DNA of 64,000 nucleotides from Nanobdellota archaeon. Its GTDB lineage: Archaea; Aenigmatarchaeota; Aenigmatarchaeia; QMZP01. The translations under genes were made by a program, and so were the position numbers. The DNA lies in assembly GCA_043814765.1 (NCBI GenBank), contig JBDRJQ010000028.1, positions 29,835 through 93,834 on the forward strand. Direction: 5' to 3'. The notes under the pieces are model-generated. The model was not told the origin of the DNA. It ran no database searches and saw nothing but the letters and a program-made list of their open reading frames with translations. Positions 1 to 64,000 of the stretch are shown here, in pieces (positions within the stretch are counted from its first letter, which is position 1; every line of letters begins with the position of its first letter).

Positions 1-513
1 GCTGTCTCAACATTTGGCGTTTCAAAAGAGGTAATAGAAGAGTGGGGCAACATACTTGAAAGTAATAGTCTAATAGAAGTTCACTACCCCATAATAGGCG
101 AGCCAAGTTTGCAGGTTATAAGGGAAAAGAAAGAAAAATTAAAAAAAAGTGAAAAGAAAAAGGATGTCAAGATTAGGCTTCCAGAAAAAGCTCCCAAAGA
201 ATTAGAAAAACAAGAATCTATAAAACCAAAGAAAAAAAAATTCAATAAAAAAATTGGTGCAATTACAACTGCAATTATTGCCATATCTTTAGTTTTATTG
301 GCTCTATACTTTACGGGATACGGCACTTCATTATTCGAATCAATAAGTTACTTCATGAATATCTATTTGCCCCAGCTTGGAGAATATAGCATGCTTGCAA
401 AAACTTACCTACTTTTAATAGTAATCGTACCAATAATTATTATTATAACAGGGTTCTTAACCCTTAAAAAATACAACGTAAATATAAAATCTTTTCGATT
501 GGGTAGAAAATGA
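1..513 (+). CDS. hypothetical protein, 5'-truncated by window edge; Lys-rich linker followed by two predicted TM helices
   Basis: Frame 1 is open from position 1 with no stop and runs into ORF 109..513, which has no ATG and was called with a TTG start. Its stop overlaps the downstream ATPase start (ATGA). Confidence 0.4.
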   Translation, partial: AVSTFGVSKEVIEEWGNILESNSLIEVHYPIIGEPSLQVIREKKEKLKKSEKKKDVKIRLPEKAPKELEKQESIKPKKKKFNKKIGAITTAIIAISLVLLALYFTGYGTSLFESISYFMNIYLPQLGEYSMLAKTYLLLIVIVPIIIIITGFLTLKKYNVNIKSFRLGRK

Positions 514-2099
514 AAAGAACATTAGAAAAATACAGAATGGTAGTTGATGACATACCTGTTAACATTAGGATTTACGAAGACTCCGCCGAATTTGTTCCTA
601 TTTATGAAGTAACTTTTCCACAGCTAGAGGAAGCTACTACTGCTGCTCTTGAAAAGGTTAGAGAAAAACTGATAACAGAAATAATAATAGAGCCAAGTGA
701 AATTATAGATCCAAGAGAGTATAAGCAGCTAAGAGACAAATTCATAAAAAAAGCAGGCGAGTTGATAGAAAAGGAACTTCCAACAGTAGCGCCAAATGAG
801 AGAAAAATACTAATGGGAACGCTTCTGCATCATTCTCTGGGTTTAGGTTACATCGAAATGCTTCTTGACGATCAAAAACTCGAAGAAATTGTTATCAATA
901 GTTCTAAAGAACCGCTCTGGGTTTATCATATCAAACGTGGCTGGTTAAAAACCAATCTTTCTGTTGAATCAGAGGCGAAAATATACAACTACGCATCTTC
1001 CGTAGGAAGGAGAGTCGGTACGCAAATAACTAATCTTAATCCTTTAATGGATGCGTATCTTCCAAGCGGAGACAGGACCAATGCAACGCTTTTTCCAATA
1101 AGCTCTTCTGGTAACACAATGACTATTCGAAAGTTCGCCAGAAGACCATGGACTATTACAGATTTCATAGAGCTCAAAACAATAACATCAGAAGCAGCTG
1201 CTTTCCTATGGCTAGCTATTCAATACGAACTGAATATTCTTATCGCAGGTGGCACTGCATCTGGTAAGACGTCACTGCTTAACTCGCTTACATGCTTCAT
1301 ACCACCAAACCACAGAATTATTTCAATAGAGGACACAAGAGAGATACAGCTGCCAAAATACCTTCACTGGGTACCTCTCACAACAAGACCTCCTAATCCT
1401 GAAGGAAAAGGAGAGATAACAATGCTTAATTTGATGATAAACGCTCTGAGGATGAGGCCTGACAGAGTGATAGTAGGCGAGATGAGGAGAAGAAAGGAAG
1501 CTGAAGTTTTGTTCGAAGCTATACACACAGGCCATTCTGTGTACTCAACAGTGCACGCTAACACTGCTGAAGAAGCTTACAGACGTCTTGTTAATCCTCC
1601 TATAGGAATACCTCCAGCCATGTTAGGCGGTTTGCAGCTTATAGCTGTCATGCATAGAGACAGAAGAAAAAACATAAGAAGGGTGCTCCAGATATCCGAA
1701 TTATCCATGAGTGGTGAGGTTTCAGACACTAATATAGAGCTTAACACAGTTTTTCGCTGGGTCGCTTCTAATGATACTATTATGAAATTTGCAAAGTCTT
1801 ACAGAACCATGAATGATATAAAACTTTATACAGGCATGTCTGATACTGACATAAAAAATGATCTTGAAGATAAAAGATTCATTTTAAACTGGCTCGTTGA
1901 AAAACAGATAAAAGACATACATGAAGTTGGCAGAATTATTTCTGAATACTATATCAATCCAAGCAAGGTGCTGAAAAAAATTAAAAGCGGTGAAATGGAG
2001 TACAGCAAACAGGCTATTAAACCGCCACAACCAACAGAAAAACCAAAGATTAATTACCCATTAAAAGATAAAACAAAGCACATGACAGAACTTAAATAA
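510..2099 (+). CDS. type II/IV secretion-family ATPase, archaeal FlaI/PilB-like (type IV pilus/archaellum assembly)
   Basis: Walker A GGTASGKTSLLNSL, Walker B DRVIVGEMRR, His-box region HTGHSVYSTVHAN. Length of 529 aa is typical of FlaI/TadA-family ATPases. Confidence 0.8.
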   Translation: MKRTLEKYRMVVDDIPVNIRIYEDSAEFVPIYEVTFPQLEEATTAALEKVREKLITEIIIEPSEIIDPREYKQLRDKFIKKAGELIEKELPTVAPNERKILMGTLLHHSLGLGYIEMLLDDQKLEEIVINSSKEPLWVYHIKRGWLKTNLSVESEAKIYNYASSVGRRVGTQITNLNPLMDAYLPSGDRTNATLFPISSSGNTMTIRKFARRPWTITDFIELKTITSEAAAFLWLAIQYELNILIAGGTASGKTSLLNSLTCFIPPNHRIISIEDTREIQLPKYLHWVPLTTRPPNPEGKGEITMLNLMINALRMRPDRVIVGEMRRRKEAEVLFEAIHTGHSVYSTVHANTAEEAYRRLVNPPIGIPPAMLGGLQLIAVMHRDRRKNIRRVLQISELSMSGEVSDTNIELNTVFRWVASNDTIMKFAKSYRTMNDIKLYTGMSDTDIKNDLEDKRFILNWLVEKQIKDIHEVGRIISEYYINPSKVLKKIKSGEMEYSKQAIKPPQPTEKPKINYPLKDKTKHMTELK

Positions 2100-2158
2100 T
2101 AAACAGTTATAAAGCAACCATTTATTACAAGATAATAGAATATTTATAGAGTAATATT

Positions 2159-2443
2159 ATGGCCGAAGATCAACCAATTAGGGTAAGACTTCCTAGGGGC
2201 AAGGAAGTAATGGGATTTGTTGAGGAATTCTTAGGTGCAAGCAGATTTAAAGTTAGATGCAAAGACGGTCACACAAGAATGTGCAGGATACCTGGAAAGT
2301 TCAGGAAGCGCTTCAGAATGACTGTCGGTGATATTGTTATAATTGAACCGTGGGACGTCCAGCCAGAGGAAAAAGGAGATGTTGTATGGATATACAACAA
2401 GACACAAATGTTTTGGCTAAGAAAACATGGTCACGGGGAATAA
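2159..2443 (+). CDS. eif1a: translation initiation factor aIF-1A
   Basis: 94 aa with S1-like OB fold. VRLPRGKEVMGFVEEFLGASRFKVRCKDGHTRMCRIPGKFRKR...GDIVIIEPWD matches the eIF-1A family. Confidence 0.85.
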   Translation: MAEDQPIRVRLPRGKEVMGFVEEFLGASRFKVRCKDGHTRMCRIPGKFRKRFRMTVGDIVIIEPWDVQPEEKGDVVWIYNKTQMFWLRKHGHGE

Positions 2444-2480
2444 ACGGAGGACTGACAATTTAATATTGTCTTAATTTTTT

Positions 2481-2969
2481 ATGGCAGAAGTTGTTTTGAT
2501 TCCCAATGATAGAAGACCTATTTTAATAGGAAAAAACGGCTCTATTAAGAAAAGAATAGAGAAGCTGACTAATACAAAGATAACAGTAAGAGAAGATGTA
2601 GAGATAGAAGGAGATATTTTTGATGTTGCAAAGGCAAAGGATATAATCACTGCAATTGCGAGAGGATTCTCACCTGAACGCGCTTTTATTTTACTGAATG
2701 AAAATTTTGAGCTAAAAATTATCACATTAAAAGGCCAGACAGATAAGACAATAAAACGTTTGATGGCTCGTGTTATAGGCCGTAAAGGATCAACCAGAAG
2801 AATAATAGAGCTTGAAACCGGTGCAAAGATATCCATTTATGGCAAGACTGTTTCTATAATAGGCGAACTAAAAAAATTGGAAGCTGCTCAGGAAGCGGTT
2901 GAAGCCATCCTGGCAGGCAGAAAACACGGTACTGCCTACAAGAGAATGCTGAGAAAAGTTAAGGATTAA
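2481..2969 (+). CDS. KH-domain RNA-binding protein (Dim2/Pno1-like)
   Basis: Two KH-like GxxG motifs (IGKNGSIKKRIEKL; IGRKGSTRRIIELETG). Lies next to eIF-1A, as in the conserved archaeal eIF1A/KH neighbourhood. Confidence 0.65.
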   Translation: MAEVVLIPNDRRPILIGKNGSIKKRIEKLTNTKITVREDVEIEGDIFDVAKAKDIITAIARGFSPERAFILLNENFELKIITLKGQTDKTIKRLMARVIGRKGSTRRIIELETGAKISIYGKTVSIIGELKKLEAAQEAVEAILAGRKHGTAYKRMLRKVKD

Positions 2970-4060
2970 GCTCTTAGTGTTAATTCGCTTATAGATTCTT
3001 CCTTGTTTATTTTATCTATTGCTTTTGCTATAAGCGGTTCAACAGGAATCTCTTCAAGCCAGTCAAAAGTTTTTCCATGTCGAATAGCATTTGAAGCAAA
3101 TACTCCACTCAAGAAACCATCTTCATACAATTCTCCCAAAAGCTCTTCTGCCCTTCCGGTTAACTGTGCATATGTGCATAAACATTGCATGCTTCTTGCT
3201 CCTCTATCACGGCACTCCTTTCCTAATGCTACTATAGTTGATCCGCTGCCTATAATATCATCAACAGCAAGAACATCCCTGCCTTCAACATTTCCTATAA
3301 GCTCTATACTGTCAACTAAATTCTCTTCTTTATGCACACGTTCTTTGTCTCCTATAACAGTTGGCAATGACATTATAGGTTTACCTGGTTTTGGTTGACC
3401 GTATACTAATAAACCAAGACGTGCTGCATATGCTCTTGCTCTTCCAGCTCCTCCTGGATCTGGCGACAATAAAGAAGTGTTTTCAGTAACTAATTCAGGA
3501 TGATTATCTTTAATATAATCTACAGCTACTGGTCTAAAACTCAGGTCTTCAAAACCCATACCAGAATCTGCATAGCCTCGAATCTGTCTGGCATGAAGAC
3601 TCAAAGTCATTATATAGTTTGCTCCTGCTGTTTTCAAAAACTTAGGCACTAGAGAAGCTGTTATGCCTTCTCTCTGATGTTTTTCATCAGGACTCTGTAT
3701 CTTAAATTGAGCGTCTTGCCTTTGATAAGGAAATGGCAACACAACAGCAGTTATGCTTCCTGCTATTGCTCTTGATGCAGCATCAATTGCTGTAAGCATA
3801 TACATGAAGTTGTCATTAACAGTGTAGTATTCATTACCAGCAAATGATTTTACTCTTTTATTTTCAAGATTTTGAAAGCACTGAATGACATAAACATCTC
3901 TGCCTCTGACATTTTCACCTATTACGCATCGGCCTTCAGAATCTTCAAAATCCCTATCTTCTGCATCTATAAGATGTATTCCAAGCTCTCCTGCGACACC
4001 TTCTGCAAAATATCTTCCAGAATTGTTTGCTATTAAAGCAATTTCTCCTCTATATGACAT
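2966..4060 (-). CDS. prs: ribose-phosphate pyrophosphokinase (PRPP synthetase), longer than typical
   Basis: GRDVYVIQ, LSLHARQIRGY, SPDPGGAGRA and the PRPP-binding loop VDDIIGSGSTIVALGKECRDRGA. Confidence 0.6.
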   Translation of the reverse strand: MSYRGEIALIANNSGRYFAEGVAGELGIHLIDAEDRDFEDSEGRCVIGENVRGRDVYVIQCFQNLENKRVKSFAGNEYYTVNDNFMYMLTAIDAASRAIAGSITAVVLPFPYQRQDAQFKIQSPDEKHQREGITASLVPKFLKTAGANYIMTLSLHARQIRGYADSGMGFEDLSFRPVAVDYIKDNHPELVTENTSLLSPDPGGAGRARAYAARLGLLVYGQPKPGKPIMSLPTVIGDKERVHKEENLVDSIELIGNVEGRDVLAVDDIIGSGSTIVALGKECRDRGARSMQCLCTYAQLTGRAEELLGELYEDGFLSGVFASNAIRHGKTFDWLEEIPVEPLIAKAIDKINKEESISELTLRA

Positions 4061-4125
4061 ATCCAGATATTAGTGAACAAGCTTTTTATTGGTATTCAAT
4101 ACAGTGAATATTTAGAATATAGTAA

Positions 4126-4353
4126 CTATTCCTTTTTCTTATCCAATTCTGTGTAACCGCATTTGCCACAATAAGTCCTGTTCTTATGCTGTGATAACCA
4201 TGTTCCAGCTCCACATCGTGGACATGATCTCCTCTTTTTGTTAACAGATGATCCTTGCACTTCATAATAAGTGTTAGGTTTAAGTGATTCGTGTTTTCTG
4301 CCTTTTCTCTGCTTCTTGCCCTTTCTTACAGCTTTTTTTTGTTTTTTACCCAT
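4126..4353 (-). CDS. rps27ae: ribosomal protein S27ae (eS31), C4 zinc ribbon
   Basis: 75 aa, Lys-rich N-terminus, CPRCGAGTW...CGKCGYT zinc ribbon. Adjacent to S24e, as in the conserved archaeal rps24e-rps27ae pair. Confidence 0.8.
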   Translation of the reverse strand: MGKKQKKAVRKGKKQRKGRKHESLKPNTYYEVQGSSVNKKRRSCPRCGAGTWLSQHKNRTYCGKCGYTELDKKKE

Positions 4354-4447
4354 ATATCTAATTACCTGTCCACTCTATTAACATCACAAAGGCGACCATA
4401 TTCAAACAATATTAGCCGTCAACTATTATAACGCGCTATTAGCATTA

Positions 4448-4780
4448 TTAATGCTTTTTATCCTTCTTTTTTGTTTTTGGAGTACTTAAACTTTTCTCTC
4501 TCAGGCCTGCTTCCTTTACTTTTTCAATTGAATAGCCTTTCTTTTCTTCACTTATTTTCATTGGTTTTTTGAAAAAATAGTAAATAATAGCTCCCAGCAT
4601 CATAGCTGCATAGATTATTGCCCATATCACTAGGAAGGCAAATATCAATGCTAGAATCCCTATTGCAAACAAGAGTATGATAGGCCAGAAGAGAAAAAAT
4701 ATTACACCTGTTATCGCTAAAGCTATTATGCCAAACAAGAAAAGTCCTGTTAGTTTGAATATGTATTTTTTTTCTGGCAT
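4448..4780 (-). CDS. small membrane protein (2-3 TM helices)
   Basis: Hydrophobic 110-aa ORF. Start overlaps the stop of the upstream AIM24-like gene. Confidence 0.4.
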   Translation of the reverse strand: MPEKKYIFKLTGLFLFGIIALAITGVIFFLFWPIILLFAIGILALIFAFLVIWAIIYAAMMLGAIIYYFFKKPMKISEEKKGYSIEKVKEAGLREKSLSTPKTKKKDKKH

Positions 4781-5520
4781 TATCTTCTGCCTCCCATCAT
4801 TGAACCGATTATAGCGCCTGCAGCGACTCCTCCGGCTGCACCGCCTGTTTTTGGCAAGTATTCTGCCAATTTACCTGCTAGCTCATTAACTGGCATGCTC
4901 TGAACCCATACGCGCCCAGGACCTGTTATAGTGGCAAGGAATAATCCTTCTCCTCCCCATATTATGTTTTTAACGCCTTTTACGCGCTCTACATCATAAT
5001 CCATGCCTTCATCAAACATGGCCAAATTGCCTGTGTCAACCCTTATTTTTTGTCCAGCTTTTAGCTTCATCTCTGTAACTTCTCCGCCAACATTAAAGAA
5101 GACTTGTCCAGGACCTTTTATTTTAACCAATATAAGCCCCTCTCCACCGAGTAACCCAGCTCCTATTCTCTTTGTGAATGTCGCATCAAAAGTAACGCTT
5201 TCCTCTGAACATAAGAAGGCATCCTTTTGGGCTATTATGGTTTCACCATTCTTCATTTTCATTGGTATTATTTTACCAGGAAACTCAGTGCCAAATCCCA
5301 TTGTGCCAGGACCTGCTTGCGGTGTGAAATGAACAAGAAAGAAAGACTCTCCTGCAAACTTTCTTTTCAGGCCTGCGAAAAGTCCGCCTTTGGCTTTGGT
5401 CTCCATTTTAACATTATCTGACATATAGACGAGTCTTCCAGACTCAGAAACAATAGTTTCATTTTGTGCAAGTTCCACATTCAGCATCTGCATTGTGGTG
5501 CCCTGCAAATCGTATTTCAT
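4780..5520 (-). CDS. AIM24/TIGR00266-family (DUF124) protein
   Basis: Length and the Gly-rich beta-strand pattern (GESFFLVHFT...GFGTEFPGKIIPM...GEGLFLATITGPGRVWVQ) are typical of the AIM24 family. Confidence 0.5.
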   Translation of the reverse strand: MKYDLQGTTMQMLNVELAQNETIVSESGRLVYMSDNVKMETKAKGGLFAGLKRKFAGESFFLVHFTPQAGPGTMGFGTEFPGKIIPMKMKNGETIIAQKDAFLCSEESVTFDATFTKRIGAGLLGGEGLILVKIKGPGQVFFNVGGEVTEMKLKAGQKIRVDTGNLAMFDEGMDYDVERVKGVKNIIWGGEGLFLATITGPGRVWVQSMPVNELAGKLAEYLPKTGGAAGGVAAGAIIGSMMGGRR

Positions 5521-5523
5521 TTG

Positions 5524-6030
5524 CTATCCACCTTCTTCTTTAGGAATTTCAGCTGGTTTTTCTTCTTTGGGTTGAACCTTTTCTAAAGGTTCATTTTCTA
5601 AATGCTGCTTTGGAGCAACTTCAGGTTTTGCCTTGCCCTTGCTTGTGCGTTTTTCTAGCTTATCAAGCTTGAATTTAGGTATGTCTTTTTTGTCTTTGTA
5701 AACAAGAACCCTAACCTTTGATTCTGCTCTGCCACGATCAGAAAATATCTTCTCTATAAGAATTACATCTTCGTTTATTTTCAAAACCTTTACTATTTCT
5801 TTGGTTAAATTAACACGTGTAGGTGTGGACTGTGAATTATGAGCAACTTGAATGATAAATTCTGTCCTCTTCATTAAAGGATTTTTTCTTTCAGAGACTA
5901 TATCAAGTTTGTAACCTAATTTTGGTCTTGGTTTTTCTTTTTTTACTTCTGCCTTTTCTATCTTAGGAGCCTCTTCAGTAGGTTTTTCCTCTTCAGGTGC
6001 TTTCTCTACTTTGGGTTTATCGTCTGGCAT
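5524..6030 (-). CDS. rps24e: ribosomal protein S24e with Lys/Glu/Pro-rich N- and C-terminal extensions
   Basis: Core LDIVSERKNPLMKRTEFIIQVAHNSQSTPTRVNLTKEIVKVL...FSDRGRAESKVRVLVYKD matches eS24. About 35 aa of N-terminal and 45 aa of C-terminal charged low-complexity extension. Confidence 0.65.
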   Translation of the reverse strand: MPDDKPKVEKAPEEEKPTEEAPKIEKAEVKKEKPRPKLGYKLDIVSERKNPLMKRTEFIIQVAHNSQSTPTRVNLTKEIVKVLKINEDVILIEKIFSDRGRAESKVRVLVYKDKKDIPKFKLDKLEKRTSKGKAKPEVAPKQHLENEPLEKVQPKEEKPAEIPKEEGG

Positions 6031-6072
6031 AACAAGAATATTGTATAGTGGGTTTTTAAAGGTTAAATTGAT

Positions 6073-7122
6073 CTATTTTCCCTTTACAATTTTTCTCACA
6101 GGCCATGATATTTCTATCTTTTCCTTATCGAAGCGTTTTTTCAGGGCCTTTATGAATTCGTGCGTAATTAGGTATTTCTTTGTGAATTCTTCTACTCGCA
6201 GAATTACAGAAAAATCTATATTAGAATCTCCAAAATTATTGAATCTTACCATAGGTTCATGGTCTTTTACAGCTCCATCAACTGTTTTTTGCATTTCATT
6301 AGCAACTTCCAAAGTTACTTTCTCTACCTTGTAAAGATCTTCAGTATAAGCAACGCCACATTTTATTATTACAGATGTTGGTTTTGAAGGTAGTGTATTG
6401 TTTATTATTGTACTGTCTGCAAGCTTACCGTTCGGGACTATTATGGAAACATTGCCCATTGTTCTGATTCTGGTGGATCTCCATCCTATCTCTTCAACAA
6501 ATCCCTTTGTGTTAGCATCAAGTTCAATGTAGTCTCCTACATTTATTGGCCTGTCAGACACTATGTGAATGCCTGCAAAGAAGTTTGACAACGTATCCTG
6601 GAGAGCCAAACCAATTGCTATGCCACCAACACCAAGTGCTGCTATTGCTCCTGTGAGATCTGCTCCAAAACGGCCCATTATAACAAACAATGCAACTATG
6701 TAAATTATTAAAATAATCACCTTGTTTAGGATGTTTGGGGTGTTCTGAACTCCTGTCTTTACATGAAGCCCTTTACCTACAAATATTCTTACTATCCTTG
6801 ATACAACTAGAGCAATCAAAAGAATGTAAATTATGTAAAAACTATCAGATATTAATTGCTGGTATGATGAGAAAATACTCAAAATTCCAAGACCCATTTG
6901 AAAACCAAACAGTGTTATAGATATTAATATTGGCTTTCTAACTGCAGCTATTATCTTGTCATCTATGTCTGTTTTGGTTTTTCCTGTGAGCTTGCTTAGT
7001 GTTCTAATAACAGCAAACTGAACTATCTTAGAACCGATAATTGCTGCTATTAAAATTATAATAAAAGTTAGATACTCTTGACCTATCATGGTTTGTAGGT
7101 CTCCTAAGAATTCAAACACCAT
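6073..7122 (-). CDS. small-conductance mechanosensitive channel (MscS family)
   Basis: TM helices followed by the MscS beta-domain signature GIAIGLALQDTLSNFFAGIHIVSDRPINVGDYIELD. Confidence 0.8.
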   Translation of the reverse strand: MVFEFLGDLQTMIGQEYLTFIIILIAAIIGSKIVQFAVIRTLSKLTGKTKTDIDDKIIAAVRKPILISITLFGFQMGLGILSIFSSYQQLISDSFYIIYILLIALVVSRIVRIFVGKGLHVKTGVQNTPNILNKVIILIIYIVALFVIMGRFGADLTGAIAALGVGGIAIGLALQDTLSNFFAGIHIVSDRPINVGDYIELDANTKGFVEEIGWRSTRIRTMGNVSIIVPNGKLADSTIINNTLPSKPTSVIIKCGVAYTEDLYKVEKVTLEVANEMQKTVDGAVKDHEPMVRFNNFGDSNIDFSVILRVEEFTKKYLITHEFIKALKKRFDKEKIEISWPVRKIVKGK

Positions 7123-7126
7123 AATA

Positions 7127-7318
7127 TCACTTCACCCAAATGGAGTATTTTCCTTTATGGGTTATGCCAAGATATTGTGCAACTTCAGAGTTAGCAGGAT
7201 CCTTTATGAAAATTATACCTTTCCAGCTTCTGGAAAAGTTTGCCTGATTGCATGTAGGGCATACAGTACCCTTAACAAATCTTTTGCAGTTTCTGCAAAC
7301 CTTTTCTTTTGTGCTCAT
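7127..7318 (-). CDS. spt4: transcription elongation factor Spt4 (RpoE2)
   Basis: 63 aa, zinc ribbon CRNCKRF...CPTC followed by W-G-IIFIKDP...LGI. Immediately downstream of rpoE, as in archaea. Confidence 0.7.
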   Translation of the reverse strand: MSTKEKVCRNCKRFVKGTVCPTCNQANFSRSWKGIIFIKDPANSEVAQYLGITHKGKYSIWVK

Positions 7319-7319
7319 A

Positions 7320-7934
7320 TTATTTATCCCCTAACTTTCTTTCAGATTTTCGTCCGCTCTTCATTCTTACTGTTTTTTCTTCATGAACTGTTTTTCTGTC
7401 CTTCCAATCAATTCCTCCAAGTCCCTGTTGCCTTGTTGTTAAACCAATCTTGTATTCCTTTCCTGTACTGGAAACTGATATGATTCTGGCTGTTACAGAA
7501 TCCCCTTCTTTTAGTATGTTGTGTGTGTCTCTTCCGATAAAAACAGCTTTTTTTGGATCATATGAAACAAAATCATCCATTAGTTGTGATACGTGTATCA
7601 TGCCGTCAAGAGGTCCTATTCTGACAAAAACACCGAATTCTGTTACATCTATTACAAAACCCTTTACTATTTCATGCATGTCTGGTTCGTAAGACAGTAA
7701 CCTGAAATCCACTGGATAGTGTATTGCTCCGTCTCCTGCTAGTATCTTTCCTTCACCAACCTCTTTTATTGATACTATGGATAATGCTACGCCAATATCC
7801 TTTTCTATTGTGCCTTCCCACTTGTCTTCAAGGCTGCTCTTTACAGCGTTTTCTAAACCAAGGCTAAACTTTACAGGCGGTACCCTGACTTTGTCCTTTA
7901 TAGTTAATATCTTGTACATACAATAAAACCTCAT
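7320..7934 (-). CDS. rpoE: DNA-directed RNA polymerase subunit E' (Rpo7/RpoE) with S1 domain
   Basis: N-terminal Rpb7-like domain plus S1 domain (GFVIDVTEFGVFVRIGPLDGMIHVSQL). rpoE-spt4 gene order. Confidence 0.75.
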   Translation of the reverse strand: MRFYCMYKILTIKDKVRVPPVKFSLGLENAVKSSLEDKWEGTIEKDIGVALSIVSIKEVGEGKILAGDGAIHYPVDFRLLSYEPDMHEIVKGFVIDVTEFGVFVRIGPLDGMIHVSQLMDDFVSYDPKKAVFIGRDTHNILKEGDSVTARIISVSSTGKEYKIGLTTRQQGLGGIDWKDRKTVHEEKTVRMKSGRKSERKLGDK

Positions 7935-8049
7935 CTCTTTATTCTTATAGCTTCTATATAAAGCTATAAAAATTAATATATATAATTTGCTTTATGATAC
8001 TTATAAAATCGCTGTATGATGCTCATTATAAGGCTATGGGGGGGATACT

Positions 8050-8286
8050 ATGGAAGTAACTGTTTATTCAACACAAACCTGTCCGTACTGTCATATGGTC
8101 AAGGATTTCTTGAAAAAACACAACATAAAATTTAATGACGTTGATGTTTCTCAGGATCAGGAAAAAGCAAAAGAAATGATAGAGAAATCTGGTCAAATGG
8201 GAGTACCTGTAACAGAAATTAATGGTAAGATAATAATAGGTTTTAACCAGGATGCACTTAAAGAGGCACTAGGGATCAAAGATTAA
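8050..8286 (+). CDS. glutaredoxin-like protein
   Basis: 78 aa, CPYC active site (TCPYCHMVKDFL), thioredoxin-fold length. GGGGGAT ribosome-binding site upstream. Confidence 0.7.
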   Translation: MEVTVYSTQTCPYCHMVKDFLKKHNIKFNDVDVSQDQEKAKEMIEKSGQMGVPVTEINGKIIIGFNQDALKEALGIKD

Positions 8287-8390
8287 CTTTATAAACTCTC
8301 TAATGCTAAATACAGAAATAACATAGAGAAATAAACCATATTGATAATGAATTTCTTTATGTTGTTAATAAAATAGGAGATAAGAAAAAT

Positions 8391-8561
8391 ATGAGAGATG
8401 GAGACAGAGATAGACGTGGTGAACGAAATTTCGGTGGACCAAGAGAAATGCATAAAGCCACTTGTTCCGAATGCGGAAAGGAATGCGAAGTTCCTTTTAA
8501 GCCAGTAGAAGGAAGACCCGTTTTTTGCAGAGAATGTTTTGCTAAGAAAAGAGGACATTAA
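8391..8561 (+). CDS. small CxxC...CxxC zinc-ribbon protein (56 aa, zf-trcl-like); below the ORF-track length cutoff
   Basis: Own translation gives MRDGDRDRRGERNFGGPREMHKATCSECGKECEVPFKPVEGRPVFCRECFAKKRGH. AGGAGA ribosome-binding site 8 nt upstream. The competing ORF 8289..8558(-) is low-complexity antisense. Confidence 0.5.
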   Translation: MRDGDRDRRGERNFGGPREMHKATCSECGKECEVPFKPVEGRPVFCRECFAKKRGH

Positions 8562-8704
8562 TTTTAAAGACTTACTTTGATTAGTAAATTTTTATTAAAT
8601 ATTTAGTCCTTAGAAGCATTGAGGCAATCTCTTGTAAGACTTCAATTATTTATTTTTTAAACAAAAACAGGCCTAGCGATAATGAAATATATAAAAATAA
8701 ATAA

Positions 8705-8745
8705 GGGAACAAAAAATGGTTCCCAATTATTTTTTCTTTGATTTT
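8705..8745. terminator. hairpin GGGAAC-N8-GTTCCC flanked by T-runs on both strands (bidirectional terminator candidate)
   Basis: Perfect 6-bp stem at 8705..8724. TTTTTTCTTTGATTTTTTTT downstream on the + strand, and a T-rich run downstream on the - strand after the stop of the 8727..8966 gene. Confidence 0.4.
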
Positions 8746-8966
8746 TTTTCACAGTATTTGCATTTTACACCAGTCCATGTTACAGCCAATATGACGATTG
8801 CAAGTATAGCCATAATCCACTGAACTGCTGCCGCACCAACCAAATCTGGTAAGAACGTAAATACAAGAATCAATACTGCGATTATTGTTAATATCCAATT
8901 AGCGCATGTCATAACAATTACTGGTAAAGGATTAATAAAAAGAAAAGCCTCGGGAGGGATTGTCAT
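8727..8966 (-). CDS. small membrane protein; annotated start overlaps the tRNA 3' end, so internal Met (MTCANW...) is the likelier start
   Basis: Two TM helices and a C-terminal CKYC. First 20 codons overlap tRNA 8946..9139. Confidence 0.35.
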   Translation of the reverse strand: MTIPPEAFLFINPLPVIVMTCANWILTIIAVLILVFTFLPDLVGAAAVQWIMAILAIVILAVTWTGVKCKYCEKKSKKK

Positions 8967-9139
8967 AAACCCTTTTCATGCTCTGGAAGCGCGTGCGCTC
9001 CTTTTGGATTAAACCTTTTCTGAAAAAGGTTTATATTGAACCCCCAACCTTCTGATCTCATGAAGTCATAGCCTAAAAAGGCTCTTCAGATCAGTTGACT
9101 TTTACAAGTCAGATGCTCTACCGATTGAGCTACCGAGGC
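8946..9139 (-). tRNA. tRNA-Thr(TGT) interrupted by two introns: canonical 37/38 intron (46 nt) and a T-loop intron (~75 nt)
   Basis: Read on the minus strand. Acceptor GCCTCGG pairs with CCGAGGC; T8 A9; D-arm GCTC-AATCGGTA-GAGC (G18 G19); anticodon stem TCTGA pairs with TCAGA; loop CTTGTAA (T33, anticodon TGT, A37). Variable loop AGGTT; T-stem GGGGG pairs with CCCTC; T-loop TTCAA|AT reconstituted across the insert; discriminator T. Both inserts contain internal hairpins. Confidence 0.5.
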
Positions 9140-9190
9140 ATACACATTTGTTGTTAATTGGTATTTTAATTCTTTTCTATAATAATAAAC

Positions 9191-9574
9191 ATGGTTATTA
9201 GTGAAATAGTGGGTATGTTCACTCAAATTGCACAGCTGAATATAGTACTGCTTTTAGCACTTCTTTTTATATTTGTTTTTGTAGCCTACAAGCTCCTGAA
9301 AGTTTTAATGAAAGCAATGATTTTCGGTGTTTTAGGCGCTGTATTTCCGTTCTTTGCGACTTATGTTGGAATCAGCATTCCGTTAACAATCACAAACATT
9401 ATATGGTTTGCATTGCTAGGAGTAATGGCATACATAATGTACGCTATTCTTATGGGCGGTGTAAAAACATTAAAGCTTGTTACCAGCCCTTTCAGGGGAA
9501 TGTTCAAAACTAAGCATAAAGAGAAAATAATAATACGCGAGCAGGTTCCGGTTGAAAGGAAAAAGAGACGTTAA
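9191..9574 (+). CDS. membrane protein (4 TM helices), Lys/Arg-rich C-terminus
   Basis: Hydrophobicity pattern only. Confidence 0.4.
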   Translation: MVISEIVGMFTQIAQLNIVLLLALLFIFVFVAYKLLKVLMKAMIFGVLGAVFPFFATYVGISIPLTITNIIWFALLGVMAYIMYAILMGGVKTLKLVTSPFRGMFKTKHKEKIIIREQVPVERKKRR

Positions 9575-9575
9575 T

Positions 9576-10232
9576 TTAAACTATAGGACCAAGACCAGAA
9601 CCGCTGTTTGCTCCGGATTGGTTTGCTGGATACGGCTCAATAAGTTCTTCTTTCTTGAAATCTGTTCCTCTTTGCAGTTTTATCAGTGCATAGAGATTGA
9701 ATTTGTTTAAAATCATGTTAGTCATGTTAGTGTCTGTTCCATCAAATATCAGAGTCATGTTGAATGTGAGTGGTGTTGTGCCGTTTGCTATTTCAAATTC
9801 TGCTGACTTGGTTTCATTAAATGTAACATTAATATCTTGTGAAGTCTCGTTTGCTGTTACATTAACAGTGACATTATAGTCCAAAAAGTTGCCTATGCTA
9901 ACATTCAAAGTGTATGTGGCCAGATTTTGATCAAAATCAACATTATCCGTAACAACCCATAGAGTTGAAAAATTTAGAAAATACAGCGATTCATCCAAAT
10001 AACGGGTGAAATTGCTTAGCACCTCAATAGGCCTGCTCTCATTTATTCCAAGATTAAGCGCATATGAGAGTTCGGTTTCTATGTTTTCATGTATATAGCC
10101 CAGATCCCCTGTCTCAGGATAAATAAAAGGCTTCCCAAACTGCAGTCCGATATAAAACATAGTTATGATTATAAACGCTCCCAAAAGGAAGAACTGCCCT
10201 TTCATTTTTTTATTTCGCATCATTTTTACCAA
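9576..10232 (-). CDS. archaeal type IV pilin-like protein (class III signal peptide), N-glycosylation sequon-rich
   Basis: N-terminus MVKMMRNKKMKG|QFFLLGAFIIITMFYIGL fits a prepilin-peptidase site. The remainder is Asn/Thr-rich with many N-x-T/S sequons. Confidence 0.5.
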   Translation of the reverse strand: MVKMMRNKKMKGQFFLLGAFIIITMFYIGLQFGKPFIYPETGDLGYIHENIETELSYALNLGINESRPIEVLSNFTRYLDESLYFLNFSTLWVVTDNVDFDQNLATYTLNVSIGNFLDYNVTVNVTANETSQDINVTFNETKSAEFEIANGTTPLTFNMTLIFDGTDTNMTNMILNKFNLYALIKLQRGTDFKKEELIEPYPANQSGANSGSGLGPIV

Positions 10233-10594
10233 ATAAACAATCTAACTGTATGCGGAGAATATGCTTTATAGCCGCTTATAACATAAGTGCCTACCCACAC
10301 ATTGCTTGCGTTTGGTGTTGAACCAACACAGGTGTTTTCATAGTCGCATATCTGAATGCTGTGATTATATCTGTAAAGGATAACATTGTTGTTAATAGCA
10401 TTGTAATTGCTGTTGACAGCGTTCTCTCTTAGAAGCTCACGATTGTCCAAACTTCTCAAAAGATTGTAAGCTGTTTCATCTAAATCTTCTGGAGCAGTTG
10501 AAAGATCCTGCTGCTGAAAACTTATTACTAAAAGAAACGTGATAATAGTAATTGCTGCTATAAAAACTTCAAGTGTGTAAAGATAACCCCGCAT
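10226..10594 (-). CDS. type IV pilin-like protein (class III signal peptide)
   Basis: N-terminus MRG|YLYTLEVFIAAITIITFLLV. Adjacent to and overlapping the other pilin-like gene. Confidence 0.45.
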   Translation of the reverse strand: MRGYLYTLEVFIAAITIITFLLVISFQQQDLSTAPEDLDETAYNLLRSLDNRELLRENAVNSNYNAINNNVILYRYNHSIQICDYENTCVGSTPNASNVWVGTYVISGYKAYSPHTVRLFIW

Positions 10595-10658
10595 AAATTA
10601 TATTTGGTTGGACCGGAATAAAAATCGAAAGTTATCCATCACTTAAGTGAGGATGTTT

Positions 10659-11675
10659 TTAAACTTTAAATCTGGTAAGTGCTGCAATACCGCCAATGTT
10701 CAATAACTTCTCTCCGCTTTCATGTCCTGACGATATTATCATTATTGTCCCCTTTTGCTGTTCTGCTCTTACCATGAAGTCTTCATACAGTTCCAGTTTT
10801 TCCTGAGAAACAAGCAGCATATCTACAGCTCCTATTACAATTGCTTTTTCAACCTCATTTCTTCCGTAGACTGCGTTGCCATCTGTAGCCATTCTCGTGA
10901 ACAGGTCCTCAACTATCTCTGTTTCTGTTGCTATTCGCGTTTCACGGATTACATTGTTAGCAGAGCGCTGGATAACCTCCTGAACACCCCTCATGCCAGT
11001 TGTTGAACTGCTGTCTAAATGAATCTTCTTTGCAATTTTAGGATTTTTCTCCTTTATGAAATTGAAAAGGTTTTCCCTCTCAAAACCAGGTCCTGCAACA
11101 ATCACATACTCGTATCCTGATTCTATGTACTTTTCCAGAGCATTCATAGTTTCCTTGTAGTAATCTTTGCGTTTTTCATCAGCAAGCCCTTTTTGGGCAT
11201 GAACTGTTCCAAACCACTCTATGCCAGACGACTTCAGAACAGCAAAATTTGCTTCTTCTCTGTCCAGCACGCATATGAGAATAGGTTCTTGCTCCTTCCG
11301 CGCTCTGTTTATTCTGTCAACATGATGCGGTTTGAATCTGGTTTTTTCTAGATTAACTACCATGTCAGGCTCAAGTGTTATCGTGTGATAGGAATGAAGC
11401 TGTATGTCTTCAGGGCCTTTCTCAATCTGCCCTGAAACCCTGAGCAAATGAACACTTGCATCCCTTTCCATTTTTTCAACTTTTATGGTTAAAATAATTT
11501 TTCTTCTTTCTCCCTGGATTATCTCTGATCCTCTTTTAATCACTGTTTTTCTAGTAGTCTGAGCAGTGAGCAAATCTCCAGGCTCTATTATTTGCTGCAT
11601 ATGCCAGAGATCATCTACGGTTTCAATACCAAGCTTAGCAAAATTCGTTTTCAGGTCAAGAGTGAATATTCGCAT
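10659..11675 (-). CDS. pelA: Pelota (Dom34) ribosome-rescue factor
   Basis: 338 aa, eRF1-like three-domain layout without a GGQ motif. VAGPGFERENLF and C-terminal L30e-like domain. Confidence 0.7.
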   Translation of the reverse strand: MRIFTLDLKTNFAKLGIETVDDLWHMQQIIEPGDLLTAQTTRKTVIKRGSEIIQGERRKIILTIKVEKMERDASVHLLRVSGQIEKGPEDIQLHSYHTITLEPDMVVNLEKTRFKPHHVDRINRARKEQEPILICVLDREEANFAVLKSSGIEWFGTVHAQKGLADEKRKDYYKETMNALEKYIESGYEYVIVAGPGFERENLFNFIKEKNPKIAKKIHLDSSSTTGMRGVQEVIQRSANNVIRETRIATETEIVEDLFTRMATDGNAVYGRNEVEKAIVIGAVDMLLVSQEKLELYEDFMVRAEQQKGTIMIISSGHESGEKLLNIGGIAALTRFKV

Positions 11676-11779
11676 AATGATATATTAGATATTTAAAATC
11701 TTAAAAGAAAAGATTGTTATGGAAAGGTCTTTTGTTTTGAGATTCAGACCTTTTGCATAAATTATGGAGAAAGAGCTAA

Positions 11780-12922
11780 ATGGACGATTTTATGTGGGTT
11801 TTAGCAGCCGCATTCCTTATTCTTATAGCAATGTTCTTTGTTTCCTTCATTCCTGGCATTGGTTTGACAGGAGGGGAAGATCTAATAGAAGTGGATACTT
11901 TTAGAGTAGGTGCTGTTGGCCGTGTCTCACAATTTCCTACAAGCACTATAGATCTGGGCTCCTTTACAGTTGGTGAAACCCAGACAGAGCTGCTGAAAGC
12001 TGTTCCTATGATGACTGTTTATTCAGGTTTGGGCGGAGCAGAATCAAAGAAATATGAGATAAACATACCTGAAGGTTTTGGTGATTTAGCAAAAAGGGAA
12101 GCAGTTGCAATAAACTTTGATGTTTCTGAGAGCAATCTTTATGGAGACCTTGTTGTTAAGTGGAATGGAAAGGAATTCATGAGAAAGAGAGCTTCACCAA
12201 GACAGTACACTATAGTTATTCCAAAGGAATTTGTAAAGGCCTCGAACAACATAGAAATCTATCCAGAGGGGCCTGGCTTGATTTTTTGGGCATCAACAAC
12301 ATACACAATAAAGAACTTTGATATTGCATTGAATTATGGACCTTCGAAAATATTCTCATTCCAACTGAATCAGGATGAGATAGAGTCTTGGTTAAAGGGA
12401 AGGGTTGATTTCTTTGCAACCAGCCAGAGCGGTGAAGCAGCAAGCAAACTGATAATAAAGGTTAACGGAGATGAAATATACTCTGTTAAACCAGATGGCA
12501 GCGGTCTTGTAGAGTTTGGATACTCTGATGCTCCTATATTACTAGGCGACAACCTGTTAACATTCGCTGCACAGGATGATACCATAATAATGAACGGTGT
12601 AAAGCTAAAGATGTTCCTAACAACATCAGAGCTTATAAAAACTTTTAACTTCAAAATGGATGATGCTCAAATAAATTTAATCAGTTCTGGAGTATACAAA
12701 CCAAAAGTCAGGTTCTATATAGAACAGATAGCATCAGGCGGAACGCTTGACATAAAAGTTAACGGCAATGCAAGACAGATAAGCGCAATGGTAACAGGGC
12801 CAAACAATTTCTATATCCCAGAATCCTATCTGAGCAATGGAGCCAACATAATAGAGTTCAGTGGCACAGGCAGCTGGTACATAGGCTCAGCAACAATAGA
12901 ACTGGAAAAAGTTGAAGTGTGA
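11780..12922 (+). CDS. N-terminally membrane-anchored extracellular beta-rich protein
   Basis: Single N-terminal TM (VLAAAFLILIAMFFVSFIPGIG) followed by a Gly/Ser/Thr-rich beta-like domain. Confidence 0.4.
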   Translation: MDDFMWVLAAAFLILIAMFFVSFIPGIGLTGGEDLIEVDTFRVGAVGRVSQFPTSTIDLGSFTVGETQTELLKAVPMMTVYSGLGGAESKKYEINIPEGFGDLAKREAVAINFDVSESNLYGDLVVKWNGKEFMRKRASPRQYTIVIPKEFVKASNNIEIYPEGPGLIFWASTTYTIKNFDIALNYGPSKIFSFQLNQDEIESWLKGRVDFFATSQSGEAASKLIIKVNGDEIYSVKPDGSGLVEFGYSDAPILLGDNLLTFAAQDDTIIMNGVKLKMFLTTSELIKTFNFKMDDAQINLISSGVYKPKVRFYIEQIASGGTLDIKVNGNARQISAMVTGPNNFYIPESYLSNGANIIEFSGTGSWYIGSATIELEKVEV

Positions 12923-12969
12923 TTTGCAACAATTTATACGCTGAGAACTAATTATTAATTAAGAATTTT

Positions 12970-15081
12970 ATGGTACCAAAAGAATACAAGGTCTCTGGCA
13001 GAGGTAGGAAACTATCAGAATTTGGAAAAATTGGAAGCAATGAAAGAAAAGATTTAATGAGAATTCTTAAATCTGACATTAATGCATATATTATTTTTAG
13101 GGAAGAATTTTATGGCGGTATACCACAAAGAGACTGGATGAGATTATCAAAGACAGAAAGAATAAAAAAATTAAGAGAAATGAAAAAATACATTAATGAT
13201 TTTGATGCACATTTAGAAAAAGGAGAAGAATTGGCTCACAATATTAATAAAGCTCTTGCAGCAGCAGGCTACACTATAACAGATGCTCTGCAAGGAGTTG
13301 AGTATTTTATTACACAGTTCAGTGTAAGAAAAGAGGGTGAATTGGGAGGAAAATTAAAAGAGAGTAAAGTCAAAAAGTTTAAATCAGAATCCAGACCAAC
13401 TGAAAAATATGATTTATGGGTTTATGTTGACCATCCAAATTTTGGTGAAGTTTCTGTTGAAGCCCCTGATCCAAAACCATCCACAAAAACAAAACAAATC
13501 TATAAGGATATACCAAACAGAACAGGAATAAGATTAGAAGCCACTCCGATGAAAGGGTATGAATTTGATAGGTGGTTTTCAGATTATATTAAAATATCAG
13601 ACTCAACCAATTCTTTACTAAAATTCACTATAAATTCTCATGCAAAAATTAGTGCAATTTTTAAAAAGGGAGAGAATCCTTCATCACCACCTACGCCTCC
13701 TTCTTCAAAAAAAGGCAAGATAAAAATCACGGTCTCTGGTAAGACGACAATAAGGCCTCTAAAATCAGTAAGGCTAAGGGTTAATGTGATGTCTATTGAT
13801 TATCCTTACGATGAAGAAATATGGGTCGTAATAAAAGCCATTAGCCCGCATCTTCGTGCATATATTGTTGGTCCTGACGGCAGAACTCTAGGGGATTATA
13901 TATCAGGCAAACCACCGCTTCATTTGGATTTACTTGTTGTTGCAGGAGAAGACCTACCTAAAGGTGAACATGAAGTAGTTATTGAAGCAACCGACAAGTA
14001 TGCTAAATTGCATTTAGCAGAATCCAGAACTATGCTAGATTTTGAGGGTGGCGGAAGCACTGTTTCAGGTCCTGGTCCAGGTCCAGGCATGGTTGGTCCA
14101 GACGAAAATAAAGAATACTACTTAACAGTTGTTTTCAAAAATACCAGTTCTAAAGATAGGAGTGGCGATAAAAATAGTCGAAGGGTGCTTTACAGTGCTG
14201 AAGGACATAGCACAAAAATTGGTGGCTGGCCACCAATTAAGAGACTGGGACCATATCCGGAAGGTACAATAGTGGGGCTCACTGCCAGACCAGAAGATGA
14301 GTTTGATCATTGGAGCGGAGCTGATGCGCACACTGACGCTCATGCGTCTATTGAATTGAACAAGAACAGAAAAATTACTGCAATTTTTAATGGAAAGGAT
14401 AAAGACGACAATGATAATAAAGCAAAAAAAATAACAGACAAGGTTATTGACAACACATGGATAGAGGGGTGGCGCGGATCAGGTAACCCGATAACCAGAA
14501 TTGTGGGCTTGATAATTTTCTTTGTTGTAGGCGCCACACTATCTGCTATAATGAGCAGTGCATGGTTCTTTGCCGCATTTTCACTCTGGGCGTTTTATCT
14601 GATGATACCAAGCGGTGTAGACGAACTGGATCATGAAATAAATAAAATAGACAGACGTTATGAAAAACGCAGACTGGATTATAAAAAGAAGATAGTATTT
14701 TTAAGAAGAAGGAGAGGCAGACTTGAAGAAAGACTTTCTAGAGCACAAGTTGGACATCAAGCATATCTTTTATCACGAATAAGAGATATTAATCAAGACA
14801 TAGACAATCTGCAGAGAGACATACATAATTTAACACTAAAGAGAAACGCATCTACGCAACAAACCGTTTTAAGCAGAGGCAGAACAGAAGGATCATATGG
14901 AGCACGCAGTGCTGGAATAAGAAGCAGACTTTGGATATCCAGCATTTTGAAGATGGGTGCATTTATATCCACTGTTATGGGATTTTTATCAAGCACTATT
15001 CCATTAGCCCAACCTATAGGTTTGATAATAGGATTTTTCTTGTATATGAGTTTAGGAGGAACCAGGGACATGCCTGAGTAG
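12970..15081 (+). CDS. large protein with two Listeria-Bacteroides (Flg_new/InlB B-repeat-like) repeats, C-terminal TM segments and coiled coil
   Basis: GYEFDRWFSDYIKISDSTNSLLKFTINSHAKISAIF and EDEFDHWSGADAHTDAHASIELNKNRKITAIF fit the G-Y-x-F-x-x-W...A-x-F/W repeat signature. Two TM helices plus heptad-like IDRRYEKRRLDYKKK...NLQRDIHNL. Confidence 0.4.
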   Translation: MVPKEYKVSGRGRKLSEFGKIGSNERKDLMRILKSDINAYIIFREEFYGGIPQRDWMRLSKTERIKKLREMKKYINDFDAHLEKGEELAHNINKALAAAGYTITDALQGVEYFITQFSVRKEGELGGKLKESKVKKFKSESRPTEKYDLWVYVDHPNFGEVSVEAPDPKPSTKTKQIYKDIPNRTGIRLEATPMKGYEFDRWFSDYIKISDSTNSLLKFTINSHAKISAIFKKGENPSSPPTPPSSKKGKIKITVSGKTTIRPLKSVRLRVNVMSIDYPYDEEIWVVIKAISPHLRAYIVGPDGRTLGDYISGKPPLHLDLLVVAGEDLPKGEHEVVIEATDKYAKLHLAESRTMLDFEGGGSTVSGPGPGPGMVGPDENKEYYLTVVFKNTSSKDRSGDKNSRRVLYSAEGHSTKIGGWPPIKRLGPYPEGTIVGLTARPEDEFDHWSGADAHTDAHASIELNKNRKITAIFNGKDKDDNDNKAKKITDKVIDNTWIEGWRGSGNPITRIVGLIIFFVVGATLSAIMSSAWFFAAFSLWAFYLMIPSGVDELDHEINKIDRRYEKRRLDYKKKIVFLRRRRGRLEERLSRAQVGHQAYLLSRIRDINQDIDNLQRDIHNLTLKRNASTQQTVLSRGRTEGSYGARSAGIRSRLWISSILKMGAFISTVMGFLSSTIPLAQPIGLIIGFFLYMSLGGTRDMPE

Positions 15082-15084
15082 AAT

Positions 15085-17295
15085 ATGGCCAGATATAGTT
15101 CACAAGAGCTTTGGAAACAGTGGCAAAAAGCAGTTGGTGGAGCATTATTAGCCCTTGCAGTGATGATTGTTTTCAATCACTTTTTGATGGCGTTAATAGT
15201 GTTTACCTTCCTGTTCTTTATACCTGACCAGGATGAGGGCGCAGAGTTCATGAAGAACACTGTTATTTTTGTAATTTTAATGGTAATTATATGGTTCTTT
15301 GCGTTCTTTGTGGGCGCACAATACGGAGGATTCCAGCTGGATATAGCAGAAGCAGGCGAGTCTGCTAATCCTTTGCTTCCGTGGACATGGACTGACACGT
15401 CTGCAATAATGTTCTTTGTATTCTGGTTATTTGCAGGCATTGTGGGAGCATTCGGTGATCCGGAATCCAGACAGATAGTAGGCATATTCTTCATAATGAT
15501 GAGTTTCTTTGTGTTTGCCAGCAGTGTGGGCGCAGAGAATGTCGGTTCAGCGTTCTTTGGTCAGTGGTGGCCACAGGTTCATGGTGTAATAATGGATGTA
15601 TCCGGACCTCTGGAAGAATCGTTCAGCACATTATTTGGTACAATGCAGCAGATGTTTAAGCTAGTTTCAGATCCTGCCGGGTTCGCGCGTGATATGATAG
15701 AAGGTAACTATGCCGGCAATGATTATGGTCAGACCGGTTCTTACGGTGTTGAAATAAGCTTTGGAGCTCTCGATAAGCTTTTCCTTGGCCAGCCAGCATT
15801 CCTGGATATAACATTAAAAAATGAAGGCTCCTTCATAGCTGAAAACGTTGGCATAGGAATATCAATACCCAAAGAATATACGAATCAAATAACAAGCTCT
15901 CCATCTCTTGGTGAAATTGATAGAGACTACTTCAATCTTGTAGACTATTATGGATTCACTGAAAGTAATAATCCAGGAACAGAAAAATTAGAAATTGCAG
16001 AAGGTTCAGGTGTTTTTGATTGGAATGGCTTGTGGTGGTACAACCCAGGAGAAGTGATACTTTACAGGAATATTGGAGAAATGAAACACCAGGATGTTGT
16101 CAACCAGCCATTTAACGGAGAAATCAACTGTAATCCTATAGATAAATTCAACCTCAGAGAGAAATCGACGCCAATAAAGGCAACAGTTGCATATGATTAC
16201 AAGGTTTTCTCAAACCTTAACATTGAATTTATTAGCGTGGATGAGTGGGACAGAAGAGTGAGAGACAATGTTCTTGTACAGACCAAGATACCTTCAACTA
16301 TTACAAGTGCTCCTATAAAACTTTCAATAAACACAAACAGCCAGCCTGTAAGACCTGATCAGATTTTCTATGTGGGTCTTGAGCTAAAGACAGAAGAGAC
16401 CAACTCTGTCATTGATGATGCTGTAATAAAAATGACTTTCCCAGATGAATTCGGAGCCTCTACTGCCAGGTGCACTGGTGTAGGCGATTACGAGTTTAAC
16501 AGCAATGAACTTATTTGGATGCCAACAAACATAGGAGCTGCACAATCTAAACCAATAGGAAAAGAGCCTGTAACGATAATCTGTACATTTTACGATGCTG
16601 ATGAGAACGCAATACTAGGAACTTCACCAACAAACACATATAACCTAAAGGCAGAAGGAACATACAGATTCTATAAATGGATAACAAGAGTGCCAAAACT
16701 TACAATGGGGGACTTCTGCTGCAAAAATGAGGACTGCTCTTCTGACGGTACAGAAATTTGCAGTAATAGTGCTAGTTATCCTCAACCAGGCTTCTGCGTG
16801 CCAGGAGATCCAAATAGTGCTAATGTTGATAATCCAATACCAGGAGCATGCGGTAACGGCATTATAAATTCTGGTGAAGACTGCGAAAGCGGACAAAACT
16901 TTCAAAATGTTTGTCCGAATGCAGGAGGATGGTTTGATAAAAGCGACCCAACAGGTGCTACAGGACATCCGATAGATACAGATATCATAAAGTTTAAATG
17001 CAATCTTAACGGACCTATAGGCGATATTAAAGCATGTGGATGTTATCACGAACCTTCTGATATTCCTGTTGCAACTGACACTAATGTATGCGGAAATGGG
17101 ATTGTTGATGCAGGAGAAGAATGTGACGGCGGTCCATTAGCTGATTTTACTTCTAATGATAATTGGGTATGGAATGGTTGGGATACAGTAAAAGCAGATA
17201 ATGGTTGTGGTATTCTACAATACTGTAAAATACCAATTGCAGGTGATTACAGTATTGGTAATGATAATTCTGGTTGTAAATGTATTGATTTTTAA
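15085..17295 (+). CDS. polytopic membrane protein with large extracellular domain ending in Cys-rich CGNG...E-x-CD-GG repeats (Myxococcus cysteine-rich-repeat-like)
   Basis: N-terminal ~6 TM helices, then a beta-rich domain. C-terminus has CGNGIINSGEDCESG and CGNGIVDAGEECDGG. Confidence 0.45.
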   Translation: MARYSSQELWKQWQKAVGGALLALAVMIVFNHFLMALIVFTFLFFIPDQDEGAEFMKNTVIFVILMVIIWFFAFFVGAQYGGFQLDIAEAGESANPLLPWTWTDTSAIMFFVFWLFAGIVGAFGDPESRQIVGIFFIMMSFFVFASSVGAENVGSAFFGQWWPQVHGVIMDVSGPLEESFSTLFGTMQQMFKLVSDPAGFARDMIEGNYAGNDYGQTGSYGVEISFGALDKLFLGQPAFLDITLKNEGSFIAENVGIGISIPKEYTNQITSSPSLGEIDRDYFNLVDYYGFTESNNPGTEKLEIAEGSGVFDWNGLWWYNPGEVILYRNIGEMKHQDVVNQPFNGEINCNPIDKFNLREKSTPIKATVAYDYKVFSNLNIEFISVDEWDRRVRDNVLVQTKIPSTITSAPIKLSINTNSQPVRPDQIFYVGLELKTEETNSVIDDAVIKMTFPDEFGASTARCTGVGDYEFNSNELIWMPTNIGAAQSKPIGKEPVTIICTFYDADENAILGTSPTNTYNLKAEGTYRFYKWITRVPKLTMGDFCCKNEDCSSDGTEICSNSASYPQPGFCVPGDPNSANVDNPIPGACGNGIINSGEDCESGQNFQNVCPNAGGWFDKSDPTGATGHPIDTDIIKFKCNLNGPIGDIKACGCYHEPSDIPVATDTNVCGNGIVDAGEECDGGPLADFTSNDNWVWNGWDTVKADNGCGILQYCKIPIAGDYSIGNDNSGCKCIDF

Positions 17296-18167
17296 ACCAT
17301 TACTAGAAGTCTCAAAGCATCTCTCATTCCAGGCGCTAAGCCAAGTATTAGCACCACTATCTTTAGGAAGTTCTTGAAGTCTCCGTCTTCTGCATAGCGG
17401 TCAATTATGTAAAGAACTGGTATAACCACAACCAGTTTCAATAAGAACATAGAAGCTGGTCCCATAAAGTTTATAAGCAGTCTTGGTACGACATGCTGTT
17501 CTAAATAGCCAAACATTGACAGGGCAACAAATGTTGCGCTTGCATCAAGCATATGGGCAGACATTATTCCGGCATTCTGCTTGTTCCAAAACTTCTTGAT
17601 TTTATCTGGTTTTAGCTTGCTGAAATTCCTTTCAAAAAAGCCTGTTCTATAGAATCTATACTTGCCAAAAAACAGCAAAGTCCATAAAAGAGTCAAACTT
17701 ATGACTATAGGAAAGCCTTCAAGGGCCATAATAGGCAAAAGATACACATTAAGCGCGCAGAGGACGACGCCTGCACCAAACATGGCTTTCCAGTAGGGTA
17801 ACTTTGCATGAGAGAGCTTCTGCACGAGCAGAGAGAGCAACAAAACCAACAGAGCCAGCGCAAAGGTTATTATATAGCTTCCTGGAGTCACGAAGAAAGG
17901 TGCTCCGTATATAGCGTTTAATTCTGGCGTCATCAGAGCTCCTGCAGTGGCAGCATCCTTTAGAACCCGGGTGCTGGAACCCCAGAATATGAAAGGCAAT
18001 ATCGCAATGAAGAAGTGCTTGTCTATGTGTATGTTCATTTTCTTGAGCATCTTATAGACTAGGAAAACAGCTACAATCAGTATTAATGAATATGTTATTG
18101 TGTTGATTGGATTGTACCAACCATTTTGCAGCATTGGCTCGACAAACCAATCATAAAAACCAGCCAT
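17292..18167 (-). CDS. DUF63-family archaeal integral membrane protein
   Basis: 7-8 TM helices. SAHMLDASATF motif resembles the conserved H-x-x-DA-x-x-T of COG1967/DUF63. Confidence 0.45.
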   Translation of the reverse strand: MAGFYDWFVEPMLQNGWYNPINTITYSLILIVAVFLVYKMLKKMNIHIDKHFFIAILPFIFWGSSTRVLKDAATAGALMTPELNAIYGAPFFVTPGSYIITFALALLVLLLSLLVQKLSHAKLPYWKAMFGAGVVLCALNVYLLPIMALEGFPIVISLTLLWTLLFFGKYRFYRTGFFERNFSKLKPDKIKKFWNKQNAGIMSAHMLDASATFVALSMFGYLEQHVVPRLLINFMGPASMFLLKLVVVIPVLYIIDRYAEDGDFKNFLKIVVLILGLAPGMRDALRLLVMV

Positions 18168-18278
18168 AGCAACCTTTTCCTTAAAACCTACCTAAAAGTC
18201 TGCACTCAAAAACGCAAACTTTCTATAAAATAACATAGAATAAAGCTATTAATAAATAAACTATGTGAAAAGTATATC

Positions 18279-18818
18279 ATGTCCTTAGATATCATAAACG
18301 AAAAAGAGCTTCAAAGATCTCTTTTCGAGTACGGCCCCAAGAGATATTACTTGCGAGACGAAATTCCTATGCCAAAAATTAGCGATTCTGCTAAAGGTAA
18401 TGAAAGCATAGTCTACAAAGCTTGGAGCAACATACTTGATTTTTGCCAAAGAAACATAGGCTACATACCAGATGGCATAGAAGATGTTGAAATAACATTC
18501 GAACCGCTAAAAAAATACTACACAGAAATGGTTTGGGAACCGCTGATTAGAGGGTATGACAAATGGATTCGCGTACCTGCCATGAGAGTTTTAGGTTTAT
18601 TCAATATTGAGAATGAAGATGTTCACGTGGACCCAAACGCTCCAAACCCAGAAGCAACACTGTTTCACGAGTTCTACCACTGGCTACAGAAGAAAACAGG
18701 AGAAATGGGTTATTTGATGGATAAACTAGGAGATTATGCAAGAGTTCCTATAGAGATGAAAACTGAACTGGCTACGCAGATCTATTATCCCAATCGAAAG
18801 GGATTTTACTTGGATTAA
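18279..18818 (+). CDS. hypothetical protein with HExxH motif (possible small zinc metallopeptidase, SprT/WLM-like)
   Basis: LFHEFYHWLQ is an HExxH motif in a 179-aa soluble protein. No other support. Confidence 0.3.
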   Translation: MSLDIINEKELQRSLFEYGPKRYYLRDEIPMPKISDSAKGNESIVYKAWSNILDFCQRNIGYIPDGIEDVEITFEPLKKYYTEMVWEPLIRGYDKWIRVPAMRVLGLFNIENEDVHVDPNAPNPEATLFHEFYHWLQKKTGEMGYLMDKLGDYARVPIEMKTELATQIYYPNRKGFYLD

Positions 18819-18929
18819 CCATATGCCTAATGCTAAACACTATTTTCAACAACAAGCGCGCCTCTAAAAGCTTTTAGGTAAGCTACACCTATATATTGTA
18901 TATAGATTTGACCCCATAAAAGGTGTTAT

Positions 18930-19811
18930 ATGTACGATATGCTTGTTCGTAAGAAGCTTTTGAAGATACAGGAAAGATTAGGCATGCGTATAGGAATTAT
19001 GCATGGCACAAACAAGACGCCTTCTGTCAGAACAATAAATGAGACGCTAAATGCACTGAATGAGATGTATAAAGTGGGTCTGAAAGCTTTTGTTTTGCCG
19101 AGAGAGATGTTTGGTAACATAACAGACGCATCAGATATTTACAAAGTTCATTATGGAAACCTTCTAAAGATTAAGGATCTTGCAAAAAAATACAATATAG
19201 AACTTTCATTGCACCATCCTGCTCTTACTGATCAGCCTGATGAAAATCTGAAGATATTTTGCAACCTGTCATCTATAATGGACTGTCGAACTTTCATAAT
19301 AAACCCCAATTTTTATTCTCAAATGCCTCATAATCAGGCATTGAAACTCGTTGTTTACAAAATAAACGAAACAATTATTGACCAGCGATCTGACATTAAG
19401 ATTGGAATTGAGAATACAGGAAAATCCCGTGAATTGGGAAATTTTGAAGATTCATTGGACATAGTAAAAAGAACGCAAGGCACAGAACCTGTTATAAACT
19501 GGGGCAATATTCATGCCCGAGGCGCAGGAGCGCTAAGAACACAAGAGGATTTTCGTAGAATTTTAGAAAAGACCAGACAGGAAATAGGACCCCGCTACTT
19601 CAGTGATGCTTACTTCATATTCTCTGGCGTATCATACGGTCCTTCAGGAAAGATAAAGAACATCCCTCTAAGAGAGTCAGATATAAAATTAGAGCAATTG
19701 ATAAAGGAAATCATGTCCTTTAACATAAAAGGAACTATCATATTTGATGATCCTCAGAAAGAAAAATTCATTATAAAAATGATGGAAAGCCTTGCTGACA
19801 TGGTTAGATAA
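18930..19811 (+). CDS. xylose-isomerase-like TIM-barrel protein (sugar-phosphate isomerase/epimerase or endonuclease-IV-like family)
   Basis: Pattern of IELSLHHP..., IGIENTGK... and NWGNIHARGAG resembles the metal-binding strands of AP-endonuclease-2/xylose-isomerase-like barrels. Confidence 0.35.
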   Translation: MYDMLVRKKLLKIQERLGMRIGIMHGTNKTPSVRTINETLNALNEMYKVGLKAFVLPREMFGNITDASDIYKVHYGNLLKIKDLAKKYNIELSLHHPALTDQPDENLKIFCNLSSIMDCRTFIINPNFYSQMPHNQALKLVVYKINETIIDQRSDIKIGIENTGKSRELGNFEDSLDIVKRTQGTEPVINWGNIHARGAGALRTQEDFRRILEKTRQEIGPRYFSDAYFIFSGVSYGPSGKIKNIPLRESDIKLEQLIKEIMSFNIKGTIIFDDPQKEKFIIKMMESLADMVR

Positions 19812-19842
19812 AGATAAATTCTACTTTAAACAATCTATAAGC

Positions 19843-20412
19843 ATGCCTAAAACATTCATAAAGTTTTTAGAGCCTTACGAAAATGGTTTAGTAAAGAAAG
19901 GACCGATAATAGCAGTGTCTGGTTTTATAGGCGTTGGCAAGACTACAGCAGCTAAGATGCTTAAGGATATCTTGGGATACAGATACTACTATCCTCCAAC
20001 ATTCAGAGGAAAAGCCATGCGAAAAAGACAACTGTTAACAGAAACTATAGAAGAAGCAAACACGGAAGAGTTTTATGAAATTGATATAAAGGCTCTGAAA
20101 AATTCCATGAAAGGCAAGATTGTGGTAGATTCCAGACTCAGCGCATGGGCACTGGGCAAGTGGGCTGACATAAGAATCTTTGTAAATTCTGAACCGGACA
20201 TAAGAATCCATAGATTCGCAAAAGGAAACAATTTAACTGTAGAACAGGCTGCAGACGAACTCAGGGAAAGAGAAAAATTTGAATTGTCTGAGTGGAGAAA
20301 ACTGTATAACATAGATTTCATGGATAAAAGAGTCTATACGCATGTTATTGACAACAACGATTCCAAAAATGATTTGAAGAATAAGCTAAGAAAAATAGTT
20401 AAGAAGCTTTAG
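19843..20412 (+). CDS. P-loop nucleotide/nucleoside kinase (cytidylate-kinase-like)
   Basis: Walker A IIAVSGFIGVGKTTAAKML near the N-terminus, ~190 aa. Start set at ATG 19843 to avoid overlap; the ORF track's 19792 start is the alternative. Confidence 0.5.
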   Translation: MPKTFIKFLEPYENGLVKKGPIIAVSGFIGVGKTTAAKMLKDILGYRYYYPPTFRGKAMRKRQLLTETIEEANTEEFYEIDIKALKNSMKGKIVVDSRLSAWALGKWADIRIFVNSEPDIRIHRFAKGNNLTVEQAADELREREKFELSEWRKLYNIDFMDKRVYTHVIDNNDSKNDLKNKLRKIVKKL

Positions 20413-20669
20413 CCTGCAGCTTTCAAAAGAGCCCTTCTTCTTTCCACATCTATTGCTAAGAAGCTCCTGATCTCAGCATCAACCGTATCATCCATGTCAA
20501 TGGCTAGTTTGCTAACATCATCTTCATCATATTTCATAACATTGCCCAGAAGTCTTGAGAGTTCAACACTAGAGTATTCATCCATCGAATCTCTTATTGA
20601 TGATAAATAAGCTATTCTACCATCTTTTGGTAATTCTGAAAAACAACTATAACACATAACTTTTGTCAT
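20409..20669 (-). CDS. hypothetical small acidic protein
   Basis: 86-aa ORF between convergent and tandem neighbours. Composition only. Confidence 0.3.
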   Translation of the reverse strand: MTKVMCYSCFSELPKDGRIAYLSSIRDSMDEYSSVELSRLLGNVMKYDEDDVSKLAIDMDDTVDAEIRSFLAIDVERRRALLKAAG

Positions 20670-20678
20670 AAAACCACC

Positions 20679-21977
20679 TTATTGCGTGTCCAAAAATTTG
20701 TCTTCAGTCTTTATTTTCTTTCTCATTATGCGTCCTGCGTCTTGTATGAATTTTCTTACATACTCCCTGTTCATCATTATTTGCGACTTTGGCAGTTCAA
20801 GAACTTTGCCATCCTTAACCAAATCCTTCATTCTTGTTAGATCATTAAAAACATCAAAGTATTTTTCAGAAATAAGTCCTGTTTTTATGAGATGTTTTTC
20901 AAAGGCCTTTGGAATCATCTCATCTTTTGCAGGCAGTTTATTCATGGCTTTCAAAAGAGTGATAACAGTTTCTGACATAACAAGCTGTGATTTGTTTATC
21001 ATGTTTTCTCTTTTAAGCACTTCAATCTTGACTATGAGTTTTTGCATGCAACTAACGAATTTTTTGGCCTTTTCAATCCACTCGTCAAGAACTACACCTT
21101 CTATCGTGGTTTTTTCACGGTGCTCTATCTCTTTTCTGACGTCCAGTATGTCTTCAAGCATTTTCACATACTCTTCGTCTAGAAGCTTCATTTTAACAAG
21201 TGTTTTGCGCAGAACACTAGGCGCTTCGCTTGGTCTTGGCGGAGTCTTACCTAAGAACATCAGAACAGCCTGTGCTGATTCAAGCATGGCATAATAGCAG
21301 TCTTCAACAACCATGTAAATTTTAGCATTCTCAACGCGCTTGATTCTTTTTGGTCCCCGTTCAATATACTTCTCAACAGCCTCCCTGGATGGTTTTATTT
21401 CACCCATCTGAAGAAGCCGTTTAATAGGCATGAAAATGTCCTTATCGTACACAGGAACGCCTTCCCGTATGAAATTGAAAACAATGGGATGACCTATTCT
21501 AACCATGTTCCAGAACTCAGTTAGCATGTAAGGCTGCTGCACGGAGAGGTTTGGTGATAATTTCTTTGCTGTAGCAACCATCTCATCCTCAAGCTTTGCA
21601 CGCTCTCCTGGCGATATTCGATGGCGCGTATCATCAATTATAACAAAAACATCAATATCAGACTCCTCTTTAAACTCTTCGCGGGCAGTTGAACCGAACA
21701 GAACAATGGAGCGGATAATAGGTCCGTGCTTTTTTATAAGCTCTTTTGTAAAACTTTTTAGAATTTTAATTCTTTCTTTCTTGCCAATTTTTTCAGGTTT
21801 TTTCGGTTTTTTTTCCTCTGCAGGTTCCTTATCAAAAACCTCAGCCAGCTCAAGAAGCCTTTTTTCAGGTTTTTTTGCTGTGTGTTTTTGACGAGTTTTA
21901 TGTAAGGTTTTTGGTTTAGAAGATTTTTTAACGGTGGCTCTCTTCTTCTTTGTTTTCAGAGTTTTTTTCTTAGCCAT
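20679..21977 (-). CDS. nucleotidyltransferase-domain protein (Pol-beta superfamily) with Lys-rich N-terminal tail and alpha-helical C-terminal domain
   Basis: hG[GS]x9-13Dh[DE]h-type motif SIVLFGSTAREEFKEESDIDVFVIIDD. Confidence 0.55.
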   Translation of the reverse strand: MAKKKTLKTKKKRATVKKSSKPKTLHKTRQKHTAKKPEKRLLELAEVFDKEPAEEKKPKKPEKIGKKERIKILKSFTKELIKKHGPIIRSIVLFGSTAREEFKEESDIDVFVIIDDTRHRISPGERAKLEDEMVATAKKLSPNLSVQQPYMLTEFWNMVRIGHPIVFNFIREGVPVYDKDIFMPIKRLLQMGEIKPSREAVEKYIERGPKRIKRVENAKIYMVVEDCYYAMLESAQAVLMFLGKTPPRPSEAPSVLRKTLVKMKLLDEEYVKMLEDILDVRKEIEHREKTTIEGVVLDEWIEKAKKFVSCMQKLIVKIEVLKRENMINKSQLVMSETVITLLKAMNKLPAKDEMIPKAFEKHLIKTGLISEKYFDVFNDLTRMKDLVKDGKVLELPKSQIMMNREYVRKFIQDAGRIMRKKIKTEDKFLDTQ

Positions 21978-22045
21978 AATAAATCAATAGCAAGCCTGTT
22001 TAAAAAGGTTATTTTATTATTATTTTGCCTGTTTAAAAAAAGATT

Positions 22046-23848
22046 TTATCTCATCTCAGCTTTCTTCCAAACTTCTGCACGGCCCTTCTTTCTGGCTTCT
22101 GCAGACAGCAATCCCCATTCCTCTTCAGGCATTTCCAGCAAGTCTTTCATAGGTTCGTATGCATGATCGCGTATTATCTGCATCTGCCTCTGTACCATGC
22201 CTGATATCGGACCTTTCAAGCCAAAGAACTCCAGTGGCAGTTTTTCTGGTTCAACATCTTCTTCTAAATATTTTGCCATCATTCTTAAGGCCTCAACAGA
22301 GCGCTTGAACGGATCTTCTCCGCCACCGCGCTCAAACATTAGGAAAGCTGTTCCCTTTTTACCCAAGCCTGTTTTTCTCCAATGCCACAACAGTTCGTAA
22401 AGTTTTACATCACCCAACTCCACTGGCTCGTGCGGGTGCAAAGGATTTGGATGATTTGAATGCACTGATATGATGTATTCGCCAAAATCCGGTATTTCCT
22501 CTGCTGTTTCTTTTACTTCCAGCCATGCATCAAGTCCCTGTGAAGCTATATGTTCATGGTCTACAATTATAGCCACTTTATCGGTTTTTAGTGTTTTTCT
22601 TATAACTTTAACAGCAGCATAGATTTGCCTCAATCTCCAAAGAATAAACATTCCTGCATGAGAAGGATCCCTGGCATCAGGATTTTCTATTGCTATTACA
22701 AGGTTTTTTGCTATATCCTGCAGTTCTTTGCCATCATCATGTTTTGCAAGCTCGTTTTTAAAATCACCACTCATCCAGTCAAAAAGTTTTTTAATATGGC
22801 CCTCAAGATATTTTGCACCGACAACTGCATAGAAAAACTCTTTAAACTCCTTGTCGTTTTCTGTCTCTGCGCTTCTCCAAGCCCTTTCCAGCCATTCATT
22901 GTCGTTATAATCCAAACCATACCTGTTAAGAACATTCTTGTATAATTTAGCCATTTCTATCCACATAGGATCTTTATTGAAGAATAAATAATGAGCCATT
23001 ATATGGAAACCTTCCATTGTTTCTGTTCCCCTGAAATCTTCTGAATCCCATGCTTCGCCTTTTATTAGTTTATCTCTTACTTCGTTGTCAAGAAGTGTTG
23101 ATATTTCATCTGCTATTCTTTGAGCTTCAATTGACTGTATATTATTCTCTTTTTCTTTCAAATTATTAAACAGCTCTTCAAGCTGAAATCTAGCTTCTCC
23201 TGGTGTAATTTTGTCCTCCATTTGCAGCTGGTTTATTCTTGCCTTTTCGGTTTCTTCTTCCCGGCGAAGATCCCGCTTCATTTGTTCAAGTTCTCTTTCA
23301 AGCAGATTTTGTTTCAAGTTAAGATTCTGTATGTCATCTGAAGACAGTATATTGCGTGTAAACCCGCCTTGTCTGAGTTTGAATTTTATAAACCACTCTC
23401 TAAGAGGTTCAGATTCACTTAATATATTGGAAATGAATTTGCCTTCGTGGTCTACAAAAGATGATGTCAACTTGCGTCCGGCGTAAGTCATCAGCTCCAT
23501 CCATATGTTCAAACAAGCATGGAAGTCTATGTATCCTGCGCCTGCATGAACAGCAGAACGAACTGATTTCTGCATTCTGTCTTGAGCATCTCTCCACTCT
23601 GTTCTTTCTGGTATGCAGAGAGGAACCATGAGATCTCCGTGAAGATTTAAATCCACTTTTTGTTTTTTTGCCATGTGGCGCATTTCTCTTCCATGGGTGT
23701 AAGGAATCTCATAGGCAACATCTGCAGCTATCTCCATTGCAGACACTCCGCGGGTGATAACATAGCCAAGTTTTTTTATAGGTGTGGCTAGCTCTTCAGA
23801 CCTTGCTGCAGTATAAATTCCCGAAGTTACGCCAACCCTTAATGGCAT
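22046..23848 (-). CDS. large TIM-barrel-like (xylose-isomerase-like) protein with ~90-aa coiled-coil insertion
   Basis: N-terminal VGVTSGIY...LNLHGDL and later IIVDHEHIASQGLDAWL...ISVHSNHP His/Asp-rich strands. Heptad-rich segment NLKQNLLERELEQMKRDLRREEETEKARINQLQMED. Confidence 0.35.
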   Translation of the reverse strand: MPLRVGVTSGIYTAARSEELATPIKKLGYVITRGVSAMEIAADVAYEIPYTHGREMRHMAKKQKVDLNLHGDLMVPLCIPERTEWRDAQDRMQKSVRSAVHAGAGYIDFHACLNIWMELMTYAGRKLTSSFVDHEGKFISNILSESEPLREWFIKFKLRQGGFTRNILSSDDIQNLNLKQNLLERELEQMKRDLRREEETEKARINQLQMEDKITPGEARFQLEELFNNLKEKENNIQSIEAQRIADEISTLLDNEVRDKLIKGEAWDSEDFRGTETMEGFHIMAHYLFFNKDPMWIEMAKLYKNVLNRYGLDYNDNEWLERAWRSAETENDKEFKEFFYAVVGAKYLEGHIKKLFDWMSGDFKNELAKHDDGKELQDIAKNLVIAIENPDARDPSHAGMFILWRLRQIYAAVKVIRKTLKTDKVAIIVDHEHIASQGLDAWLEVKETAEEIPDFGEYIISVHSNHPNPLHPHEPVELGDVKLYELLWHWRKTGLGKKGTAFLMFERGGGEDPFKRSVEALRMMAKYLEEDVEPEKLPLEFFGLKGPISGMVQRQMQIIRDHAYEPMKDLLEMPEEEWGLLSAEARKKGRAEVWKKAEMR

Positions 23849-23856
23849 ACAAACAC

Positions 23857-25401
23857 CTAAGTTGCTCCCATCAGACTTTTTATATGACCTAGCATTTCGC
23901 CAAAAGCGGATCCTGAATTGACAAGATACACTTTTGTTATCCTTTCAGCGAAATTGCTTTCATACGGTCCTTTTTTAACAAAAAGGCCGCCGAATTTTTT
24001 CATGCCGCTTCCTGCTCCAGAAAATGGTTTCTTTTTTTCGGTTTTTTTTATTTTTTCCTTGCCTTCATACTCGCTTTCTAATCTTTCCCTTATCTCATCT
24101 TCAAGATTTTTTGATCCAACAAGCTCTTCAACATATCTCTTGAAATGTTCATTGCGTGCATGAAGTTCTATAAGATGGCAAAGCAGAACATTCTGGGAAA
24201 TCACCCAAGTTTCAAGTGGCCAGAACATTATGTTTTCCAGTTCGCCTCCTTCTGGCGGAGGAGTTTTTATTATGGTTCTTGCAATCTTCATGTCAAACAT
24301 CTGGTAATAAAGATACCTCGGATCCATTCTTGTTTGAGACATCTCATATTGTTTTTTATCATGAAGACCTTCTGTTATAGCGTTATTCTTTATGTCTTCT
24401 ACATCCTTATCAGTGATAGGCACTTTGTATTTTTCCGCTATTTTCTTTTTCCAGTATCTGACAAAATCATCATACGGATCTATCAACCACTTGCCCTTTT
24501 TCGGTACAAATTCTGGTTTGCCGGTTTCTTTGAGTTCAAACGGTTTCCATACCCACAAACGGACACCTGTAAAAGCAACAGCCTGAGAAAATCCTGGCGT
24601 CATTAGATAATCCTGACTAAACACTTCTGGACGTGCTTCTGTGGCTTCCCTCATCATCCTGTATCTCGCAACATAAGGCTTCAGCCAGTTTTTGTATTCC
24701 TCAACCGATTTCTCGCGAGATTTAACCATGTTTTCTATTCTGGCAAGCCTTTCCTTGACTGTTGGAAAGAACAGCTCTTTCCACTCAAGGTAAAGTTCAT
24801 TTTTTGTCTTCAGCACAGTAGCCTCTGCCTGGCTCACATCAATCTCTTTTCTTATTTCATCTACAGTCTCTAGCTCCTTTCCTCCAAGCCGTATGAAGTC
24901 TGTTATTATCGTGGGCCATCTCTTTGTCATGGTAACCAATGAAAATCCTTCACCGGTATAAGCGTCAACCCTGTCAATGAAAAGAGAGCGAAGCACATGA
25001 TCATCTTTCTTGCCTTTTTTGAAGTAATCCCAGATTTCTCTGTATCTTCTATGATCATGCTTTAAAAGTTCAAAATCTGCAACAGCCTGAGCAGCTGATG
25101 CTAAACCAGTTTTAATAGCTCCTTCCAGCTTCTGCTTCTGGGCAATTGTGAGATTGTAAGTATCCACATGAGTTGGCGATACTTCCATATACTCATCAAC
25201 CTTTACAACATTGTAATCTTGCTTGGGCAACCAGAAAACCAACCCATAGTAAAGGTTTGATGCGCCACCCATTTTAGTTGTGTAGTCTATTGTTATTCCC
25301 TGATTCTCAGGCCTTATTGACATGGCAGTACCTAGAAGGTCAAAGGGTTTAGTTCTAGTTTTATCATGAAGTTCATCCATCACTGTTTTTTCCCAAACCA
25401 T
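23857..25401 (-). CDS. hypothetical protein (514 aa), co-operonic with the TIM-barrel-like protein
   Basis: No recognisable motif. 8-nt gap to the downstream gene, 4-nt gap to the upstream small membrane ORF. Confidence 0.4.
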   Translation of the reverse strand: MVWEKTVMDELHDKTRTKPFDLLGTAMSIRPENQGITIDYTTKMGGASNLYYGLVFWLPKQDYNVVKVDEYMEVSPTHVDTYNLTIAQKQKLEGAIKTGLASAAQAVADFELLKHDHRRYREIWDYFKKGKKDDHVLRSLFIDRVDAYTGEGFSLVTMTKRWPTIITDFIRLGGKELETVDEIRKEIDVSQAEATVLKTKNELYLEWKELFFPTVKERLARIENMVKSREKSVEEYKNWLKPYVARYRMMREATEARPEVFSQDYLMTPGFSQAVAFTGVRLWVWKPFELKETGKPEFVPKKGKWLIDPYDDFVRYWKKKIAEKYKVPITDKDVEDIKNNAITEGLHDKKQYEMSQTRMDPRYLYYQMFDMKIARTIIKTPPPEGGELENIMFWPLETWVISQNVLLCHLIELHARNEHFKRYVEELVGSKNLEDEIRERLESEYEGKEKIKKTEKKKPFSGAGSGMKKFGGLFVKKGPYESNFAERITKVYLVNSGSAFGEMLGHIKSLMGAT

Positions 25402-25405
25402 GCTA

Positions 25406-25579
25406 TCATCCTATGAATATTAAAATTGCACCCAATATTGCGAATATAAATCCTAAAACAACTCCTACTGTAGCCATTTCCTTTGTTTGGTAATCTAATG
25501 CACCAGGAAAAAAGAAAATCATGTATCCTCCCAAAACCAGTAATATTGCACCTATTAACAAACCAAGCCAACCAAACAT
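25406..25579 (-). CDS. small two-TM membrane protein (57 aa); below the ORF-track cutoff
   Basis: Own translation gives MFGWLGLLIGAILLVLGGYMIFFFPGALDYQTKEMATVGVVLGFIFAILGAILIFIG. Stop TGA is 4 nt before the ATG of the 514-aa gene. Confidence 0.35.
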   Translation of the reverse strand: MFGWLGLLIGAILLVLGGYMIFFFPGALDYQTKEMATVGVVLGFIFAILGAILIFIG

Positions 25580-25637
25580 ATTAATTAATATTATGTCTGC
25601 TTAATTATATAATATATTGATTTAGGAGAATGTTATC

Positions 25638-26153
25638 ATGGTCTTTGCAAGAACCAAACTAATGCTACAAGATAATTGCTTCGATAAGGAGCCTGGAGAA
25701 CTAGAGTTAAATTATGTCGGACCCAATCCGCAAAAACTCTACAAAACTATGTTCGACGTAGCAAAAACCGTTTTTATGGTTCCAGACAGCGATTTGCAAG
25801 AAGAAAGATTCACATGGGGTAAAAAAGAAACAGAAAAATTCAAGTCAAGATTATGGGTTAACAAGGATGTGGATAAATTTACTCATATGTTTGTTAGACT
25901 AGATTTTTCTGGGCAGGGAACAGAAAAAACCGGTAATGCAACAATAAGGATAAAACCTGTCATTAGAACAGAGTATCCGCAAGATACTGTCTGGCAGAGA
26001 TCTATTTTTTATGAACTCATTAGAACGCTTTGGCACAACGTGTTTTATCATCAGAAAAGAGCAGATTACACAGAAGAGTGCAGACACTATACCTTTTTAT
26101 TTCAGAAAAAAATGCAGCAGGCGTTCAAGAAATTAAAAGAGCAGTATGGATAA
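25638..26153 (+). CDS. hypothetical protein, tandem paralog A
   Basis: 171 aa. Shares W-x-x-K...G-x-T-x-R-I...L-W-H-x-x-F-Y-x-x-K-R-x-x-Y-x-x-x-C-R with the next gene. Confidence 0.4.
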   Translation: MVFARTKLMLQDNCFDKEPGELELNYVGPNPQKLYKTMFDVAKTVFMVPDSDLQEERFTWGKKETEKFKSRLWVNKDVDKFTHMFVRLDFSGQGTEKTGNATIRIKPVIRTEYPQDTVWQRSIFYELIRTLWHNVFYHQKRADYTEECRHYTFLFQKKMQQAFKKLKEQYG

Positions 26154-26164
26154 TTGGTGATGTA

Positions 26165-26671
26165 ATGGGAAAGATTGAGATTGTTGATGATTGCCTAGCT
26201 CCTTCCAGATATATCTATATGCAGTACACTGGTACTGATCCATACGGTGTTGCTAAAAAAATAGCTGACTCTTTAACAGAGTTTTATCAAATAAGCGGAG
26301 CAGGCATGTGCCAAACATATTTTATGTGGGATGACTCTTCTGATCCTAGGGGATTTTATTTCAGATGGTGGGTCAAAAAATCTATTGGTGGAAGATTTTC
26401 AACAATGTGGAATTATATCTGGGTTAGGGGTGAAGTATCAAAAGAAGACAACCAGGGTCATTTCACTTTGAGAATCCATGGTGATCTGAGAACTACCTTT
26501 GAAGGGCATGGACCAATTTTAAATACGTTGTGGCATCTTTATAGTTTTTTCTTCTACAATAAAGTGCGCAGGAAATACATAGATTTTTGCAGAAAAACTG
26601 CATTGGATTTTAGAAATGAGATGAGAGAGCACTATAACCTTGAAATAGCTATTGAGCATGGTGAGCGTTAA
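26165..26671 (+). CDS. hypothetical protein, tandem paralog B
   Basis: Start chosen at ATG 26165, 12 nt after the paralog A stop; the ORF-track start 26030 overlaps A out of frame. Aligns with A over FRWWVKK...HFTLRIHGDL...LWHLYSFFFYNKVRRKYIDFCRK. Confidence 0.4.
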   Translation: MGKIEIVDDCLAPSRYIYMQYTGTDPYGVAKKIADSLTEFYQISGAGMCQTYFMWDDSSDPRGFYFRWWVKKSIGGRFSTMWNYIWVRGEVSKEDNQGHFTLRIHGDLRTTFEGHGPILNTLWHLYSFFFYNKVRRKYIDFCRKTALDFRNEMREHYNLEIAIEHGER

Positions 26672-28462
26672 TTAGCCGACATAAAAGTATTGGCCATTTC
26701 TTTTTTGTTCGGTATCTTTTTGTGAATCAGGTTTATTGGCTCGAGGCCTACCGGTTACTGGATCACGCCTATAAGTGATACCAAGATCTTTGAGTAATTG
26801 GTTCATGCCTGAAGCTAGTTTGCATGGTTCATTGCCTGTTCCTTTAACACCTCTATTGCCTTCAAAAACCATTAACCTGTCTGAAACAGCATCAATGAAT
26901 TGCAAATCATGATCGACAATAAAACATGATATTTCTTTATTTTCAGCGTAACTGCGTAGTATTTTTGCTACATTCAATCTCTGTTCTACATCAAGGAAAG
27001 CAGAAGGTTCGTCCAAAAGCAATAGGTCTGCGTCTCGTGAAAGAGCGCATGCTACAAAAACGCTCTGAAGCTCTCCACCAGAAAGCGAGTTTATATTGCG
27101 CTCCATTAGCTTCTCAACACCCAAATCAAAAAGAATTTTTTTGTTTTCCTGTGATAATTTGACTTCTTCGTGTCTTACAAACTCTAAAACAGACATTGTT
27201 TTTTCTTCCTTGGATAAAATTATTCGCTGTGGTTTGTAGGATATTTTTAGTTTTTTAGGAGCTTCACCAATATCAGGTTTAAGTTCTCCAGCCAGCATTT
27301 TAATGAACGTGGTTTTTCCTATGCCGTTTGGACCAACAATGCCTATTATTTCACCAGAATAAAGGTTTCCTTTCCTTGTCTCTAAAGAGAAGCCTGTGAA
27401 CTTTTTCTCAAAAGCAGGATATTCTAAAAATATTTTATTCTTATCCATGCTTTTTGCTCTTTTAGCAAAAACAATCGGCTCTTTTCTGAAGCGCATGTTC
27501 TCTTCTCTGATATACCCTTCAAGATACGTGTTTATGCCAACACGCACACCGTAAGGGTTTGAAACAACGCCGAAAACACCGGGGTTACCATACAGTATGT
27601 GAGTGTAATCTGCCAGATAATCAGCAACAGCAAGATCATGCTCTACAACCATAACAAAGGCTTTTTCTGATAAGGAACGAATCTCTTTTGCTACTAGAAG
27701 TCTTTCGTATGCATCTAGATAGCTTGATGGCTCATCAAAAAAATAAAAATCTGCATCCTTGGATATTGTTGCTATTATAGATAGCAGCTGCAGTTCACCG
27801 CCAGACAACTTGTCTATGTTCTTGTTTATGATGTTTTCTGCGTTTAATCTCTTTAAAATACCAGCCAGTTTTTTCTTATTGTCAATTTTTTCCAATAACT
27901 GCTTTACAGAACCTTTCCACATATTTGGAATCAAATCTATTTTCTGCGGCTTGTAAGCTGCTTTGATTTTTTTCTGCGAGAGTCTTTCCAAGTAATCATG
28001 TAATTCTGTTCCCTTGAATTTATTTATTATATCTTGCCATGGAACTTCTCCCTTGAAAACACCTGTATTGGGCTTGAAGTTTCCAGACAGTATATTCATG
28101 ACAGTGGACTTGCCAACACCATTTGGTCCGACAAGACCAACCACTGCGTTGAGTTTCGGAACAGGTAATCGATAGAGTGTGAACATGTTTTTTCCGTACC
28201 TATGTATTGGCGTCTCTTTTAGCTGTTCTGGCAAGTTGACAATAACAATTGCGTTTTTAGGGCACTTTTTTGTACATATCTGGCAGGCAATGCAAAGATT
28301 CTCGTCAATAAGTGGCTTTTTGTCAGCATCCAAAACAGTTATGCAATCTTCTCCAGACCGGTTTATAGGGCAGACCTTTTGGCACAAGTAGAATCCACAA
28401 GCCTTGGGGCTGCATAAATCTCTGTCCAGAACTGCAATTCTTTTTACTCTTTTATTCACCAT
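26672..28462 (-). CDS. abcE1: ABCE1/RNase L inhibitor (ribosome recycling factor) with N-terminal 4Fe-4S domain and two ABC cassettes
   Basis: CSPKACGFYLCQKVCP...CIACQICTKKCP FeS domain. Two Walker A (GLVGPNGVGKST; GIVGPNGIGKTT) and LSGGELQ signatures. Confidence 0.85.
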   Translation of the reverse strand: MVNKRVKRIAVLDRDLCSPKACGFYLCQKVCPINRSGEDCITVLDADKKPLIDENLCIACQICTKKCPKNAIVIVNLPEQLKETPIHRYGKNMFTLYRLPVPKLNAVVGLVGPNGVGKSTVMNILSGNFKPNTGVFKGEVPWQDIINKFKGTELHDYLERLSQKKIKAAYKPQKIDLIPNMWKGSVKQLLEKIDNKKKLAGILKRLNAENIINKNIDKLSGGELQLLSIIATISKDADFYFFDEPSSYLDAYERLLVAKEIRSLSEKAFVMVVEHDLAVADYLADYTHILYGNPGVFGVVSNPYGVRVGINTYLEGYIREENMRFRKEPIVFAKRAKSMDKNKIFLEYPAFEKKFTGFSLETRKGNLYSGEIIGIVGPNGIGKTTFIKMLAGELKPDIGEAPKKLKISYKPQRIILSKEEKTMSVLEFVRHEEVKLSQENKKILFDLGVEKLMERNINSLSGGELQSVFVACALSRDADLLLLDEPSAFLDVEQRLNVAKILRSYAENKEISCFIVDHDLQFIDAVSDRLMVFEGNRGVKGTGNEPCKLASGMNQLLKDLGITYRRDPVTGRPRANKPDSQKDTEQKRNGQYFYVG

Positions 28463-28783
28463 AATAAAGTTATTGTATTGTTTGTTTTTAAGCTCTATAT
28501 ATCCCTATAGATTGACATAAACAAAAACAATGTGTCAGGAGTTTTTTCTGGTGTCGGTTCAGAAGTAGTTGTTTTGGATTCTGTTTCTGTCATTTTCGTT
28601 TTTTCCTTTATTTTCTAATGAAATGATATTGTGTTCTAATCCACTAACAATGTTACGCTATATTAAGCATAAAACGCAACTCATTGTAATATTCTATCAG
28701 TATGAAACTATTCGTTAATACCTGTTATGCTAATGTTTAAAAGCTTATCTTTATAAGGAAATTGAGACAAATATCTAAGTAGT

Positions 28784-29587
28784 ATGAAAACAGATCACGG
28801 CAAGTTACTAAAGGATTCATTAAAATTTGCAGTAAAACCAGAGAGATGGCTACCTTTTTTTATAACAGATTTCTTGGCTTGCACAGTAGCTCTATTTTAC
28901 ATCCTGTTCAATGCTCCTGCAATCGTAAGCTTGATGAATTCAACAAATGGAATGGCAGTGCTTGGAGGACTAGTGCAGTCTGGTTTGGTTTTATTCACGG
29001 TTTTCATTGTATGGATTTTAATAAGATTATGGTTGCAAACATCAGTAGTTCATCAAAGCTACAAAGAAAAACAATATAATCAAAGCTTCAAAATTGGTTA
29101 CAAAAAACTGCCTTCTGTGTTGGCAGCAGTAATAATTATAGGGTTTATAGGAACACTGGTCAGCGTTATACCTTTCTTTGGCGTCATACTGGCTATATTG
29201 GTAGGGATAATGTTTTTCTTTGCAATGCAAGCAATTGTTGTTGGAAACTATGGATTTTATGACGCAATGATGAAGTCATATAAAATATTCAGAAAGAAGC
29301 CGTTTGAAGTTATAGTTGCATGGTTTATAATAAGTCTGGTAAGCTTCTTTATTACAACAGCATTTGCTATACCAATTTCAACACTTTTCATCAATGTGCT
29401 TATTTCAATGGTTTCCCAGTCAGGCTCTATGGTATCCGGTGCTCTATTGTCTTCATATGTAGTTAATCTGGTACAGGCGTACCTTCCTGTTGTAATAATA
29501 ACAGGCATAGTAGCTCTAATAGGTTTTGCCATAGCAAACGTTTTCTCATTAAAAGCCCAAACAGAGTATTATCTTAAAATGAAATAA
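28784..29587 (+). CDS. polytopic membrane protein (6+ TM)
   Basis: Hydrophobicity pattern only. Confidence 0.4.
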   Translation: MKTDHGKLLKDSLKFAVKPERWLPFFITDFLACTVALFYILFNAPAIVSLMNSTNGMAVLGGLVQSGLVLFTVFIVWILIRLWLQTSVVHQSYKEKQYNQSFKIGYKKLPSVLAAVIIIGFIGTLVSVIPFFGVILAILVGIMFFFAMQAIVVGNYGFYDAMMKSYKIFRKKPFEVIVAWFIISLVSFFITTAFAIPISTLFINVLISMVSQSGSMVSGALLSSYVVNLVQAYLPVVIITGIVALIGFAIANVFSLKAQTEYYLKMK

Positions 29588-29644
29588 AATCTCGGCCAGG
29601 ATGCTGAACATTAATTATATTAACCTGTTTTACAAGTTTTAACC

Positions 29645-30832
29645 ATGTTAATCGGTATAGTCGGTAAGTCAAACACAGGAAAAACGACTTTCTTTAGCGC
29701 TGCTACGCTAGTTGATGCAGAAATAAGCAACAGGATATTCACAACTATAAAGCCAAACAGGGGTGTTAGCTATGCAAGAATCGATTGCGTGTGCAAGAAT
29801 TTGGGAGTTACTTGCGATGCAAAAAACTCTAAGTGCATAGATAATGTGCGCTTCATACCAATAAAAATGGTTGACATTGCTGGTCTTGTACCAGGTGCTC
29901 ATGAAGGAAAGGGTCTTGGAAACCAGTTTTTATCTGACATAATGGAAGCAGACGCTTTAATACATGTTGTAGACATATCAGGCAGCACAGACAAAGAAGG
30001 CAATCCAATAGAACCTGGAAGCTTTGATCCTTTGGATGACATTAGATTTTTACCGAAAGAAATATGTTACTGGATTCTTGGCATACTAAAAAAGAACTGG
30101 GACACCATATGCAAAAGAGTCAAGGCAACAAAAGAGAATTTACATGAAGCTATATACAACCAGTTTTCAGGATTAAAAATTAATCCAGAAGATGTAAAGA
30201 ATATTGTTAAAAAAACCGGTTTAAGTGCAATATCGTCTGATGAAAAAATAATAGAGTTTATTACTGAGTTATTAGATAAAAGCAAACCCATAGCGATAGC
30301 AGCCAACAAGATAGATATTGAAACGGCTGAAAAAAACATAGAAAGAGCCAAGAGTGAGGGATTTGATGTTATTCCATGCTCAGCAGAAACTGAATTAACA
30401 CTCAGACGAGCAGAAAAAAAAGGGTTAATAAAATACAAACCCGGCGCAAATTATTTTGATATAATTTCTGATGACATGGATGAAAAACAAAAGGAAGCTT
30501 TGGATTTCCTGCGCAACAGAGTTATTAGAAAGTATGGTTCAACTGGCGTGCAGAAAACAATAAACAAAACAGTTTTTGATGTTCTGAATTACATAGTAGT
30601 TTATCCAGTAAGCAATATTAACAGCTTAACTGACAAATCTGGTAATGTTTTGCCTGATGTGCATCTAGTTCCCAAAGGAACAAAGCTAAAGGATTTTGCT
30701 GGCATGATACATACTGACATAAAAGAAAAATTCATAGGCGGATTAAAACATGACGGCGATAAAACGCCACGCATAGGTGCTGACTATGAACTGCAAAACA
30801 ATGATATTGTTGAAATTCTAACTGGTAAATAA
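29645..30832 (+). CDS. Obg-family GTPase (YchF/Ygr210-like) with C-terminal TGS-like domain
   Basis: G1 GIVGKSNTGKTTFF, G3 DIAGLV, NKID G4 motif. About 395 aa. Confidence 0.65.
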   Translation: MLIGIVGKSNTGKTTFFSAATLVDAEISNRIFTTIKPNRGVSYARIDCVCKNLGVTCDAKNSKCIDNVRFIPIKMVDIAGLVPGAHEGKGLGNQFLSDIMEADALIHVVDISGSTDKEGNPIEPGSFDPLDDIRFLPKEICYWILGILKKNWDTICKRVKATKENLHEAIYNQFSGLKINPEDVKNIVKKTGLSAISSDEKIIEFITELLDKSKPIAIAANKIDIETAEKNIERAKSEGFDVIPCSAETELTLRRAEKKGLIKYKPGANYFDIISDDMDEKQKEALDFLRNRVIRKYGSTGVQKTINKTVFDVLNYIVVYPVSNINSLTDKSGNVLPDVHLVPKGTKLKDFAGMIHTDIKEKFIGGLKHDGDKTPRIGADYELQNNDIVEILTGK

Positions 30833-30864
30833 ATGCTTATAAGTTAGTTCTTCAAAGGTAATGT

Positions 30865-31596
30865 ATGCTCTACTTAATAGGTATTGGGCTTTGGAACGAG
30901 AAAGATATCTCATTGAGGGGTGTTGATGCTTGCAAAAAATGCGAGTATGTTTATGCAGAGCTATACACTGCAAAATGGGGCGGAAACATTGAAATACTAG
31001 GGAAGATTGTAGGGAAAAATATCACAATTATTAACAGACGAGATTTGGAAGAAAAATCTAAGGACATAATAGAAAAGGCCAGGGAAAGGGATATTGCTGT
31101 CCTTATGCCTGGTGATCCGCTTTTTGCAACAACTCATATAAAATTATTACAAGAAGCAAAAGAAAAAAATATAAAAACGGAAGTTATTCACTCTTCATCA
31201 ATTTATACTGCTGTAGCAGAATCGGGTTTGAATGTATACAATTTTGGAAAAACGGTTAGCATTCCTTCTCCTGAAGAAAATTTCCAACCGATTTCTTATT
31301 ATGAAGAAATTGCTAAAAACAAAGCTGCAGGACTGCACACTCTTATACTTCTTGACATAGAAATGACTGTACAAGACGCTATGAAGATTCTTTTTGAGAT
31401 AGAGGATGAGAAAAAGAAAAAGGTTATCAAAGAAGACAATAAAATAGTTGTTGTTTCGAGACTTGGTTCAAAAAACAGAATAATAAAATACGATACGGCT
31501 AGTGCCATATCAAAAGAGAGCATACCAGCTCCTGCTGCCATAATAATACCAAGCAAATTGCATTTTATAGAAGAAGAGTTCCTGGAAAAGCTTTAG
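30865..31596 (+). CDS. dph5: diphthine synthase (Dph5)
   Basis: MLYLIGIGLWNEKDISLRG... tetrapyrrole-methylase fold, 243 aa, typical archaeal DphB. Confidence 0.75.
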   Translation: MLYLIGIGLWNEKDISLRGVDACKKCEYVYAELYTAKWGGNIEILGKIVGKNITIINRRDLEEKSKDIIEKARERDIAVLMPGDPLFATTHIKLLQEAKEKNIKTEVIHSSSIYTAVAESGLNVYNFGKTVSIPSPEENFQPISYYEEIAKNKAAGLHTLILLDIEMTVQDAMKILFEIEDEKKKKVIKEDNKIVVVSRLGSKNRIIKYDTASAISKESIPAPAAIIIPSKLHFIEEEFLEKL

Positions 31597-31607
31597 CTTT
31601 GTTTTAA

Positions 31608-31793
31608 CTATTCTTTGCTTCTTCCGGTTTCCTTTCTGTATGTTTCTGTCCATTTTATGTGTTTGCCTTGTCTGCCTTTAGTCCAGTTTTTTTCGCATTT
31701 TGATCCGCAAAAATAGAAAATCTTGCCATCGTTCTTTACGAACATTTTTCCTTTACCTTCAGGAGTTTGTTCTCCACAAAAATTACATTTCAT
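31608..31793 (-). CDS. rpl24e: ribosomal protein L24e
   Basis: MKCNFCGEQTPEGKGKMFVKNDGKIFYFCGSKC zinc-binding fold, 61 aa. Confidence 0.8.
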   Translation of the reverse strand: MKCNFCGEQTPEGKGKMFVKNDGKIFYFCGSKCEKNWTKGRQGKHIKWTETYRKETGRSKE

Positions 31794-31802
31794 AAAATAC
31801 CT

Positions 31803-32003
31803 TTACCTGTTCTGGAATCTGCCCTCAGCATCCATCGTGGTGTCCTTTAACAGCAGTATGTCGCCGACTCTTATAGGGCCCATAACATTTCTTGTCACTA
31901 TCTTGCCTTTATCATAACCGTCAAGAACGCGACACCTAACTCTGCTAACTCCTTTAACACCCATTCTTCCCATGATTTCTGTGACCTCTGCTGATGTAGT
32001 CAT
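31803..32003 (-). CDS. rps28e: ribosomal protein S28e
   Basis: [25 protein letters not shown]...[20 protein letters not shown], 66 aa. Confidence 0.8.
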
Positions 32004-32009
32004 ATTATA

Positions 32010-32372
32010 TCACTTCTTCAGTGCCTTTATTTTTGAAGCAATGTCAGCAACGATTTTTTTTGCGTCACCTTCTTCAACAACTGCTATTGAAGATGTTGGC
32101 ACGTCAATACCAGCGGATTTTCCCAGTTCAATTTTTGAAGGCACAAATGCGTATGGAACTTGCTTCTCTTCACAAAGTACAGGAATGTGCATCAAAACCT
32201 CTTCAGGCGTGACATCCTCTGCCATTACAACTAGTTTAGCTGTTCCTCTTTCTATTGCTTTTGTAGCCTCGTTTACTCCCTTTCTTATTTTGCCGCTAGC
32301 CTTTGCTACGCTTATTGCTTCATAAACCTTACTAACAAGGTCCTTTGGCATCTCGAATTTTGCTATCGCCAT
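32010..32372 (-). CDS. rpl7ae: ribosomal protein L7Ae (also a C/D and H/ACA snoRNP/RNase P subunit)
   Basis: KASGKIRKGVNEATKAIERGTAKLVVMAEDVTPEE K-turn-binding core. Conserved L7Ae-S28e-L24e cluster. Confidence 0.85.
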   Translation of the reverse strand: MAIAKFEMPKDLVSKVYEAISVAKASGKIRKGVNEATKAIERGTAKLVVMAEDVTPEEVLMHIPVLCEEKQVPYAFVPSKIELGKSAGIDVPTSSIAVVEEGDAKKIVADIASKIKALKK

Positions 32373-32391
32373 ATCATCCCTCCGTTAACAT

Positions 32392-32718
32392 TTAGATTGA
32401 TTTTTTATTTATTGAGTTCTTATTTAAATGCTTGACTAGGTTTTTATAGAAATCTATAGCCTCACTAAGCATTTTTTCACCCTTTTCAGTAATATGGTAT
32501 ATTTTCTTTCTGCCATATTCTTCTTTTCTAACAAGACCTGATTTCCCTAAAAGATACAAAACTTTATAGGCAGTCATAGTACCTGGCTTGAATCCGAATC
32601 TTTTTTCTATTTCTTTGCGCAGAGTGTATGCGTGTGACGGTTCATCTTTAAGTATATGCAATATATATATCCACAAACATTCCCTAGTATTCAGTAACTT
32701 AAGACGTCTAAGAGGCAT
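32392..32718 (-). CDS. PadR-family transcriptional regulator
   Basis: 108 aa winged helix with LWIYILHILKDEPSHAYTLRKEIEKRFGFKPGTMTAYKVLYLLGKSGLV. Confidence 0.7.
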   Translation of the reverse strand: MPLRRLKLLNTRECLWIYILHILKDEPSHAYTLRKEIEKRFGFKPGTMTAYKVLYLLGKSGLVRKEEYGRKKIYHITEKGEKMLSEAIDFYKNLVKHLNKNSINKKSI

Positions 32719-32752
32719 ATTATCTAATTCCTTGATTATCTTTGTCTATTAG

Positions 32753-32786
32753 TTCAAAGACGACTAAAGTCGTCAAACTATATAAT
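32753..32786 (-). promoter_or_regulatory. TATA box ATTATATAG plus palindromic operator TTTGACGAC-TTTA-GTCGTCTTTGAA immediately upstream of the PadR gene
   Basis: Perfect inverted repeat GACGAC/GTCGTC, spacer 4, abutting the TATA element, ~35-65 nt upstream of the PadR ATG (minus strand). Confidence 0.55.
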
Positions 32787-32805
32787 ATTTTACATTTGTA
32801 TAATA

Positions 32806-32910
32806 TAACCTTTACAAAACAATGTCTTTCGTAGTGTCTTGCGTTCGGTTTTGAACGCAGAAAAACAAAACCTTTATATATACATTGTTACTAGGTAATA
32901 GTAACATAGC
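32806..32910 (+). promoter_or_regulatory. promoter block X: TGTCTTTCGTA + GTGTCTTGCGT motifs, TATA (CCTTTATATATA), TAATAGTAACA at predicted TSS; followed by a ~180-nt leader
   Basis: Same motif order recurs at 37080..37200 (block Y). Confidence 0.45.
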
Positions 32911-33086
32911 TCTTTTGAACGGTAAAAGGTTCGCTGAGTTATCTTACACACGGAAAAAAAACTAGTTATTGGGTCTTAATGATCTGATAGCTTTCAACCA
33001 TAATTGGTACACTGGAACTATTTTTCAGCCTTAGGGCTCAATAATGAACGTGTGAATAAAACAAAAAAAATAAGGAGAAAACAGAA

Positions 33087-33839
33087 ATGAAGCTGTTAAA
33101 AACTACTGCCGTTCTTCTGTCGATTTTCTTTGTTCTCTGCATGGCCACTGTTTGCTATGCTGGCCCAGAAAACGGCAACGGCGCAGTTGACATTCTGACA
33201 AAGTCAGATTTGACTGATCTTCATAACACCATAATTATTGGAATTGTGGTGTTCGCATTAATCATGGTTGCGGTTATTCTTATTTTAATGTTTAGACCGC
33301 GACAAACACTTCCAGCAGTTGTTGAACTGGAACCGGAACCTGATAATCCTGAACCCAGCCCTGATTGGATGAGGTCCGGAGCAAAAAGAATAGCCAAAGA
33401 AGCGGTAGCTGGCATCGAAGAGGATCTCTCGATTGATATTGCCGGTGAATTGACAGATTTGGTAATAGGAGCAAGAACTGCTTCTGAAAACGCACGAAGA
33501 GAATTCATGCGTGTTTTCCGTCAAAGATTGAACGGTGGCAGCGATATCGATGCTCTTATAGATGAAGCCATCCGGCTAAGAGTGCGAGAACGGGGAGCTG
33601 AGCTTCCTCCGGAAGTTCTGGAACATGCAACAGATCCAACAGTTACTCAGGAAGAAGTGGATGCTCTTAACGCTGCTGTTAACACTGAAATGGCTCCGGA
33701 CCCGATTCTGACATTACTTGAGCGATTAGTGGATGGTCAGGCTGCTGCAACAGAAGCTATTCGAAATTTGACAGCTGCTGTAACACCTCCCCCTGACGAA
33801 ACATCGCATGCTCCAGACAGTAGCGGCGATGCAGGTTAA
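33087..33839 (+). CDS. secreted/membrane-anchored acidic protein (signal peptide, one TM, Pro/Glu-rich)
   Basis: N-terminal signal MKLLKTTAVLLSIFFVLCMATVCYA, TM IIIGIVVFALIMVAVILILMF. Higher GC than neighbours. AAGGAGA ribosome-binding site. Confidence 0.5.
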   Translation: MKLLKTTAVLLSIFFVLCMATVCYAGPENGNGAVDILTKSDLTDLHNTIIIGIVVFALIMVAVILILMFRPRQTLPAVVELEPEPDNPEPSPDWMRSGAKRIAKEAVAGIEEDLSIDIAGELTDLVIGARTASENARREFMRVFRQRLNGGSDIDALIDEAIRLRVRERGAELPPEVLEHATDPTVTQEEVDALNAAVNTEMAPDPILTLLERLVDGQAAATEAIRNLTAAVTPPPDETSHAPDSSGDAG

Positions 33840-33925
33840 CCCCCAACTGCCCAATAAACATGGGAGGAGAGTCTGTTCAATCAGGCCTCCTCCCAAAAAT
33901 CTCTGAACATTAAACAAGGAGGATT

Positions 33926-34405
33926 ATGATGAGAATCCTAAACATAATCTCATCTTTTTTTATTGCTTTCTGGGGACTGGTTAAGGGATTCTTCACCATT
34001 CTCCTGAAGTGCATTTGGATAGCAATCAAGTGGTTTTTCATAGCCCTTTGGAAACTGCTTAATTGGATCTGGAATAAAATCATTCTTGTCCAGAATTGGT
34101 TCAAAAGGACCAAACTTGGACGGGATTTGCGAAGAGGAAAGCGATGGCCGCGCATCACAGTGATGAGCCTAATGCTTTTCATTCTTTTTTCCGTCTTATG
34201 TTTTTCACTTCTTTTCTCCGGTCATAAAATGACTGGATTAATAATATCATTGTTTATTCTTTTTGGTCTTGTGCCTTTCTTTGGCACATGGGCCAGAAAT
34301 ATGTATCAAGCAGAGAATGCCGAACCAAAAAAGCGGCACTCAATGATTGACCATATTCCCTGGCCGTGGCTGAAAAATCATCCCTGGCGCAGAATTACAG
34401 CATAG
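33926..34405 (+). CDS. Trp-rich polytopic membrane protein
   Basis: 4 TM segments. AGGAGG ribosome-binding site 6 nt upstream. GC-rich island. Confidence 0.45.
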   Translation: MMRILNIISSFFIAFWGLVKGFFTILLKCIWIAIKWFFIALWKLLNWIWNKIILVQNWFKRTKLGRDLRRGKRWPRITVMSLMLFILFSVLCFSLLFSGHKMTGLIISLFILFGLVPFFGTWARNMYQAENAEPKKRHSMIDHIPWPWLKNHPWRRITA

Positions 34406-34459
34406 ATATCCTGATGAGGATGATTCCTGGGTGGAAAAAAAGGAAGAGAGGAGATCATC

Positions 34460-34795
34460 ATGGATGCAATTACCATCTCGGTTGGGCATCTGACATGCCT
34501 GCTATATCTCGCTTATATGGTGGGTTGGGTGCTAACCGAATTTGTCGCATATGCGACAAAAAACTTGAAGAGAAGAGGGGTAATCGTTCTGTTCTTGATT
34601 ATCCTGCTGTGCACCGCTGTTCTGTTGCATAATTTCAACAAATGGGATGCATATGGATCGTTTTTCATGGCGACTCTGTTTGTCTTCCCTCCGGCCGCTT
34701 TGGTGTTGCTTTCTCGAGAGGTAAGAGGAGGCAACAAATCAATTAGGGAGAGGATGAGAATCTTTGGTGGTGGCACTAAAGGAGATTCATCATGA
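34460..34795 (+). CDS. membrane protein (3 TM)
   Basis: GAGAGGAGA ribosome-binding site upstream. Overlaps the next gene by 4 nt (ATGA). Confidence 0.45.
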   Translation: MDAITISVGHLTCLLYLAYMVGWVLTEFVAYATKNLKRRGVIVLFLIILLCTAVLLHNFNKWDAYGSFFMATLFVFPPAALVLLSREVRGGNKSIRERMRIFGGGTKGDSS

Positions 34796-35091
34796 ACAAT
34801 TTTAATTTTATTATCGGAATCCTGGTAATCTCGACGCTTCTTTGTCTGGTTTTTGCTGTATGGAATTATCTGAAGCTCAAACGTTATCAGAACACTTATG
34901 TTTGGGCAAGTGGCAAAACTCAGAAAGGTGAGGACTTTCTCATTCTTTCAATTGAGGGTAAAGATGAGGATGCCACTCAGTATGAGTGCCATCGAGATGA
35001 AGAGGGCAAGATAACAATTATCGGACCTGCTGGTGAAAACCTTAAAGGCATTCAACACACGTTCGGTAACGGATATCGTCCTCGGATTTAG
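34792..35091 (+). CDS. small N-terminally anchored protein
   Basis: One TM then soluble domain. Translationally coupled to the upstream gene. Confidence 0.4.
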   Translation: MNNFNFIIGILVISTLLCLVFAVWNYLKLKRYQNTYVWASGKTQKGEDFLILSIEGKDEDATQYECHRDEEGKITIIGPAGENLKGIQHTFGNGYRPRI

Positions 35092-35176
35092 TTCAGGTAG
35101 AGGATGAGACCTCGTGGAACTTTAGGGTTTGATGGTGAGATACGATCAAAAATCCAAAGACCTAAGGAGGTCAACA

Positions 35177-35764
35177 ATGCAGATCGATTTGAATTACGTA
35201 GTAAACGCCATTCTGACCAACCTGGCATATGCAGTTGCGCTTGGGCTGGTTATGTGGGGAATTTGCAGGCTTCTGATAAAAGAACCTGAGGGCAATTACT
35301 GGGCACCAAGGGTCATGATGGTAATATTCCTGATCTCTGCGCTTGTCTTCACATTTTCTGTTGGAAGAATAACATTCCCAGCAGTTGACAATGCTGTAGA
35401 AAACATTTTCTCAGGTGTTTCAACATCGATAGCAAGTGCAACACCACATCCTGTGGTAAACATTCAGGTTGACACACCTCCTCCTACTGTAGTAATACAG
35501 AAGGAGACGAGTCAGCCAGTGGTCCGCGAAAGCGAACCGGTTCCAGAAACAACAGAAGGGGATACCTCAAATGAGAAATTTTCTGTAGACGGTCAGTTTG
35601 AAGATGGTACACCATACCATCTTTACACGATTGTCAGGGGCAATACCATATACAGCTTGTCCCGCAGATTTGGTGTCACCCAGGATGAACTTATGAGGCG
35701 GAACGATCTTAGGATTGGAACGCCTCTCCGTATCGGGAGGGATCTCAGGATTCCTATCAAATGA
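35177..35764 (+). CDS. membrane-anchored LysM-domain protein
   Basis: C-terminal LysM: YTIVRGNTIYSLSRRFGVTQDELMRRNDLRIGTPLRIGRDLRIP. Start placed at ATG 35177 with AAGGAGG 7 nt upstream; the ORF-track start 35129 is the alternative. Confidence 0.55.
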   Translation: MQIDLNYVVNAILTNLAYAVALGLVMWGICRLLIKEPEGNYWAPRVMMVIFLISALVFTFSVGRITFPAVDNAVENIFSGVSTSIASATPHPVVNIQVDTPPPTVVIQKETSQPVVRESEPVPETTEGDTSNEKFSVDGQFEDGTPYHLYTIVRGNTIYSLSRRFGVTQDELMRRNDLRIGTPLRIGRDLRIPIK

Positions 35765-35903
35765 AGCACAAACAATTGAATAGGTAACTTGGGAGGGGAG
35801 AAAAATCCTCCCTTTCCCTTTTCATATGTCTATCTATAGGGATATATAAATATATTTTACACTAGTAAAGTATTTAAATTTGCAAATACAATTATTTTAC
35901 AGG

Positions 35904-35935
35904 TATAAAATAGTTGACGACTTTATGTCGTCTTT
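35904..35935 (+). promoter_or_regulatory. TATA box TATAAAAT plus palindromic operator TTGACGAC-TTTAT-GTCGTCTTT immediately upstream of the inositol-phosphate synthase gene
   Basis: Near-identical to the PadR-gene operator (32753..32786) but inverted. Overlaps the predicted TSS, 13 nt before the ATG. Confidence 0.5.
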
Positions 35936-35947
35936 AGATATCAGGTG

Positions 35948-37054
35948 ATGTTTTTGAAGGAAATTAAAGTTGCTATCGCAGGAATTGGGAACTGTTGCAG
36001 TTCTCTTATACAGGGAATTCATTATTATAAGAATGTTGACTCAAATGGAGAAAGCATTCCTGGGCTGATGAACAATGTTATTGGGGGTTATAAGATAAGC
36101 GACATAAAACCTGTAGCTGCTTTTGATATTGATATTAGAAAGGTTGGCAGAGATCTGTCTGAAGCTATATTCGCTGAACCAAACTGTACTATAATATTCC
36201 ATAAGGATGTTCCTCATCAGGATGTTGAAGTAAAGATGGCTCCTGTTCTTGATGGTGTAGCTCCTCATATGAAGGAGTTTCCAGACCATCAAACATTCAA
36301 GATTTCTAATGAAAAACCAGTAGATGTAACAAAGGTTCTTAAAGAAAGCGGAGCAGAGATGCTCATCAACTACCTTCCTGTAGGTTCTGAGGACGCTGTA
36401 AGGTATTATGCTCAGGCTGCTTTAGATGCAGGATGTGCTTTTGTTAATTGTATGCCTGTTTTCATTGCGTCCACTGATGAGTGGGCAAAGAAGTTCGAGG
36501 ATAAAGGGCTTCCTATAGTCGGTGATGACATCAAGGCACAGATAGGTGCAACTATAACTCATAGAACACTCGTAAAGTTATTTTCTGATAGAGGTGTAAA
36601 GATAGAAAGAACATATCAGCTTAATACCGGTGGAAACACCGACTTCCTTAACATGATAGAGCGCTCAAGACTCAAAAGCAAGAAGATAAGCAAAACTTCT
36701 TCTGTGCAATCACAGCTACCAACTCCTTTGCATCCTGATAACATACACATAGGACCAAGTGATTATATCCCATGGCAGAAAGACAACAAGATATGTTTCT
36801 TGAGGATAGAAGGAAGGAAGTTTGGAAACGTTCCTACCCATATAGAAGCTCGTCTTTCAGTAGAAGATTCACCCAACAGCGCAGGATGCGTAATAGACGC
36901 AGTGCGCTGCGCAAAGCTAGCATTGGATCGTGGCGTAGGAGGAAGGCTGCTGTCAATTTCAGCATACACAATGAAGCATCCGCCAACACAATATCCTGAT
37001 ACTTTGGCAAAGCAGATGGTTGAAGAGTTCATCAAAGGGGAAAGGGAACGTTAA
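35948..37054 (+). CDS. myo-inositol-1-phosphate (inositol-3-phosphate) synthase
   Basis: N-terminal Rossmann KVAIAGIGNCCSSL. GDDIKAQIGATITHRTLVKLFSDRGVKIERTYQLNTGGNTDFLN resembles the MIPS catalytic region (GxDxKxGxT...NxxGN/D). Start at ATG 35948; GTG 35945 is the alternative. Confidence 0.6.
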   Translation: MFLKEIKVAIAGIGNCCSSLIQGIHYYKNVDSNGESIPGLMNNVIGGYKISDIKPVAAFDIDIRKVGRDLSEAIFAEPNCTIIFHKDVPHQDVEVKMAPVLDGVAPHMKEFPDHQTFKISNEKPVDVTKVLKESGAEMLINYLPVGSEDAVRYYAQAALDAGCAFVNCMPVFIASTDEWAKKFEDKGLPIVGDDIKAQIGATITHRTLVKLFSDRGVKIERTYQLNTGGNTDFLNMIERSRLKSKKISKTSSVQSQLPTPLHPDNIHIGPSDYIPWQKDNKICFLRIEGRKFGNVPTHIEARLSVEDSPNSAGCVIDAVRCAKLALDRGVGGRLLSISAYTMKHPPTQYPDTLAKQMVEEFIKGERER

Positions 37055-37079
37055 AATTTATATAGTATCTTGTTATTTC

Positions 37080-37200
37080 TTTATTGTCTTGCGCAAGACA
37101 AGATTTGTCTTTCGTAATGAAAACAGCACAAATCGAGCTCAAAAAGTGTCTTGCGTACCGATAGCTTTATAAAGCCTTTGTCACTATTTAATAGTAACAA
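37080..37200 (+). promoter_or_regulatory. promoter block Y: palindrome TTGTCTTGCGCAAGACAA, TGTCTTTCGTA, GTGTCTTGCGT, TATA (GCTTTATAAAG), TAATAGTAACA
   Basis: Homologous to block X (32806..32910) with insertions. Lies 36 nt upstream of the ATG of the first gene of the HerA-like operon. Confidence 0.45.
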
Positions 37201-37235
37201 TATGATAAAAACATCGAATAGGTGTGGAGGTCAAT

Positions 37236-37910
37236 ATGAGTAATATATATGTTTCGGAAAATGTTGCAAAACATTTTATACAAGGTGTGACTGATCACGC
37301 CATGGAAGGACAATTGTTAGACATAGAAGGAGAAAAAGAGTTTGTTGTAACATACAGACATGAAGGAAATTTAATTCAAAACACTTTAGTTTTTCCTGTA
37401 AGTGGAAGTATTGAAATTTCAGTAGATTCTTTAAGAAAAAAATATCCAAACATTTACAAAACATTAACAAAAAATAATGATATTGGAGATGCAGATAATG
37501 TTCTTTTATACGAAACAGATTTTACAAAACACAGAGAATTAGTTATTAGCAAAAACGCTAATAATGAAAATTTAGCAAAATATATTGATTTTAATGATAA
37601 TCGTATCCCGTCATATGCAAATAGTGAGTTTGAGCCTGTAGAGGATAATTCTTTAGATAACTTGAAAGAGTCTGCAAATTCAGACTTAGAGTATAAAAGA
37701 GTAAATGGAGTTGTAAGAAACTCACTAACATTCAACTATGGTGAAGAAGAAGCCCAGAGAATGCTAGAAAACTACGGAGAACTTTGGTTTGCTGAAAATG
37801 GTCAATTCGCAGGAGCTAGAGAATGGAATCAATTAGGTGAAGAAAAAGGTTGGGATTTCATGAAAAGGTACACTGAAGATGCAAAAAGGTTTGCACCTAC
37901 AAAAGTTTAG
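37236..37910 (+). CDS. hypothetical protein, paralog 1 of operon (N-terminal YVSEN domain)
   Basis: Start at ATG 37236 with GGAGG 6 nt upstream; the ORF-track start was GTG 37224. MSNIYVSENVAKHF...QNTLVFPVSGSIEISVDSL parallels the next gene. Confidence 0.5.
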   Translation: MSNIYVSENVAKHFIQGVTDHAMEGQLLDIEGEKEFVVTYRHEGNLIQNTLVFPVSGSIEISVDSLRKKYPNIYKTLTKNNDIGDADNVLLYETDFTKHRELVISKNANNENLAKYIDFNDNRIPSYANSEFEPVEDNSLDNLKESANSDLEYKRVNGVVRNSLTFNYGEEEAQRMLENYGELWFAENGQFAGAREWNQLGEEKGWDFMKRYTEDAKRFAPTKV

Positions 37911-37930
37911 AATTAGATTAGAGGTAAAAT

Positions 37931-38485
37931 ATGGACAATAAATATGTTTCAGAGAATATAGCATTGCTTAAGGATGTTTTGGTTAGCTATTGTATTCTAG
38001 AAGGGACATTGATAGAAGGATTGAATGAAAATGAAAGCGGTATCCCAATGTCACCAATGTTCATCAATTCGTATGATGATGAAGATGGAGAATATGTACA
38101 TTTACTTAAATCTGGTTGCGATGTTAAATCTAGAAATACACTTGTATTTGATGTTGTTGATTATGTTGAAATCGATAAAGAAACTTTCGATATAATAAGT
38201 GATACTATGGGCAGAAACAGGCACGTATATACTTCTTCTGAAAAAATAGAAGAAATGAAAAGTATTTACGATCAAGGTAAAAAAGTGCTTTTCCCATTGC
38301 TTCCGGGAAGAACCGATAATTGGATTTACAAAAAATATAGATCAATTGTGGCTAAAGAAAGAATGAAAATATTTAAAGATGTTCCTATAGTTGAAGCCAT
38401 TAGATCTGATTCCGGTAGCAGAAAACATAACAGTTATCCAGCAGGAACAGATTCTGAAAAATTGTTTGAGGGGATATTAGATTAG
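37931..38485 (+). CDS. hypothetical protein, paralog 2 of operon (N-terminal YVSEN domain)
   Basis: MDNKYVSENIALLKDV...RNTLVFDVVDYVEIDKETF. Preceded by the 23-nt element ATTAGATTAGAGGTAAAATATGG. Confidence 0.5.
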   Translation: MDNKYVSENIALLKDVLVSYCILEGTLIEGLNENESGIPMSPMFINSYDDEDGEYVHLLKSGCDVKSRNTLVFDVVDYVEIDKETFDIISDTMGRNRHVYTSSEKIEEMKSIYDQGKKVLFPLLPGRTDNWIYKKYRSIVAKERMKIFKDVPIVEAIRSDSGSRKHNSYPAGTDSEKLFEGILD

Positions 38486-38494
38486 AGGTAAAAT

Positions 38495-39100
38495 ATGGCT
38501 GAAAAGAAAGGAAGAAAATATTTCGATGCAGAAGAACTAGAGGACATCTATTCATCTGGCATAGGTGAGGAACGCAGACATGAATTCTTAGACACACCTA
38601 CATCTTGGGATGACATAGACAAAGAGCCACGTGAAAGAGTGGAAAAGGTTCGCATCAAGACAGTTCAGACAATGCCTCGTCTTGAAGAAGAAGAGATGGA
38701 CAAACTTAAGATAATCAGCCCAAAAATAATTGGCAGTCTTTTTGATAGAGTAAAATTTTTGAAAGAAAGAATAGAAGAAACACAAAACACAATGAAAATG
38801 CGTACTGATATTCATAATGACATGTTAGCAGAGATAACTGAGGATATTAAGGAAAGACAGGGAATGTTGGGAAAGGCCATGAGCCTTGACGAGCAAAGAA
38901 GCATAAAACTTGACATGTCTGTTCTTAGAAAGGAAAAAAGAAAGGAAATAATTCAGTTATGGAGAGATATGTTTGATCTAAGAACTGAACTAAAGGAATT
39001 ACTAGAACAGTTCCAAAATGAACAAAAGCTTGCAGATCTTTTCTCTGAAATAAAACCTGAGAATAATAAGAAGGGAGGCATCGGAGAATCCGATATCTAG
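38495..39100 (+). CDS. highly charged coiled-coil protein
   Basis: Glu/Lys/Arg-rich heptad pattern throughout. Preceded by a second identical copy of the 23-nt element. Confidence 0.5.
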   Translation: MAEKKGRKYFDAEELEDIYSSGIGEERRHEFLDTPTSWDDIDKEPRERVEKVRIKTVQTMPRLEEEEMDKLKIISPKIIGSLFDRVKFLKERIEETQNTMKMRTDIHNDMLAEITEDIKERQGMLGKAMSLDEQRSIKLDMSVLRKEKRKEIIQLWRDMFDLRTELKELLEQFQNEQKLADLFSEIKPENNKKGGIGESDI

Positions 39101-39113
39101 GCAGGTTATAATT

Positions 39114-41351
39114 ATGATAGACATAAAAGAAAGATTATTCACTAGCGAAGTTAAGAAACTTATTCCAATCCTAGGCAGGGTTAATGTTGAAAGACTTAGC
39201 AAGGCATACTTGCTTGGTGATGAAGATACCAGATTAAGAATCTTCGAATTAATAGACGTAGCTAAGGCTGCTGTTTTCAGCGAAAACGAGCTTGGCGAAA
39301 GCATATTAATGGAGCCGCCTGAAAAAGAAGCTGTAGCTAAAGGAGAATTGACTCTTGGCAGTGTTCTTTATGGAAAGAAAAAAATGTATCCATTGAGATT
39401 CGAAAAGCAAAGGCTTTTGATGCACATGGGTATATTCGGTTCGTCTGGTTATGGTAAAACAAACCTTGCTCACAAAATGATACTAGAAATGGCAAACGAG
39501 GAATTGCCTATATTGATATTTGATTTCTCAAAGAGAAATTACAGAAAGCTATTAAGAACACCACTAAAGGACAGAATAGATATTTACACCGTGGGCAGAA
39601 ACACATCACCATTCAAATTCAATCCGCTTGTTCCTCCTGAAGGCATTCAAATGTCTCAGTGGATGAAGGAGTTCTCATCTGTATTCGATCATGCTTATTT
39701 CCTTATGGGCGGTGGTAGGCACATAATTATGAAGGCTTTTGACGGAGCTTTCGATGAGTCTGAAAAAACACCAAGATTGAGGGACCTTAAGGATTGGATA
39801 AACGAATACGCAGAACTCAAACTGCCAATGAGAGAGAAGAACTGGATAGCAACAGCTGCAAGGCCGTTGGATTCTCTAGTCTTCAGGGAAATTGGAGAGA
39901 TATTTGATTGTGATGTTGGTGTAAGGCCGTCTGATTTTTTCAAGAAAGGCAAGATAACTATTCTTGAACTGGATGCTCTTGACACTAATGACAAGACATT
40001 TTTCATAGAAATACTGTTACAGTGGATAAGAGATTGGCTTTTGGTAAACGATAAAAGAGAAGAGCTTATAGGAGCCATTATTTTAGAGGAAGCGCACCAT
40101 GTTCTGAACCGTGAAAAATCTATAAGAACTGGTTCAGAAACTGTTATGGATCTTTTGTTCAGAGAGATTAGAGAGCTAGGTCTAGGCATTATTTACTTGG
40201 ATCAGCACCCATCTTTAGTTTCTTATCCGGCTCTGGGTAATACATCTACTCATATTTATATGAATCTGGGACTTGATACAAAGCAGTCTTCAGATATACT
40301 AGATGCAACTCACATGCTTGGATTAGATTATGAAGAGGAAGGCAGCTATCTCAGAAGGCTTCCTGTAGGACAAGGCTTTATGCTTTGCAGAAACTTCGAA
40401 TTCCCAAGACCATTCCTTGTAAACTTCGATGAAGTGAAATTCACTGAAAAGGTAATAAAGGATGAAGAAGTAGCAGAACTGATGAAAACATACGACAAGA
40501 TTGTATCCAAACCAGTAGAACATAAAGTTGCAGAAAACATACCCAAAGAAGTAGTTAAGAAAACAAATGAAATAACAAGCGATATACAAAAAGCTGCTAA
40601 TGATCTTTTACGGGAAATAAAGCTGCTTACAGAAGAGTCTAGGGAATATGCTAAAGAAGAGTATATGGAAGACGCTAAAGAAGATGTAGTTGAGGAACCT
40701 GAAGAAAGAACAGAAATTATAGAACCTAAAATAGAAACACCAAAATTAGAAGACGTTAGCACAGTGGATATGCCCTTAGATAAGATAGACAAACAGGCAT
40801 GGAAAATAATTGATGTTGTTGGTAACGGTCATGGTGCATTTGCATCACAGATATACAAAAACGCCAGAGTATCTGGCACTGTTTTCAATGAAAAAATAGA
40901 GACACTTTTAGACCTGGGCTTAATTAAGCGTGTTGGTGGCAAAAGTGGCAAGAACAAGCTTCATTTTTATTACTTGACTGAAAAGGGAGAAAGGACATTT
41001 GATAGCAACTTCAGAAGATATGAAGGTGCTGTGGATGCTGACCTTTCAGGATTGCTAGAGCTGTTCTCTTTAGTCGGATGGAAAGCTACTCGTAAAGTAG
41101 ACATTCTGGAAATAACCAAAGAGGATGAGATACTTCCAGTTGCAATTATAGATTACACAGACAAAAATAAAATGTACGAAAGACTAAAGATAAACAAACA
41201 TTTTGTATGCGCAAACGAGACGCTAAAAAACATATTGGTGCAACAGGCAGCCAAGCGTTCATTAAAGAAACCAGGATTAACAATATTCGTTTCTACATTC
41301 AAGGATTTTGAAGATAACACAAAATTCGACAAAATAGAGTTCGATATTTGA
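39114..41351 (+). CDS. HerA/FtsK-superfamily (DUF87/AAA_10-like) ATPase fused to an acidic linker, a winged-helix domain and a C-terminal domain
   Basis: Walker A MGIFGSSGYGKTNLAHKM, Walker B DEAH-like IILEEAHHV, IYLDQHPS sensor-like motif. wHTH IYKNARVSGTVFNEKIETLLDLGLIKRV...YYLTEKGERTF. Confidence 0.6.
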   Translation: MIDIKERLFTSEVKKLIPILGRVNVERLSKAYLLGDEDTRLRIFELIDVAKAAVFSENELGESILMEPPEKEAVAKGELTLGSVLYGKKKMYPLRFEKQRLLMHMGIFGSSGYGKTNLAHKMILEMANEELPILIFDFSKRNYRKLLRTPLKDRIDIYTVGRNTSPFKFNPLVPPEGIQMSQWMKEFSSVFDHAYFLMGGGRHIIMKAFDGAFDESEKTPRLRDLKDWINEYAELKLPMREKNWIATAARPLDSLVFREIGEIFDCDVGVRPSDFFKKGKITILELDALDTNDKTFFIEILLQWIRDWLLVNDKREELIGAIILEEAHHVLNREKSIRTGSETVMDLLFREIRELGLGIIYLDQHPSLVSYPALGNTSTHIYMNLGLDTKQSSDILDATHMLGLDYEEEGSYLRRLPVGQGFMLCRNFEFPRPFLVNFDEVKFTEKVIKDEEVAELMKTYDKIVSKPVEHKVAENIPKEVVKKTNEITSDIQKAANDLLREIKLLTEESREYAKEEYMEDAKEDVVEEPEERTEIIEPKIETPKLEDVSTVDMPLDKIDKQAWKIIDVVGNGHGAFASQIYKNARVSGTVFNEKIETLLDLGLIKRVGGKSGKNKLHFYYLTEKGERTFDSNFRRYEGAVDADLSGLLELFSLVGWKATRKVDILEITKEDEILPVAIIDYTDKNKMYERLKINKHFVCANETLKNILVQQAAKRSLKKPGLTIFVSTFKDFEDNTKFDKIEFDI

Positions 41352-41598
41352 GCTCAAACACAACATGTTGTGGATTAATTTTAAATAAGTTAGTGGATAA
41401 AGTATAACTATCACAATAAGTATCATAATCTCAATTCACTAATTTGACTTGCAAAGTCCTTCGCATTAGCTCAACACTAACGCGTCGAATTTAAAAAGAA
41501 TGTTTTCCCATTAGCATCTCGCTAGTGGATAGGATATGCAACATTTCATAAGTGTTGGGTATCCTTTTTCTTGACGACTTCTCAGCGTTAAGCTGATC

Positions 41599-41626
41599 AG
41601 CAGCTAGAAATAGCTGCTATTTTTTT
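41599..41626 (+). terminator. hairpin AGCAGCTA-GAAA-TAGCTGCT followed by ATTTTTTT
   Basis: Perfect 8-bp stem, GAAA loop, T7 run. About 250 nt downstream of the HerA-like gene stop. Confidence 0.45.
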
Positions 41627-42494
41627 GACGACTACCGATTTCTAGAAGACCGTCCAACATGAATTCTACGCACAGCACTCTACAAATTCAGGGTGCAGGT
41701 GTATGAGAGACAGTCTATATGACTAGGCTTGAAATAGGTCTCTCGCTGAATGCAACTCTTTGATGGTAATTCTAGATAACCTGATAGGAGGAGAGACCTG
41801 TTTTTGAAAGTAAGCGTCAGTTTCTGTAACGGATTCTGACGATGGTTATAAAAACAGGGCTTTCACTTCGGTGTTAGCCCTACGAAAACAATCAGCAGCT
41901 TGTCTGCGCTTTCATTTAGCGGTTTCAAGTTCGGAAATCAACATCCGAACCGTTAAGATGTCACAGGTGCGCTTACATATTAGCGCGCCTGTTTTTTGAG
42001 AATACGGAACTTGGGGAAACCCTGGATCCTTTTCTACCAAGAGGAAGAGAGCCACAATTGAAGATTCGGCCTTACTAAAAGCTGGGCCAACCCCTTCATA
42101 AAGGATTGAACCTCTTGGTTTTTTGAAAACAATGCAAAGCCGGATCATAAAAACTGTCCAATGATCCGGCAGCTTAAATAATGGACAGGCAAGATCCACA
42201 ATACATTCGAATCGCGGTTCAAACCACAATTTCGGTTTCGGGCGCTTGTAATCACAGCACGACAGAAGAGTTCTTATTTAATGAACTCACATCGTTTCTC
42301 CACTCATCTGCAAGTAATTCTTCGTCCTGCAGCAGTCTCCTTCCACCTTTCCTTCCGTAACGCCTCCACCGATTCTAGTTTACGGCACAATATCTTCTGG
42401 CACAGTATCTTCTGGGATTGTATAAAACGAAGTAACAATTTCCCAGATTGATACAAATTTAAACGCGTCTCTCTTCCCCCCGTAAAAAGGGAAA

Positions 42495-42531
42495 GTGCCC
42501 GACTCCTTCCGCGACTCGGGCACTTTTTTTT
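42495..42531 (+). terminator. GC-rich hairpin GTGCCCGA-N13-TCGGGCAC followed by TTTTTTTT (intrinsic-terminator-like)
   Basis: 8-bp G/C stem plus T8. Would end a + strand transcript arising in the ORF-free region. Confidence 0.45.
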
Positions 42532-42910
42532 GTCCAGCTCATGACTACCGAAAGCAAGGATCGATGATTTAAACATTTACCTGAAACAGCGTGTAATCGG
42601 CACGCATACTCCAGGAATCAACAGATAGATGAGGAGGCCCGAAAAACAAATTAATAATCGCACGAAAGTTGTATTGGTTTTTCAAAAACCTATTCGGTAA
42701 AATCATTGCACAGCCAACAAGCGGTGCAAAATTAACTCAAAAAAGAGAACGGCACTTTGAGGTAAATGAGACATTATTGAATTTAAGCGACACCGAAAAG
42801 AGCCAATCTTAAACGCAGAAGCGATGATCAAACCATCCTTCTGCTTCTTTACATATATCTACTAAAAGGGATATAAGCAATAATCTGCAAACATGCTTCA
42901 AACAAAAAAA

Positions 42911-43216
42911 TTACTTCTTTTTGATGTACTTCTTGAACCATTTAAGAATTGTCCAGCGAGAAACCTTGATCCCGTGCCTGTGTTTCATCTCCTGCTGCAC
43001 CTCGGACAGAGAGAGGCCTTTACTGTAGAGAGCTACAGCTTTCATTATTGTATCTTTTTTGAACCTCATCCGCAGGAAATTGTCGTTTGGGGTATACTTG
43101 CGTCCGCACTTTTTACAGAGCCGAAGGTGCTTTTTAGTTGACTCGTTATACCTAAAACCTCTCCACACAGTGTTTGTGCTCTGGCAATGCGCACATCTCT
43201 CAATTTTATCTTTCAT
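42911..43216 (-). CDS. zinc-ribbon + HTH transposase-like protein (IS1 InsA-like/ISNCY-like helper); possible IS remnant
   Basis: CAHCQS...C-x-x-C (CKKCGRKY) N-terminal zinc ribbon then HTH GLSLSEVQQEMKHRHGIKVSRWTILKWFKKY. No catalytic transposase ORF nearby. Confidence 0.4.
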   Translation of the reverse strand: MKDKIERCAHCQSTNTVWRGFRYNESTKKHLRLCKKCGRKYTPNDNFLRMRFKKDTIMKAVALYSKGLSLSEVQQEMKHRHGIKVSRWTILKWFKKYIKKK

Positions 43217-43254
43217 ACTTAATTAAACTTATAGGGATATATAAAGCTTTCTCT

Positions 43255-44961
43255 CTACATCTTCTCAGGTGCCTCTATACCCAACAGAAATAAAGCGTTC
43301 TTAATGGTAATTTTTGCTGCTTTGACCAGAGCCAAACGCACTTCAGCAGTATTTTTGTCAGCTTTCAGTACGGGAAGCGCCTGATAAAACTCGTTAAAGG
43401 CTGATGCCAGCTCATAGACATAGTTCACTATGTAATGGGGTCTGTAGTCCCTTGCAGAATTCTCAATTGTCTGGGAAAAGTTAGAAATTATTTTTATAAG
43501 CCTTTTTTCCTTGTCGTCAACTAATAGGGATGCATCAAATTCTATTGGTTTTGTTTTTGCCTTTCTCAAAATAGAAGATGCCCTGGCATAAGTGTACTGC
43601 ACATAAGGCGCACTGTTGCCCTGAAAATCCAGTGCCTGATCCCAGTCAAATATTATAACCTTTTCAGGTGACTGCATTATCATGCTGTACTTTATTGCGC
43701 CCATTGCAACCTGCTCAGCTATTTTCTTGTGTTCTGCTGCAGAAAGAGCTGGGTTCTTTTCTTTAGTTGCTTGCAGCGCTATAGCGTACAGCTTTGACTT
43801 AAGCTCATGGTAAAGTATAACTTTTCCTTCTCTGGACTTCATCTTGCCTGTAGGAAGGTTAACCAGTTCGTAGGATAAATGGCATTCTTTTTTAGCAATC
43901 GGATCGCTAATAATCTCCAGTGTTTTAAAAAACTGCTGAAAGTAAAGTTTTTGCTCAGAACCGACGACATGAATTATCAAATCTGGATTGTATTCTTTGT
44001 TTTGAAGCCTTGCCAGAGCAAATTCTTTTGTTGAATAAAGGGCTATTCCATCCTTTCTCAGCACTAAGAATATGCCCAGACCGTATTCTTTAAGATCTAT
44101 TATCAAAGCACCATCGCTTATTTTGAATACCCCCTTTTTATGCAAATCCTCTACTATTTTTCTTCCTGGTGCTTCAACTTCTGATTCCATGTAAAGCCTG
44201 TCAAACTTTGCTCCAAAATCCTTGTAAATATCATCAAAATAATCAAGGCTCCATTTCCTTCCTGTTTTCCATATAGAAACCAGTTCTTTATCGCCAGCGT
44301 ACAGTTTTTTATTTATCTCATCAATCTCTTCAGTGACTTTTTGATTTAGGCTTGCCTTTTCACTGGATTCTTTGTAAACATCGCCAAGCCACAAACCTTT
44401 ATGAACATTTTTTGGTGGTTTCTTTTTATAGATATTTATCAAACCCCACAGAGCTTTTGCTACATGCGGGCCTATATCACCTTGATAATTTGCCCTCACT
44501 GTTTTATGGCCTGAAAACTCCAGGACACGCGACAGGGATTCACCAAGGGCTATGTTTCTAACATGACCTATATGAAATCCTTTGAATGGGTTTGGATGGG
44601 CATACTCCACCATTATTGTCTTTCCTTTACCGTCAACAGAACTTCCATATTCTTTTCCTTCCCTTAACACATCTTTCAGAACCATATCGCTGAATTTTTC
44701 TGAGTCAGCATAGAAGTTTATGTAAGGGCCAACAGCTCTTACCTCGCGCAACAGACCTTTTGGTTTTACTTTGGATGCGATCTGTCTTGCTATGTCTGCT
44801 GGACTTTTCTTGAATTTTTTTGCAAAAGCAAAACATGGTAACGCAAAGTCTGCACCGATGTTTTCAGGTGGCTTTTCTAAAAATTCTTCTATCTGTTTTT
44901 TTGGAAGATGTTTTTTCAAAAGCATTGTAACTTCGTCACGGATTTTTTTGTTAACATCCAT
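43255..44961 (-). CDS. argS: arginyl-tRNA synthetase
   Basis: HIGH motif FHIGHVRN, KMSKS-like GKMKSREGK, C-terminal DALR anticodon-binding region, 568 aa. Confidence 0.8.
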   Translation of the reverse strand: MDVNKKIRDEVTMLLKKHLPKKQIEEFLEKPPENIGADFALPCFAFAKKFKKSPADIARQIASKVKPKGLLREVRAVGPYINFYADSEKFSDMVLKDVLREGKEYGSSVDGKGKTIMVEYAHPNPFKGFHIGHVRNIALGESLSRVLEFSGHKTVRANYQGDIGPHVAKALWGLINIYKKKPPKNVHKGLWLGDVYKESSEKASLNQKVTEEIDEINKKLYAGDKELVSIWKTGRKWSLDYFDDIYKDFGAKFDRLYMESEVEAPGRKIVEDLHKKGVFKISDGALIIDLKEYGLGIFLVLRKDGIALYSTKEFALARLQNKEYNPDLIIHVVGSEQKLYFQQFFKTLEIISDPIAKKECHLSYELVNLPTGKMKSREGKVILYHELKSKLYAIALQATKEKNPALSAAEHKKIAEQVAMGAIKYSMIMQSPEKVIIFDWDQALDFQGNSAPYVQYTYARASSILRKAKTKPIEFDASLLVDDKEKRLIKIISNFSQTIENSARDYRPHYIVNYVYELASAFNEFYQALPVLKADKNTAEVRLALVKAAKITIKNALFLLGIEAPEKM

Positions 44962-45197
44962 AATATTATTTTGTTTGTATATCTATAAGTTTCAACTCCC
45001 TTGCTTGTGCACGGCATACAATTCTGCGAGAACATCTGGAAACTCCCCTGTCTTACTCCAGGAATCGACGAACTTCATGTTGACAGGATTGTGCATGATT
45101 TCCCCAGGCTCCGTTTCGCCACTCAACACGAATATTTCATTTATGTTCTTTTAGAATCCCCTTGAAATAGATTCAATCATATTAATCCAGAAGATTC

Positions 45198-48100
45198 TCA
45201 CAACCCCGACAGGTCCGCCTTCCAGACGCCGTATTCTGTGAGACCGAAAATTAAATATTTATTGTCTGGGGTGAGTGCCAGGTTGTCTGCGACATTGTCC
45301 CTTACCTGGTTGTCTACTATCAGCTCTTTGCCTGGCAGGCCACTGTTTATGATTTTCCAGCTGGCTCCGGCGTCCCTGCTTATGTAAACACCCACGTTGG
45401 TGCTTAAAAACAGTATGTTATGGTTTGGCGGATAAATCAGAAGCGTGTAGAATTCGCTTCCGCTATAAAGGCCGTTCATAATCCTGAACCAGTTCTCTCC
45501 GCCGTCTATTGTTTTCATCACAATACCGCAAAAAGTGTCTTTGTTTCTCTCACAGAAGCCCATGTTCTGCCCGTTCTTAGTTGAGGTATACATTATGCTT
45601 GGATTGTCGCTGTCGATTGCGATTGTGTAAGGCCACTGCTCAGGAGGCATGCCATTGCTTATCATCTCCCACGTTCTTCCTTTATTCAGTGATTTCACAA
45701 CCCCGTTGTATGTTCCTGCAAATAATATGCTGTGATTATGGGGGTGCATGCTCAAAGAAAACATGCCATCATTTCCCAGTTTCAGGCTTGAATCCTCCCA
45801 TGTATGCCCATTGTCCTCGCTTATGAAAAACCCGCTTGGGAAATGACCATAATAAATCTTTCCAGGGACATCAGGGTCAAACAGTATTGAGCTGAACTGA
45901 TACATCCTTCTTTCCCACGGGCTCCACCATCCGCCGCCAAATATGCCCTTTCCAAGACTCTGCCAGCTTTTGCTTGCAGAATTGAATTTATATATCCCGT
46001 ATCCAGCAGTTCCTGCGTAAATATCAGCACCTGTTAAGCCTATTGTTATGACAATATCATCCACATGAATCTCCCCTTCTAGTGATTCAAAAGCAATCCC
46101 TCCGTTCAATAGCGACTCGGTATCAGTATAATCTATCTTCAAATCATCATCAACATAAACCTTAACGTTGTTTCCATTGCCGACAATTTTAATGTCATAC
46201 CACCTGTCTCTGCTAAATGCCATGTCTTTATTTATCAGGTTCGTATGAACGCTATTATAAGTTCGCATCAGGTATAAGCTCCCACTGTTTAGACCTATAG
46301 CATACCTATCACTACCACTAACGCGGTAATTAATATGAACCGAGCCTTTGATTAACTTTACCCTACTCTCGAAAGTGTAATCAGTCCAGCTCTCTGAACC
46401 ACCACTAATCCAGTTATGGTCAATGCCCTGCAAGACATAGTTGCCGCCTTCCTGGATGACAGACCATCCAGTGTCTGACTTCCATCCGTCTGCGTTCCCG
46501 TCCTCAAAATCATCTCCAAGGGGCGGTCCTTCTATGTTTACAACCTTTAGCGATCTTATATCAAGGGTTTTTAGTCCGTCATTCATTTCAGTCCAACTTT
46601 CTCCATCATCACGGGTCACGAACACGCCTTCTTGAGTTCCTACATAAACTGTTTCCGAGTCTTTAGGATCAACAACAACAGCAGTTATAGGTTTCCTGAG
46701 CAACTCATTCTCATTTCCGTTGGCAAACATGCTCACACTCATATACTCGTGAGATCTGTACATTCCCTTTCCGTATGCGCCCATCCAAACGTCTGCCGGA
46801 TTGTTTGGGTCTATAGCAAAACTGTAGTATCCCTGTGTAATTGGATCATCCACAATAATGCTCGGCTGAGCGGTGTTTCTCTCATACCAAGTTTCTCCTC
46901 TATCATCACTTCGGAACATCCCTCCTGGATAAGCAGTTGCATAAATTCGATTAGAATTTGTTGGATCAATTTCAACCTGAATTCTGGAAATGTATGTTTT
47001 TGGTTTGTTGCTTCTGGAATTGTCCCAAGTAATTGAATAATCGTCATTGACAATCCCTGCATAAACCCCGCTTGCCCCTACAGCTGCGTAAACATAACCA
47101 TCTTCAGCTATAAGCGCAGCTGTGCCCAAACTTGGCAAACCCTCATTCTCCTGTTTCCAAGTTTCGCCACCATCACTGCTAACAAAAATACCCTGAGTGC
47201 TTGAGGCTACATACAAAAGATTCGGGTTCTGCGGATCAATCTCAACTGCCATAGTCGCGTGTTCGGTTTCGAGCATACGGGTCCAGGTTTCTCCGCCGTC
47301 TGTTGATTTGTAGGCTCCGCATGCATCCTGCTCTATGTTTTTAGGCAGTCCGGTAGGTTCAATTATATACTCAGGCAGCAATTCGCACAACCCTGCAGCA
47401 TACAGGGTGTTGCTATTGGAATAATCCACATCAATATCGTAGTACCCAAGCCTTGGAAGGCCTCCTTCCTTGTCATCCAGTCTCTCCCAGGTTTCTCCGC
47501 CATCAACACTCTTGAAAACTCCATATCCGTGCTTTGAAACATAAATTGTATTTGGATTGTTTGGATCAACCTCCATTTCAACCGTAGATTCAGCTACGCC
47601 TTCATCATTACCTGGCAGGTTTTCGTTCAGATCTGCTACCATCTCACCATTTATAATCTTTAGTAGTGAACCAGCCGCAACACAGAACGGACGCCCGAAA
47701 GTAGCTGCATAAATCGTATCTGGGTTGTTTGGATCAATTGCTACAGCGCTTGTCAGGACATTAGTTCTATCAAATTCATAATATTCTTCCCAAGTAAGCC
47801 CGCTGTCTTCGGATTTGTGTATAACTGGTTTAAGTCTGTCACATGCGTAAATAATGTCTGGATTTTTTTCAGAAATCGCCAAGCATGTCGGAGACTCAGG
47901 TGCGTTATCAAGCTTCACCCAATTACTTCCTCCGTCAATAGTCTTATAAGTCCCTCCGCCCCAGGTGCCTGCATAAACTATGTCTTTATCCCTTGGATCA
48001 ATCTGAAGCTGTGAATGACGCATAATGGTTGCAAATGTTAGCTCATCGTTAAGTTTACTCCAGGTTTCTCCTTTATTATTGCTCACATAGATGGTTCCTT

Positions 48101-49970
48101 CCTCTCCGATTACTCCTGCGTACATTCTGTCCGGGTTTAGCGGGTCAAACCTGAGCGATGTTATTCCTCTGGAATTCTCAACCCTGAATATCTCGCTCCA
48201 GACGTTTTGGTTTTTGGAATATCTCCAAATAGATGAATGGTTCTCAAATATCTTTGGCGAATACGTGGCATAGATAAAATTGCTGTTCTCTGGATCGATC
48301 TCAATATCATAAGTATAATCAGGGGAATATGTGAGATACCGCCAGCCCCCTTGCGAAGAGGCCTCTGAAATGCCGACACCTATATTGGACGCGTAGATTG
48401 TGCCGGAGTCTTTTGCTATCTCAAAATCAAAAATCTTTGCAGATGAAAAATCCTGAGCGATTTGTGTGAAAGTTCTCCCTCCATCATATGATTCGTATAA
48501 GTCGGTCAGTTCATCAGCCAGCAGGATGTGGTCTGAGTTGTGCGGGTCAATCTTTACATCGTCTCCGGCAGCGACTGGCGTGAATGGTTCCCAAGTATTT
48601 CCAAAATCCCTTGTGACATATGATTCCTGAATAACATTTCCTGAGGTGAACACAACATTCGGGTCTGTTGGGTGGGTCATGACAATGGTGGGGGATGTCC
48701 CTATAATATCACTGTCCATCTTTTTCCATGTTTTCATGCCATCCTCTGACTTAACCATTCCCAGAGCCCATATAGAGCCGGTCTTGCCGTAAGCTATGTT
48801 TGGGTTTTCATAATCAATCAAGAGTGCATCCAAGTTAAAGCCCACTTTTTCAAATACCTTGAGTCTTGGTTCATTGATTCGTTCATAACTAGAGCCATCT
48901 ATCTTAAGTATTGGAATGCCACCATAAGGATTCAGAAGATAATAAGCTGAGCCTGAAATAACAACATCTTCTACTCCATTGGATTCTAAAGTCAGATCTG
49001 TCACAGGGTTCCATGTTTTTCCTCCGTCATAGGATTCTCTTAAGAGCTCAGATATCGGGGAAAACCCCTCATGCACGATGTTGTATCTGAATGGTATCAC
49101 TATGTGTTGAGGATTGTCTGGGTTCTGAACAATCTTTGAAATAATAACACCGTCAGGTGTGTCAAAATCAATCGTGGACCATGTCCCACCAAGGTCTTCT
49201 GAAACGTACAAATAATTTTTTGAGAGTTCCCCTCTGCCACCTTTCATTACATTGATAGCTACCAAGATTCTATTTCCAAGCGCAATAATATTTCGAATTC
49301 CTATATCCTTATCATTTGTCGACAGTACTAAATCTTTCCAGTCAAAATTTCCCGAGGCCTCCCAAGAAGCTAGGTCAGCATACGATATTTCACCACCACC
49401 CATCTTTCCGTCACCAGAAATTATGAAAAGTTTATTGTCACTAACAAAGGGCTTTCCAAAATACCTGTCTGATATTTTTACAGGGTTTCTATTATTGTCA
49501 TAGTAATAAAGACCATCATCACAAATAAAAAATAATTTATCCTTGAAAAGTGCCATTGAATGAACACTGCCTATGATATCCTGTCCCTGCATTAGCTGCC
49601 AGCTTTCGCCTTTATCTACAGACTTCCGTATACCTTCAATAGTTATTACATACAATTCATGCGGCGGGAGGGGATTTTGTATCAATTGTTTTATACGCCC
49701 TCCTGGCGGGCCATTCATGGATACCCATGAAATGCTTGAATCAGCTTCCGGGTGGTACTGGACTTCTTCTCCCCCAAGTTTTTCCTGGACGCATGCATTA
49801 TTTTTGCACGCATAACCAACAGGGCAGATTTTAGTTTGATACTGTTTATCATCAACACAGCATTCGTATGGGCAGTATCCATCCACAAGTGGACTTTCTT
49901 CTGTAACGCATCCGCTGATAAGAACAATTCCTATAATCAATAATCCAATCAAAATTTTTGATTTCATCAT
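45198..49970 (-). CDS. 1590-aa secreted multi-propeller protein with 15 or more BNR/Asp-box (S-x-D-x-G-x-T-W) repeats, N-terminal Cys-rich module and an internal concanavalin/LamG-like (DUF1080-like) domain
   Basis: Signal MMKSKILIGLLIIGIVLISGC. Repeats SYDGGKTW, SEDLGGTW, SNNKGETW, TIDGGSNW, SEDSGLTW, SVDGGETW, STDGGETW, SSDGGETW, SDDRGETW, TRDDGESW, SEDNGHTW, SLNKGRTW, TIDGGENW, SRDAGASW. LamG-like block DDFEDGNADGWKSDTGW...YDIKIVGNGNNVKVYVDD. Confidence 0.6.
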   Translation of the reverse strand: MMKSKILIGLLIIGIVLISGCVTEESPLVDGYCPYECCVDDKQYQTKICPVGYACKNNACVQEKLGGEEVQYHPEADSSISWVSMNGPPGGRIKQLIQNPLPPHELYVITIEGIRKSVDKGESWQLMQGQDIIGSVHSMALFKDKLFFICDDGLYYYDNNRNPVKISDRYFGKPFVSDNKLFIISGDGKMGGGEISYADLASWEASGNFDWKDLVLSTNDKDIGIRNIIALGNRILVAINVMKGGRGELSKNYLYVSEDLGGTWSTIDFDTPDGVIISKIVQNPDNPQHIVIPFRYNIVHEGFSPISELLRESYDGGKTWNPVTDLTLESNGVEDVVISGSAYYLLNPYGGIPILKIDGSSYERINEPRLKVFEKVGFNLDALLIDYENPNIAYGKTGSIWALGMVKSEDGMKTWKKMDSDIIGTSPTIVMTHPTDPNVVFTSGNVIQESYVTRDFGNTWEPFTPVAAGDDVKIDPHNSDHILLADELTDLYESYDGGRTFTQIAQDFSSAKIFDFEIAKDSGTIYASNIGVGISEASSQGGWRYLTYSPDYTYDIEIDPENSNFIYATYSPKIFENHSSIWRYSKNQNVWSEIFRVENSRGITSLRFDPLNPDRMYAGVIGEEGTIYVSNNKGETWSKLNDELTFATIMRHSQLQIDPRDKDIVYAGTWGGGTYKTIDGGSNWVKLDNAPESPTCLAISEKNPDIIYACDRLKPVIHKSEDSGLTWEEYYEFDRTNVLTSAVAIDPNNPDTIYAATFGRPFCVAAGSLLKIINGEMVADLNENLPGNDEGVAESTVEMEVDPNNPNTIYVSKHGYGVFKSVDGGETWERLDDKEGGLPRLGYYDIDVDYSNSNTLYAAGLCELLPEYIIEPTGLPKNIEQDACGAYKSTDGGETWTRMLETEHATMAVEIDPQNPNLLYVASSTQGIFVSSDGGETWKQENEGLPSLGTAALIAEDGYVYAAVGASGVYAGIVNDDYSITWDNSRSNKPKTYISRIQVEIDPTNSNRIYATAYPGGMFRSDDRGETWYERNTAQPSIIVDDPITQGYYSFAIDPNNPADVWMGAYGKGMYRSHEYMSVSMFANGNENELLRKPITAVVVDPKDSETVYVGTQEGVFVTRDDGESWTEMNDGLKTLDIRSLKVVNIEGPPLGDDFEDGNADGWKSDTGWSVIQEGGNYVLQGIDHNWISGGSESWTDYTFESRVKLIKGSVHINYRVSGSDRYAIGLNSGSLYLMRTYNSVHTNLINKDMAFSRDRWYDIKIVGNGNNVKVYVDDDLKIDYTDTESLLNGGIAFESLEGEIHVDDIVITIGLTGADIYAGTAGYGIYKFNSASKSWQSLGKGIFGGGWWSPWERRMYQFSSILFDPDVPGKIYYGHFPSGFFISEDNGHTWEDSSLKLGNDGMFSLSMHPHNHSILFAGTYNGVVKSLNKGRTWEMISNGMPPEQWPYTIAIDSDNPSIMYTSTKNGQNMGFCERNKDTFCGIVMKTIDGGENWFRIMNGLYSGSEFYTLLIYPPNHNILFLSTNVGVYISRDAGASWKIINSGLPGKELIVDNQVRDNVADNLALTPDNKYLIFGLTEYGVWKADLSGL

Positions 49971-49991
49971 AATTCATCCACAAATATAAGA

Positions 49992-51914
49992 TTATTCTTC
50001 CAAATGCATTTCACCCTGAATTATTATGTAGTCGCCTTCCTTTCGTATATCCAGTGTTTGGTCAAAAGATATCCTCAAGTAAGACGGACAGATTTCATAG
50101 TAACCGTCGCTTTTTGGTTCAAATATTGTCTCTCCTTTTTCATTTACGAATTTAATGTATTTGAAATCCTCTTGAGCTTGAGCCGTTTCAAATTCAAAAA
50201 CTACCCCGTTTATTTCTTCAAAACCGCCTATAAGCGGCTTATACTTGTATCCTTCCTCGGTTATAGTCCCTACAGCCATAATAAGAGTATTATAATCAAC
50301 AGCAGGCAGTGAAAAATCCGTTTCAGGTAATTCGCCTTCTTCAATACTTTTAAAGGTTTCTACAAACTGAGCCAACACGCTACTTAAATCACTGTCTTGT
50401 TTAAAATCATCATAAGTTTTAGACAATTGGATTATATCTTTAGAATCGAATAGTACGGCTTCACTAAAATCATCTTTAATTACTATAAAGTCGATTTTTT
50501 TGTTTTCATTTAATTCCAACAATTGTCTGAAGAAACTTGCGGTACTTTTCATTTTATTATGGCCTTCTAATCCAACAATCGCTATTTCGTTTTCAGGGAA
50601 CAAATTAGCTTTGTTTTGCTCATTAACGGATGTTACTCCAAAAGGAAGATCCACATCAAGCCAAGCATAAACCGCTTTCTCCTCTCCCAATATGGCTGCA
50701 ACAGAATTTTCAAAAGCCATTCTCCCAAATTCTTCTCTTTCTCCCCACTCCTTTGATGCCTTCCACCTTGAAACGTAATCCAATGCAGTGTCTTTGAATT
50801 CGTTCTCTTCAGCCAAAGCCAACAAGGCTTCACTAAACTCATCGGTATATTTGTAGTCAATAAAGGTTCTGGGCACCATTGCAAGGGCAACGCAATCAAG
50901 AAACTTTGTTTTGCTCAAATCAAAGGCAATTACAGTATCCAATGCAGGGTATTCCTGCAAATCAATTATCCTGTCATCATCACTGTCCAATACCCCAGTT
51001 GATGGAATGGGAATCCATTGCCCATCATGGTAAATTTCAATCCAGTCGTGAGGCTTTATGCCTACTAGGCGTGACTCAATTATTCTTGCTGGAATTCCAG
51101 CAGCCCTCAATAAAGCCGTTATCAAATAAGTGTGTTCCGCACACATCCCTGTTTTATGCTGCCAAATTAGTTCAACATCGTCATATAGGGACTTGGGCCA
51201 ACTATATTTAGTGATTCTTTCCCTTCCTGTGATATACTCCTTTACAAAATCATAAATATTCCCTGCAGTGGTTAAATCATCCTCTCCCTCTAAACTCAAT
51301 GCCTTTTCCCGCAATGTAGTGGAAAAAAAGTTAAAGTCGTAATAAGTGTCGGTTCCAGAGTTCCAGGACGCGAAAAAATACAGCACCTCTTTTGGGTAAT
51401 CCTGCAGGTTTTGCTTCTCTTTATAGATTTCCAAGAACAGTTTCATAAATTCTATTTCTTCTTCAGAAAAAAACCCTTTCCGGCATTCTGAATAGTCGAA
51501 TCCTACCATTGGCGCGTATTTGTACGGCACATACAGATCAATGAAAACCTCCTCGAGCTCAGGATAGTCTTTTATCTCAGGGATATTTTCTTCTAGCACA
51601 ACTTTTGGTGTTTTTGGACAATCCTGCGGACAGGTTAAATATGTCTCTACAATTATATACGTTTCTTCAGTTTCACATATGCCATCTCCACAGCAGGGAA
51701 TTGTTTGAAAATAATAACAACTATTAGCAATACAATTCTTAGCAAAACAGGTCCTATCCGGACAATCTTCTTTAACTTCACATTCCTTTTCTTCTGCAGG
51801 CAGAGCCCCCTCTTGGACAGTTCCTGAATTAGTAAAAATAACTTCCATCGTCGACAATCCGATTAAAATTCCTATTATCAACAATCCGAATAAAATAATG
51901 TATCCGGGGTTCAT
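49992..51914 (-). CDS. secreted transglutaminase-like cysteine protease-fold protein (paralog 1) with N-terminal Cys-rich module
   Basis: Core GMCAEHTYLITALLRAAGIPARII...HDWIEIYHDGQWIPIPSTGVLD (Cys-His-Asp). N-terminal C-x-x-DCPDRTCF-x-x-C-x-x-NSC...CCGDGICETEE. Confidence 0.55.
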   Translation of the reverse strand: MNPGYIILFGLLIIGILIGLSTMEVIFTNSGTVQEGALPAEEKECEVKEDCPDRTCFAKNCIANSCYYFQTIPCCGDGICETEETYIIVETYLTCPQDCPKTPKVVLEENIPEIKDYPELEEVFIDLYVPYKYAPMVGFDYSECRKGFFSEEEIEFMKLFLEIYKEKQNLQDYPKEVLYFFASWNSGTDTYYDFNFFSTTLREKALSLEGEDDLTTAGNIYDFVKEYITGRERITKYSWPKSLYDDVELIWQHKTGMCAEHTYLITALLRAAGIPARIIESRLVGIKPHDWIEIYHDGQWIPIPSTGVLDSDDDRIIDLQEYPALDTVIAFDLSKTKFLDCVALAMVPRTFIDYKYTDEFSEALLALAEENEFKDTALDYVSRWKASKEWGEREEFGRMAFENSVAAILGEEKAVYAWLDVDLPFGVTSVNEQNKANLFPENEIAIVGLEGHNKMKSTASFFRQLLELNENKKIDFIVIKDDFSEAVLFDSKDIIQLSKTYDDFKQDSDLSSVLAQFVETFKSIEEGELPETDFSLPAVDYNTLIMAVGTITEEGYKYKPLIGGFEEINGVVFEFETAQAQEDFKYIKFVNEKGETIFEPKSDGYYEICPSYLRISFDQTLDIRKEGDYIIIQGEMHLEE

Positions 51915-51936
51915 GTTTTATATTGGGTTTGGGGTA

Positions 51937-52968
51937 CTATAAAAGCTCTGTAAACCATCTCCTGATCACTTCTTCTGTTTTTGAGGACTCTTCAGGACCA
52001 TGCAATCCTGGTATATCTTCTCCAAGAAAACTTAATTCAAGAAAATCTAAAACAAAAAACCCAGCAACCGTGTCCTTTCCTTTTTCAAGGACTATTTCAT
52101 GGGCTCTTGCATCTAATTCTTCACTCCATCCCAATTCCCTCAGCGATGTACCATAAAATTCAGTAATAATGACTCCTTTACAATTGTCTCTTTCTGCAAA
52201 ACCGAGAAATGTGCTCAATGTATAGTCAATAAATGGAGAAAACTCTTCTAGCGTCGTACCAAGACCTCGGCTGATAGTAACTCCAATGTAATCGTATCCC
52301 GAATAGTTCGTCGGGGCGGGTTCCGTCATAGGATAGGGTTGTATACCGCCGATAGACCCCCCTTTCCAAATAACCTCACCATGATAAACCTCTTTTATTC
52401 TGGGGAGGATCTCTTGCCCCCAAGTTGCAGATGCAGACGGGCCAAACAACACTTCTGGTTCATTCATGGGGGCGAAGAATTCAACATCATATTCTTCTGC
52501 TAATCTGGCATATTCAATAACCTTGGAATTCCAAGCCTCTAAATCTATCCAATCCTCTAAACCCATCCCACCTGAGCACTTTGCCATGGTTAATGCAACT
52601 CTCAAACCATTTCTGTGAGCAGCTTGGATGTTGGCAATCATAAGCTCTTCTTGAATCGGAATAATTTTTTTCATTTTTTTAACCAATTCAGAATCGGAAG
52701 GAAGCCCTTCAAGGCAGTGCTCAACCTGAGGGGGAGCACCCTGAAAGAAAACCGTATTCATCCCAATATCCTTCAACTTCTGCATATCAGAAGCCAGCTT
52801 ATACGGATCATCACTTAATAGCGTGGGCGTCCAAGTGCCTTTGTAAACATCAACCTCAGCGGGTATTTTTATCTGCGAGTCCTGAACGCAACCACTGATA
52901 AAAACAATTCCCACTACCAGCAATAAAATCCCCAAAATTAGTTTTTTATTTTTCATCATATTCATCAC
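51937..52968 (-). CDS. glycoside hydrolase family 5-like (cellulase/mannanase superfamily) lipoprotein/secreted enzyme
   Basis: Signal plus ISGC lipobox-like. FAPMNEPEV (NEP acid/base) and VIITEFYG (TE nucleophile) in GH5-like spacing. Confidence 0.45.
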   Translation of the reverse strand: MMNMMKNKKLILGILLLVVGIVFISGCVQDSQIKIPAEVDVYKGTWTPTLLSDDPYKLASDMQKLKDIGMNTVFFQGAPPQVEHCLEGLPSDSELVKKMKKIIPIQEELMIANIQAAHRNGLRVALTMAKCSGGMGLEDWIDLEAWNSKVIEYARLAEEYDVEFFAPMNEPEVLFGPSASATWGQEILPRIKEVYHGEVIWKGGSIGGIQPYPMTEPAPTNYSGYDYIGVTISRGLGTTLEEFSPFIDYTLSTFLGFAERDNCKGVIITEFYGTSLRELGWSEELDARAHEIVLEKGKDTVAGFFVLDFLELSFLGEDIPGLHGPEESSKTEEVIRRWFTELL

Positions 52969-52979
52969 ATTTGGGGGTC

Positions 52980-55079
52980 TTACTCCACAACGATTTGTTC
53001 AGTAGTCATATCACCTTTAATAACCACTATATCATCTTCTCTGTAGATCTCCAGCGTTTGATCTGGGGTAATAAAACCATATGGAGCATCATCTAAGTTG
53101 TATGGGGGTCCTATAACAACTGTTGGATCCGGCCGCGGGTTTCTATATATTTCCGGGTCTGCGTAAACTTCGCCTTCTTCATTTATGAGTTTAAGATTAT
53201 CAAAGTGGCTCCAGTTCATATACTTGAGCGCATCAGGGTCATAAACATCAATATTTATCATTATTGTTGTTTGGTCTGCACTAAATATAATCATAATATC
53301 TTTAACTATAACCATGCTTTGTATGTCAAATTTTATGTTGAATGCTGTGTTTTCCCTATCGAAACCACCACCAATGACAATTGAATACTCTGCTCCCTCT
53401 TGAATATATTCAGGCAAATGGAAGGTTGTGTAATTTTTTTCTTTGCTTACCACGCTAACGATTTCAATTACAAAATCCTTTATGAGTTCAGGCGTTCCCG
53501 TAACCAAGTCTTGGTATGCCGTTTCAAGGGCACCTACGTCTTCCGGGTCAAATAAATTAATAGCAACTGCATCACTCAGGGAACCGCAACCAGCTTCATA
53601 ATGAGCGAAAAAGGAGTATATTTCCCCCTGGAAAAGTTGTTTAATCTCTGGTATAAGCGTGCTGATCTTTTCAAGTGGGAACTCTCCTGCACCAGACGAC
53701 ATGTATTGGATTCCGCCGTGTGATGTAATGTCATAAATTGAAATTGCTTTTGCTTTATCGAGTTCGCTAAGAAAAGCTTCCTCTGTTTTTAACTTATTCC
53801 AATCCCATAAATCCAATACTTTGATGTCTTTTGATTCATACCCTTCCTGTTTCGCTATAATTTCACTAATGCATGTCTCCATGATATCCTGCGCATAGGC
53901 ATATTTGTTAACAAGGTCACTCTCTTTTTTGTATTGGGCAAAAAGCTCTTCTGCTTGTCCAGTAGCACTGGTTTCACCGACCGCTTCTTTTGTGTGCTCT
54001 ATAATCAAATCTAATATATCCGTGTTGTAAGACAGGGAAACATCCATCAATGTATCACTAAGCGGGTCATAAGCGTATACGGAATACAACCACTGTTTTT
54101 CTTCAGGGTATAATTCCATCACTCCGGTTGAATCCACCATGATCCATTCCCCATTTACATAAGCTTCTGTCCAGGCATGTCCTTCTGGTGGCGAAGCAAA
54201 ACGACCTTCCACCTCTCTTGCCGGTATCCCAGATGCCCTACAGAAAGCAGTAATTAAAGTAGCCCAATAGTCACAATGTGCCCAAACTTCTCTGTTTTCT
54301 AATATTGCTTTTGGTGTGTCACCTTCTAGTTCGTAAGCAGCAGTCCAAGTGACATTGATATTTCCCCTAACCCATGAAACAATTTTCTCAATCGATTCCA
54401 TCTCCCCGGAACTTCCCTCTGTTATATCATTAGCCAGAGGGATAAGCTCTTCTACAAAGTACTCCATATCCATGGCACGACTCTTGCCGAAAAATATATC
54501 TGGTTCGATTATATTGGTCACCAGATAAGCTAAAACTTCTTCATCAGCCTGATGCAGACTGGTTTTCAATTTGAAAATATCAAAAAGTGATTTCATATAT
54601 TTCATTTCCGAATCACTAAATTCAACATCAGCATACAAATCGATGAAAACCTGCTCAAGTTTTGGGTATTCTTTTATCTCAGGAATATTTTCCTCTAATG
54701 CGTCTTTGGGGTTTGGACAATCCTGCGAACAGGTTAAATGTGTTTCTCCGATAAATTCAATAGCTGTAGTACCGTTAATAAGCACTATTATAGTATCGTT
54801 AAAAATAAATACATGAGTATCGGTTTCGCATTCTTCAGTTCGACAGCTTAAGTATCTTTCTTCGGTTTCGCATTCTCCATTTCCGCAGCAGGGAATTTTT
54901 TCACAGCAGGGAATCATTTGAGAATAAGAACAACTATTATCAATACAATCCTTCATAAAACAAGTCCTATCCGGGCAATCTTCTTTGAATCTGCATGCAT
55001 CCTTTTGAGCATCCCAAACAAAGAAACTAATCAAAACAAGAATAATTAATCCGAACAAAATGAAGTATTTAACCTTCAT
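52980..55079 (-). CDS. secreted transglutaminase-like protein (paralog 2) with the same N-terminal Cys-rich module
   Basis: VWAHCDYWATLITAFCRASGIPAREVE...HAWTEAYVNGEWIMVDSTGV. Shares N-terminal DCPDRTCF..C..NSC..CC and a C-terminal QTLEIYREDDIVVIKGDM tail with 49992..51914. Confidence 0.55.
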   Translation of the reverse strand: MKVKYFILFGLIILVLISFFVWDAQKDACRFKEDCPDRTCFMKDCIDNSCSYSQMIPCCEKIPCCGNGECETEERYLSCRTEECETDTHVFIFNDTIIVLINGTTAIEFIGETHLTCSQDCPNPKDALEENIPEIKEYPKLEQVFIDLYADVEFSDSEMKYMKSLFDIFKLKTSLHQADEEVLAYLVTNIIEPDIFFGKSRAMDMEYFVEELIPLANDITEGSSGEMESIEKIVSWVRGNINVTWTAAYELEGDTPKAILENREVWAHCDYWATLITAFCRASGIPAREVEGRFASPPEGHAWTEAYVNGEWIMVDSTGVMELYPEEKQWLYSVYAYDPLSDTLMDVSLSYNTDILDLIIEHTKEAVGETSATGQAEELFAQYKKESDLVNKYAYAQDIMETCISEIIAKQEGYESKDIKVLDLWDWNKLKTEEAFLSELDKAKAISIYDITSHGGIQYMSSGAGEFPLEKISTLIPEIKQLFQGEIYSFFAHYEAGCGSLSDAVAINLFDPEDVGALETAYQDLVTGTPELIKDFVIEIVSVVSKEKNYTTFHLPEYIQEGAEYSIVIGGGFDRENTAFNIKFDIQSMVIVKDIMIIFSADQTTIMINIDVYDPDALKYMNWSHFDNLKLINEEGEVYADPEIYRNPRPDPTVVIGPPYNLDDAPYGFITPDQTLEIYREDDIVVIKGDMTTEQIVVE

Positions 55080-55178
55080 GTTTTATATTAGGAGTGGGGG
55101 GGTTATTAAAATTCTTGTTGAGATGGGTAAGAATTTTCAGTTTGATGGGTTTAATGAAATAAGATTGATGGAAGGATA

Positions 55179-55970
55179 TTATTTTGTTGCCTTATCTATA
55201 AGTTTGAACCTATTTTTGCGCTTTCCGTTTTTAGACTTTTTCTTTCTGAACATTCTTGCGATTTTCGGTCCCTCTATCACTATCCCTGACAAAATGAATC
55301 CCGTAATGAATATTCCAATGGATAGATAGCTGATGACTGCGCTGTCTTCTTCCCCTTTAACCTCGAACAGGCTTTCAGACTCTGCTTCCTTGTTTTCGCC
55401 GTAGGATATCTTAGCGCGTACAGTATAGACGCCTGCCTCTATGCCATCAGGCAGGTCAAACTCCTTTATTATGTTGGTCTGGGTTTCCACTGCGACAGTC
55501 TCCCTATCTGTCAGTATAATCCTGTCATTCACGTCGGTTATTCTGTACTGCATCAGGACGTCAATCCTGCCAGGCTCTCCGAAGTTTACAAGACTTACAG
55601 ACAATAAAAAATTATCTCCCATTTTTATCTCATTGTAACCTTCAGGTATGCTCAGCAGGACGTCAAAAAGCGGCCCGGTTGATTCTGGTTGCTCAGGCTC
55701 TTCAGGAACAGGTGATATGTATTCGCATTCCTGGGTCTCAGAAGGCTTGAACTTCTCCTCACTGCATGTTCCGCTGTATGTGCATTCTATGGCCTGCATG
55801 CCGTCAGGCTGGCATTCGCCCCACTTCGTGCAGCTCCATGCGTGATAGCAGTCCTCTTCCTGAGCAGAAGCGCTGTGGAAGAGAAGCGGAAGGGTTAAAA
55901 TTCCTGCGATGATTATTACTGCTGGCACAGCAGCAAGATTCATTCCAAAAACGAAACTCCGGTTTGCCAT
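55179..55970 (-). CDS. secreted Cys-rich protein with C-terminal TM anchor and Lys-rich tail
   Basis: Signal peptide, Cys-rich N-terminal module (CYHAWSCTKWGECQPDGMQAIECTYSGTCSEE), C-terminal TM plus RKKKSKNGKRK. Confidence 0.45.
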   Translation of the reverse strand: MANRSFVFGMNLAAVPAVIIIAGILTLPLLFHSASAQEEDCYHAWSCTKWGECQPDGMQAIECTYSGTCSEEKFKPSETQECEYISPVPEEPEQPESTGPLFDVLLSIPEGYNEIKMGDNFLLSVSLVNFGEPGRIDVLMQYRITDVNDRIILTDRETVAVETQTNIIKEFDLPDGIEAGVYTVRAKISYGENKEAESESLFEVKGEEDSAVISYLSIGIFITGFILSGIVIEGPKIARMFRKKKSKNGKRKNRFKLIDKATK

Positions 55971-56079
55971 TGATTAATTATTCGTTGAGCTGTTATAATA
56001 ATTAAGAGCTGCTTCCTTATCTGATAAGACGCCATTAAGCAAGAGTAATAAATATCTCCGACACTATAATAATTTATAT

Positions 56080-58404
56080 ATGGGTTTTACTATCGCGAAT
56101 AAGAAAATCACAATAAGTATTTCAGTAACATTTGTCTTGTTCTTTTTAACAGTGACGCTGGTCCAATCAGCGGACAGCAGGTGGACCTCAGAGCTGCTTA
56201 CTGTGTGGGATGAAAGCAACAATGCATTCAATGTTACAGATATACGTGACAGTTCAAACCTGCCTCCTGATTTTTCCGGAGGAACCGCGACAAAATTCTC
56301 TGTGAAAATCGATGTGACAGCTAGCAATAAAGTCGATCCAGGGGATGGGATACAATGCAGTCATTGTGAAGCTTATGACTGTGCTGATATGGTTATTATT
56401 GGCACGCTCGATAATCCCGTAATTGGTTTGTACTACCTGAACTCCACTGACCCGGCTCTTCTGGCGCGGATAGAAGGTGATGGTGTTGACATTGAGTGGC
56501 TTAACTGCTCAAAAGTTGGGGATATACCTGTTAACGAACAACTAATAGCCAATATCTATGTTGATTTCAATTACTCGGCAGCAGTAGACGAAACAGATCC
56601 CTACTGGAACTGGGCGTACGACAACATAACAGGCAGCACAATTTTGAGCGGCAACTCGTTTGTGGCCGGCACTGAATGGGCTGATGCGGGCGATGGTTTG
56701 GATGTTGCATGGTTCAGGACCAATGCCACAGGAAGCTGGCTAAACACGACATACCAGGAAATGGGATCAGCAGCCACTTACATATTCAACACTACACTGA
56801 CTACAAACGGAAACGACTATGGGGGAGACACTATATGCTGGACACAGATAGCGAATGACACCGCGGCTGCGAACAACTGGAATGATACAATGCTTGAAAC
56901 CGAAAACTGCATAGATGTTTTGTACAATTTTGTGCCGTCCATAAGCATCAATGATTCAACAATCAATACCGGTGATGCTGCCATTGTTACAGCTACCTGT
57001 GGCAATCCTGGAGAAGATATATTATTAGAAACCTATATTACAATATTAGACAACCAGACTGGTTCTGATATAGTTACTCCAGTCACAAAGGGCTCTAACA
57101 AAATCTATGCAAACGATAGCACTTATTATTTGGGTACATGGTCATCAGCTTCAGTTATAAGAGACTTTAAAATAATGGCTGTGAATAAGGGCTCATATAA
57201 TATAACAATCCGCTGCAACTCCAGTGAGGTCACTGAGAGCGTTTCCACCAAACTGGAGATAGCAGACACTGACGCACCGACTGTAACCAACGCGCGCTAC
57301 AATGATTTAGATTCTCTGATAGAAGTCTTTAGTGAAATAAAGGTAAATGCTACTGTCATAGAGGTTGGAGGAGGAACTATAAGCACGGTTCTCATACAAA
57401 TGACAAAGCCCGACGGAAGCATACAAAATTATACAACATCTTCAAGCGGTTCAGAATATTTTAATACCAGCATAAACTTGACCGTAATAGGAAATTATTC
57501 CTTCTTGTTTTATGCCAACGATACCGCAAACAACATAAATTTCACTGTGAACGCCAGCAAGGAAGGAGGCGGCGCAACAACATCGCTTACCTCCAGAGAT
57601 ACTACAGACCCTACTGGAGACCTAGGTAGTTGGGACGATACAGATACGACTACAGGTTCTACTGTTTGCATAAATGTCACTGGCGTTGCAGACAATTACG
57701 CCATAGATACTGTTAATGTGACTATCATGTATCCGAATGAGACTGTGGTGGCTGTTTATCTGGATGATGACACATCAAGTTGCAGCGGCAGCGCTGGTGA
57801 TGGAGATTGGGGCATCGACGTGAATGTTGGTTCTACTGTTGGAACTTTATGGGCAAATGTTAGTGCTGTTAATGACACATCAGGCAACGTGTTTACTTCA
57901 ATTCCCACACCTGGTGAAGAGCCTAAAGTGACAGTTGTTACAGGTGCTGTGGATACGAGCTTCAGGATAACAATGCCTGGTTCCAATGTCAAGCACATCA
58001 ATTCGACAGATCCCATGCTGCCAAACGCTACACTCAGCATGAACTTTACAATGAGCTCAACAGGCACAGCCGGCACCCAGGCAAACGTTGCGCCATGTGT
58101 TGGCGCGACAAGCGATTGCCAATCAGATGGAACAGCGTTCTTCGTATTCGAAAATGTTGGCGGCGTAACCATTAACATAACAATGCAATTAAACGTAACT
58201 ATGCCATCTAATATCGCACTGGTTTGCGACAAGGACAATAGCCCGGCCGGAGCTACAGCAATTACTACAGAGAATTATAACGTATCGAATGACCTTGAAA
58301 CCAGCTCTGCAATAAGCATCTGGTGCTGGGCATCGTTCACAAACACGCGAACTACTGACATAACAGAAAGGAAGTTAATACACAACGCAACAGAATCAGC
58401 CTAA
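56080..58404 (+). CDS. large Thr/Asn-rich surface glycoprotein-like protein (S-layer/adhesin-like)
   Basis: Signal/anchor MGFTIANKKITISISVTFVLFFLTVTLVQSA. Dozens of N-x-T/S sequons, beta-rich, no enzyme motifs. Confidence 0.45.
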   Translation: MGFTIANKKITISISVTFVLFFLTVTLVQSADSRWTSELLTVWDESNNAFNVTDIRDSSNLPPDFSGGTATKFSVKIDVTASNKVDPGDGIQCSHCEAYDCADMVIIGTLDNPVIGLYYLNSTDPALLARIEGDGVDIEWLNCSKVGDIPVNEQLIANIYVDFNYSAAVDETDPYWNWAYDNITGSTILSGNSFVAGTEWADAGDGLDVAWFRTNATGSWLNTTYQEMGSAATYIFNTTLTTNGNDYGGDTICWTQIANDTAAANNWNDTMLETENCIDVLYNFVPSISINDSTINTGDAAIVTATCGNPGEDILLETYITILDNQTGSDIVTPVTKGSNKIYANDSTYYLGTWSSASVIRDFKIMAVNKGSYNITIRCNSSEVTESVSTKLEIADTDAPTVTNARYNDLDSLIEVFSEIKVNATVIEVGGGTISTVLIQMTKPDGSIQNYTTSSSGSEYFNTSINLTVIGNYSFLFYANDTANNINFTVNASKEGGGATTSLTSRDTTDPTGDLGSWDDTDTTTGSTVCINVTGVADNYAIDTVNVTIMYPNETVVAVYLDDDTSSCSGSAGDGDWGIDVNVGSTVGTLWANVSAVNDTSGNVFTSIPTPGEEPKVTVVTGAVDTSFRITMPGSNVKHINSTDPMLPNATLSMNFTMSSTGTAGTQANVAPCVGATSDCQSDGTAFFVFENVGGVTINITMQLNVTMPSNIALVCDKDNSPAGATAITTENYNVSNDLETSSAISIWCWASFTNTRTTDITERKLIHNATESA

Positions 58405-58469
58405 TTATGAAAATTTCTAAATAGATAACTTTTATAAGTGTGCTTAACGATATTATAATACAGAGTAAA

Positions 58470-59087
58470 ATGTCTGATAGAAAAATTTTAATAATGTGTT
58501 TAACTTTTGCGTTATTTTCAAGCTTTTTGATATCGCAGACTGCACAGGCAGCTAATTATGGTTATACCACCGCATACTTTTATATTCCAACTGACACCAG
58601 CTTTAGCGTAACTATTTTAGGTCAGAGTGATACTAACATAACATCTGAACAATCAGGTACCCCGAATCAGACGAGTTCTTGGATAGCGTTCAACGCCACC
58701 ACTTTAACTCAAGACGATGTTAATGCACAAGCAAAACCAGGAGATGACAGCAACCTGCAAACAGGTCTTGGCAAGCCTATATTTGTCTTCGCCAACACAG
58801 GAACTATAGGCATCAACATAAGCCTGTCTTGGTCAGGATCTGGAAATGCAGGTCCCGATAGCTGTGTAACTGTCAGGATGAATTCGACATGTTTCCCTTC
58901 TGGCGGCTGCGTAGGAGCTTATGAGCTTGAGCAAGAAGAACAAATCAGTACAACAGCAAAAGTTATGGTAGCCAATCTGAGTGTAGGAAGTAAACTGAAC
59001 GCGACTTTAATAGCAAACCTTAGTAGCTGTGAATTAGGAACATTTGACAGTATTGCTGACCTAAGCTATGAGTCTGGTCAAGAATAG
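58470..59087 (+). CDS. secreted Thr/Ser/Asn-rich protein
   Basis: Start at ATG 58470 (MSDRKILIMCLTFALFSSFLISQTAQA signal); the ORF-track start was GTG 58440. Confidence 0.4.
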   Translation: MSDRKILIMCLTFALFSSFLISQTAQAANYGYTTAYFYIPTDTSFSVTILGQSDTNITSEQSGTPNQTSSWIAFNATTLTQDDVNAQAKPGDDSNLQTGLGKPIFVFANTGTIGINISLSWSGSGNAGPDSCVTVRMNSTCFPSGGCVGAYELEQEEQISTTAKVMVANLSVGSKLNATLIANLSSCELGTFDSIADLSYESGQE

Positions 59088-59146
59088 AATAAAAATATAC
59101 AACAAATCTTTTTAAGATATTGATACAACTATAATAAAGTGTTCAT

Positions 59147-60058
59147 ATGGAAAGAAAAAATAAAAGAAAACAAAATTTCAGCGAGAAAATTGAAAAAAAA
59201 CATGTTTATGCCGGCGTTTTGATTCTGATTGTTGCGGCCGCTTTTGTGGTATTCGGCTCCTCCACGGGTTTCATGATCCTTGGCTTTCAGCCAAGCACTT
59301 CCGTATATATTTCACAGGAACAGGAACAGCTCTATAGGACATACTTTGATACAGACAGGCCCCTGCACTGTCAGGAAGGAAGGTGCATAAACCCGCTAGT
59401 GTATGAAGATCTGCCTGAATGGCCAGATGATGCAGAGTTCGAAGCAATAACAATCCTGGTAAAGGACAGTAAAATAAACCCAGCGGATATAGAAGAAGAA
59501 TTTTACAAACAGCCTGAGTTTTTCCCTTCCCATATAAAAGGCATATCTTATGAAGCGTACCTGTATCCTGGAGGCAGGCCGTCAATATGCTGCGAAGGCG
59601 CCTACCCAGGAAAAGTTATTATATCGCATGCAAGCCGTGGTGACTCGTTTGAATCAGTTACTTTCTTCTTATCACCGCCAGGAAGCCCATACTTTAGGGG
59701 GGCGCAATTCATTCCTGTCTTTCCTCAAACATTTGGCGCCCAAGGAAAATTCTACACGCAGAACGCAGAAGAGGTCAAGAAATATTTTGATATAGAAATA
59801 ACACCGAACATCTTCAAGTTCGAACCAACCTATCCAAAATATCGGTATGACTGGAATGCAAGAGTGAAAGTAAATGTTAAAATAGACGAAAATACACCGC
59901 AAGGGTATTATGCAATCGGCATAACAACTATAGCACCGCCGGAAGAGATTAACTATAAATGGCAATTAGAACATAAAATGGCTTACACCCCAACACTCAC
60001 AGGTGGCATGTTTAGCACAGGAAATCCTCCTTACACAATAGTGCTGAATGTTGTTTAA
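59147..60058 (+). CDS. N-terminally anchored extracellular protein
   Basis: Lys-rich N-terminus, then TM VYAGVLILIVAAAFVVFG, then Pro/Tyr-rich domain. Confidence 0.4.
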   Translation: MERKNKRKQNFSEKIEKKHVYAGVLILIVAAAFVVFGSSTGFMILGFQPSTSVYISQEQEQLYRTYFDTDRPLHCQEGRCINPLVYEDLPEWPDDAEFEAITILVKDSKINPADIEEEFYKQPEFFPSHIKGISYEAYLYPGGRPSICCEGAYPGKVIISHASRGDSFESVTFFLSPPGSPYFRGAQFIPVFPQTFGAQGKFYTQNAEEVKKYFDIEITPNIFKFEPTYPKYRYDWNARVKVNVKIDENTPQGYYAIGITTIAPPEEINYKWQLEHKMAYTPTLTGGMFSTGNPPYTIVLNVV

Positions 60059-60098
60059 TTTCGAATAATTCTTATAGCAGAAAACTAATAATAAATAT

Positions 60099-62048
60099 AT
60101 GAGAATTAACATAGCACTTTTATTCGCATTTTTTATGTTATATCTATTATTTTTGGCTGTTCCTGCTGCCAATTCAAGTGGATATGGCGGAAGTGAATTA
60201 TATTTTGAACTTGACACGTACGGAATCAGGAGTTTTATTCTGCAGGCGCCGGAAGTTTATATAAACACAAGCTTCTGGGCAAAGGCAACTGCCGTATCCA
60301 ATGACACGTATAATGCCGGTACATTCAATATGACAGTGGACAGGCCGTCAACATTCAGCATAATTGAAAATGATGCTTCGCAGCCAAATCCTGCGCTCGC
60401 AGGAGACGGCAGTCAGTGGATAGCAAACTGGACATTTAATGCAACTGCTGTTGCGGCAGCCTACACAATAAACGTCTCCCTGCCGTTTTTCGATTCCAAT
60501 AAAACTGCAAATGTAACACTGGTAAATAAACCCACCAATTGGAGCAATGGGACCGTTGTGATAAGTGCCGGAGGTCCGTACAATAATTCAGAAACTGGGA
60601 TAATATATGCAGCTGTAAAGGACAGTAATGATAATTATGTCAACATCATAGGAGAATGCAACATAGCAATCTATTGGCCCAATGGGACAGAATGGAAGAG
60701 CAACAAAACCATGAGTTATCTCAACGGAACAAACGGCCAGTACTATTACAATTTTGTGGCGCATGCATCGGTTAACGGAACATATGATGCCCATGCAAAC
60801 TGCACCATATCAATAGCAAACAACGTGTCCAGCTTCAACGTTACAGGCACGAACGAAGACTCTGGTGGCGGAGGAAGCGGAACAGGAGGCGGAGCACCTG
60901 TTAGTGGAGGTGGCGGAGGAAGCTATAACAAAGAAAAAAAGGCTGAGGAGGCAACATACATGTGGAAAATTATACCCGCAGGCGGAACAGGTATTGTAAA
61001 AATAAATAAACCAGAAATTGATTTAAAATACATAATTATTTACGCAAAAGAAGAACTAATTGCGTCCAAAATAACTATTAGGCAATTTTTTGAAAAGCCA
61101 CCTGAACTGCCTGACATAGACGAGAACGTTTACAGATACCTTGAGTTTAAACCCGCAAACATGGAAGAAGATTATATACATGGAGCAAAAATAAGCTTCA
61201 AGGTGAGCAGGGAGTGGCTCACTGCCAACAACATTGATGAGGACAGCATAATGCTCAACCGATTAAAAGATGGCATATGGGTCAAGCTGCCCACAAAAAA
61301 GCTTGAATCAAACGATTCTAATGCTGACGGGGTGAATGCATTTGAAGAAAGATGCGACATTCCATGCATGCTGTCTGACGGGTCCGGGTCTCTTATTGGT
61401 TTTTCACCTGACCCTAGCTACATCTACTATGAAGCCGTTACTCCAGGATTCAGCTACTTCATCATAGCAGGAAAGGCTTTACCAGTGGTGAGTGAGTGGA
61501 TAGATATCATGGAGTATCCAATATCTATCAGAATTGAGCAGGGTGCAGTGGAATACAAACATGTAAAGATCAAAAACATTGGAGACGAGAGATTAACCAA
61601 TGTTTATTTAACTCTGGAAGGAATTGATGAACGTTGGTACACAATAGACCCTGCAAAGACTGAAATAAGTCCGGATAAAGAAGAGATTTTCATAGTAAAG
61701 TTCATGATACCCGAGTATGCAGAAAAGAAGGCTTATAGTGCATTCATTCATGTTGTTTCTGACCAGGCAGAAACAATAGATGAAATTGAATTGGAAGTTA
61801 TAGAACCAAGTGAATTGTATGCATATGTACATCTGACACAGTTATTAGGAGTAATTGTTTTGGTAGTAATAATTGTTATGGCAACATTAATTGTTATTTT
61901 ATACCACATGCAAAGGAGTATGAACAGAATCGCAATGGAAAGGAGAATGATAGTGTACAAGGAAATCAAGGATATTAAAGAAAAGTTATTAAAAAAACGC
62001 AGGAGCCGCAAAAAAACTTACAAATATAAACAAAAGAAAGCATCATAA
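60099..62048 (+). CDS. surface glycoprotein-like protein with Gly-rich linker, C-terminal TM anchor and Lys/Arg-rich cytoplasmic tail
   Basis: Signal peptide, many N-x-T/S sequons, SGGGGSGTGGGAPVSGGGGGS linker, C-terminal TM LLGVIVLVVIIVMATLIVIL plus KKRRSRKKTYKYKQKK. Confidence 0.5.
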   Translation: MRINIALLFAFFMLYLLFLAVPAANSSGYGGSELYFELDTYGIRSFILQAPEVYINTSFWAKATAVSNDTYNAGTFNMTVDRPSTFSIIENDASQPNPALAGDGSQWIANWTFNATAVAAAYTINVSLPFFDSNKTANVTLVNKPTNWSNGTVVISAGGPYNNSETGIIYAAVKDSNDNYVNIIGECNIAIYWPNGTEWKSNKTMSYLNGTNGQYYYNFVAHASVNGTYDAHANCTISIANNVSSFNVTGTNEDSGGGGSGTGGGAPVSGGGGGSYNKEKKAEEATYMWKIIPAGGTGIVKINKPEIDLKYIIIYAKEELIASKITIRQFFEKPPELPDIDENVYRYLEFKPANMEEDYIHGAKISFKVSREWLTANNIDEDSIMLNRLKDGIWVKLPTKKLESNDSNADGVNAFEERCDIPCMLSDGSGSLIGFSPDPSYIYYEAVTPGFSYFIIAGKALPVVSEWIDIMEYPISIRIEQGAVEYKHVKIKNIGDERLTNVYLTLEGIDERWYTIDPAKTEISPDKEEIFIVKFMIPEYAEKKAYSAFIHVVSDQAETIDEIELEVIEPSELYAYVHLTQLLGVIVLVVIIVMATLIVILYHMQRSMNRIAMERRMIVYKEIKDIKEKLLKKRRSRKKTYKYKQKKAS

Positions 62049-62086
62049 ATAATCATTTCAAATAATTTCTTATTTGTTAATTGATT

Positions 62087-62137
62087 AATTGCCACTTAGG
62101 TAACTAAATTTTATTGCCACTTAGGTAACTAAATTTT
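62087..62137 (+). repeat. tandem direct repeat, 2 x ~25 bp (ATTGCCACTTAGGTAACTAAATTTT) in the promoter region of the downstream gene
   Basis: Two adjacent near-identical copies seen directly in sequence, 27 nt upstream of ATG 62164. Confidence 0.7.
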
Positions 62138-62163
62138 TATACTATATAACTATATAATATTAT

Positions 62164-64000
62164 ATGAATTTTAAGCCATTTTTAGTTGTTTCAATATTGA
62201 TGTCCTTGCTACTGATTCCTGCAATTTCTGCATTTCCGGCTTACATAACTCAGCAAGGAAGGCTTGTAAACTCTACCACTGGCAATTCTGTAAATGGAAC
62301 ATATAACATGACTTTTAGATTTTACACGGCAGAAACTGGCGGTACTGATGTATGGGATGAGGGACAAGAAAACGTTTCTGTAACAAACGGCATCTGGCAT
62401 CTTACTCTCGGAACAAACACCACACTGGACTTGAACTTTACCCAGGATTATTGGATGAGCATACAAATTAACGGCAATTCTGAAATGAGCCCTAGAAGAA
62501 GAATCACATCGTCTGCTTATACATTTTATGCAAACAACACAGATTTGCTGGATGGAAAGGATTCCACTGAATTCTTATCAATTAACGGAAGCAACATAAC
62601 TGTTCTTGATGCTAATGAAACATACTGGATAGGTTCTGATTCCAACTGGTGGGGTAAAATTTTAAGCAATACTTTCCGCGGTGTTGCAGGAATATTTGAT
62701 TCTATAAACGTTCTTGGCAGTTTCTTTGTTTACAGCAACAACACGATAAACATGGATGCAAACGTTTCTGTATCCAGCGGTGCTGTTGTTATCTGGTCCA
62801 ACGGCACAGTTGAAGCAACAGACAGCGATACAATCTACACAGGTGTAGATGATGTTTGGGTCAACGTTACCGGTGACACAATGACTGGTGAGTTAAACGT
62901 GTCTAATAAAATATACCTATACCCTAACGGTACAATTTTTTTAGACGGTAATTTAAAGGTTCCAACAACTGTTGTTATTTGGTCTAACGGTACAGTTGAG
63001 GTAGCAGATAGTGATACAATCTATACTGGTGTAGCAGACAATTGGGTAAACGCTACTGGCGATTACATGACTGGTGAGTTGAATATCTCTGGTAAGATAT
63101 TCCTTTATCCAAACGGAACCGTGGAAGTTAATGGTAATTACAGAGTACCTAGCGGTGTTATTATATGGAGTAACGGTACTGTTGAAATTGGCTCTCAAGC
63201 AACATACGATGGTGTAGCTGATAACTGGGTAAATGAAACAGGCGACACTATGACTGGTAATCTATCCATGAGCAGTAAGTGGTTACTAGATTTCAGAGCA
63301 AGACTAGGTTGGGGAAACATAACAGAGTTCCCTGCTAACTGCACAGCCGGTTACTATGTTCATGGTATCAGCGAACTTGGTTTAACCTGCGTTCCTGATG
63401 ATGATAACGATACAATATATGCTGGGGTAGCAGATGACTGGGTTAATGTTACTGGGGATGTAATGACTGGTGATCTAAACATCACAGATGGTACTAATGA
63501 AGTTAACATCAGTGCAGGTGGTGTAATCAGTATTAACACAAGTGGTGATAGTCCTTTTGTTATTTACAACAGGACTGAGTTGTTATTTGAATTAAATGGC
63601 ACTGGTGGTTTGGATCTTAACTGGTTTAGAAGCTGTACACTGAAAACAGACGCTAACGGTAACATGGTTTGCGGTACGGACAACAATGATAATACTGTTT
63701 ATGTCGGTGTAGCAGACAATTGGGTCAATGAATCGGGTGATTTAATGACTGGTGACTTGAACATGACAGACGGAGCATCATGGACTAACATAAGCTCGAC
63801 GGGATTCATACGAATGAATACCAGTGGTGAGAGTCCGTTCATTGTTTATAACAGAACAGAATTGTTGTTCGAGTTTAACAACACAGGCGGTTTGGATCTT
63901 AATTGGTTCAGAAGCTGTAATTTGAAAACAGATGCTAACGGTAATGTTATCTGCGGTGTTGATGATGATACTAACACTCATTATGCTGGGGTAGCTGATA
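62164..64000 (+). CDS. secreted protein with tandem phage-tail-fibre-like repeats (TG-D-x-MTG-x-L), 3'-truncated by window edge
   Basis: Signal MNFKPFLVVSILMSLLLIPAISA. Repeats of the form D-S-D-T-I-Y-T-G-V-A-D-N-W-V-N-x-T-G-D-x-M-T-G-E-L-N (six or more copies) plus ~100-aa higher-order repeats (LDLNWFRSC-x-LKTDANGN). No stop before 64000. Confidence 0.5.
   Translation, partial: MNFKPFLVVSILMSLLLIPAISAFPAYITQQGRLVNSTTGNSVNGTYNMTFRFYTAETGGTDVWDEGQENVSVTNGIWHLTLGTNTTLDLNFTQDYWMSIQINGNSEMSPRRRITSSAYTFYANNTDLLDGKDSTEFLSINGSNITVLDANETYWIGSDSNWWGKILSNTFRGVAGIFDSINVLGSFFVYSNNTINMDANVSVSSGAVVIWSNGTVEATDSDTIYTGVDDVWVNVTGDTMTGELNVSNKIYLYPNGTIFLDGNLKVPTTVVIWSNGTVEVADSDTIYTGVADNWVNATGDYMTGELNISGKIFLYPNGTVEVNGNYRVPSGVIIWSNGTVEIGSQATYDGVADNWVNETGDTMTGNLSMSSKWLLDFRARLGWGNITEFPANCTAGYYVHGISELGLTCVPDDDNDTIYAGVADDWVNVTGDVMTGDLNITDGTNEVNISAGGVISINTSGDSPFVIYNRTELLFELNGTGGLDLNWFRSCTLKTDANGNMVCGTDNNDNTVYVGVADNWVNESGDLMTGDLNMTDGASWTNISSTGFIRMNTSGESPFIVYNRTELLFEFNNTGGLDLNWFRSCNLKTDANGNVICGVDDDTNTHYAGVAD

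Follow-up and report, generated by a model that had tools for sequence, protein, structure and literature searches.

The interval and its elements

Between a HerA-like ATPase gene on the + strand and a 101-aa zinc-ribbon/HTH gene on the - strand lies a gap, positions 41352-42910. With 1.56 kb it exceeds every other ORF-free stretch in a greedy gene map of the 64-kb window, as we call the whole stretch of DNA that was analysed. The source is a DPANN ('Nanoarchaeota') MAG. DPANN archaea have tiny, gene-dense, compact genomes, and their non-coding RNAs are, to our knowledge, almost entirely unexplored. Coding sequence makes up ~87% of the window. A second large gap, 7935-9190, contains small genes and a tRNA; an intron-bearing tRNA at 9025-9132 scores under the Rfam threshold. 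The elements along the gap and its flanks are listed below, and every sequence feature quoted in the first-pass annotation was recovered at its coordinates.

39114-41351, + strand: gene for a 745-aa HerA/DUF87-like ATPase with a C-terminal winged helix, a core gene of the clade (synteny)
41352-42910, no strand: ORF-free interval from the stop of the HerA-like gene to the stop of the 101-aa gene (ORF lists, codon scores, no family matches)
41379-41387, + strand: TTTTAAATA, a perfect archaeal TATA-box-like motif, 28 nt 3' of the HerA stop
41508-41528, + strand: hairpin CCAUUAGC-AUCUC-GCUAGUGG (MFE structure)
41531-41569, + strand: 15-bp interrupted hairpin, then U5 at 41565-69 (MFE structure, T-run scan)
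41571-41633, + strand: two direct copies of TTGACGACT (41571-41579, 41625-41633), each after a T-run
41599-41626, + strand: perfect 8-bp hairpin with a GAAA tetraloop (41599-41618), then U7 at 41620-26; -11.6 kcal/mol
41857-41880, + strand: hairpin GGGCUUUCAC-UUCG-GUGUUAGCCC, an extra-stable UUCG tetraloop when read on + (MFE structure)
41929-41950, + strand: 7-bp hairpin GUUCGGA/UCCGAAC (MFE structure)
41963-41997, + strand: 11-bp GC-rich hairpin, then U6 at 41992-97; -18.1 kcal/mol, the strongest terminator-like element
42013-42022, + strand: GGG-GAAA-CCC mini-hairpin with a GNRA loop (fold of 41999-42535)
42108-42124, + strand: short hairpin, then U6 at 42119-24 (fold, T-run scan)
42139-42170, no strand: perfect 10-bp inverted repeat GCCGGATCAT N12 ATGATCCGGC (sequence, fold)
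42489-42531, + strand: ~15-bp hairpin (42489-42526), then U8 at 42524-42531; A5 precedes the hairpin
42815-42873, + strand: hairpin (7+4 bp), UUCUUUACAUAU, about 13 nt, AGGGAUA; the orthologous right end of the gap
42904-42910, - strand: T7 immediately behind the stop codon of the 101-aa gene; no hairpin, an ordinary archaeal oligo-T terminator
42911-43216, - strand: 101-aa zinc-ribbon + HTH gene, similar to the N-terminus of IS6/IS1 transposases (NF033587)

The TTTTAAATA box occurs only 3 times in the window, counting both strands, with one copy within a gene promoter, and it is the sole perfect TTTAWATA match on the + strand of the gap. The same box stands unchanged at the equivalent position in two related genomes, R1 (L049-L055) and R2 (L059). 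We consider it a candidate promoter from which transcription of a non-coding unit would start near 41410. Between the TTGACGACT copies at 41571 and 41625 lie a small hairpin and the GAAA-loop hairpin. Four exact copies of this sequence are present in the window, where about 0.4 would be expected; the remaining two are palindrome halves in the PadR-like and Ino1 promoters, and neither R1 nor R2 conserves the half-sites. Further along, GTTTTTTGAAAA at 42108-42124 repeats GTTTTTTGAGAA of 41991, a 15-nt tandem duplication lies at 42384-42413, and two-copy repeats of 12-26 nt are scattered over the gap. Since A5 precedes it, the terminator-like hairpin at 42489-42531 could act in both directions.

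The 101-aa protein matches positions 1-52 of the 202 in NF033587 (E 3.5e-10). Its gene is intact, conserved and inverted relative to that of the relatives, its nucleotide match falling on the opposite strand. Since R1 and R2 also carry it as a solo gene (100 aa), and since its amino acid identity to R1 is 81%, above the 74% of ArgRS, we take it for a domesticated gene that is still whole rather than a recent fragment. PHROGs and PADLOC gave no system assignment for the neighbouring proteins. Judging by gene order, this DPANN lineage has kept the gap in its place, with the HerA-like ATPase gene on one side and the ZnR-HTH/ArgRS genes on the other.

Coding capacity, folding and terminator-like sites

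The largest ORFs inside the gap measure 105 aa (on the - strand, from a TTG start) and 90 aa, and neither is matched in Pfam or NCBIfam. Codon-usage scores of the gap ORFs run from -0.43 to +0.20, inside a null distribution of off-frame ORFs (-0.15 +/- 0.18), where real genes score at least 0.15 with a mean of 0.33. A small-ORF scan found zero Shine-Dalgarno-led ORFs of at least 45 aa. Six-frame translation of the gap produced 0 Pfam matches at E <= 10, and a concatenated six-frame query against 5.8 billion proteins produced none at E <= 1; neither search found an IS6-family DDE catalytic domain, intact or decayed. Thus, by all tests applied, the gap is genuinely non-coding, as the first-pass annotation had claimed, and the decayed coding sequence that it offered as an alternative gained nothing from these searches. 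Regularly spaced direct repeats of the kind found in a CRISPR array or tandem-repeat locus are absent from the gap. As for a MITE, there is no further copy of the gap within the window, and the best terminal-type inverted repeat is 29 nt long at 72%.

The same annotation had been unable to place the sequence in a known RNA family, and this held. Infernal searches against Rfam found no family at gathering score anywhere in the window. With permissive filters on the gap, the best matches (E 0.16-9) were to unrelated bacterial sRNAs and miRNAs and fell on the terminator hairpins. The archaeal RNase P model (RNaseP_arch), with its CR-I to CR-V core and P4 pseudoknot, did not match at gathering score nor, with permissive filters, at E <= 10, and the archaeal SRP model, with its helix 8 and helix 5 motifs, left the gap unmatched in strict and permissive searches. 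The Rfam models for the catalytic cores of group I and group II introns (P3-P9, or domain V) and the covariance models for OLE, GOLLD, ROOL and HEARO did not match the gap either. A faint resemblance to RNase P CR-I/CR-II had been suggested for AGGGTGCAGGTG at 41690 and for 42489; the 41690 sequence is indeed present, and the resemblance has no Infernal support. A scan for C/D box sRNAs (C, RUGAUGA; D', CUGA; C' and D boxes; guide spacing of 10-14 nt; 1 mismatch allowed in C and C') gave 0 candidates on both strands. A tRNA/tmRNA scan of the gap found none.

The gap has a GC content of 0.408 and its core (41461-42560) 0.434, compared with 0.387 +/- 0.029 for the window. Ten other spacers range from 0.28 to 0.39, about 10 points below the core, and 8% of 1100-nt windows are as GC-rich as the core. 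The reported GC enrichment is modest, and it is the weakest element of the observation. The trinucleotide signature of the gap is no outlier overall (rms z 1.0), and CpG-containing trinucleotides are over-represented.

The claim of many stable hairpins proved well founded, since folding of the gap is far beyond chance. On the + strand, 41405-42000 has an MFE of -198 kcal/mol and a z of -8.92, and 0 of 100 shuffles were equally stable; the - strand gives -4.9. For 41999-42535 the z is -3.2 (+) and -4.0 (-), so this middle part is more stable on the - strand, and for 42536-42910 it is -4.3 (+) and -1.4 (-). Sliding 120-nt windows average -2.18 (+) and -1.45 (-) inside the gap versus -0.37 and -0.29 outside, which places the gap among the two most structured stretches of the window. 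A second block, at 32.8-35.9 kb, is lineage-specific, GC-richer and highly structured, and its genes have GGAGG ribosome-binding sites, whereas native genes are leaderless. The fold of 41405-42000 is a string of local hairpins without evident long-range multi-domain architecture, and the hairpin sequences of the gap are mutually unrelated. G-U pairs in this segment number 14 on the + strand and 16 on the -, with no asymmetry. Found on the + strand only are two GNRA loops, one UUCG loop and the T6-T8 runs directly after hairpins.

The pattern of an intrinsic terminator (a GC-rich stem of at least 5 bp with a 3-8-nt loop, followed within 8 nt by five or more T) occurs at 41599-41626, 41963-41997 and 42489-42531, which are predicted terminators; the hairpin and U6 at 41963-41997 mark the end of the most structured segment. 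Terminator-like sites in 40500-44000 number 7, versus 2.8 +/- 2.0 in shuffles. Compact hairpins followed by T6 or longer are almost confined to the gap region within the 64 kb, native genes of the window have plain T-runs at their ends, and the first T-run of five or more that follows the HerA-like gene is the one at 41565. Two bacterial-style terminators had been annotated. Both are present, but the + strand of the gap carries five hairpin-plus-T5-T8 elements (T-runs at 41565, 41620, 41992, 42119 and 42524), and in archaea oligo-U alone suffices for termination, the hairpin being dispensable (PMC2253867, PMC7515710). Consecutive oligo-dT terminators are documented for hpyA1 of Pyrococcus (PMC2253867), and alternative 3' UTRs of archaeal genes are known from Term-seq studies, to go by their citation in PMC7515710.

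The gap in related genomes

R1 and R2 keep an ORF-free gap at the same syntenic place, 1287 and 1273 nt long. In a three-genome alignment, its right end conserves TTCYTTTAYA (UYCUUUAYA in RNA) followed by AGGGATA, with a hairpin before the motif in all three genomes that is unrelated in sequence. Both gap ends are orthologous to those of R1 and R2: the TTTTAAATA box on the left, and the hairpin, UYCUUUAYA and AGGGATA on the right. Since the ends are orthologous on both sides, we rejected mis-assembly or vector contamination.

The interior behaves differently. It shows no detectable sequence similarity to the R1 and R2 gaps, though the flanking genes align at 73-76%. At a comparable distance from the TATA motif, R1 and R2 carry a hairpin, UUUCCAUUAGCAUAAGCUAUGGAAA, that resembles the one at 41508-41528 and has 2 compensatory pairs between R1 and R2; the likeness to the window's hairpin is too short for significance by itself. 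The gaps of the relatives are also more structured than their own flanks (z -1.3/-1.45 versus -0.26/-0.44), and Rfam searches of them gave no matches.

R1 and R2 share a structured unit of ~540 nt (L049 12760-13245, - strand; L059 2525-3065), with fold z values of -3.8 and -5.6. Within it, a 118-nt block is 92% identical, compared with 77-85% for flanking coding DNA. In 18 of its 44 consensus pairs the sequence varies (5 compensatory, 13 one-sided) and 0 pairs are broken, in a comparison of n=2 with a self-derived structure. When a covariance model of this 5' unit was run with and without filters, the gap of the window went unrecognised both times. R1 and R2 differ completely over the distal 700 nt of their gaps. 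R1 has a repeated motif of its own, ATGGAAATT, in three copies, and its strains, at 99.9% identity, are too alike for SNP density to tell the gap from its flanks.

In more distant relatives the interval is variable and holds different gene-poor DNA, one having a tandem CsrA-like gene there and another an integrase nearby. Small proteins of these intervals gave no tblastn match to the gap. Blastn of the gap against plasmids and phages found none, and against 48 ArgRS loci of GTDB species and other fetched loci (60+ in all) it found chance-level matches only. Viral contigs searched with three exact or gapped hairpin patterns of the gap gave none, and a metagenome scan with the HerA-like protein returned a known relative and short contigs only. 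Proteins encoded in the window itself, looked up by exact sequence, had no entry on record.

Interpretation and comparison with known systems

We tentatively read the gap as a positionally conserved, fast-evolving non-coding transcription unit that makes small structured RNAs, the likeliest of the readings weighed here, if one that stops short of being probable. Transcription of the + strand would start about 25 nt downstream of the TTTTAAATA box (41379-41387); transcripts may also run on from the HerA-like gene, since no T5+ run follows that gene before 41565. The 3' ends would form at successive oligo-U tracts, at 41565-69, 41620-26, 41992-97, 42119-24 and 42524-31. Because the archaeal U-tract is the terminator, the GC-rich hairpins, including those with GAAA and UUCG loops, would mainly fold and stabilise the RNA 3' ends. 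From 41410-42000 one would expect RNAs of some 150-600 nt, either nested or in tandem, perhaps with a structured 3' UTR of the HerA-like mRNA among them. At the other end, the hairpin and U-rich element at 42815-42850 would insulate the neighbouring gene. More speculatively, there could be interplay with the PadR-like regulator (encoded at 32392-32718) via the TTGACGACT half-site, found twice in the gap.

The annotation's proposal of novel structured ncRNA(s) thus stands as to non-coding, strongly structured DNA with syntenic ORF-free gaps in R1 and R2, and is weakened by an interior without a detectable homologue. Symmetric G-U counts and the better - strand fold of 41999-42535 also speak against an RNA. 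Since the gap has only one good TATA-like motif on the + strand, and since most transcripts would end at the first T5/T7, no further than 41626, no promoter is obvious for the stretch 41627-42531. Since the gap sequence is unique to one genome, its function is unproven. It is rather doubtful that the gap represents a previously undescribed class of ncRNA locus, in which position, promoter and boundary terminator would be kept while turnover of the body makes orthologues unrecognisable between genera. For the hairpin-rich body, a quickly evolving RNA with a regulatory or decoy function is conceivable; a decoy, speculatively, would carry anti-Shine-Dalgarno-like or regulator-binding segments and help to deal with foreign or SD-led transcripts, or play a part in interaction with a host.

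The main rival reading is possible, if on the unlikely side: the interval between the HerA-like gene and ArgRS would be variable and prone to recombination, and the interior would be inert debris left there by foreign or mobile DNA. Hairpins and T-runs would then be relics of donor terminators and palindromes (bacterial, viral or plasmid-like), with only the gap ends native. An interior unique to this genome between orthologous ends and flanking genes is consistent with this, as are the complete divergence of the distal 700 nt even between R1 and R2, the other gene-poor DNA of distant relatives, with its tandem CsrA-like gene and nearby integrase, the inversion of the adjacent 101-aa IS-like gene, and the lineage-specific structured block with GGAGG-led genes. 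Enriched CpG-containing trinucleotides point the same way, and hairpin-plus-T-run terminators are a bacterial signature unneeded in archaea (PMC2253867, PMC7515710). However, DPANN genomes are compact and the window is ~87% coding, yet an ORF-free gap of 1.3-1.6 kb is found in three diverged genomes. Many stems are perfect over 8-11 bp with extra-stable tetraloops, which neutral decay should erode. No donor was found, the 'terminators', 50-400 nt apart, have no gene traces between them, and the overall trinucleotide signature is not that of an outlier.

A DNA-level element, an array of protein-binding or hairpin-extruding sites and not an RNA gene, is quite improbable. It could be a site for the winged-helix ATPase or the ZnR-HTH protein, a set of PadR-like half-sites, or an origin, transfer or segregation site. 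The exact PadR/Ino1-operator half-site TTGACGACT in two copies, DNA-binding proteins on both flanks, and R1's triple ATGGAAATT would suit it, and so would many perfect Watson-Crick palindromes on both strands, with - strand z values of -4.9 and -4.0 and symmetric G-U pairs. The polarity of T-runs and tetraloops favours an RNA, though, and the TTGACGACT half-sites are unconserved in R1 and R2. Because the hairpin sequences are unrelated, they offer no common binding site. A replication origin was rejected: the gap lies between convergent genes, neither it nor its surroundings show an Orc1/Cdc6 gene, and the window has no ORB-type repeat.

Pseudogenised protein genes are highly improbable. The 101-aa ORF covers only 1-52/202 of the IS6 model, and the remainder, the decayed DDE part of the transposase, would sit from 42910 downwards on the - strand. 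Against this are the empty Pfam and 5.8-billion-protein searches, the null-range codon scores and the solo gene in R1 and R2. A highly diverged known RNA (RNase P, SRP, a group I/II intron or OLE/GOLLD/ROOL/HEARO) is scarcely credible: the faint CR-I/CR-II resemblance and the aberrant RNAs that DPANN can have, such as the sub-threshold intron tRNA at 9025-9132, are set against Rfam searches that returned only the unrelated permissive matches in the gap and nothing in the relatives' syntenic gaps.

For DPANN, it is surprising that three diverged genomes should keep a gene-free, highly structured interval of 1.3-1.6 kb in one and the same location. Were it transcribed, a group that is known from metagenomes alone would gain lineage-specific structured RNAs, and an archaeon would be shown to use hairpin-plus-U-tract 3' ends. 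If inert, the gap would be a hot spot of foreign DNA entry into reduced genomes.

Several known systems resemble the putative transcription unit in part. Klein et al. 2002 reportedly saw the Hgc RNAs of Methanocaldococcus and Pyrococcus, which are ncRNA genes, as GC-rich ORF-free islands. The gap shares with these the ORF-free island in an AT-rich archaeon, GC above other spacers, stable hairpins and an oligo-U end. In contrast to them, its GC contrast is small (0.43 vs 0.39), it has no Rfam Hgc match, its 1.5 kb is far longer than a single sRNA, and its sequence is unconserved in the nearest relatives. With OLE, GOLLD, ROOL and HEARO it has in common a long ORF-free region with a very stable fold; it differs in being a local hairpin string with no Infernal match and no homologue family.

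Like bacterial Rho-independent terminators, the elements of the gap have compact GC-rich stems of 8-15 bp, loops of 4-8 nt and T6-T8 directly after, but they lie in an archaeal host, five within 1 kb without intervening genes. Consecutive archaeal oligo-dT terminators and alternative 3' UTRs are matched by the tandem T5/T7, 54 nt apart after a gene without a T-run, which could be the main terminator plus back-up for the HerA-like gene. That model covers only 41352-41626 and leaves the following ~900 nt of structured DNA unexplained.

The closest parallel in position is the ~540-nt unit of R1 and R2. Beyond short motifs nothing in it can be aligned with the gap, its covariance model misses the window, and its exposed CACCUCCUUA segment is without a clear counterpart there. 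It is a better-supported ncRNA candidate than the window's gap, and the two share a site directly after the HerA-like stop, the TTTTAAATA box, the strand, a CCAUUAGC-type hairpin and a long stem with a U-run at the end.

Coding capacity and folding of the gap

In a greedy gene map of the 64 kb, no ORF-free stretch is longer than the gap (window 41352-42910). The sole other large "gap", 7935-9190, contains small genes and a tRNA; the tRNA-like gene at 9025-9132 (-) carries an insertion, probably an intron, and scored 24 bits against Rfam tRNA (gathering score 29), while ARAGORN made no call. Two genes flank the gap:

39114-41351, +, HerA/DUF87-type ATPase with a C-terminal winged helix, 745 aa; left neighbour
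42911-43216, -, zinc-ribbon and HTH protein, 101 aa; right neighbour

The first-pass annotation had seen no credible ORF here, and ORF lengths, codon usage and a Shine-Dalgarno scan all agree; the motifs it quoted are all present where it placed them. The longest ORFs, 105 aa (TTG start) and 90 aa, are on the - strand. Codon-usage scores of all gap ORFs of at least 25 aa fall inside the off-frame-ORF null distribution, and real genes score at least 0.15. No small ORF led by a Shine-Dalgarno sequence was found in the gap. The gap is non-coding.

The gap had also been described as strongly structured. Indeed, it folds well beyond shuffles in both sliding windows and long segments. The mean fold-energy score against shuffled sequences (z) in 120-nt windows is -2.18 (+) and -1.45 (-) in the gap, versus -0.37 and -0.29 elsewhere. 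On the + strand, 41405-42000 folds at -198.1 kcal/mol, compared to -142.7 +/- 6.2 for shuffles (z -8.9; - strand, -4.9); z is -3.2 (+) and -4.0 (-) for 41999-42535, and -4.3 (+) and -1.4 (-) for 42536-42910. The gap is exceptionally foldable, and it is polar: T-runs and GNRA/UUCG loops read on +. Two hairpin + T8 terminators had been proposed; both sites exist, and the count rises to five hairpins with T5-T8 on +:

41565, 41620, 41992, 42119 and 42524, +, T5-T8 runs directly 3' of hairpins (sequence scan)

Terminator-like sites are enriched, 7 versus 2.8 +/- 2.0 in shuffles, and a scan of the full window found a compact GC-rich hairpin followed by at least T6 to be almost confined to the gap. 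The reported GC enrichment is real and small (gap 0.408, core 0.434; window 0.387 +/- 0.029; ten other spacers 0.28-0.39). The observation stands, and chance does not account for it. A tandem 15-nt duplication lies inside the gap at 42384-42413 (GGCACAATATCTTCT / GGCACAGTATCTTCT).

The locus in related genomes

The source of the window is a DPANN archaeon, and the gap has archaeal genes for L7Ae and diphthine synthase nearby. The ArgRS gene (43255-44961, -) encodes a protein 100% identical to that of an NCBI MAG, "Nanoarchaeota archaeon"; the next relative is at 74%, and the best matches in GTDB species genomes reach 56-58% (uncultured archaea, Pacearchaeota, Aenigmatarchaeota). The HerA-like gene is a core gene with relatives of ~50% identity widespread in DPANN, with L7Ae-PadR-Ino1 synteny, and therefore the locus is not a recent mobile element. 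In the window (37224-41351) and in relatives' loci L060-L063, one to three uncharacterised proteins of ~180-230 aa precede the HerA/DUF87 and winged-helix ATPase. This set is kept across DPANN beside L7Ae-PadR-Ino1 and, in one lineage, beside RPA and RadA. Among named proteins, the ATPase is most similar to CedD, a DNA-translocating ATPase, and to HerA of the defence type.

Two related genomes were found: R1, seven near-identical contigs (L049-L055), and R2, one contig (L059). Both have the order Ino1, two or three small genes, HerA-like gene, ORF-free gap (1287 and 1273 nt, respectively), 100-aa gene, ArgRS. In blastn against R1 and R2, the window's flanks match at 73-76%, and the gap interior gives no alignment at all; no homologue of this interior was found. 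The gap ends do align in all three genomes. A TTTTAAATA box, invariant in all three, lies 25-40 nt 3' of the HerA stop; the window has just three copies of it, one of them in a gene promoter. A CCAUUAGC hairpin has comparable spacing from the box in all three, and is too short as proof of homology. The far end carries, in each genome, a hairpin of unrelated sequence, then conserved UYCUUUAYA, ~13 nt, and AGGGAUA. By alignment, the gap keeps its position and has orthologous ends, its interior replaced or diverged.

The gaps of R1 and R2 share a conserved stretch, their first ~560 nt, with 77% identity across the initial 300 nt; their distal 700 nt are wholly different. The common ~540-nt unit has a fold z of -3.8 and -5.6. 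Within it, a 118-nt element (L049 12770-12887, -; L059 2953-3060) is 92% identical, versus 77-85% in adjacent coding DNA. Of 44 consensus pairs in the unit, 18 vary, 5 by double compensatory change, and 0 are broken, a weak signal given two genomes and a structure drawn from the same sequences. At the end of the unit, a 12-bp stem encloses unpaired CACCUCCUUA and leads into U5-U8. A covariance model of its 5' half detected nothing in the window's gap. The unpaired CACCUCCUUA, in the 118-nt element, mimics the 16S rRNA 3' end (anti-Shine-Dalgarno sequence), and GGAGG motifs occur elsewhere in the R1 and R2 gaps. At the predicted transcription start in both (L049 ~13243 downwards, -; L059 2525 onwards), an ATG opens a 26-30-codon frame, MFSYVT[RC]FNGL[VL]SCY..., absent from the window. 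Within the first 15 codons R1 and R2 differ by two substitutions, each of them non-synonymous, and past an indel the frames no longer match; this frame is probably non-coding.

Relatives' gaps are more structured than their flanks, with the HerA-sense strand favoured in R2 and L063. More distant relatives have different, gene-poor DNA 3' of the HerA-like gene; in L063, ATPase and ArgRS are separated by two stretches without ORFs, each >1.3 kb, plus three small genes. This variable interval, on an archaeal contig, encodes a protein of 138 aa in which two CsrA domains stand in tandem (L063 9344-9760). CsrA is an RNA-binding regulator of bacteria.

Alternative readings

The main rival, which we hold to be somewhat unlikely, explains the interior as inert DNA of foreign origin, caught in a variable interval. 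Its sequence is unique to the window's genome, its terminators are bacterial in style, the neighbouring 101-aa gene is inverted, and the genome has a second block specific to its lineage, at 32.8-35.9 kb, which is richer in GC and highly structured, with GGAGG ribosome-binding sites versus leaderless native genes. However, three compact genomes retain a gap of similar size, the gap stems are perfect, and neither donor nor gene remnants were found. Plasmids, phages and viral contigs showed no similarity to the gap.

The second block (32719-35944), in whose place a relative has two small genes, separates the PadR-like gene from Ino1. It has five + ORFs (a secreted low-complexity protein, membrane proteins, a LysM protein), a GC of 0.42-0.44, strong ribosome-binding sites and a mean + fold z of ~-2.2, as low as the gap. 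The block has the look of foreign DNA and may share an origin with the gap. The inversion takes in the 101-aa gene and ~35 nt upstream (42911-43254, versus L049 11711-12060 and L059 3700-4051). The palindrome AGGGATA...TATCCCT in the R1 and R2 promoter of the 100-aa gene is split in the window, its halves flanking the 101-aa gene (42867-42873 and 43234-43240), as if the breakpoint were in the palindrome centre.

A role at the DNA level is improbable. The exact 9-mer TTGACGACT, with four copies in the window versus ~0.4 expected, forms palindromes that are probably operators of the PadR-like repressor, and recurs twice in the gap; it is, however, not conserved in relatives.

32757-32779 and 35914-35936, palindrome TTGACGACT-N2-5-AGTCGTC directly 3' of the PadR-like and Ino1 TATA boxes
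41571-41579 and 41625-41633, exact TTGACGACT half-sites in the gap
28496-28507 (-), 35837-35848 (+) and 43232-43243 (+), exact 12-mer TAGGGATATATA, every copy within a spacer close to a promoter

R1 and R2 also keep TATATCCCTAT upstream of their 100-aa gene, and the 12-mer could be a promoter element or regulator site used in common.

Decayed coding sequence, raised in the first-pass annotation, is very unlikely: no frame of the six matches Pfam at E <= 10, and the six-frame concatenate had no match at E <= 1 among 5.8 billion proteins (8000 word-sharing candidates scored). The 101-aa protein aligns with the IS6 transposase model at positions 1-52 of 202 and nowhere beyond. A decayed catalytic half in the gap is weakened further by the solo 100-aa gene in relatives, at 81% aa identity versus 74% for ArgRS and 69% for the ATPase. 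A bare T7 closes the 101-aa gene, which is an intact, domesticated DNA-binding gene. A diverged known RNA is the least likely reading, since nothing in the entire window reaches the gathering score of any of 4227 Rfam families and matches at E <= 10 are chance-level, on terminator hairpins, and therefore RNase P (to which a faint resemblance had been suggested), SRP, introns and large bacterial ncRNAs are without support. Direct-repeat arrays, C/D-box candidates and tRNAs were not found in the gap.

Small structured RNAs as the preferred reading

We tentatively favour a + strand transcription unit making small structured RNAs. Transcription could start behind the TTTTAAATA box, and read-through from the ATPase gene may add transcript, since no T5 or longer run precedes 41565. 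U-tracts would set the 3' ends. Archaea need only oligo-U for termination, the hairpin being dispensable, and multiple consecutive terminators behind one gene are on record (PMC2253867, PMC7515710); the gap hairpins would thus mainly stabilise the RNAs. Weak points of the RNA reading are that the interior has no homologue and hence no covariation to show, that G-U counts are symmetric between strands and that the middle third has its better fold on -. The + strand has one good promoter-like motif, and therefore 41627-42531 is without an obvious start. The "novel structured ncRNA" proposed for the gap is plausible but unproven, and the ~540-nt R1/R2 unit at the same locus is a better-supported ncRNA candidate. 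The gap is a structured intergenic locus, unclassified and specific to its lineage, in a little-known archaeal group.

Follow-up and report, generated by a model that had tools for sequence, protein, structure and literature searches.

A predicted membrane-tethered surface locus of a DPANN archaeon with a clan GH-A enzyme, transglutaminase-fold proteins and a multi-propeller protein

A minus-strand run of five adjacent genes in a 64,000-nucleotide stretch of DNA from a Nanobdellota archaeon (the whole stretch is called the window here) is best explained as encoding a membrane-tethered, outward-facing module that processes glycans or glycoproteins, with an envelope polymer of a partner cell or a biofilm as the favoured substrate. 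The probability of this reading is put at roughly 0.55. The locus is built from known protein folds and is not a machine of a new kind. The high identity of its GH and giant families with those of ultra-small CPR bacteria makes it look like a toolkit exchanged between lineages for acting on external or partner-cell surface polymers. To our knowledge, the molecular means by which DPANN archaea and CPR bacteria contact or exploit other cells are largely unknown. The locus yields expressible and testable candidates, namely, an unclassified clan GH-A family, its lectin-domain partner, and a transglutaminase (TGase)-fold family with an orphan C-terminal region.

The genes occupy positions 45198 to 55970, and the coordinates of the earlier open reading frames match exactly.

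45198..49970, minus strand: giant, multi-propeller protein, 1590 aa
49992..51914, minus strand: tg640, TGase-fold protein, 640 aa
51937..52968, minus strand: gh343, clan GH-A enzyme by model, 343 aa
52980..55079, minus strand: tg699, TGase-fold protein, 699 aa
55103..55110, minus strand: TATA-like box TTTAATAA, about 27 nt 5' of the tg699 ATG, read from the sequence
55179..55970, minus strand: cys263, Cys-rich protein, 263 aa
55993..56003, minus strand: TATA-like box AATTATTATAA, about 28 nt 5' of the cys263 ATG, read from the sequence

Gaps of 21, 22, and 11 nt separate giant, tg640, gh343, and tg699, and 99 nt lie between tg699 and cys263. The TTTAATAA box may serve as the promoter of a leaderless transcript spanning tg699, gh343, tg640, and giant, and the AATTATTATAA box is a putative separate promoter of cys263. 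The four genes from tg699 to giant are likely one operon, with cys263 under its own promoter. Housekeeping genes of archaeal type lie near the locus and the NCBI label is that of a Nanoarchaeota metagenome-assembled genome, which agrees with the small-genome archaeal host, here a DPANN member, proposed in the sequence-only reading. Divergent neighbours encode signal-bearing, sequon-rich proteins resembling surface glycoproteins, one of 774 aa (35 N-x-S/T sites against 15.5 expected) and one of 649 aa (20 against 5.7). No sugar transporter, uptake, or catabolic genes were found near the locus, and Rfam and tRNA scans of the window returned no RNA genes.

One N-terminal hydrophobic segment is present in each of the five products, as had been claimed, and all five are predicted to be exported or membrane-tethered, facing outward. 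Archaeal-type lipoboxes, taken as [LVI][ASTVI][GAS]-Cys right after the hydrophobic segment, occur in the giant (LISGC, Cys21) and in gh343 (FISGC, Cys27). They are absent from tg699 and tg640, and ISGC is kept in most relatives of these two proteins.

By its model, the gh343 protein is a clan GH-A enzyme, and it is most likely a retaining beta-glycanase, because its Glu pair is canonical on strands 4 and 7. Its AF2 model (pLDDT 85, pTM 0.82) is a (beta/alpha)8 barrel of eight beta-alpha units, and its top Foldseek matches, at a probability of 1.0, are GH113 mannanases (5yli, 7dvj, and 4cd7; E of about 1e-10, TM 0.56 to 0.64), followed by GH5 endoglucanases and mannanases. All 42 relatives keep E170 (NEP, end of strand 4) and E270 (ITEF, end of strand 7), which fit model strands 164 to 169 and 265 to 272; Glu170 is the predicted acid/base and Glu270 the predicted nucleophile. 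The barrel, the strand 4 and 7 Glu residues, and the NEP and TEF-type motifs are shared with the GH113 beta-mannanases AaManA (3civ/4cd7) and BaMan113A (7dv7). However, the identity with GH113 is about 14%, the Pfam GH113 score is 18.1 bits (cut-off, 27), and gh343 stays under every Pfam threshold, including the GH5 (Cellulase) gathering score. GH113 is weakly matched by 31 of the 42 relatives and GH5 by 1, and the best match of the PDB profile search has an E value of 0.046. The earlier label of GH5-like thus stood for the clan GH-A barrel and failed for the family; gh343 belongs to no curated family, with GH113 as the nearest. In contrast to GH113 enzymes, gh343 is a predicted lipoprotein and is paired with a DUF1080-like domain, and its family is nearly confined to CPR and DPANN.

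The giant contains, in order, the lipobox, a short Cys-rich segment (aa 33 to 60), and about 27 BNR/Asp-box blades with an inserted concanavalin-like domain; the blade number would correspond to about four 7-bladed propellers. At least 15 S-x-D-x-G-x-T-W repeats had been reported, and 17 relaxed and 11 strict (S-x-D-x-G-x-[TS]-[WFY]) Asp-boxes were counted, with 0.016 expected from shuffles. Around 80 full-length relatives have an unchanged architecture, with a fused Amidohydro_2 or beta-helix domain in some (P0157 and P0179), and giant-family genes commonly stand alone. Two parts of the protein are of particular relevance.

45201..46040, minus strand: C-terminal propeller, giant aa 1311-1590, where conservation across the giant family is highest
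46041..46520, minus strand: concanavalin-like DUF1080 / 3-keto-disaccharide-hydrolase / CBM66-like domain, giant aa 1151-1310, before the last propeller

The domain at aa 1151 to 1310 had been called LamG/DUF1080-like, and this holds: scanned alone, it matches PF06439 at 33.3 bits (cut-off, 26.8), Laminin_G_2/3 also match, and the giant-family profile matches the levanase CBM66 structures 4b1l and 4azz at 3e-4. It is lectin-like by resemblance, and this resemblance would suit a lectin and an enzyme alike. Unlike known CBM66 and DUF1080 modules, it sits inside a multi-propeller protein in the giant, and in CPR it is a membrane protein of its own, with its translation coupled to that of the GH. 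In the C-terminal propeller, the density of invariant columns peaks (18-sequence alignment), and the conserved motifs are WWSPWERRMYQF, GNDGMFS, PPEQWPYT, TKNGQN.GFC.RN, and NQVRDNVADNL. Among solved chains, the closest is 3b7f (9e-10), which is annotated 'glycosyl hydrolase, BNR repeat' and is uncharacterised. This propeller is a candidate ligand or active site, and the giant as a whole may lack catalytic activity. Two sequons were observed in the giant against 13.6 expected; a Dehalococcoidales homologue is depleted to an equal degree, and no conclusion on selection against N-glycosylation was drawn.

The propellers had been described as sialidase/sortilin-type, and the resemblance proved to be at the blade level only. 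Pfam matches were obtained to Sortilin-Vps10 (3e-52, 178 bits), BNR (3e-22), and BNR_2 (2e-12). However, the BNR_2 match spans just profile positions 137 to 209 of 277, and sialidase structures are absent among the PDB matches of the giant and giant-family searches, so a GH33 sialidase identity was rejected. The Sortilin-Vps10 matches are repeated and partial (positions about 2 to 115 of 446), and the giant lacks the 10-bladed Vps10 unit with its 10CC module. Matches to Ycf48 are likewise partial, repeated blade matches; Ycf48/HCF136 and Sortilin/Vps10 share Asp-box beta-propeller blades with the giant, which misses the photosystem-assembly link of the former. The 277 bits against NCBIfam NF045728 ('F510_1955 family glycosylhydrolase') add up from 11 partial blade matches, and single segments score 54 to 82 bits (cut-off, 175). 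The best PDB matches of the giant-family profile are GH74 xyloglucanases (6p2m, 4e-27; 2cn3, 4e-26), then DAIP, sortilin, and Ycf48. GH74 xyloglucanases and OXG-RCBH (2cn2, 1sqj, and 6p2m; 4e-27 to 6e-23) have tandem 7-bladed Asp-box propellers, but the matches are blade-wise and partial, GH74 has two propellers, which form a substrate cleft, against about four predicted in the giant, and the inserted lectin-like domain and the lipobox are particular to the giant. In the sole covering alignment, which is weak (7 bits), the catalytic Asp of the GH74 ARxDIGG motif (D in 2cn2, A in 2cn3) aligns with a His (SKHGYG) of the giant, and GH74 membership is, provisionally, unsupported at this residue. 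Inspection of the giant blades by eye revealed no D-[IV]-G-G.

The two TGase-like proteins are paralogs, as described earlier from their common Cys-rich module and tail. Both pass Transglut_core (PF01841; 67.8 bits for tg699 and 48 bits for tg640; cut-off, 23), and they align end to end with 26% identity (E, 2e-53). They have in common the Cys-rich module KEDCPDRTCF.K.CI.NSC.Y.Q.IPCCG.G.CETEE and the C-terminal tail DQTL.I..E.D..II.G.M. Of the domain searches suggested earlier, those for BNR, Sortilin-Vps10, and Transglut_core gave matches and that for Cellulase/GH5 remained under threshold, and structure prediction recovered the folds of both gh343 and the tg699 core. The tg699 protein consists of an N-terminal transmembrane (TM) anchor, a variable Cys-rich module (aa ~28 to 120), a helical domain, the TGase-fold core, and an orphan C-terminal region of about 350 aa with helical, alpha/beta, and beta-sandwich parts, the profile of which has no match in PDB sequences or Pfam. 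The catalytic triad codons are placed as follows.

54132..54275, minus strand: tg699 triad codons, Cys269 at 54273-54275, His301 at 54177-54179, and Asp316 at 54132-54134

These residues align with the Cys, His, and Asp of 3isr, and C269 and H301 are invariant across 17 relatives. The AF2 model of tg699 (pLDDT 76 overall, 80 to 95 over aa 120 to 699) is matched by Foldseek in the core only (9crn TglA, 3e-6; 3isr, 2e-5). About 20 full-length relatives were found, nearly all labelled DPANN, and TGase-family genes standing alone also occur. In tg640, SGT replaces the SGC of the N-terminal TM anchor, and the core keeps Cys258 and His289, with Pro304 where Asp is expected; within its clade, this position is Pro in the L003 orthologue, G/A/S in other members, and D in one.

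Proteins with a TGase fold include proteases, amidases, and cross-linkers as well as inactive members. The window pair resembles the transglutaminase-like cysteine proteases of COG1305/PF01841 (Cytophaga 3isr and Streptococcus pyogenes TglA 9crn) in the papain-like core, in the Cys-His-Asp triad of tg699, and in its predicted extracytoplasmic, membrane-anchored location. It differs from them in the orphan C-terminal region and variable Cys-rich N-terminal module of the tg699 family and in the missing Asp of the tg640 clade, apart from the one member with D. The archaeal pseudomurein endoisopeptidases PeiW and PeiP are also transglutaminase-like cysteine proteases, but the window proteins lack pseudomurein-binding repeats. 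A PNGase-like reading was discarded, as PNGase 2f4m reached only an E of 0.2 and generic TGase-like proteases reached 5e-6.

The gene families recur in pairs, and the five window genes do not form a fixed apparatus. The TGase and GH genes are paired in the window and in L036, where they overlap by 4 bp; the TGase and giant genes are paired in the window, in L003, where four tandem TGases precede the giant, and on a 6.1-kb contig with one gene between them (MFH1321219 and MFH1321221). GH and giant are paired in the window and lie adjacent in the archaeal locus L006 (identities of 71% and 70%). In L001, a TGase is followed by a GH-A enzyme of another kind, a 375-aa protein rejected as a gh343 homologue (BLAST E, 0.44) that has GH1/GH10/GH5-like matches. 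In the CPR loci L007, L011, L012, and L013, a small TM protein is encoded by a gene that overlaps the GH gene, and the C terminus of this protein is the lectin-like domain of giant aa 1142 to 1308 (tblastn, 9e-16 to 6e-12). The linkage evidence comes from fewer than 10 independent loci, and each component is often found alone, as in L002, L004, and L031 to L033; the surface apparatus proposed earlier holds as pairwise linkage and not as a fixed set.

Twelve of the 14 gh343-family loci at 42% identity or more belong to CPR or DPANN, and CPR bacteria and archaea are interleaved in the GH-family tree. The GH and giant families share 59 to 70% identity between CPR bacteria and the window archaeon, which indicates inter-domain transfer. 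These similarities point to recent gene flow between the domains for GH and giant among co-occurring ultra-small organisms. Transfer mediated by viruses was set aside, as neither GH nor giant relatives were detected in IMG/VR contigs. Literature searches on DPANN transglutaminases, TglA, archaeal BNR plus DUF1080 proteins, and CPR/DPANN GH transfer returned nothing specific to these families.

Under the preferred reading, the lectin domain and propellers of the giant would hold a beta-linked glycan polymer at the cell surface, gh343 would cleave it, and the TGase-fold enzymes, as Cys-His peptidases or amidases, would attack the peptide portion of that material, with the Asp-less tg640 perhaps a weakened or regulatory paralogue. 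Fragments set free in this way could nourish a cell having little biosynthesis of its own. The choice of a partner-cell or biofilm envelope polymer over bulk plant polysaccharide is the weakest step; it is favoured because the GH family occurs almost only in CPR and DPANN and is exchanged between them. The lipobox Cys kept by most TGase relatives and missing from both window TGases counts against this reading. So do the lack of nearby sugar transport and catabolic genes, the blade-level nature of the GH74 resemblance, the solitary occurrence of giant and TGase genes, the presence of the giant family in Dehalococcoidia, and the small number of linked loci. A functional analogy is offered by the polysaccharide-utilisation loci of Bacteroidota, which combine surface glycan-binding lipoproteins and GH lipoproteins with SusC/SusD, and here too a lipid-anchored glycan binder and a glycanase would stand side by side at the cell surface. 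However, the window locus has no SusC/SusD homologues, regulator, or transporter, and its membrane is archaeal.

Foraging by a fermentative sediment archaeon on environmental plant or algal polysaccharide (beta-mannan, glucomannan, or xyloglucan), with the TGase genes as unrelated neighbours, would suit the nearest characterised relatives, GH113 mannanases and GH74 xyloglucanases, and the sediment and groundwater metagenomes from which relatives come. It is very unlikely given the distance from GH113, the unmatched GH74 catalytic Asp, and the lack of sugar uptake and catabolic genes in the locus. Chance proximity is also a poor account of the TGase genes, since they are independently linked to a GH gene in the window, in L036, and in L001. 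The enzymes might instead serve the archaeon's own envelope, in the trimming, maturation, or turnover of its S-layer glycoproteins or surface polysaccharide, as the divergent sequon-rich genes and the predicted tethering of every enzyme to the producer's membrane would suggest. Such a role is improbable, since the sequon-rich neighbourhood is absent around the homologues in L001 to L006, L031 to L033, and L036 and the GH and lectin pair also occurs in CPR bacteria, which have envelopes of a different chemistry.

A host-attachment apparatus, in which the giant would be an adhesin on host glycans, the TGases would remodel the contact zone or cross-link it covalently, and the GH would open the host envelope, is also rather unlikely. 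The DPANN lifestyle, the lectin-like and propeller domains, the membrane tethering, and the concentration of the GH family in episymbiotic CPR/DPANN lineages are in its favour, as are the tandem amplification and variable Cys-rich N termini of the TGases, features seen in interaction proteins. However, there are no adhesin-type repeats, no host is known, and the genes are not inherited together as a set. The giant family is not specific to host-associated lineages, since Dehalococcoidia also carry it. Attachment and cross-linking had been pure conjecture, and the GH Glu pair and the TGase Cys-His point to hydrolysis over adhesion; most bacterial and archaeal TGase-like proteins of COG1305 type are predicted to be hydrolases, and tg640 no longer has the third triad residue.

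The DUF1080-like lectin domain is free-standing in CPR and embedded in the giant in DPANN. It is a speculative and rather doubtful idea that this domain, the GH113-like enzyme, and the DPANN-specific TGase-fold enzymes make up a horizontally traded 'episymbiont surface toolkit' for cutting and feeding on partner-cell envelope glycoconjugates. If true, it would give the parasitic lifestyle of both ultra-small radiations a shared molecular basis. Were the substrate a partner-cell envelope polymer, the genes would be useful as markers of an episymbiotic lifestyle; were it a plant glycan, they would simply be new carbohydrate-active enzymes.

The fifth gene, cys263, encodes an N-terminal signal or TM segment (aa 12 to 30), a Cys-rich segment (6 Cys, aa ~40 to 88), a beta-rich domain (aa ~99 to 205), and a C-terminal TM helix (aa 212 to 238) followed by a Lys/Arg tail. 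The anchored character described earlier is borne out by this TM helix and basic tail; a conserved link to the locus is not, as no cys263 homologues were found in the related loci. Pfam gave no match, and an exhaustive HMMER search retrieved 2332 cluster representatives at E of 1e-3 or less, in which the module is often C-terminal in larger proteins of up to 2897 aa. The protein is a generic Cys-rich surface-stalk or anchor module without a conserved tie to the locus. Its database copy starts at Met10 and has 254 aa.

The five open reading frames (ORFs) that the sequence-only reading placed at 45198 to 55970 were recovered on the minus strand at identical coordinates, and its description of the locus as a whole was confirmed. 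The window lies within a 98-kb contig (proteins MFH1445322-330) of a metagenome-assembled genome (MAG) labeled Nanoarchaeota at NCBI. The housekeeping genes around the locus are archaeal, including those encoding ArgRS, ABCE1/RLI, an archaeal-type T2SSE pilus ATPase, and a DUF87/HerA-like ATPase. The genes are as follows.

45198-49970, minus strand: giant, a 1590-aa lipobox protein with Asp-box propellers and an inserted concanavalin-like domain
49992-51914, minus strand: tg640, a transglutaminase (TGase)-fold protein of 640 aa with Cys258-His289 and Pro304 at the Asp position
51937-52968, minus strand: gh343, a 343-aa clan GH-A barrel glycoside hydrolase (GH) with the lipobox FISGC
52980-55079, minus strand: tg699, a TGase-fold protein of 699 aa with Cys269-His301-Asp316
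99 nt upstream of tg699, minus strand: cys263, a Cys-rich protein of 263 aa

From tg699 through gh343 and tg640 to giant, the intergenic gaps are 11, 22, and 21 nt, and A/T-rich TATA-like boxes lie approximately 27 to 28 nt ahead of the ATG codons of tg699 and cys263. Because of this spacing and these boxes, we infer that the four genes form a single leaderless operon and that cys263 has its own promoter. The cys263 protein consists of a signal segment, six Cys residues, a β-rich domain, a C-terminal transmembrane (TM) helix, and a basic tail. In an exhaustive HMMER search, its module was carried by 2332 cluster representatives, in many of which it forms the C terminus of very large proteins, and no cys263 homolog occurs in any related locus. 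It is treated here as a putative generic surface-stalk protein with no specific tie to the other four.

None of the curated models matched gh343 above threshold, with GH113 reaching 18.1 bits against the 27 needed. The predicted catalytic residues are intact, since E170 (in N-E-P) and E270 (in T-E-F) are invariant across an alignment of 42 GH sequences. AlphaFold modeling gave a (β/α)8 barrel (pLDDT 85) in which strand 4 ends at E170 and strand 7 at E270, and Foldseek ranked GH113 β-mannanases first (E of ~1e-10) and GH5 next. The barrel, the Glu pair, and this ranking indicate that the earlier label of GH5-like is correct at the level of clan GH-A and not at the family level, where GH113 is the nearest family and gh343 itself belongs to an unclassified one. 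GH113-like genes are often duplicated in tandem in CPR bacteria (L007, 2568-4647; L008, 8001-10093; L012, 3354-5591). A further copy in L012 has its own Pro-rich N terminus, which resembles that of its lectin-domain partner.

In the giant protein, 11 Asp-boxes match the strict pattern and 17 the relaxed one, where chance would give 0.016. An iterated blade HMM detected ~25 blade units, which suggests ~27 blades when undetected ones are included, or roughly four seven-bladed propellers. Pfam and NCBIfam matches to Sortilin-Vps10, BNR, BNR_2, PSII_BNR, and F510_1955 are all partial and repeat with the blades, and no segment scanned singly reached the F510_1955 cutoff. The profile of the giant family (18 members) best matched GH74 xyloglucanases (4e-27), followed by dispase-autolysis-inducing protein, sortilin, and Ycf48. 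Giant was not assigned to GH74; in a weak alignment, it has His at the sole alignable GH74 catalytic Asp. Residues 1151 to 1310 form a concanavalin-like DUF1080/PF06439 domain (33.3 bits; cutoff, 26.8), a region where the family profile also hits CBM66 structures of levanases, so that the multi-propeller protein carries a lectin-like module. Conservation within the family is highest in the C-terminal propeller, and E1353, R1354, R1355, D1393, D1401, K1465, R1475, R1557, and D1558 are among the conserved C-terminal residues. The N terminus bears the lipobox LISGC.

N-glycosylation sequons are few in giant (2, with 13.6 expected); archaeal orthologs contain 2 to 3, two CPR-type copies 9 to 12, and a Dehalococcoidales copy 2. 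Two relatives, P0157 (2177 aa) and P0179 (1848 aa), are fused to Amidohydro_2 (PF04909), P0157 also having beta-helix domains, and others contain PKD repeats. Fusions of the P0157/P0179 type suggest that the propeller scaffold has repeatedly been joined to hydrolase modules.

Both TGase-fold proteins passed the Transglut_core cutoff and keep the Cys-His pair. They are paralogous over their full lengths (26% identity; E of 2e-53) and have in common a Cys-rich module, which is present in some family members and absent in others, and a C-terminal tail. The Pro at the Asp position of tg640 recurs in its L003 ortholog, and in other members of its clade this residue is G, A, S, or D. The family comprises ~20 proteins among 5.8 billion, and its named members are almost all from DPANN MAGs. 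AlphaFold modeled tg699 with confidence from residue 120 on; Foldseek matched only its core, to Streptococcus pyogenes TglA, the putative Cytophaga protease 3isr, and 4xz7, and the C-terminal ~350 residues have no relative among Pfam or PDB sequences. Most relatives have an ISGC lipobox, which is replaced by SGT (NSGT) in tg640 and by a different segment in tg699. With the lipobox Cys lost in both, tg699 and tg640 probably rely on uncleaved TM anchors. In the same operon, giant and gh343 retain the lipobox Cys.

A third, partial TGase paralog, P0017 (MFH1445057.1), is 65% identical to tg699, and Tyr occupies its catalytic Asp position. It lies on a contig of 69.5 kb that apparently belongs to the same MAG. 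As its accession is in one block with those of the window's proteins, this genome probably has at least three TGase copies. In a Diapherotrites MAG (L003, 6535-15011), four tandem paralogs, one tg640-type and three tg699-type, lie directly upstream of giant; their N-terminal modules vary from copy to copy, and in one copy Tyr stands in place of the catalytic Asp.

The TGase, GH, and giant families recur in pairwise linkage in other loci, as follows.

L006 (archaeal): GH (71% identity) adjoining a 1599-aa giant (70%) of the same architecture, without a TGase
L003 (Diapherotrites): four tandem TGases, then giant (68%)
L036: genes for a tg640-type lipoprotein and a GH113-like lipoprotein, overlapping by 4 bp
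L001: TGase, then a different clan GH-A enzyme and a β-helix protein
6.1-kb contig: TGase and giant separated by one gene
L007/L010, L011, L012, and L013 (CPR): gene for a ~325-aa TM protein upstream of, and overlapping, the GH gene

The bacterial context of the CPR loci is genuine, with σ70 and DnaG nearby, and the C terminus of their ~325-aa TM protein matches the lectin-like domain of giant (residues ~1142 to 1308). From these recurrent pairings, the best-conserved partnership is that of the GH with the lectin-like domain, which in DPANN lies within giant. All three families are also found singly (L002, L004/L035, L031, L032, and L033), which indicates a flexible module rather than a fixed apparatus. 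No description of the linkage of the three families was found in the searchable literature. All of the folds are known, and the families are uncharacterized, namely an unclassified GH-A, a DPANN-specific TGase whose C-terminal region is an orphan, and a giant of four propellers into which a CBM66-like domain is inserted.

The GH and giant genes are shared between domains. The window GH is 59 to 70% identical to CPR proteins and only 44 to 51% identical to other DPANN copies, and CPR and DPANN sequences are interleaved in a neighbor-joining tree. Giant is 64% identical to a CPR copy (L031, Parcubacteria DG_74_2). Its identity is 56% and 43% to two other archaeal copies and ~50% to Dehalococcoidia copies. 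Viral contigs yielded no relatives of the GH or of giant.

Of the earlier interpretation as a surface attachment or wall-remodeling system, the predicted export and anchoring, the GH-A and TGase folds, and the propellers with their lectin-like module are supported, whereas attachment or covalent cross-linking was supported by none of the tests run. We infer joint action of gh343, giant, and the two TGase-fold proteins at the cell surface, where a glycan or glycoconjugate would be bound and cleaved; tg699 and tg640 would serve as peptidases or amidases. The weakest step is the substrate. Environmental β-glycans are possible substrates, and maintenance of the archaeon's own envelope is a possible role; we lean toward envelope material of a partner cell or biofilm, given that CPR and DPANN together account for 12 of the 14 closest GH loci.

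Some other features of the window may also concern the cell surface. At 35129-35764 (plus strand), a 211-aa protein has a C-terminal LysM domain (E of 3e-10). LysM domains bind polymers that contain GlcNAc (peptidoglycan and chitin, for example), and this protein may bear on the surfaces touched by this archaeon. Divergent from the locus, 56080-62048 (plus strand) encodes four signal-bearing proteins, three of which are strongly enriched in N-x-S/T sequons (774 aa, 35 with 15.5 expected; 215 aa, 8 with 3.2; 649 aa, 20 with 5.7) and are likely S-layer or surface glycoproteins. The 649-aa protein ends in a TM helix, and no Pfam match to the four exceeded the cutoff, the 774-aa protein having a weak ChitinaseA_N match (E of 0.013). 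The ~1.5 kb at 41351-42911, flanked by the DUF87/HerA-like ATPase gene and a small minus-strand Zn-ribbon/HTH ORF (42911-43216), has no ORF of >105 aa, no tRNA, no Rfam match even at an E of 0.1, and no Pfam match for its short ORFs. A decayed gene, the remnant of a mobile element, or an RNA not yet described could account for this stretch. Two more large proteins without assigned function (703 and 736 aa), one with a divergent InlB B-repeat (Flg_new_2) domain, are encoded at 12970-17295 (plus strand) and may be another surface-protein pair of the same genome region.
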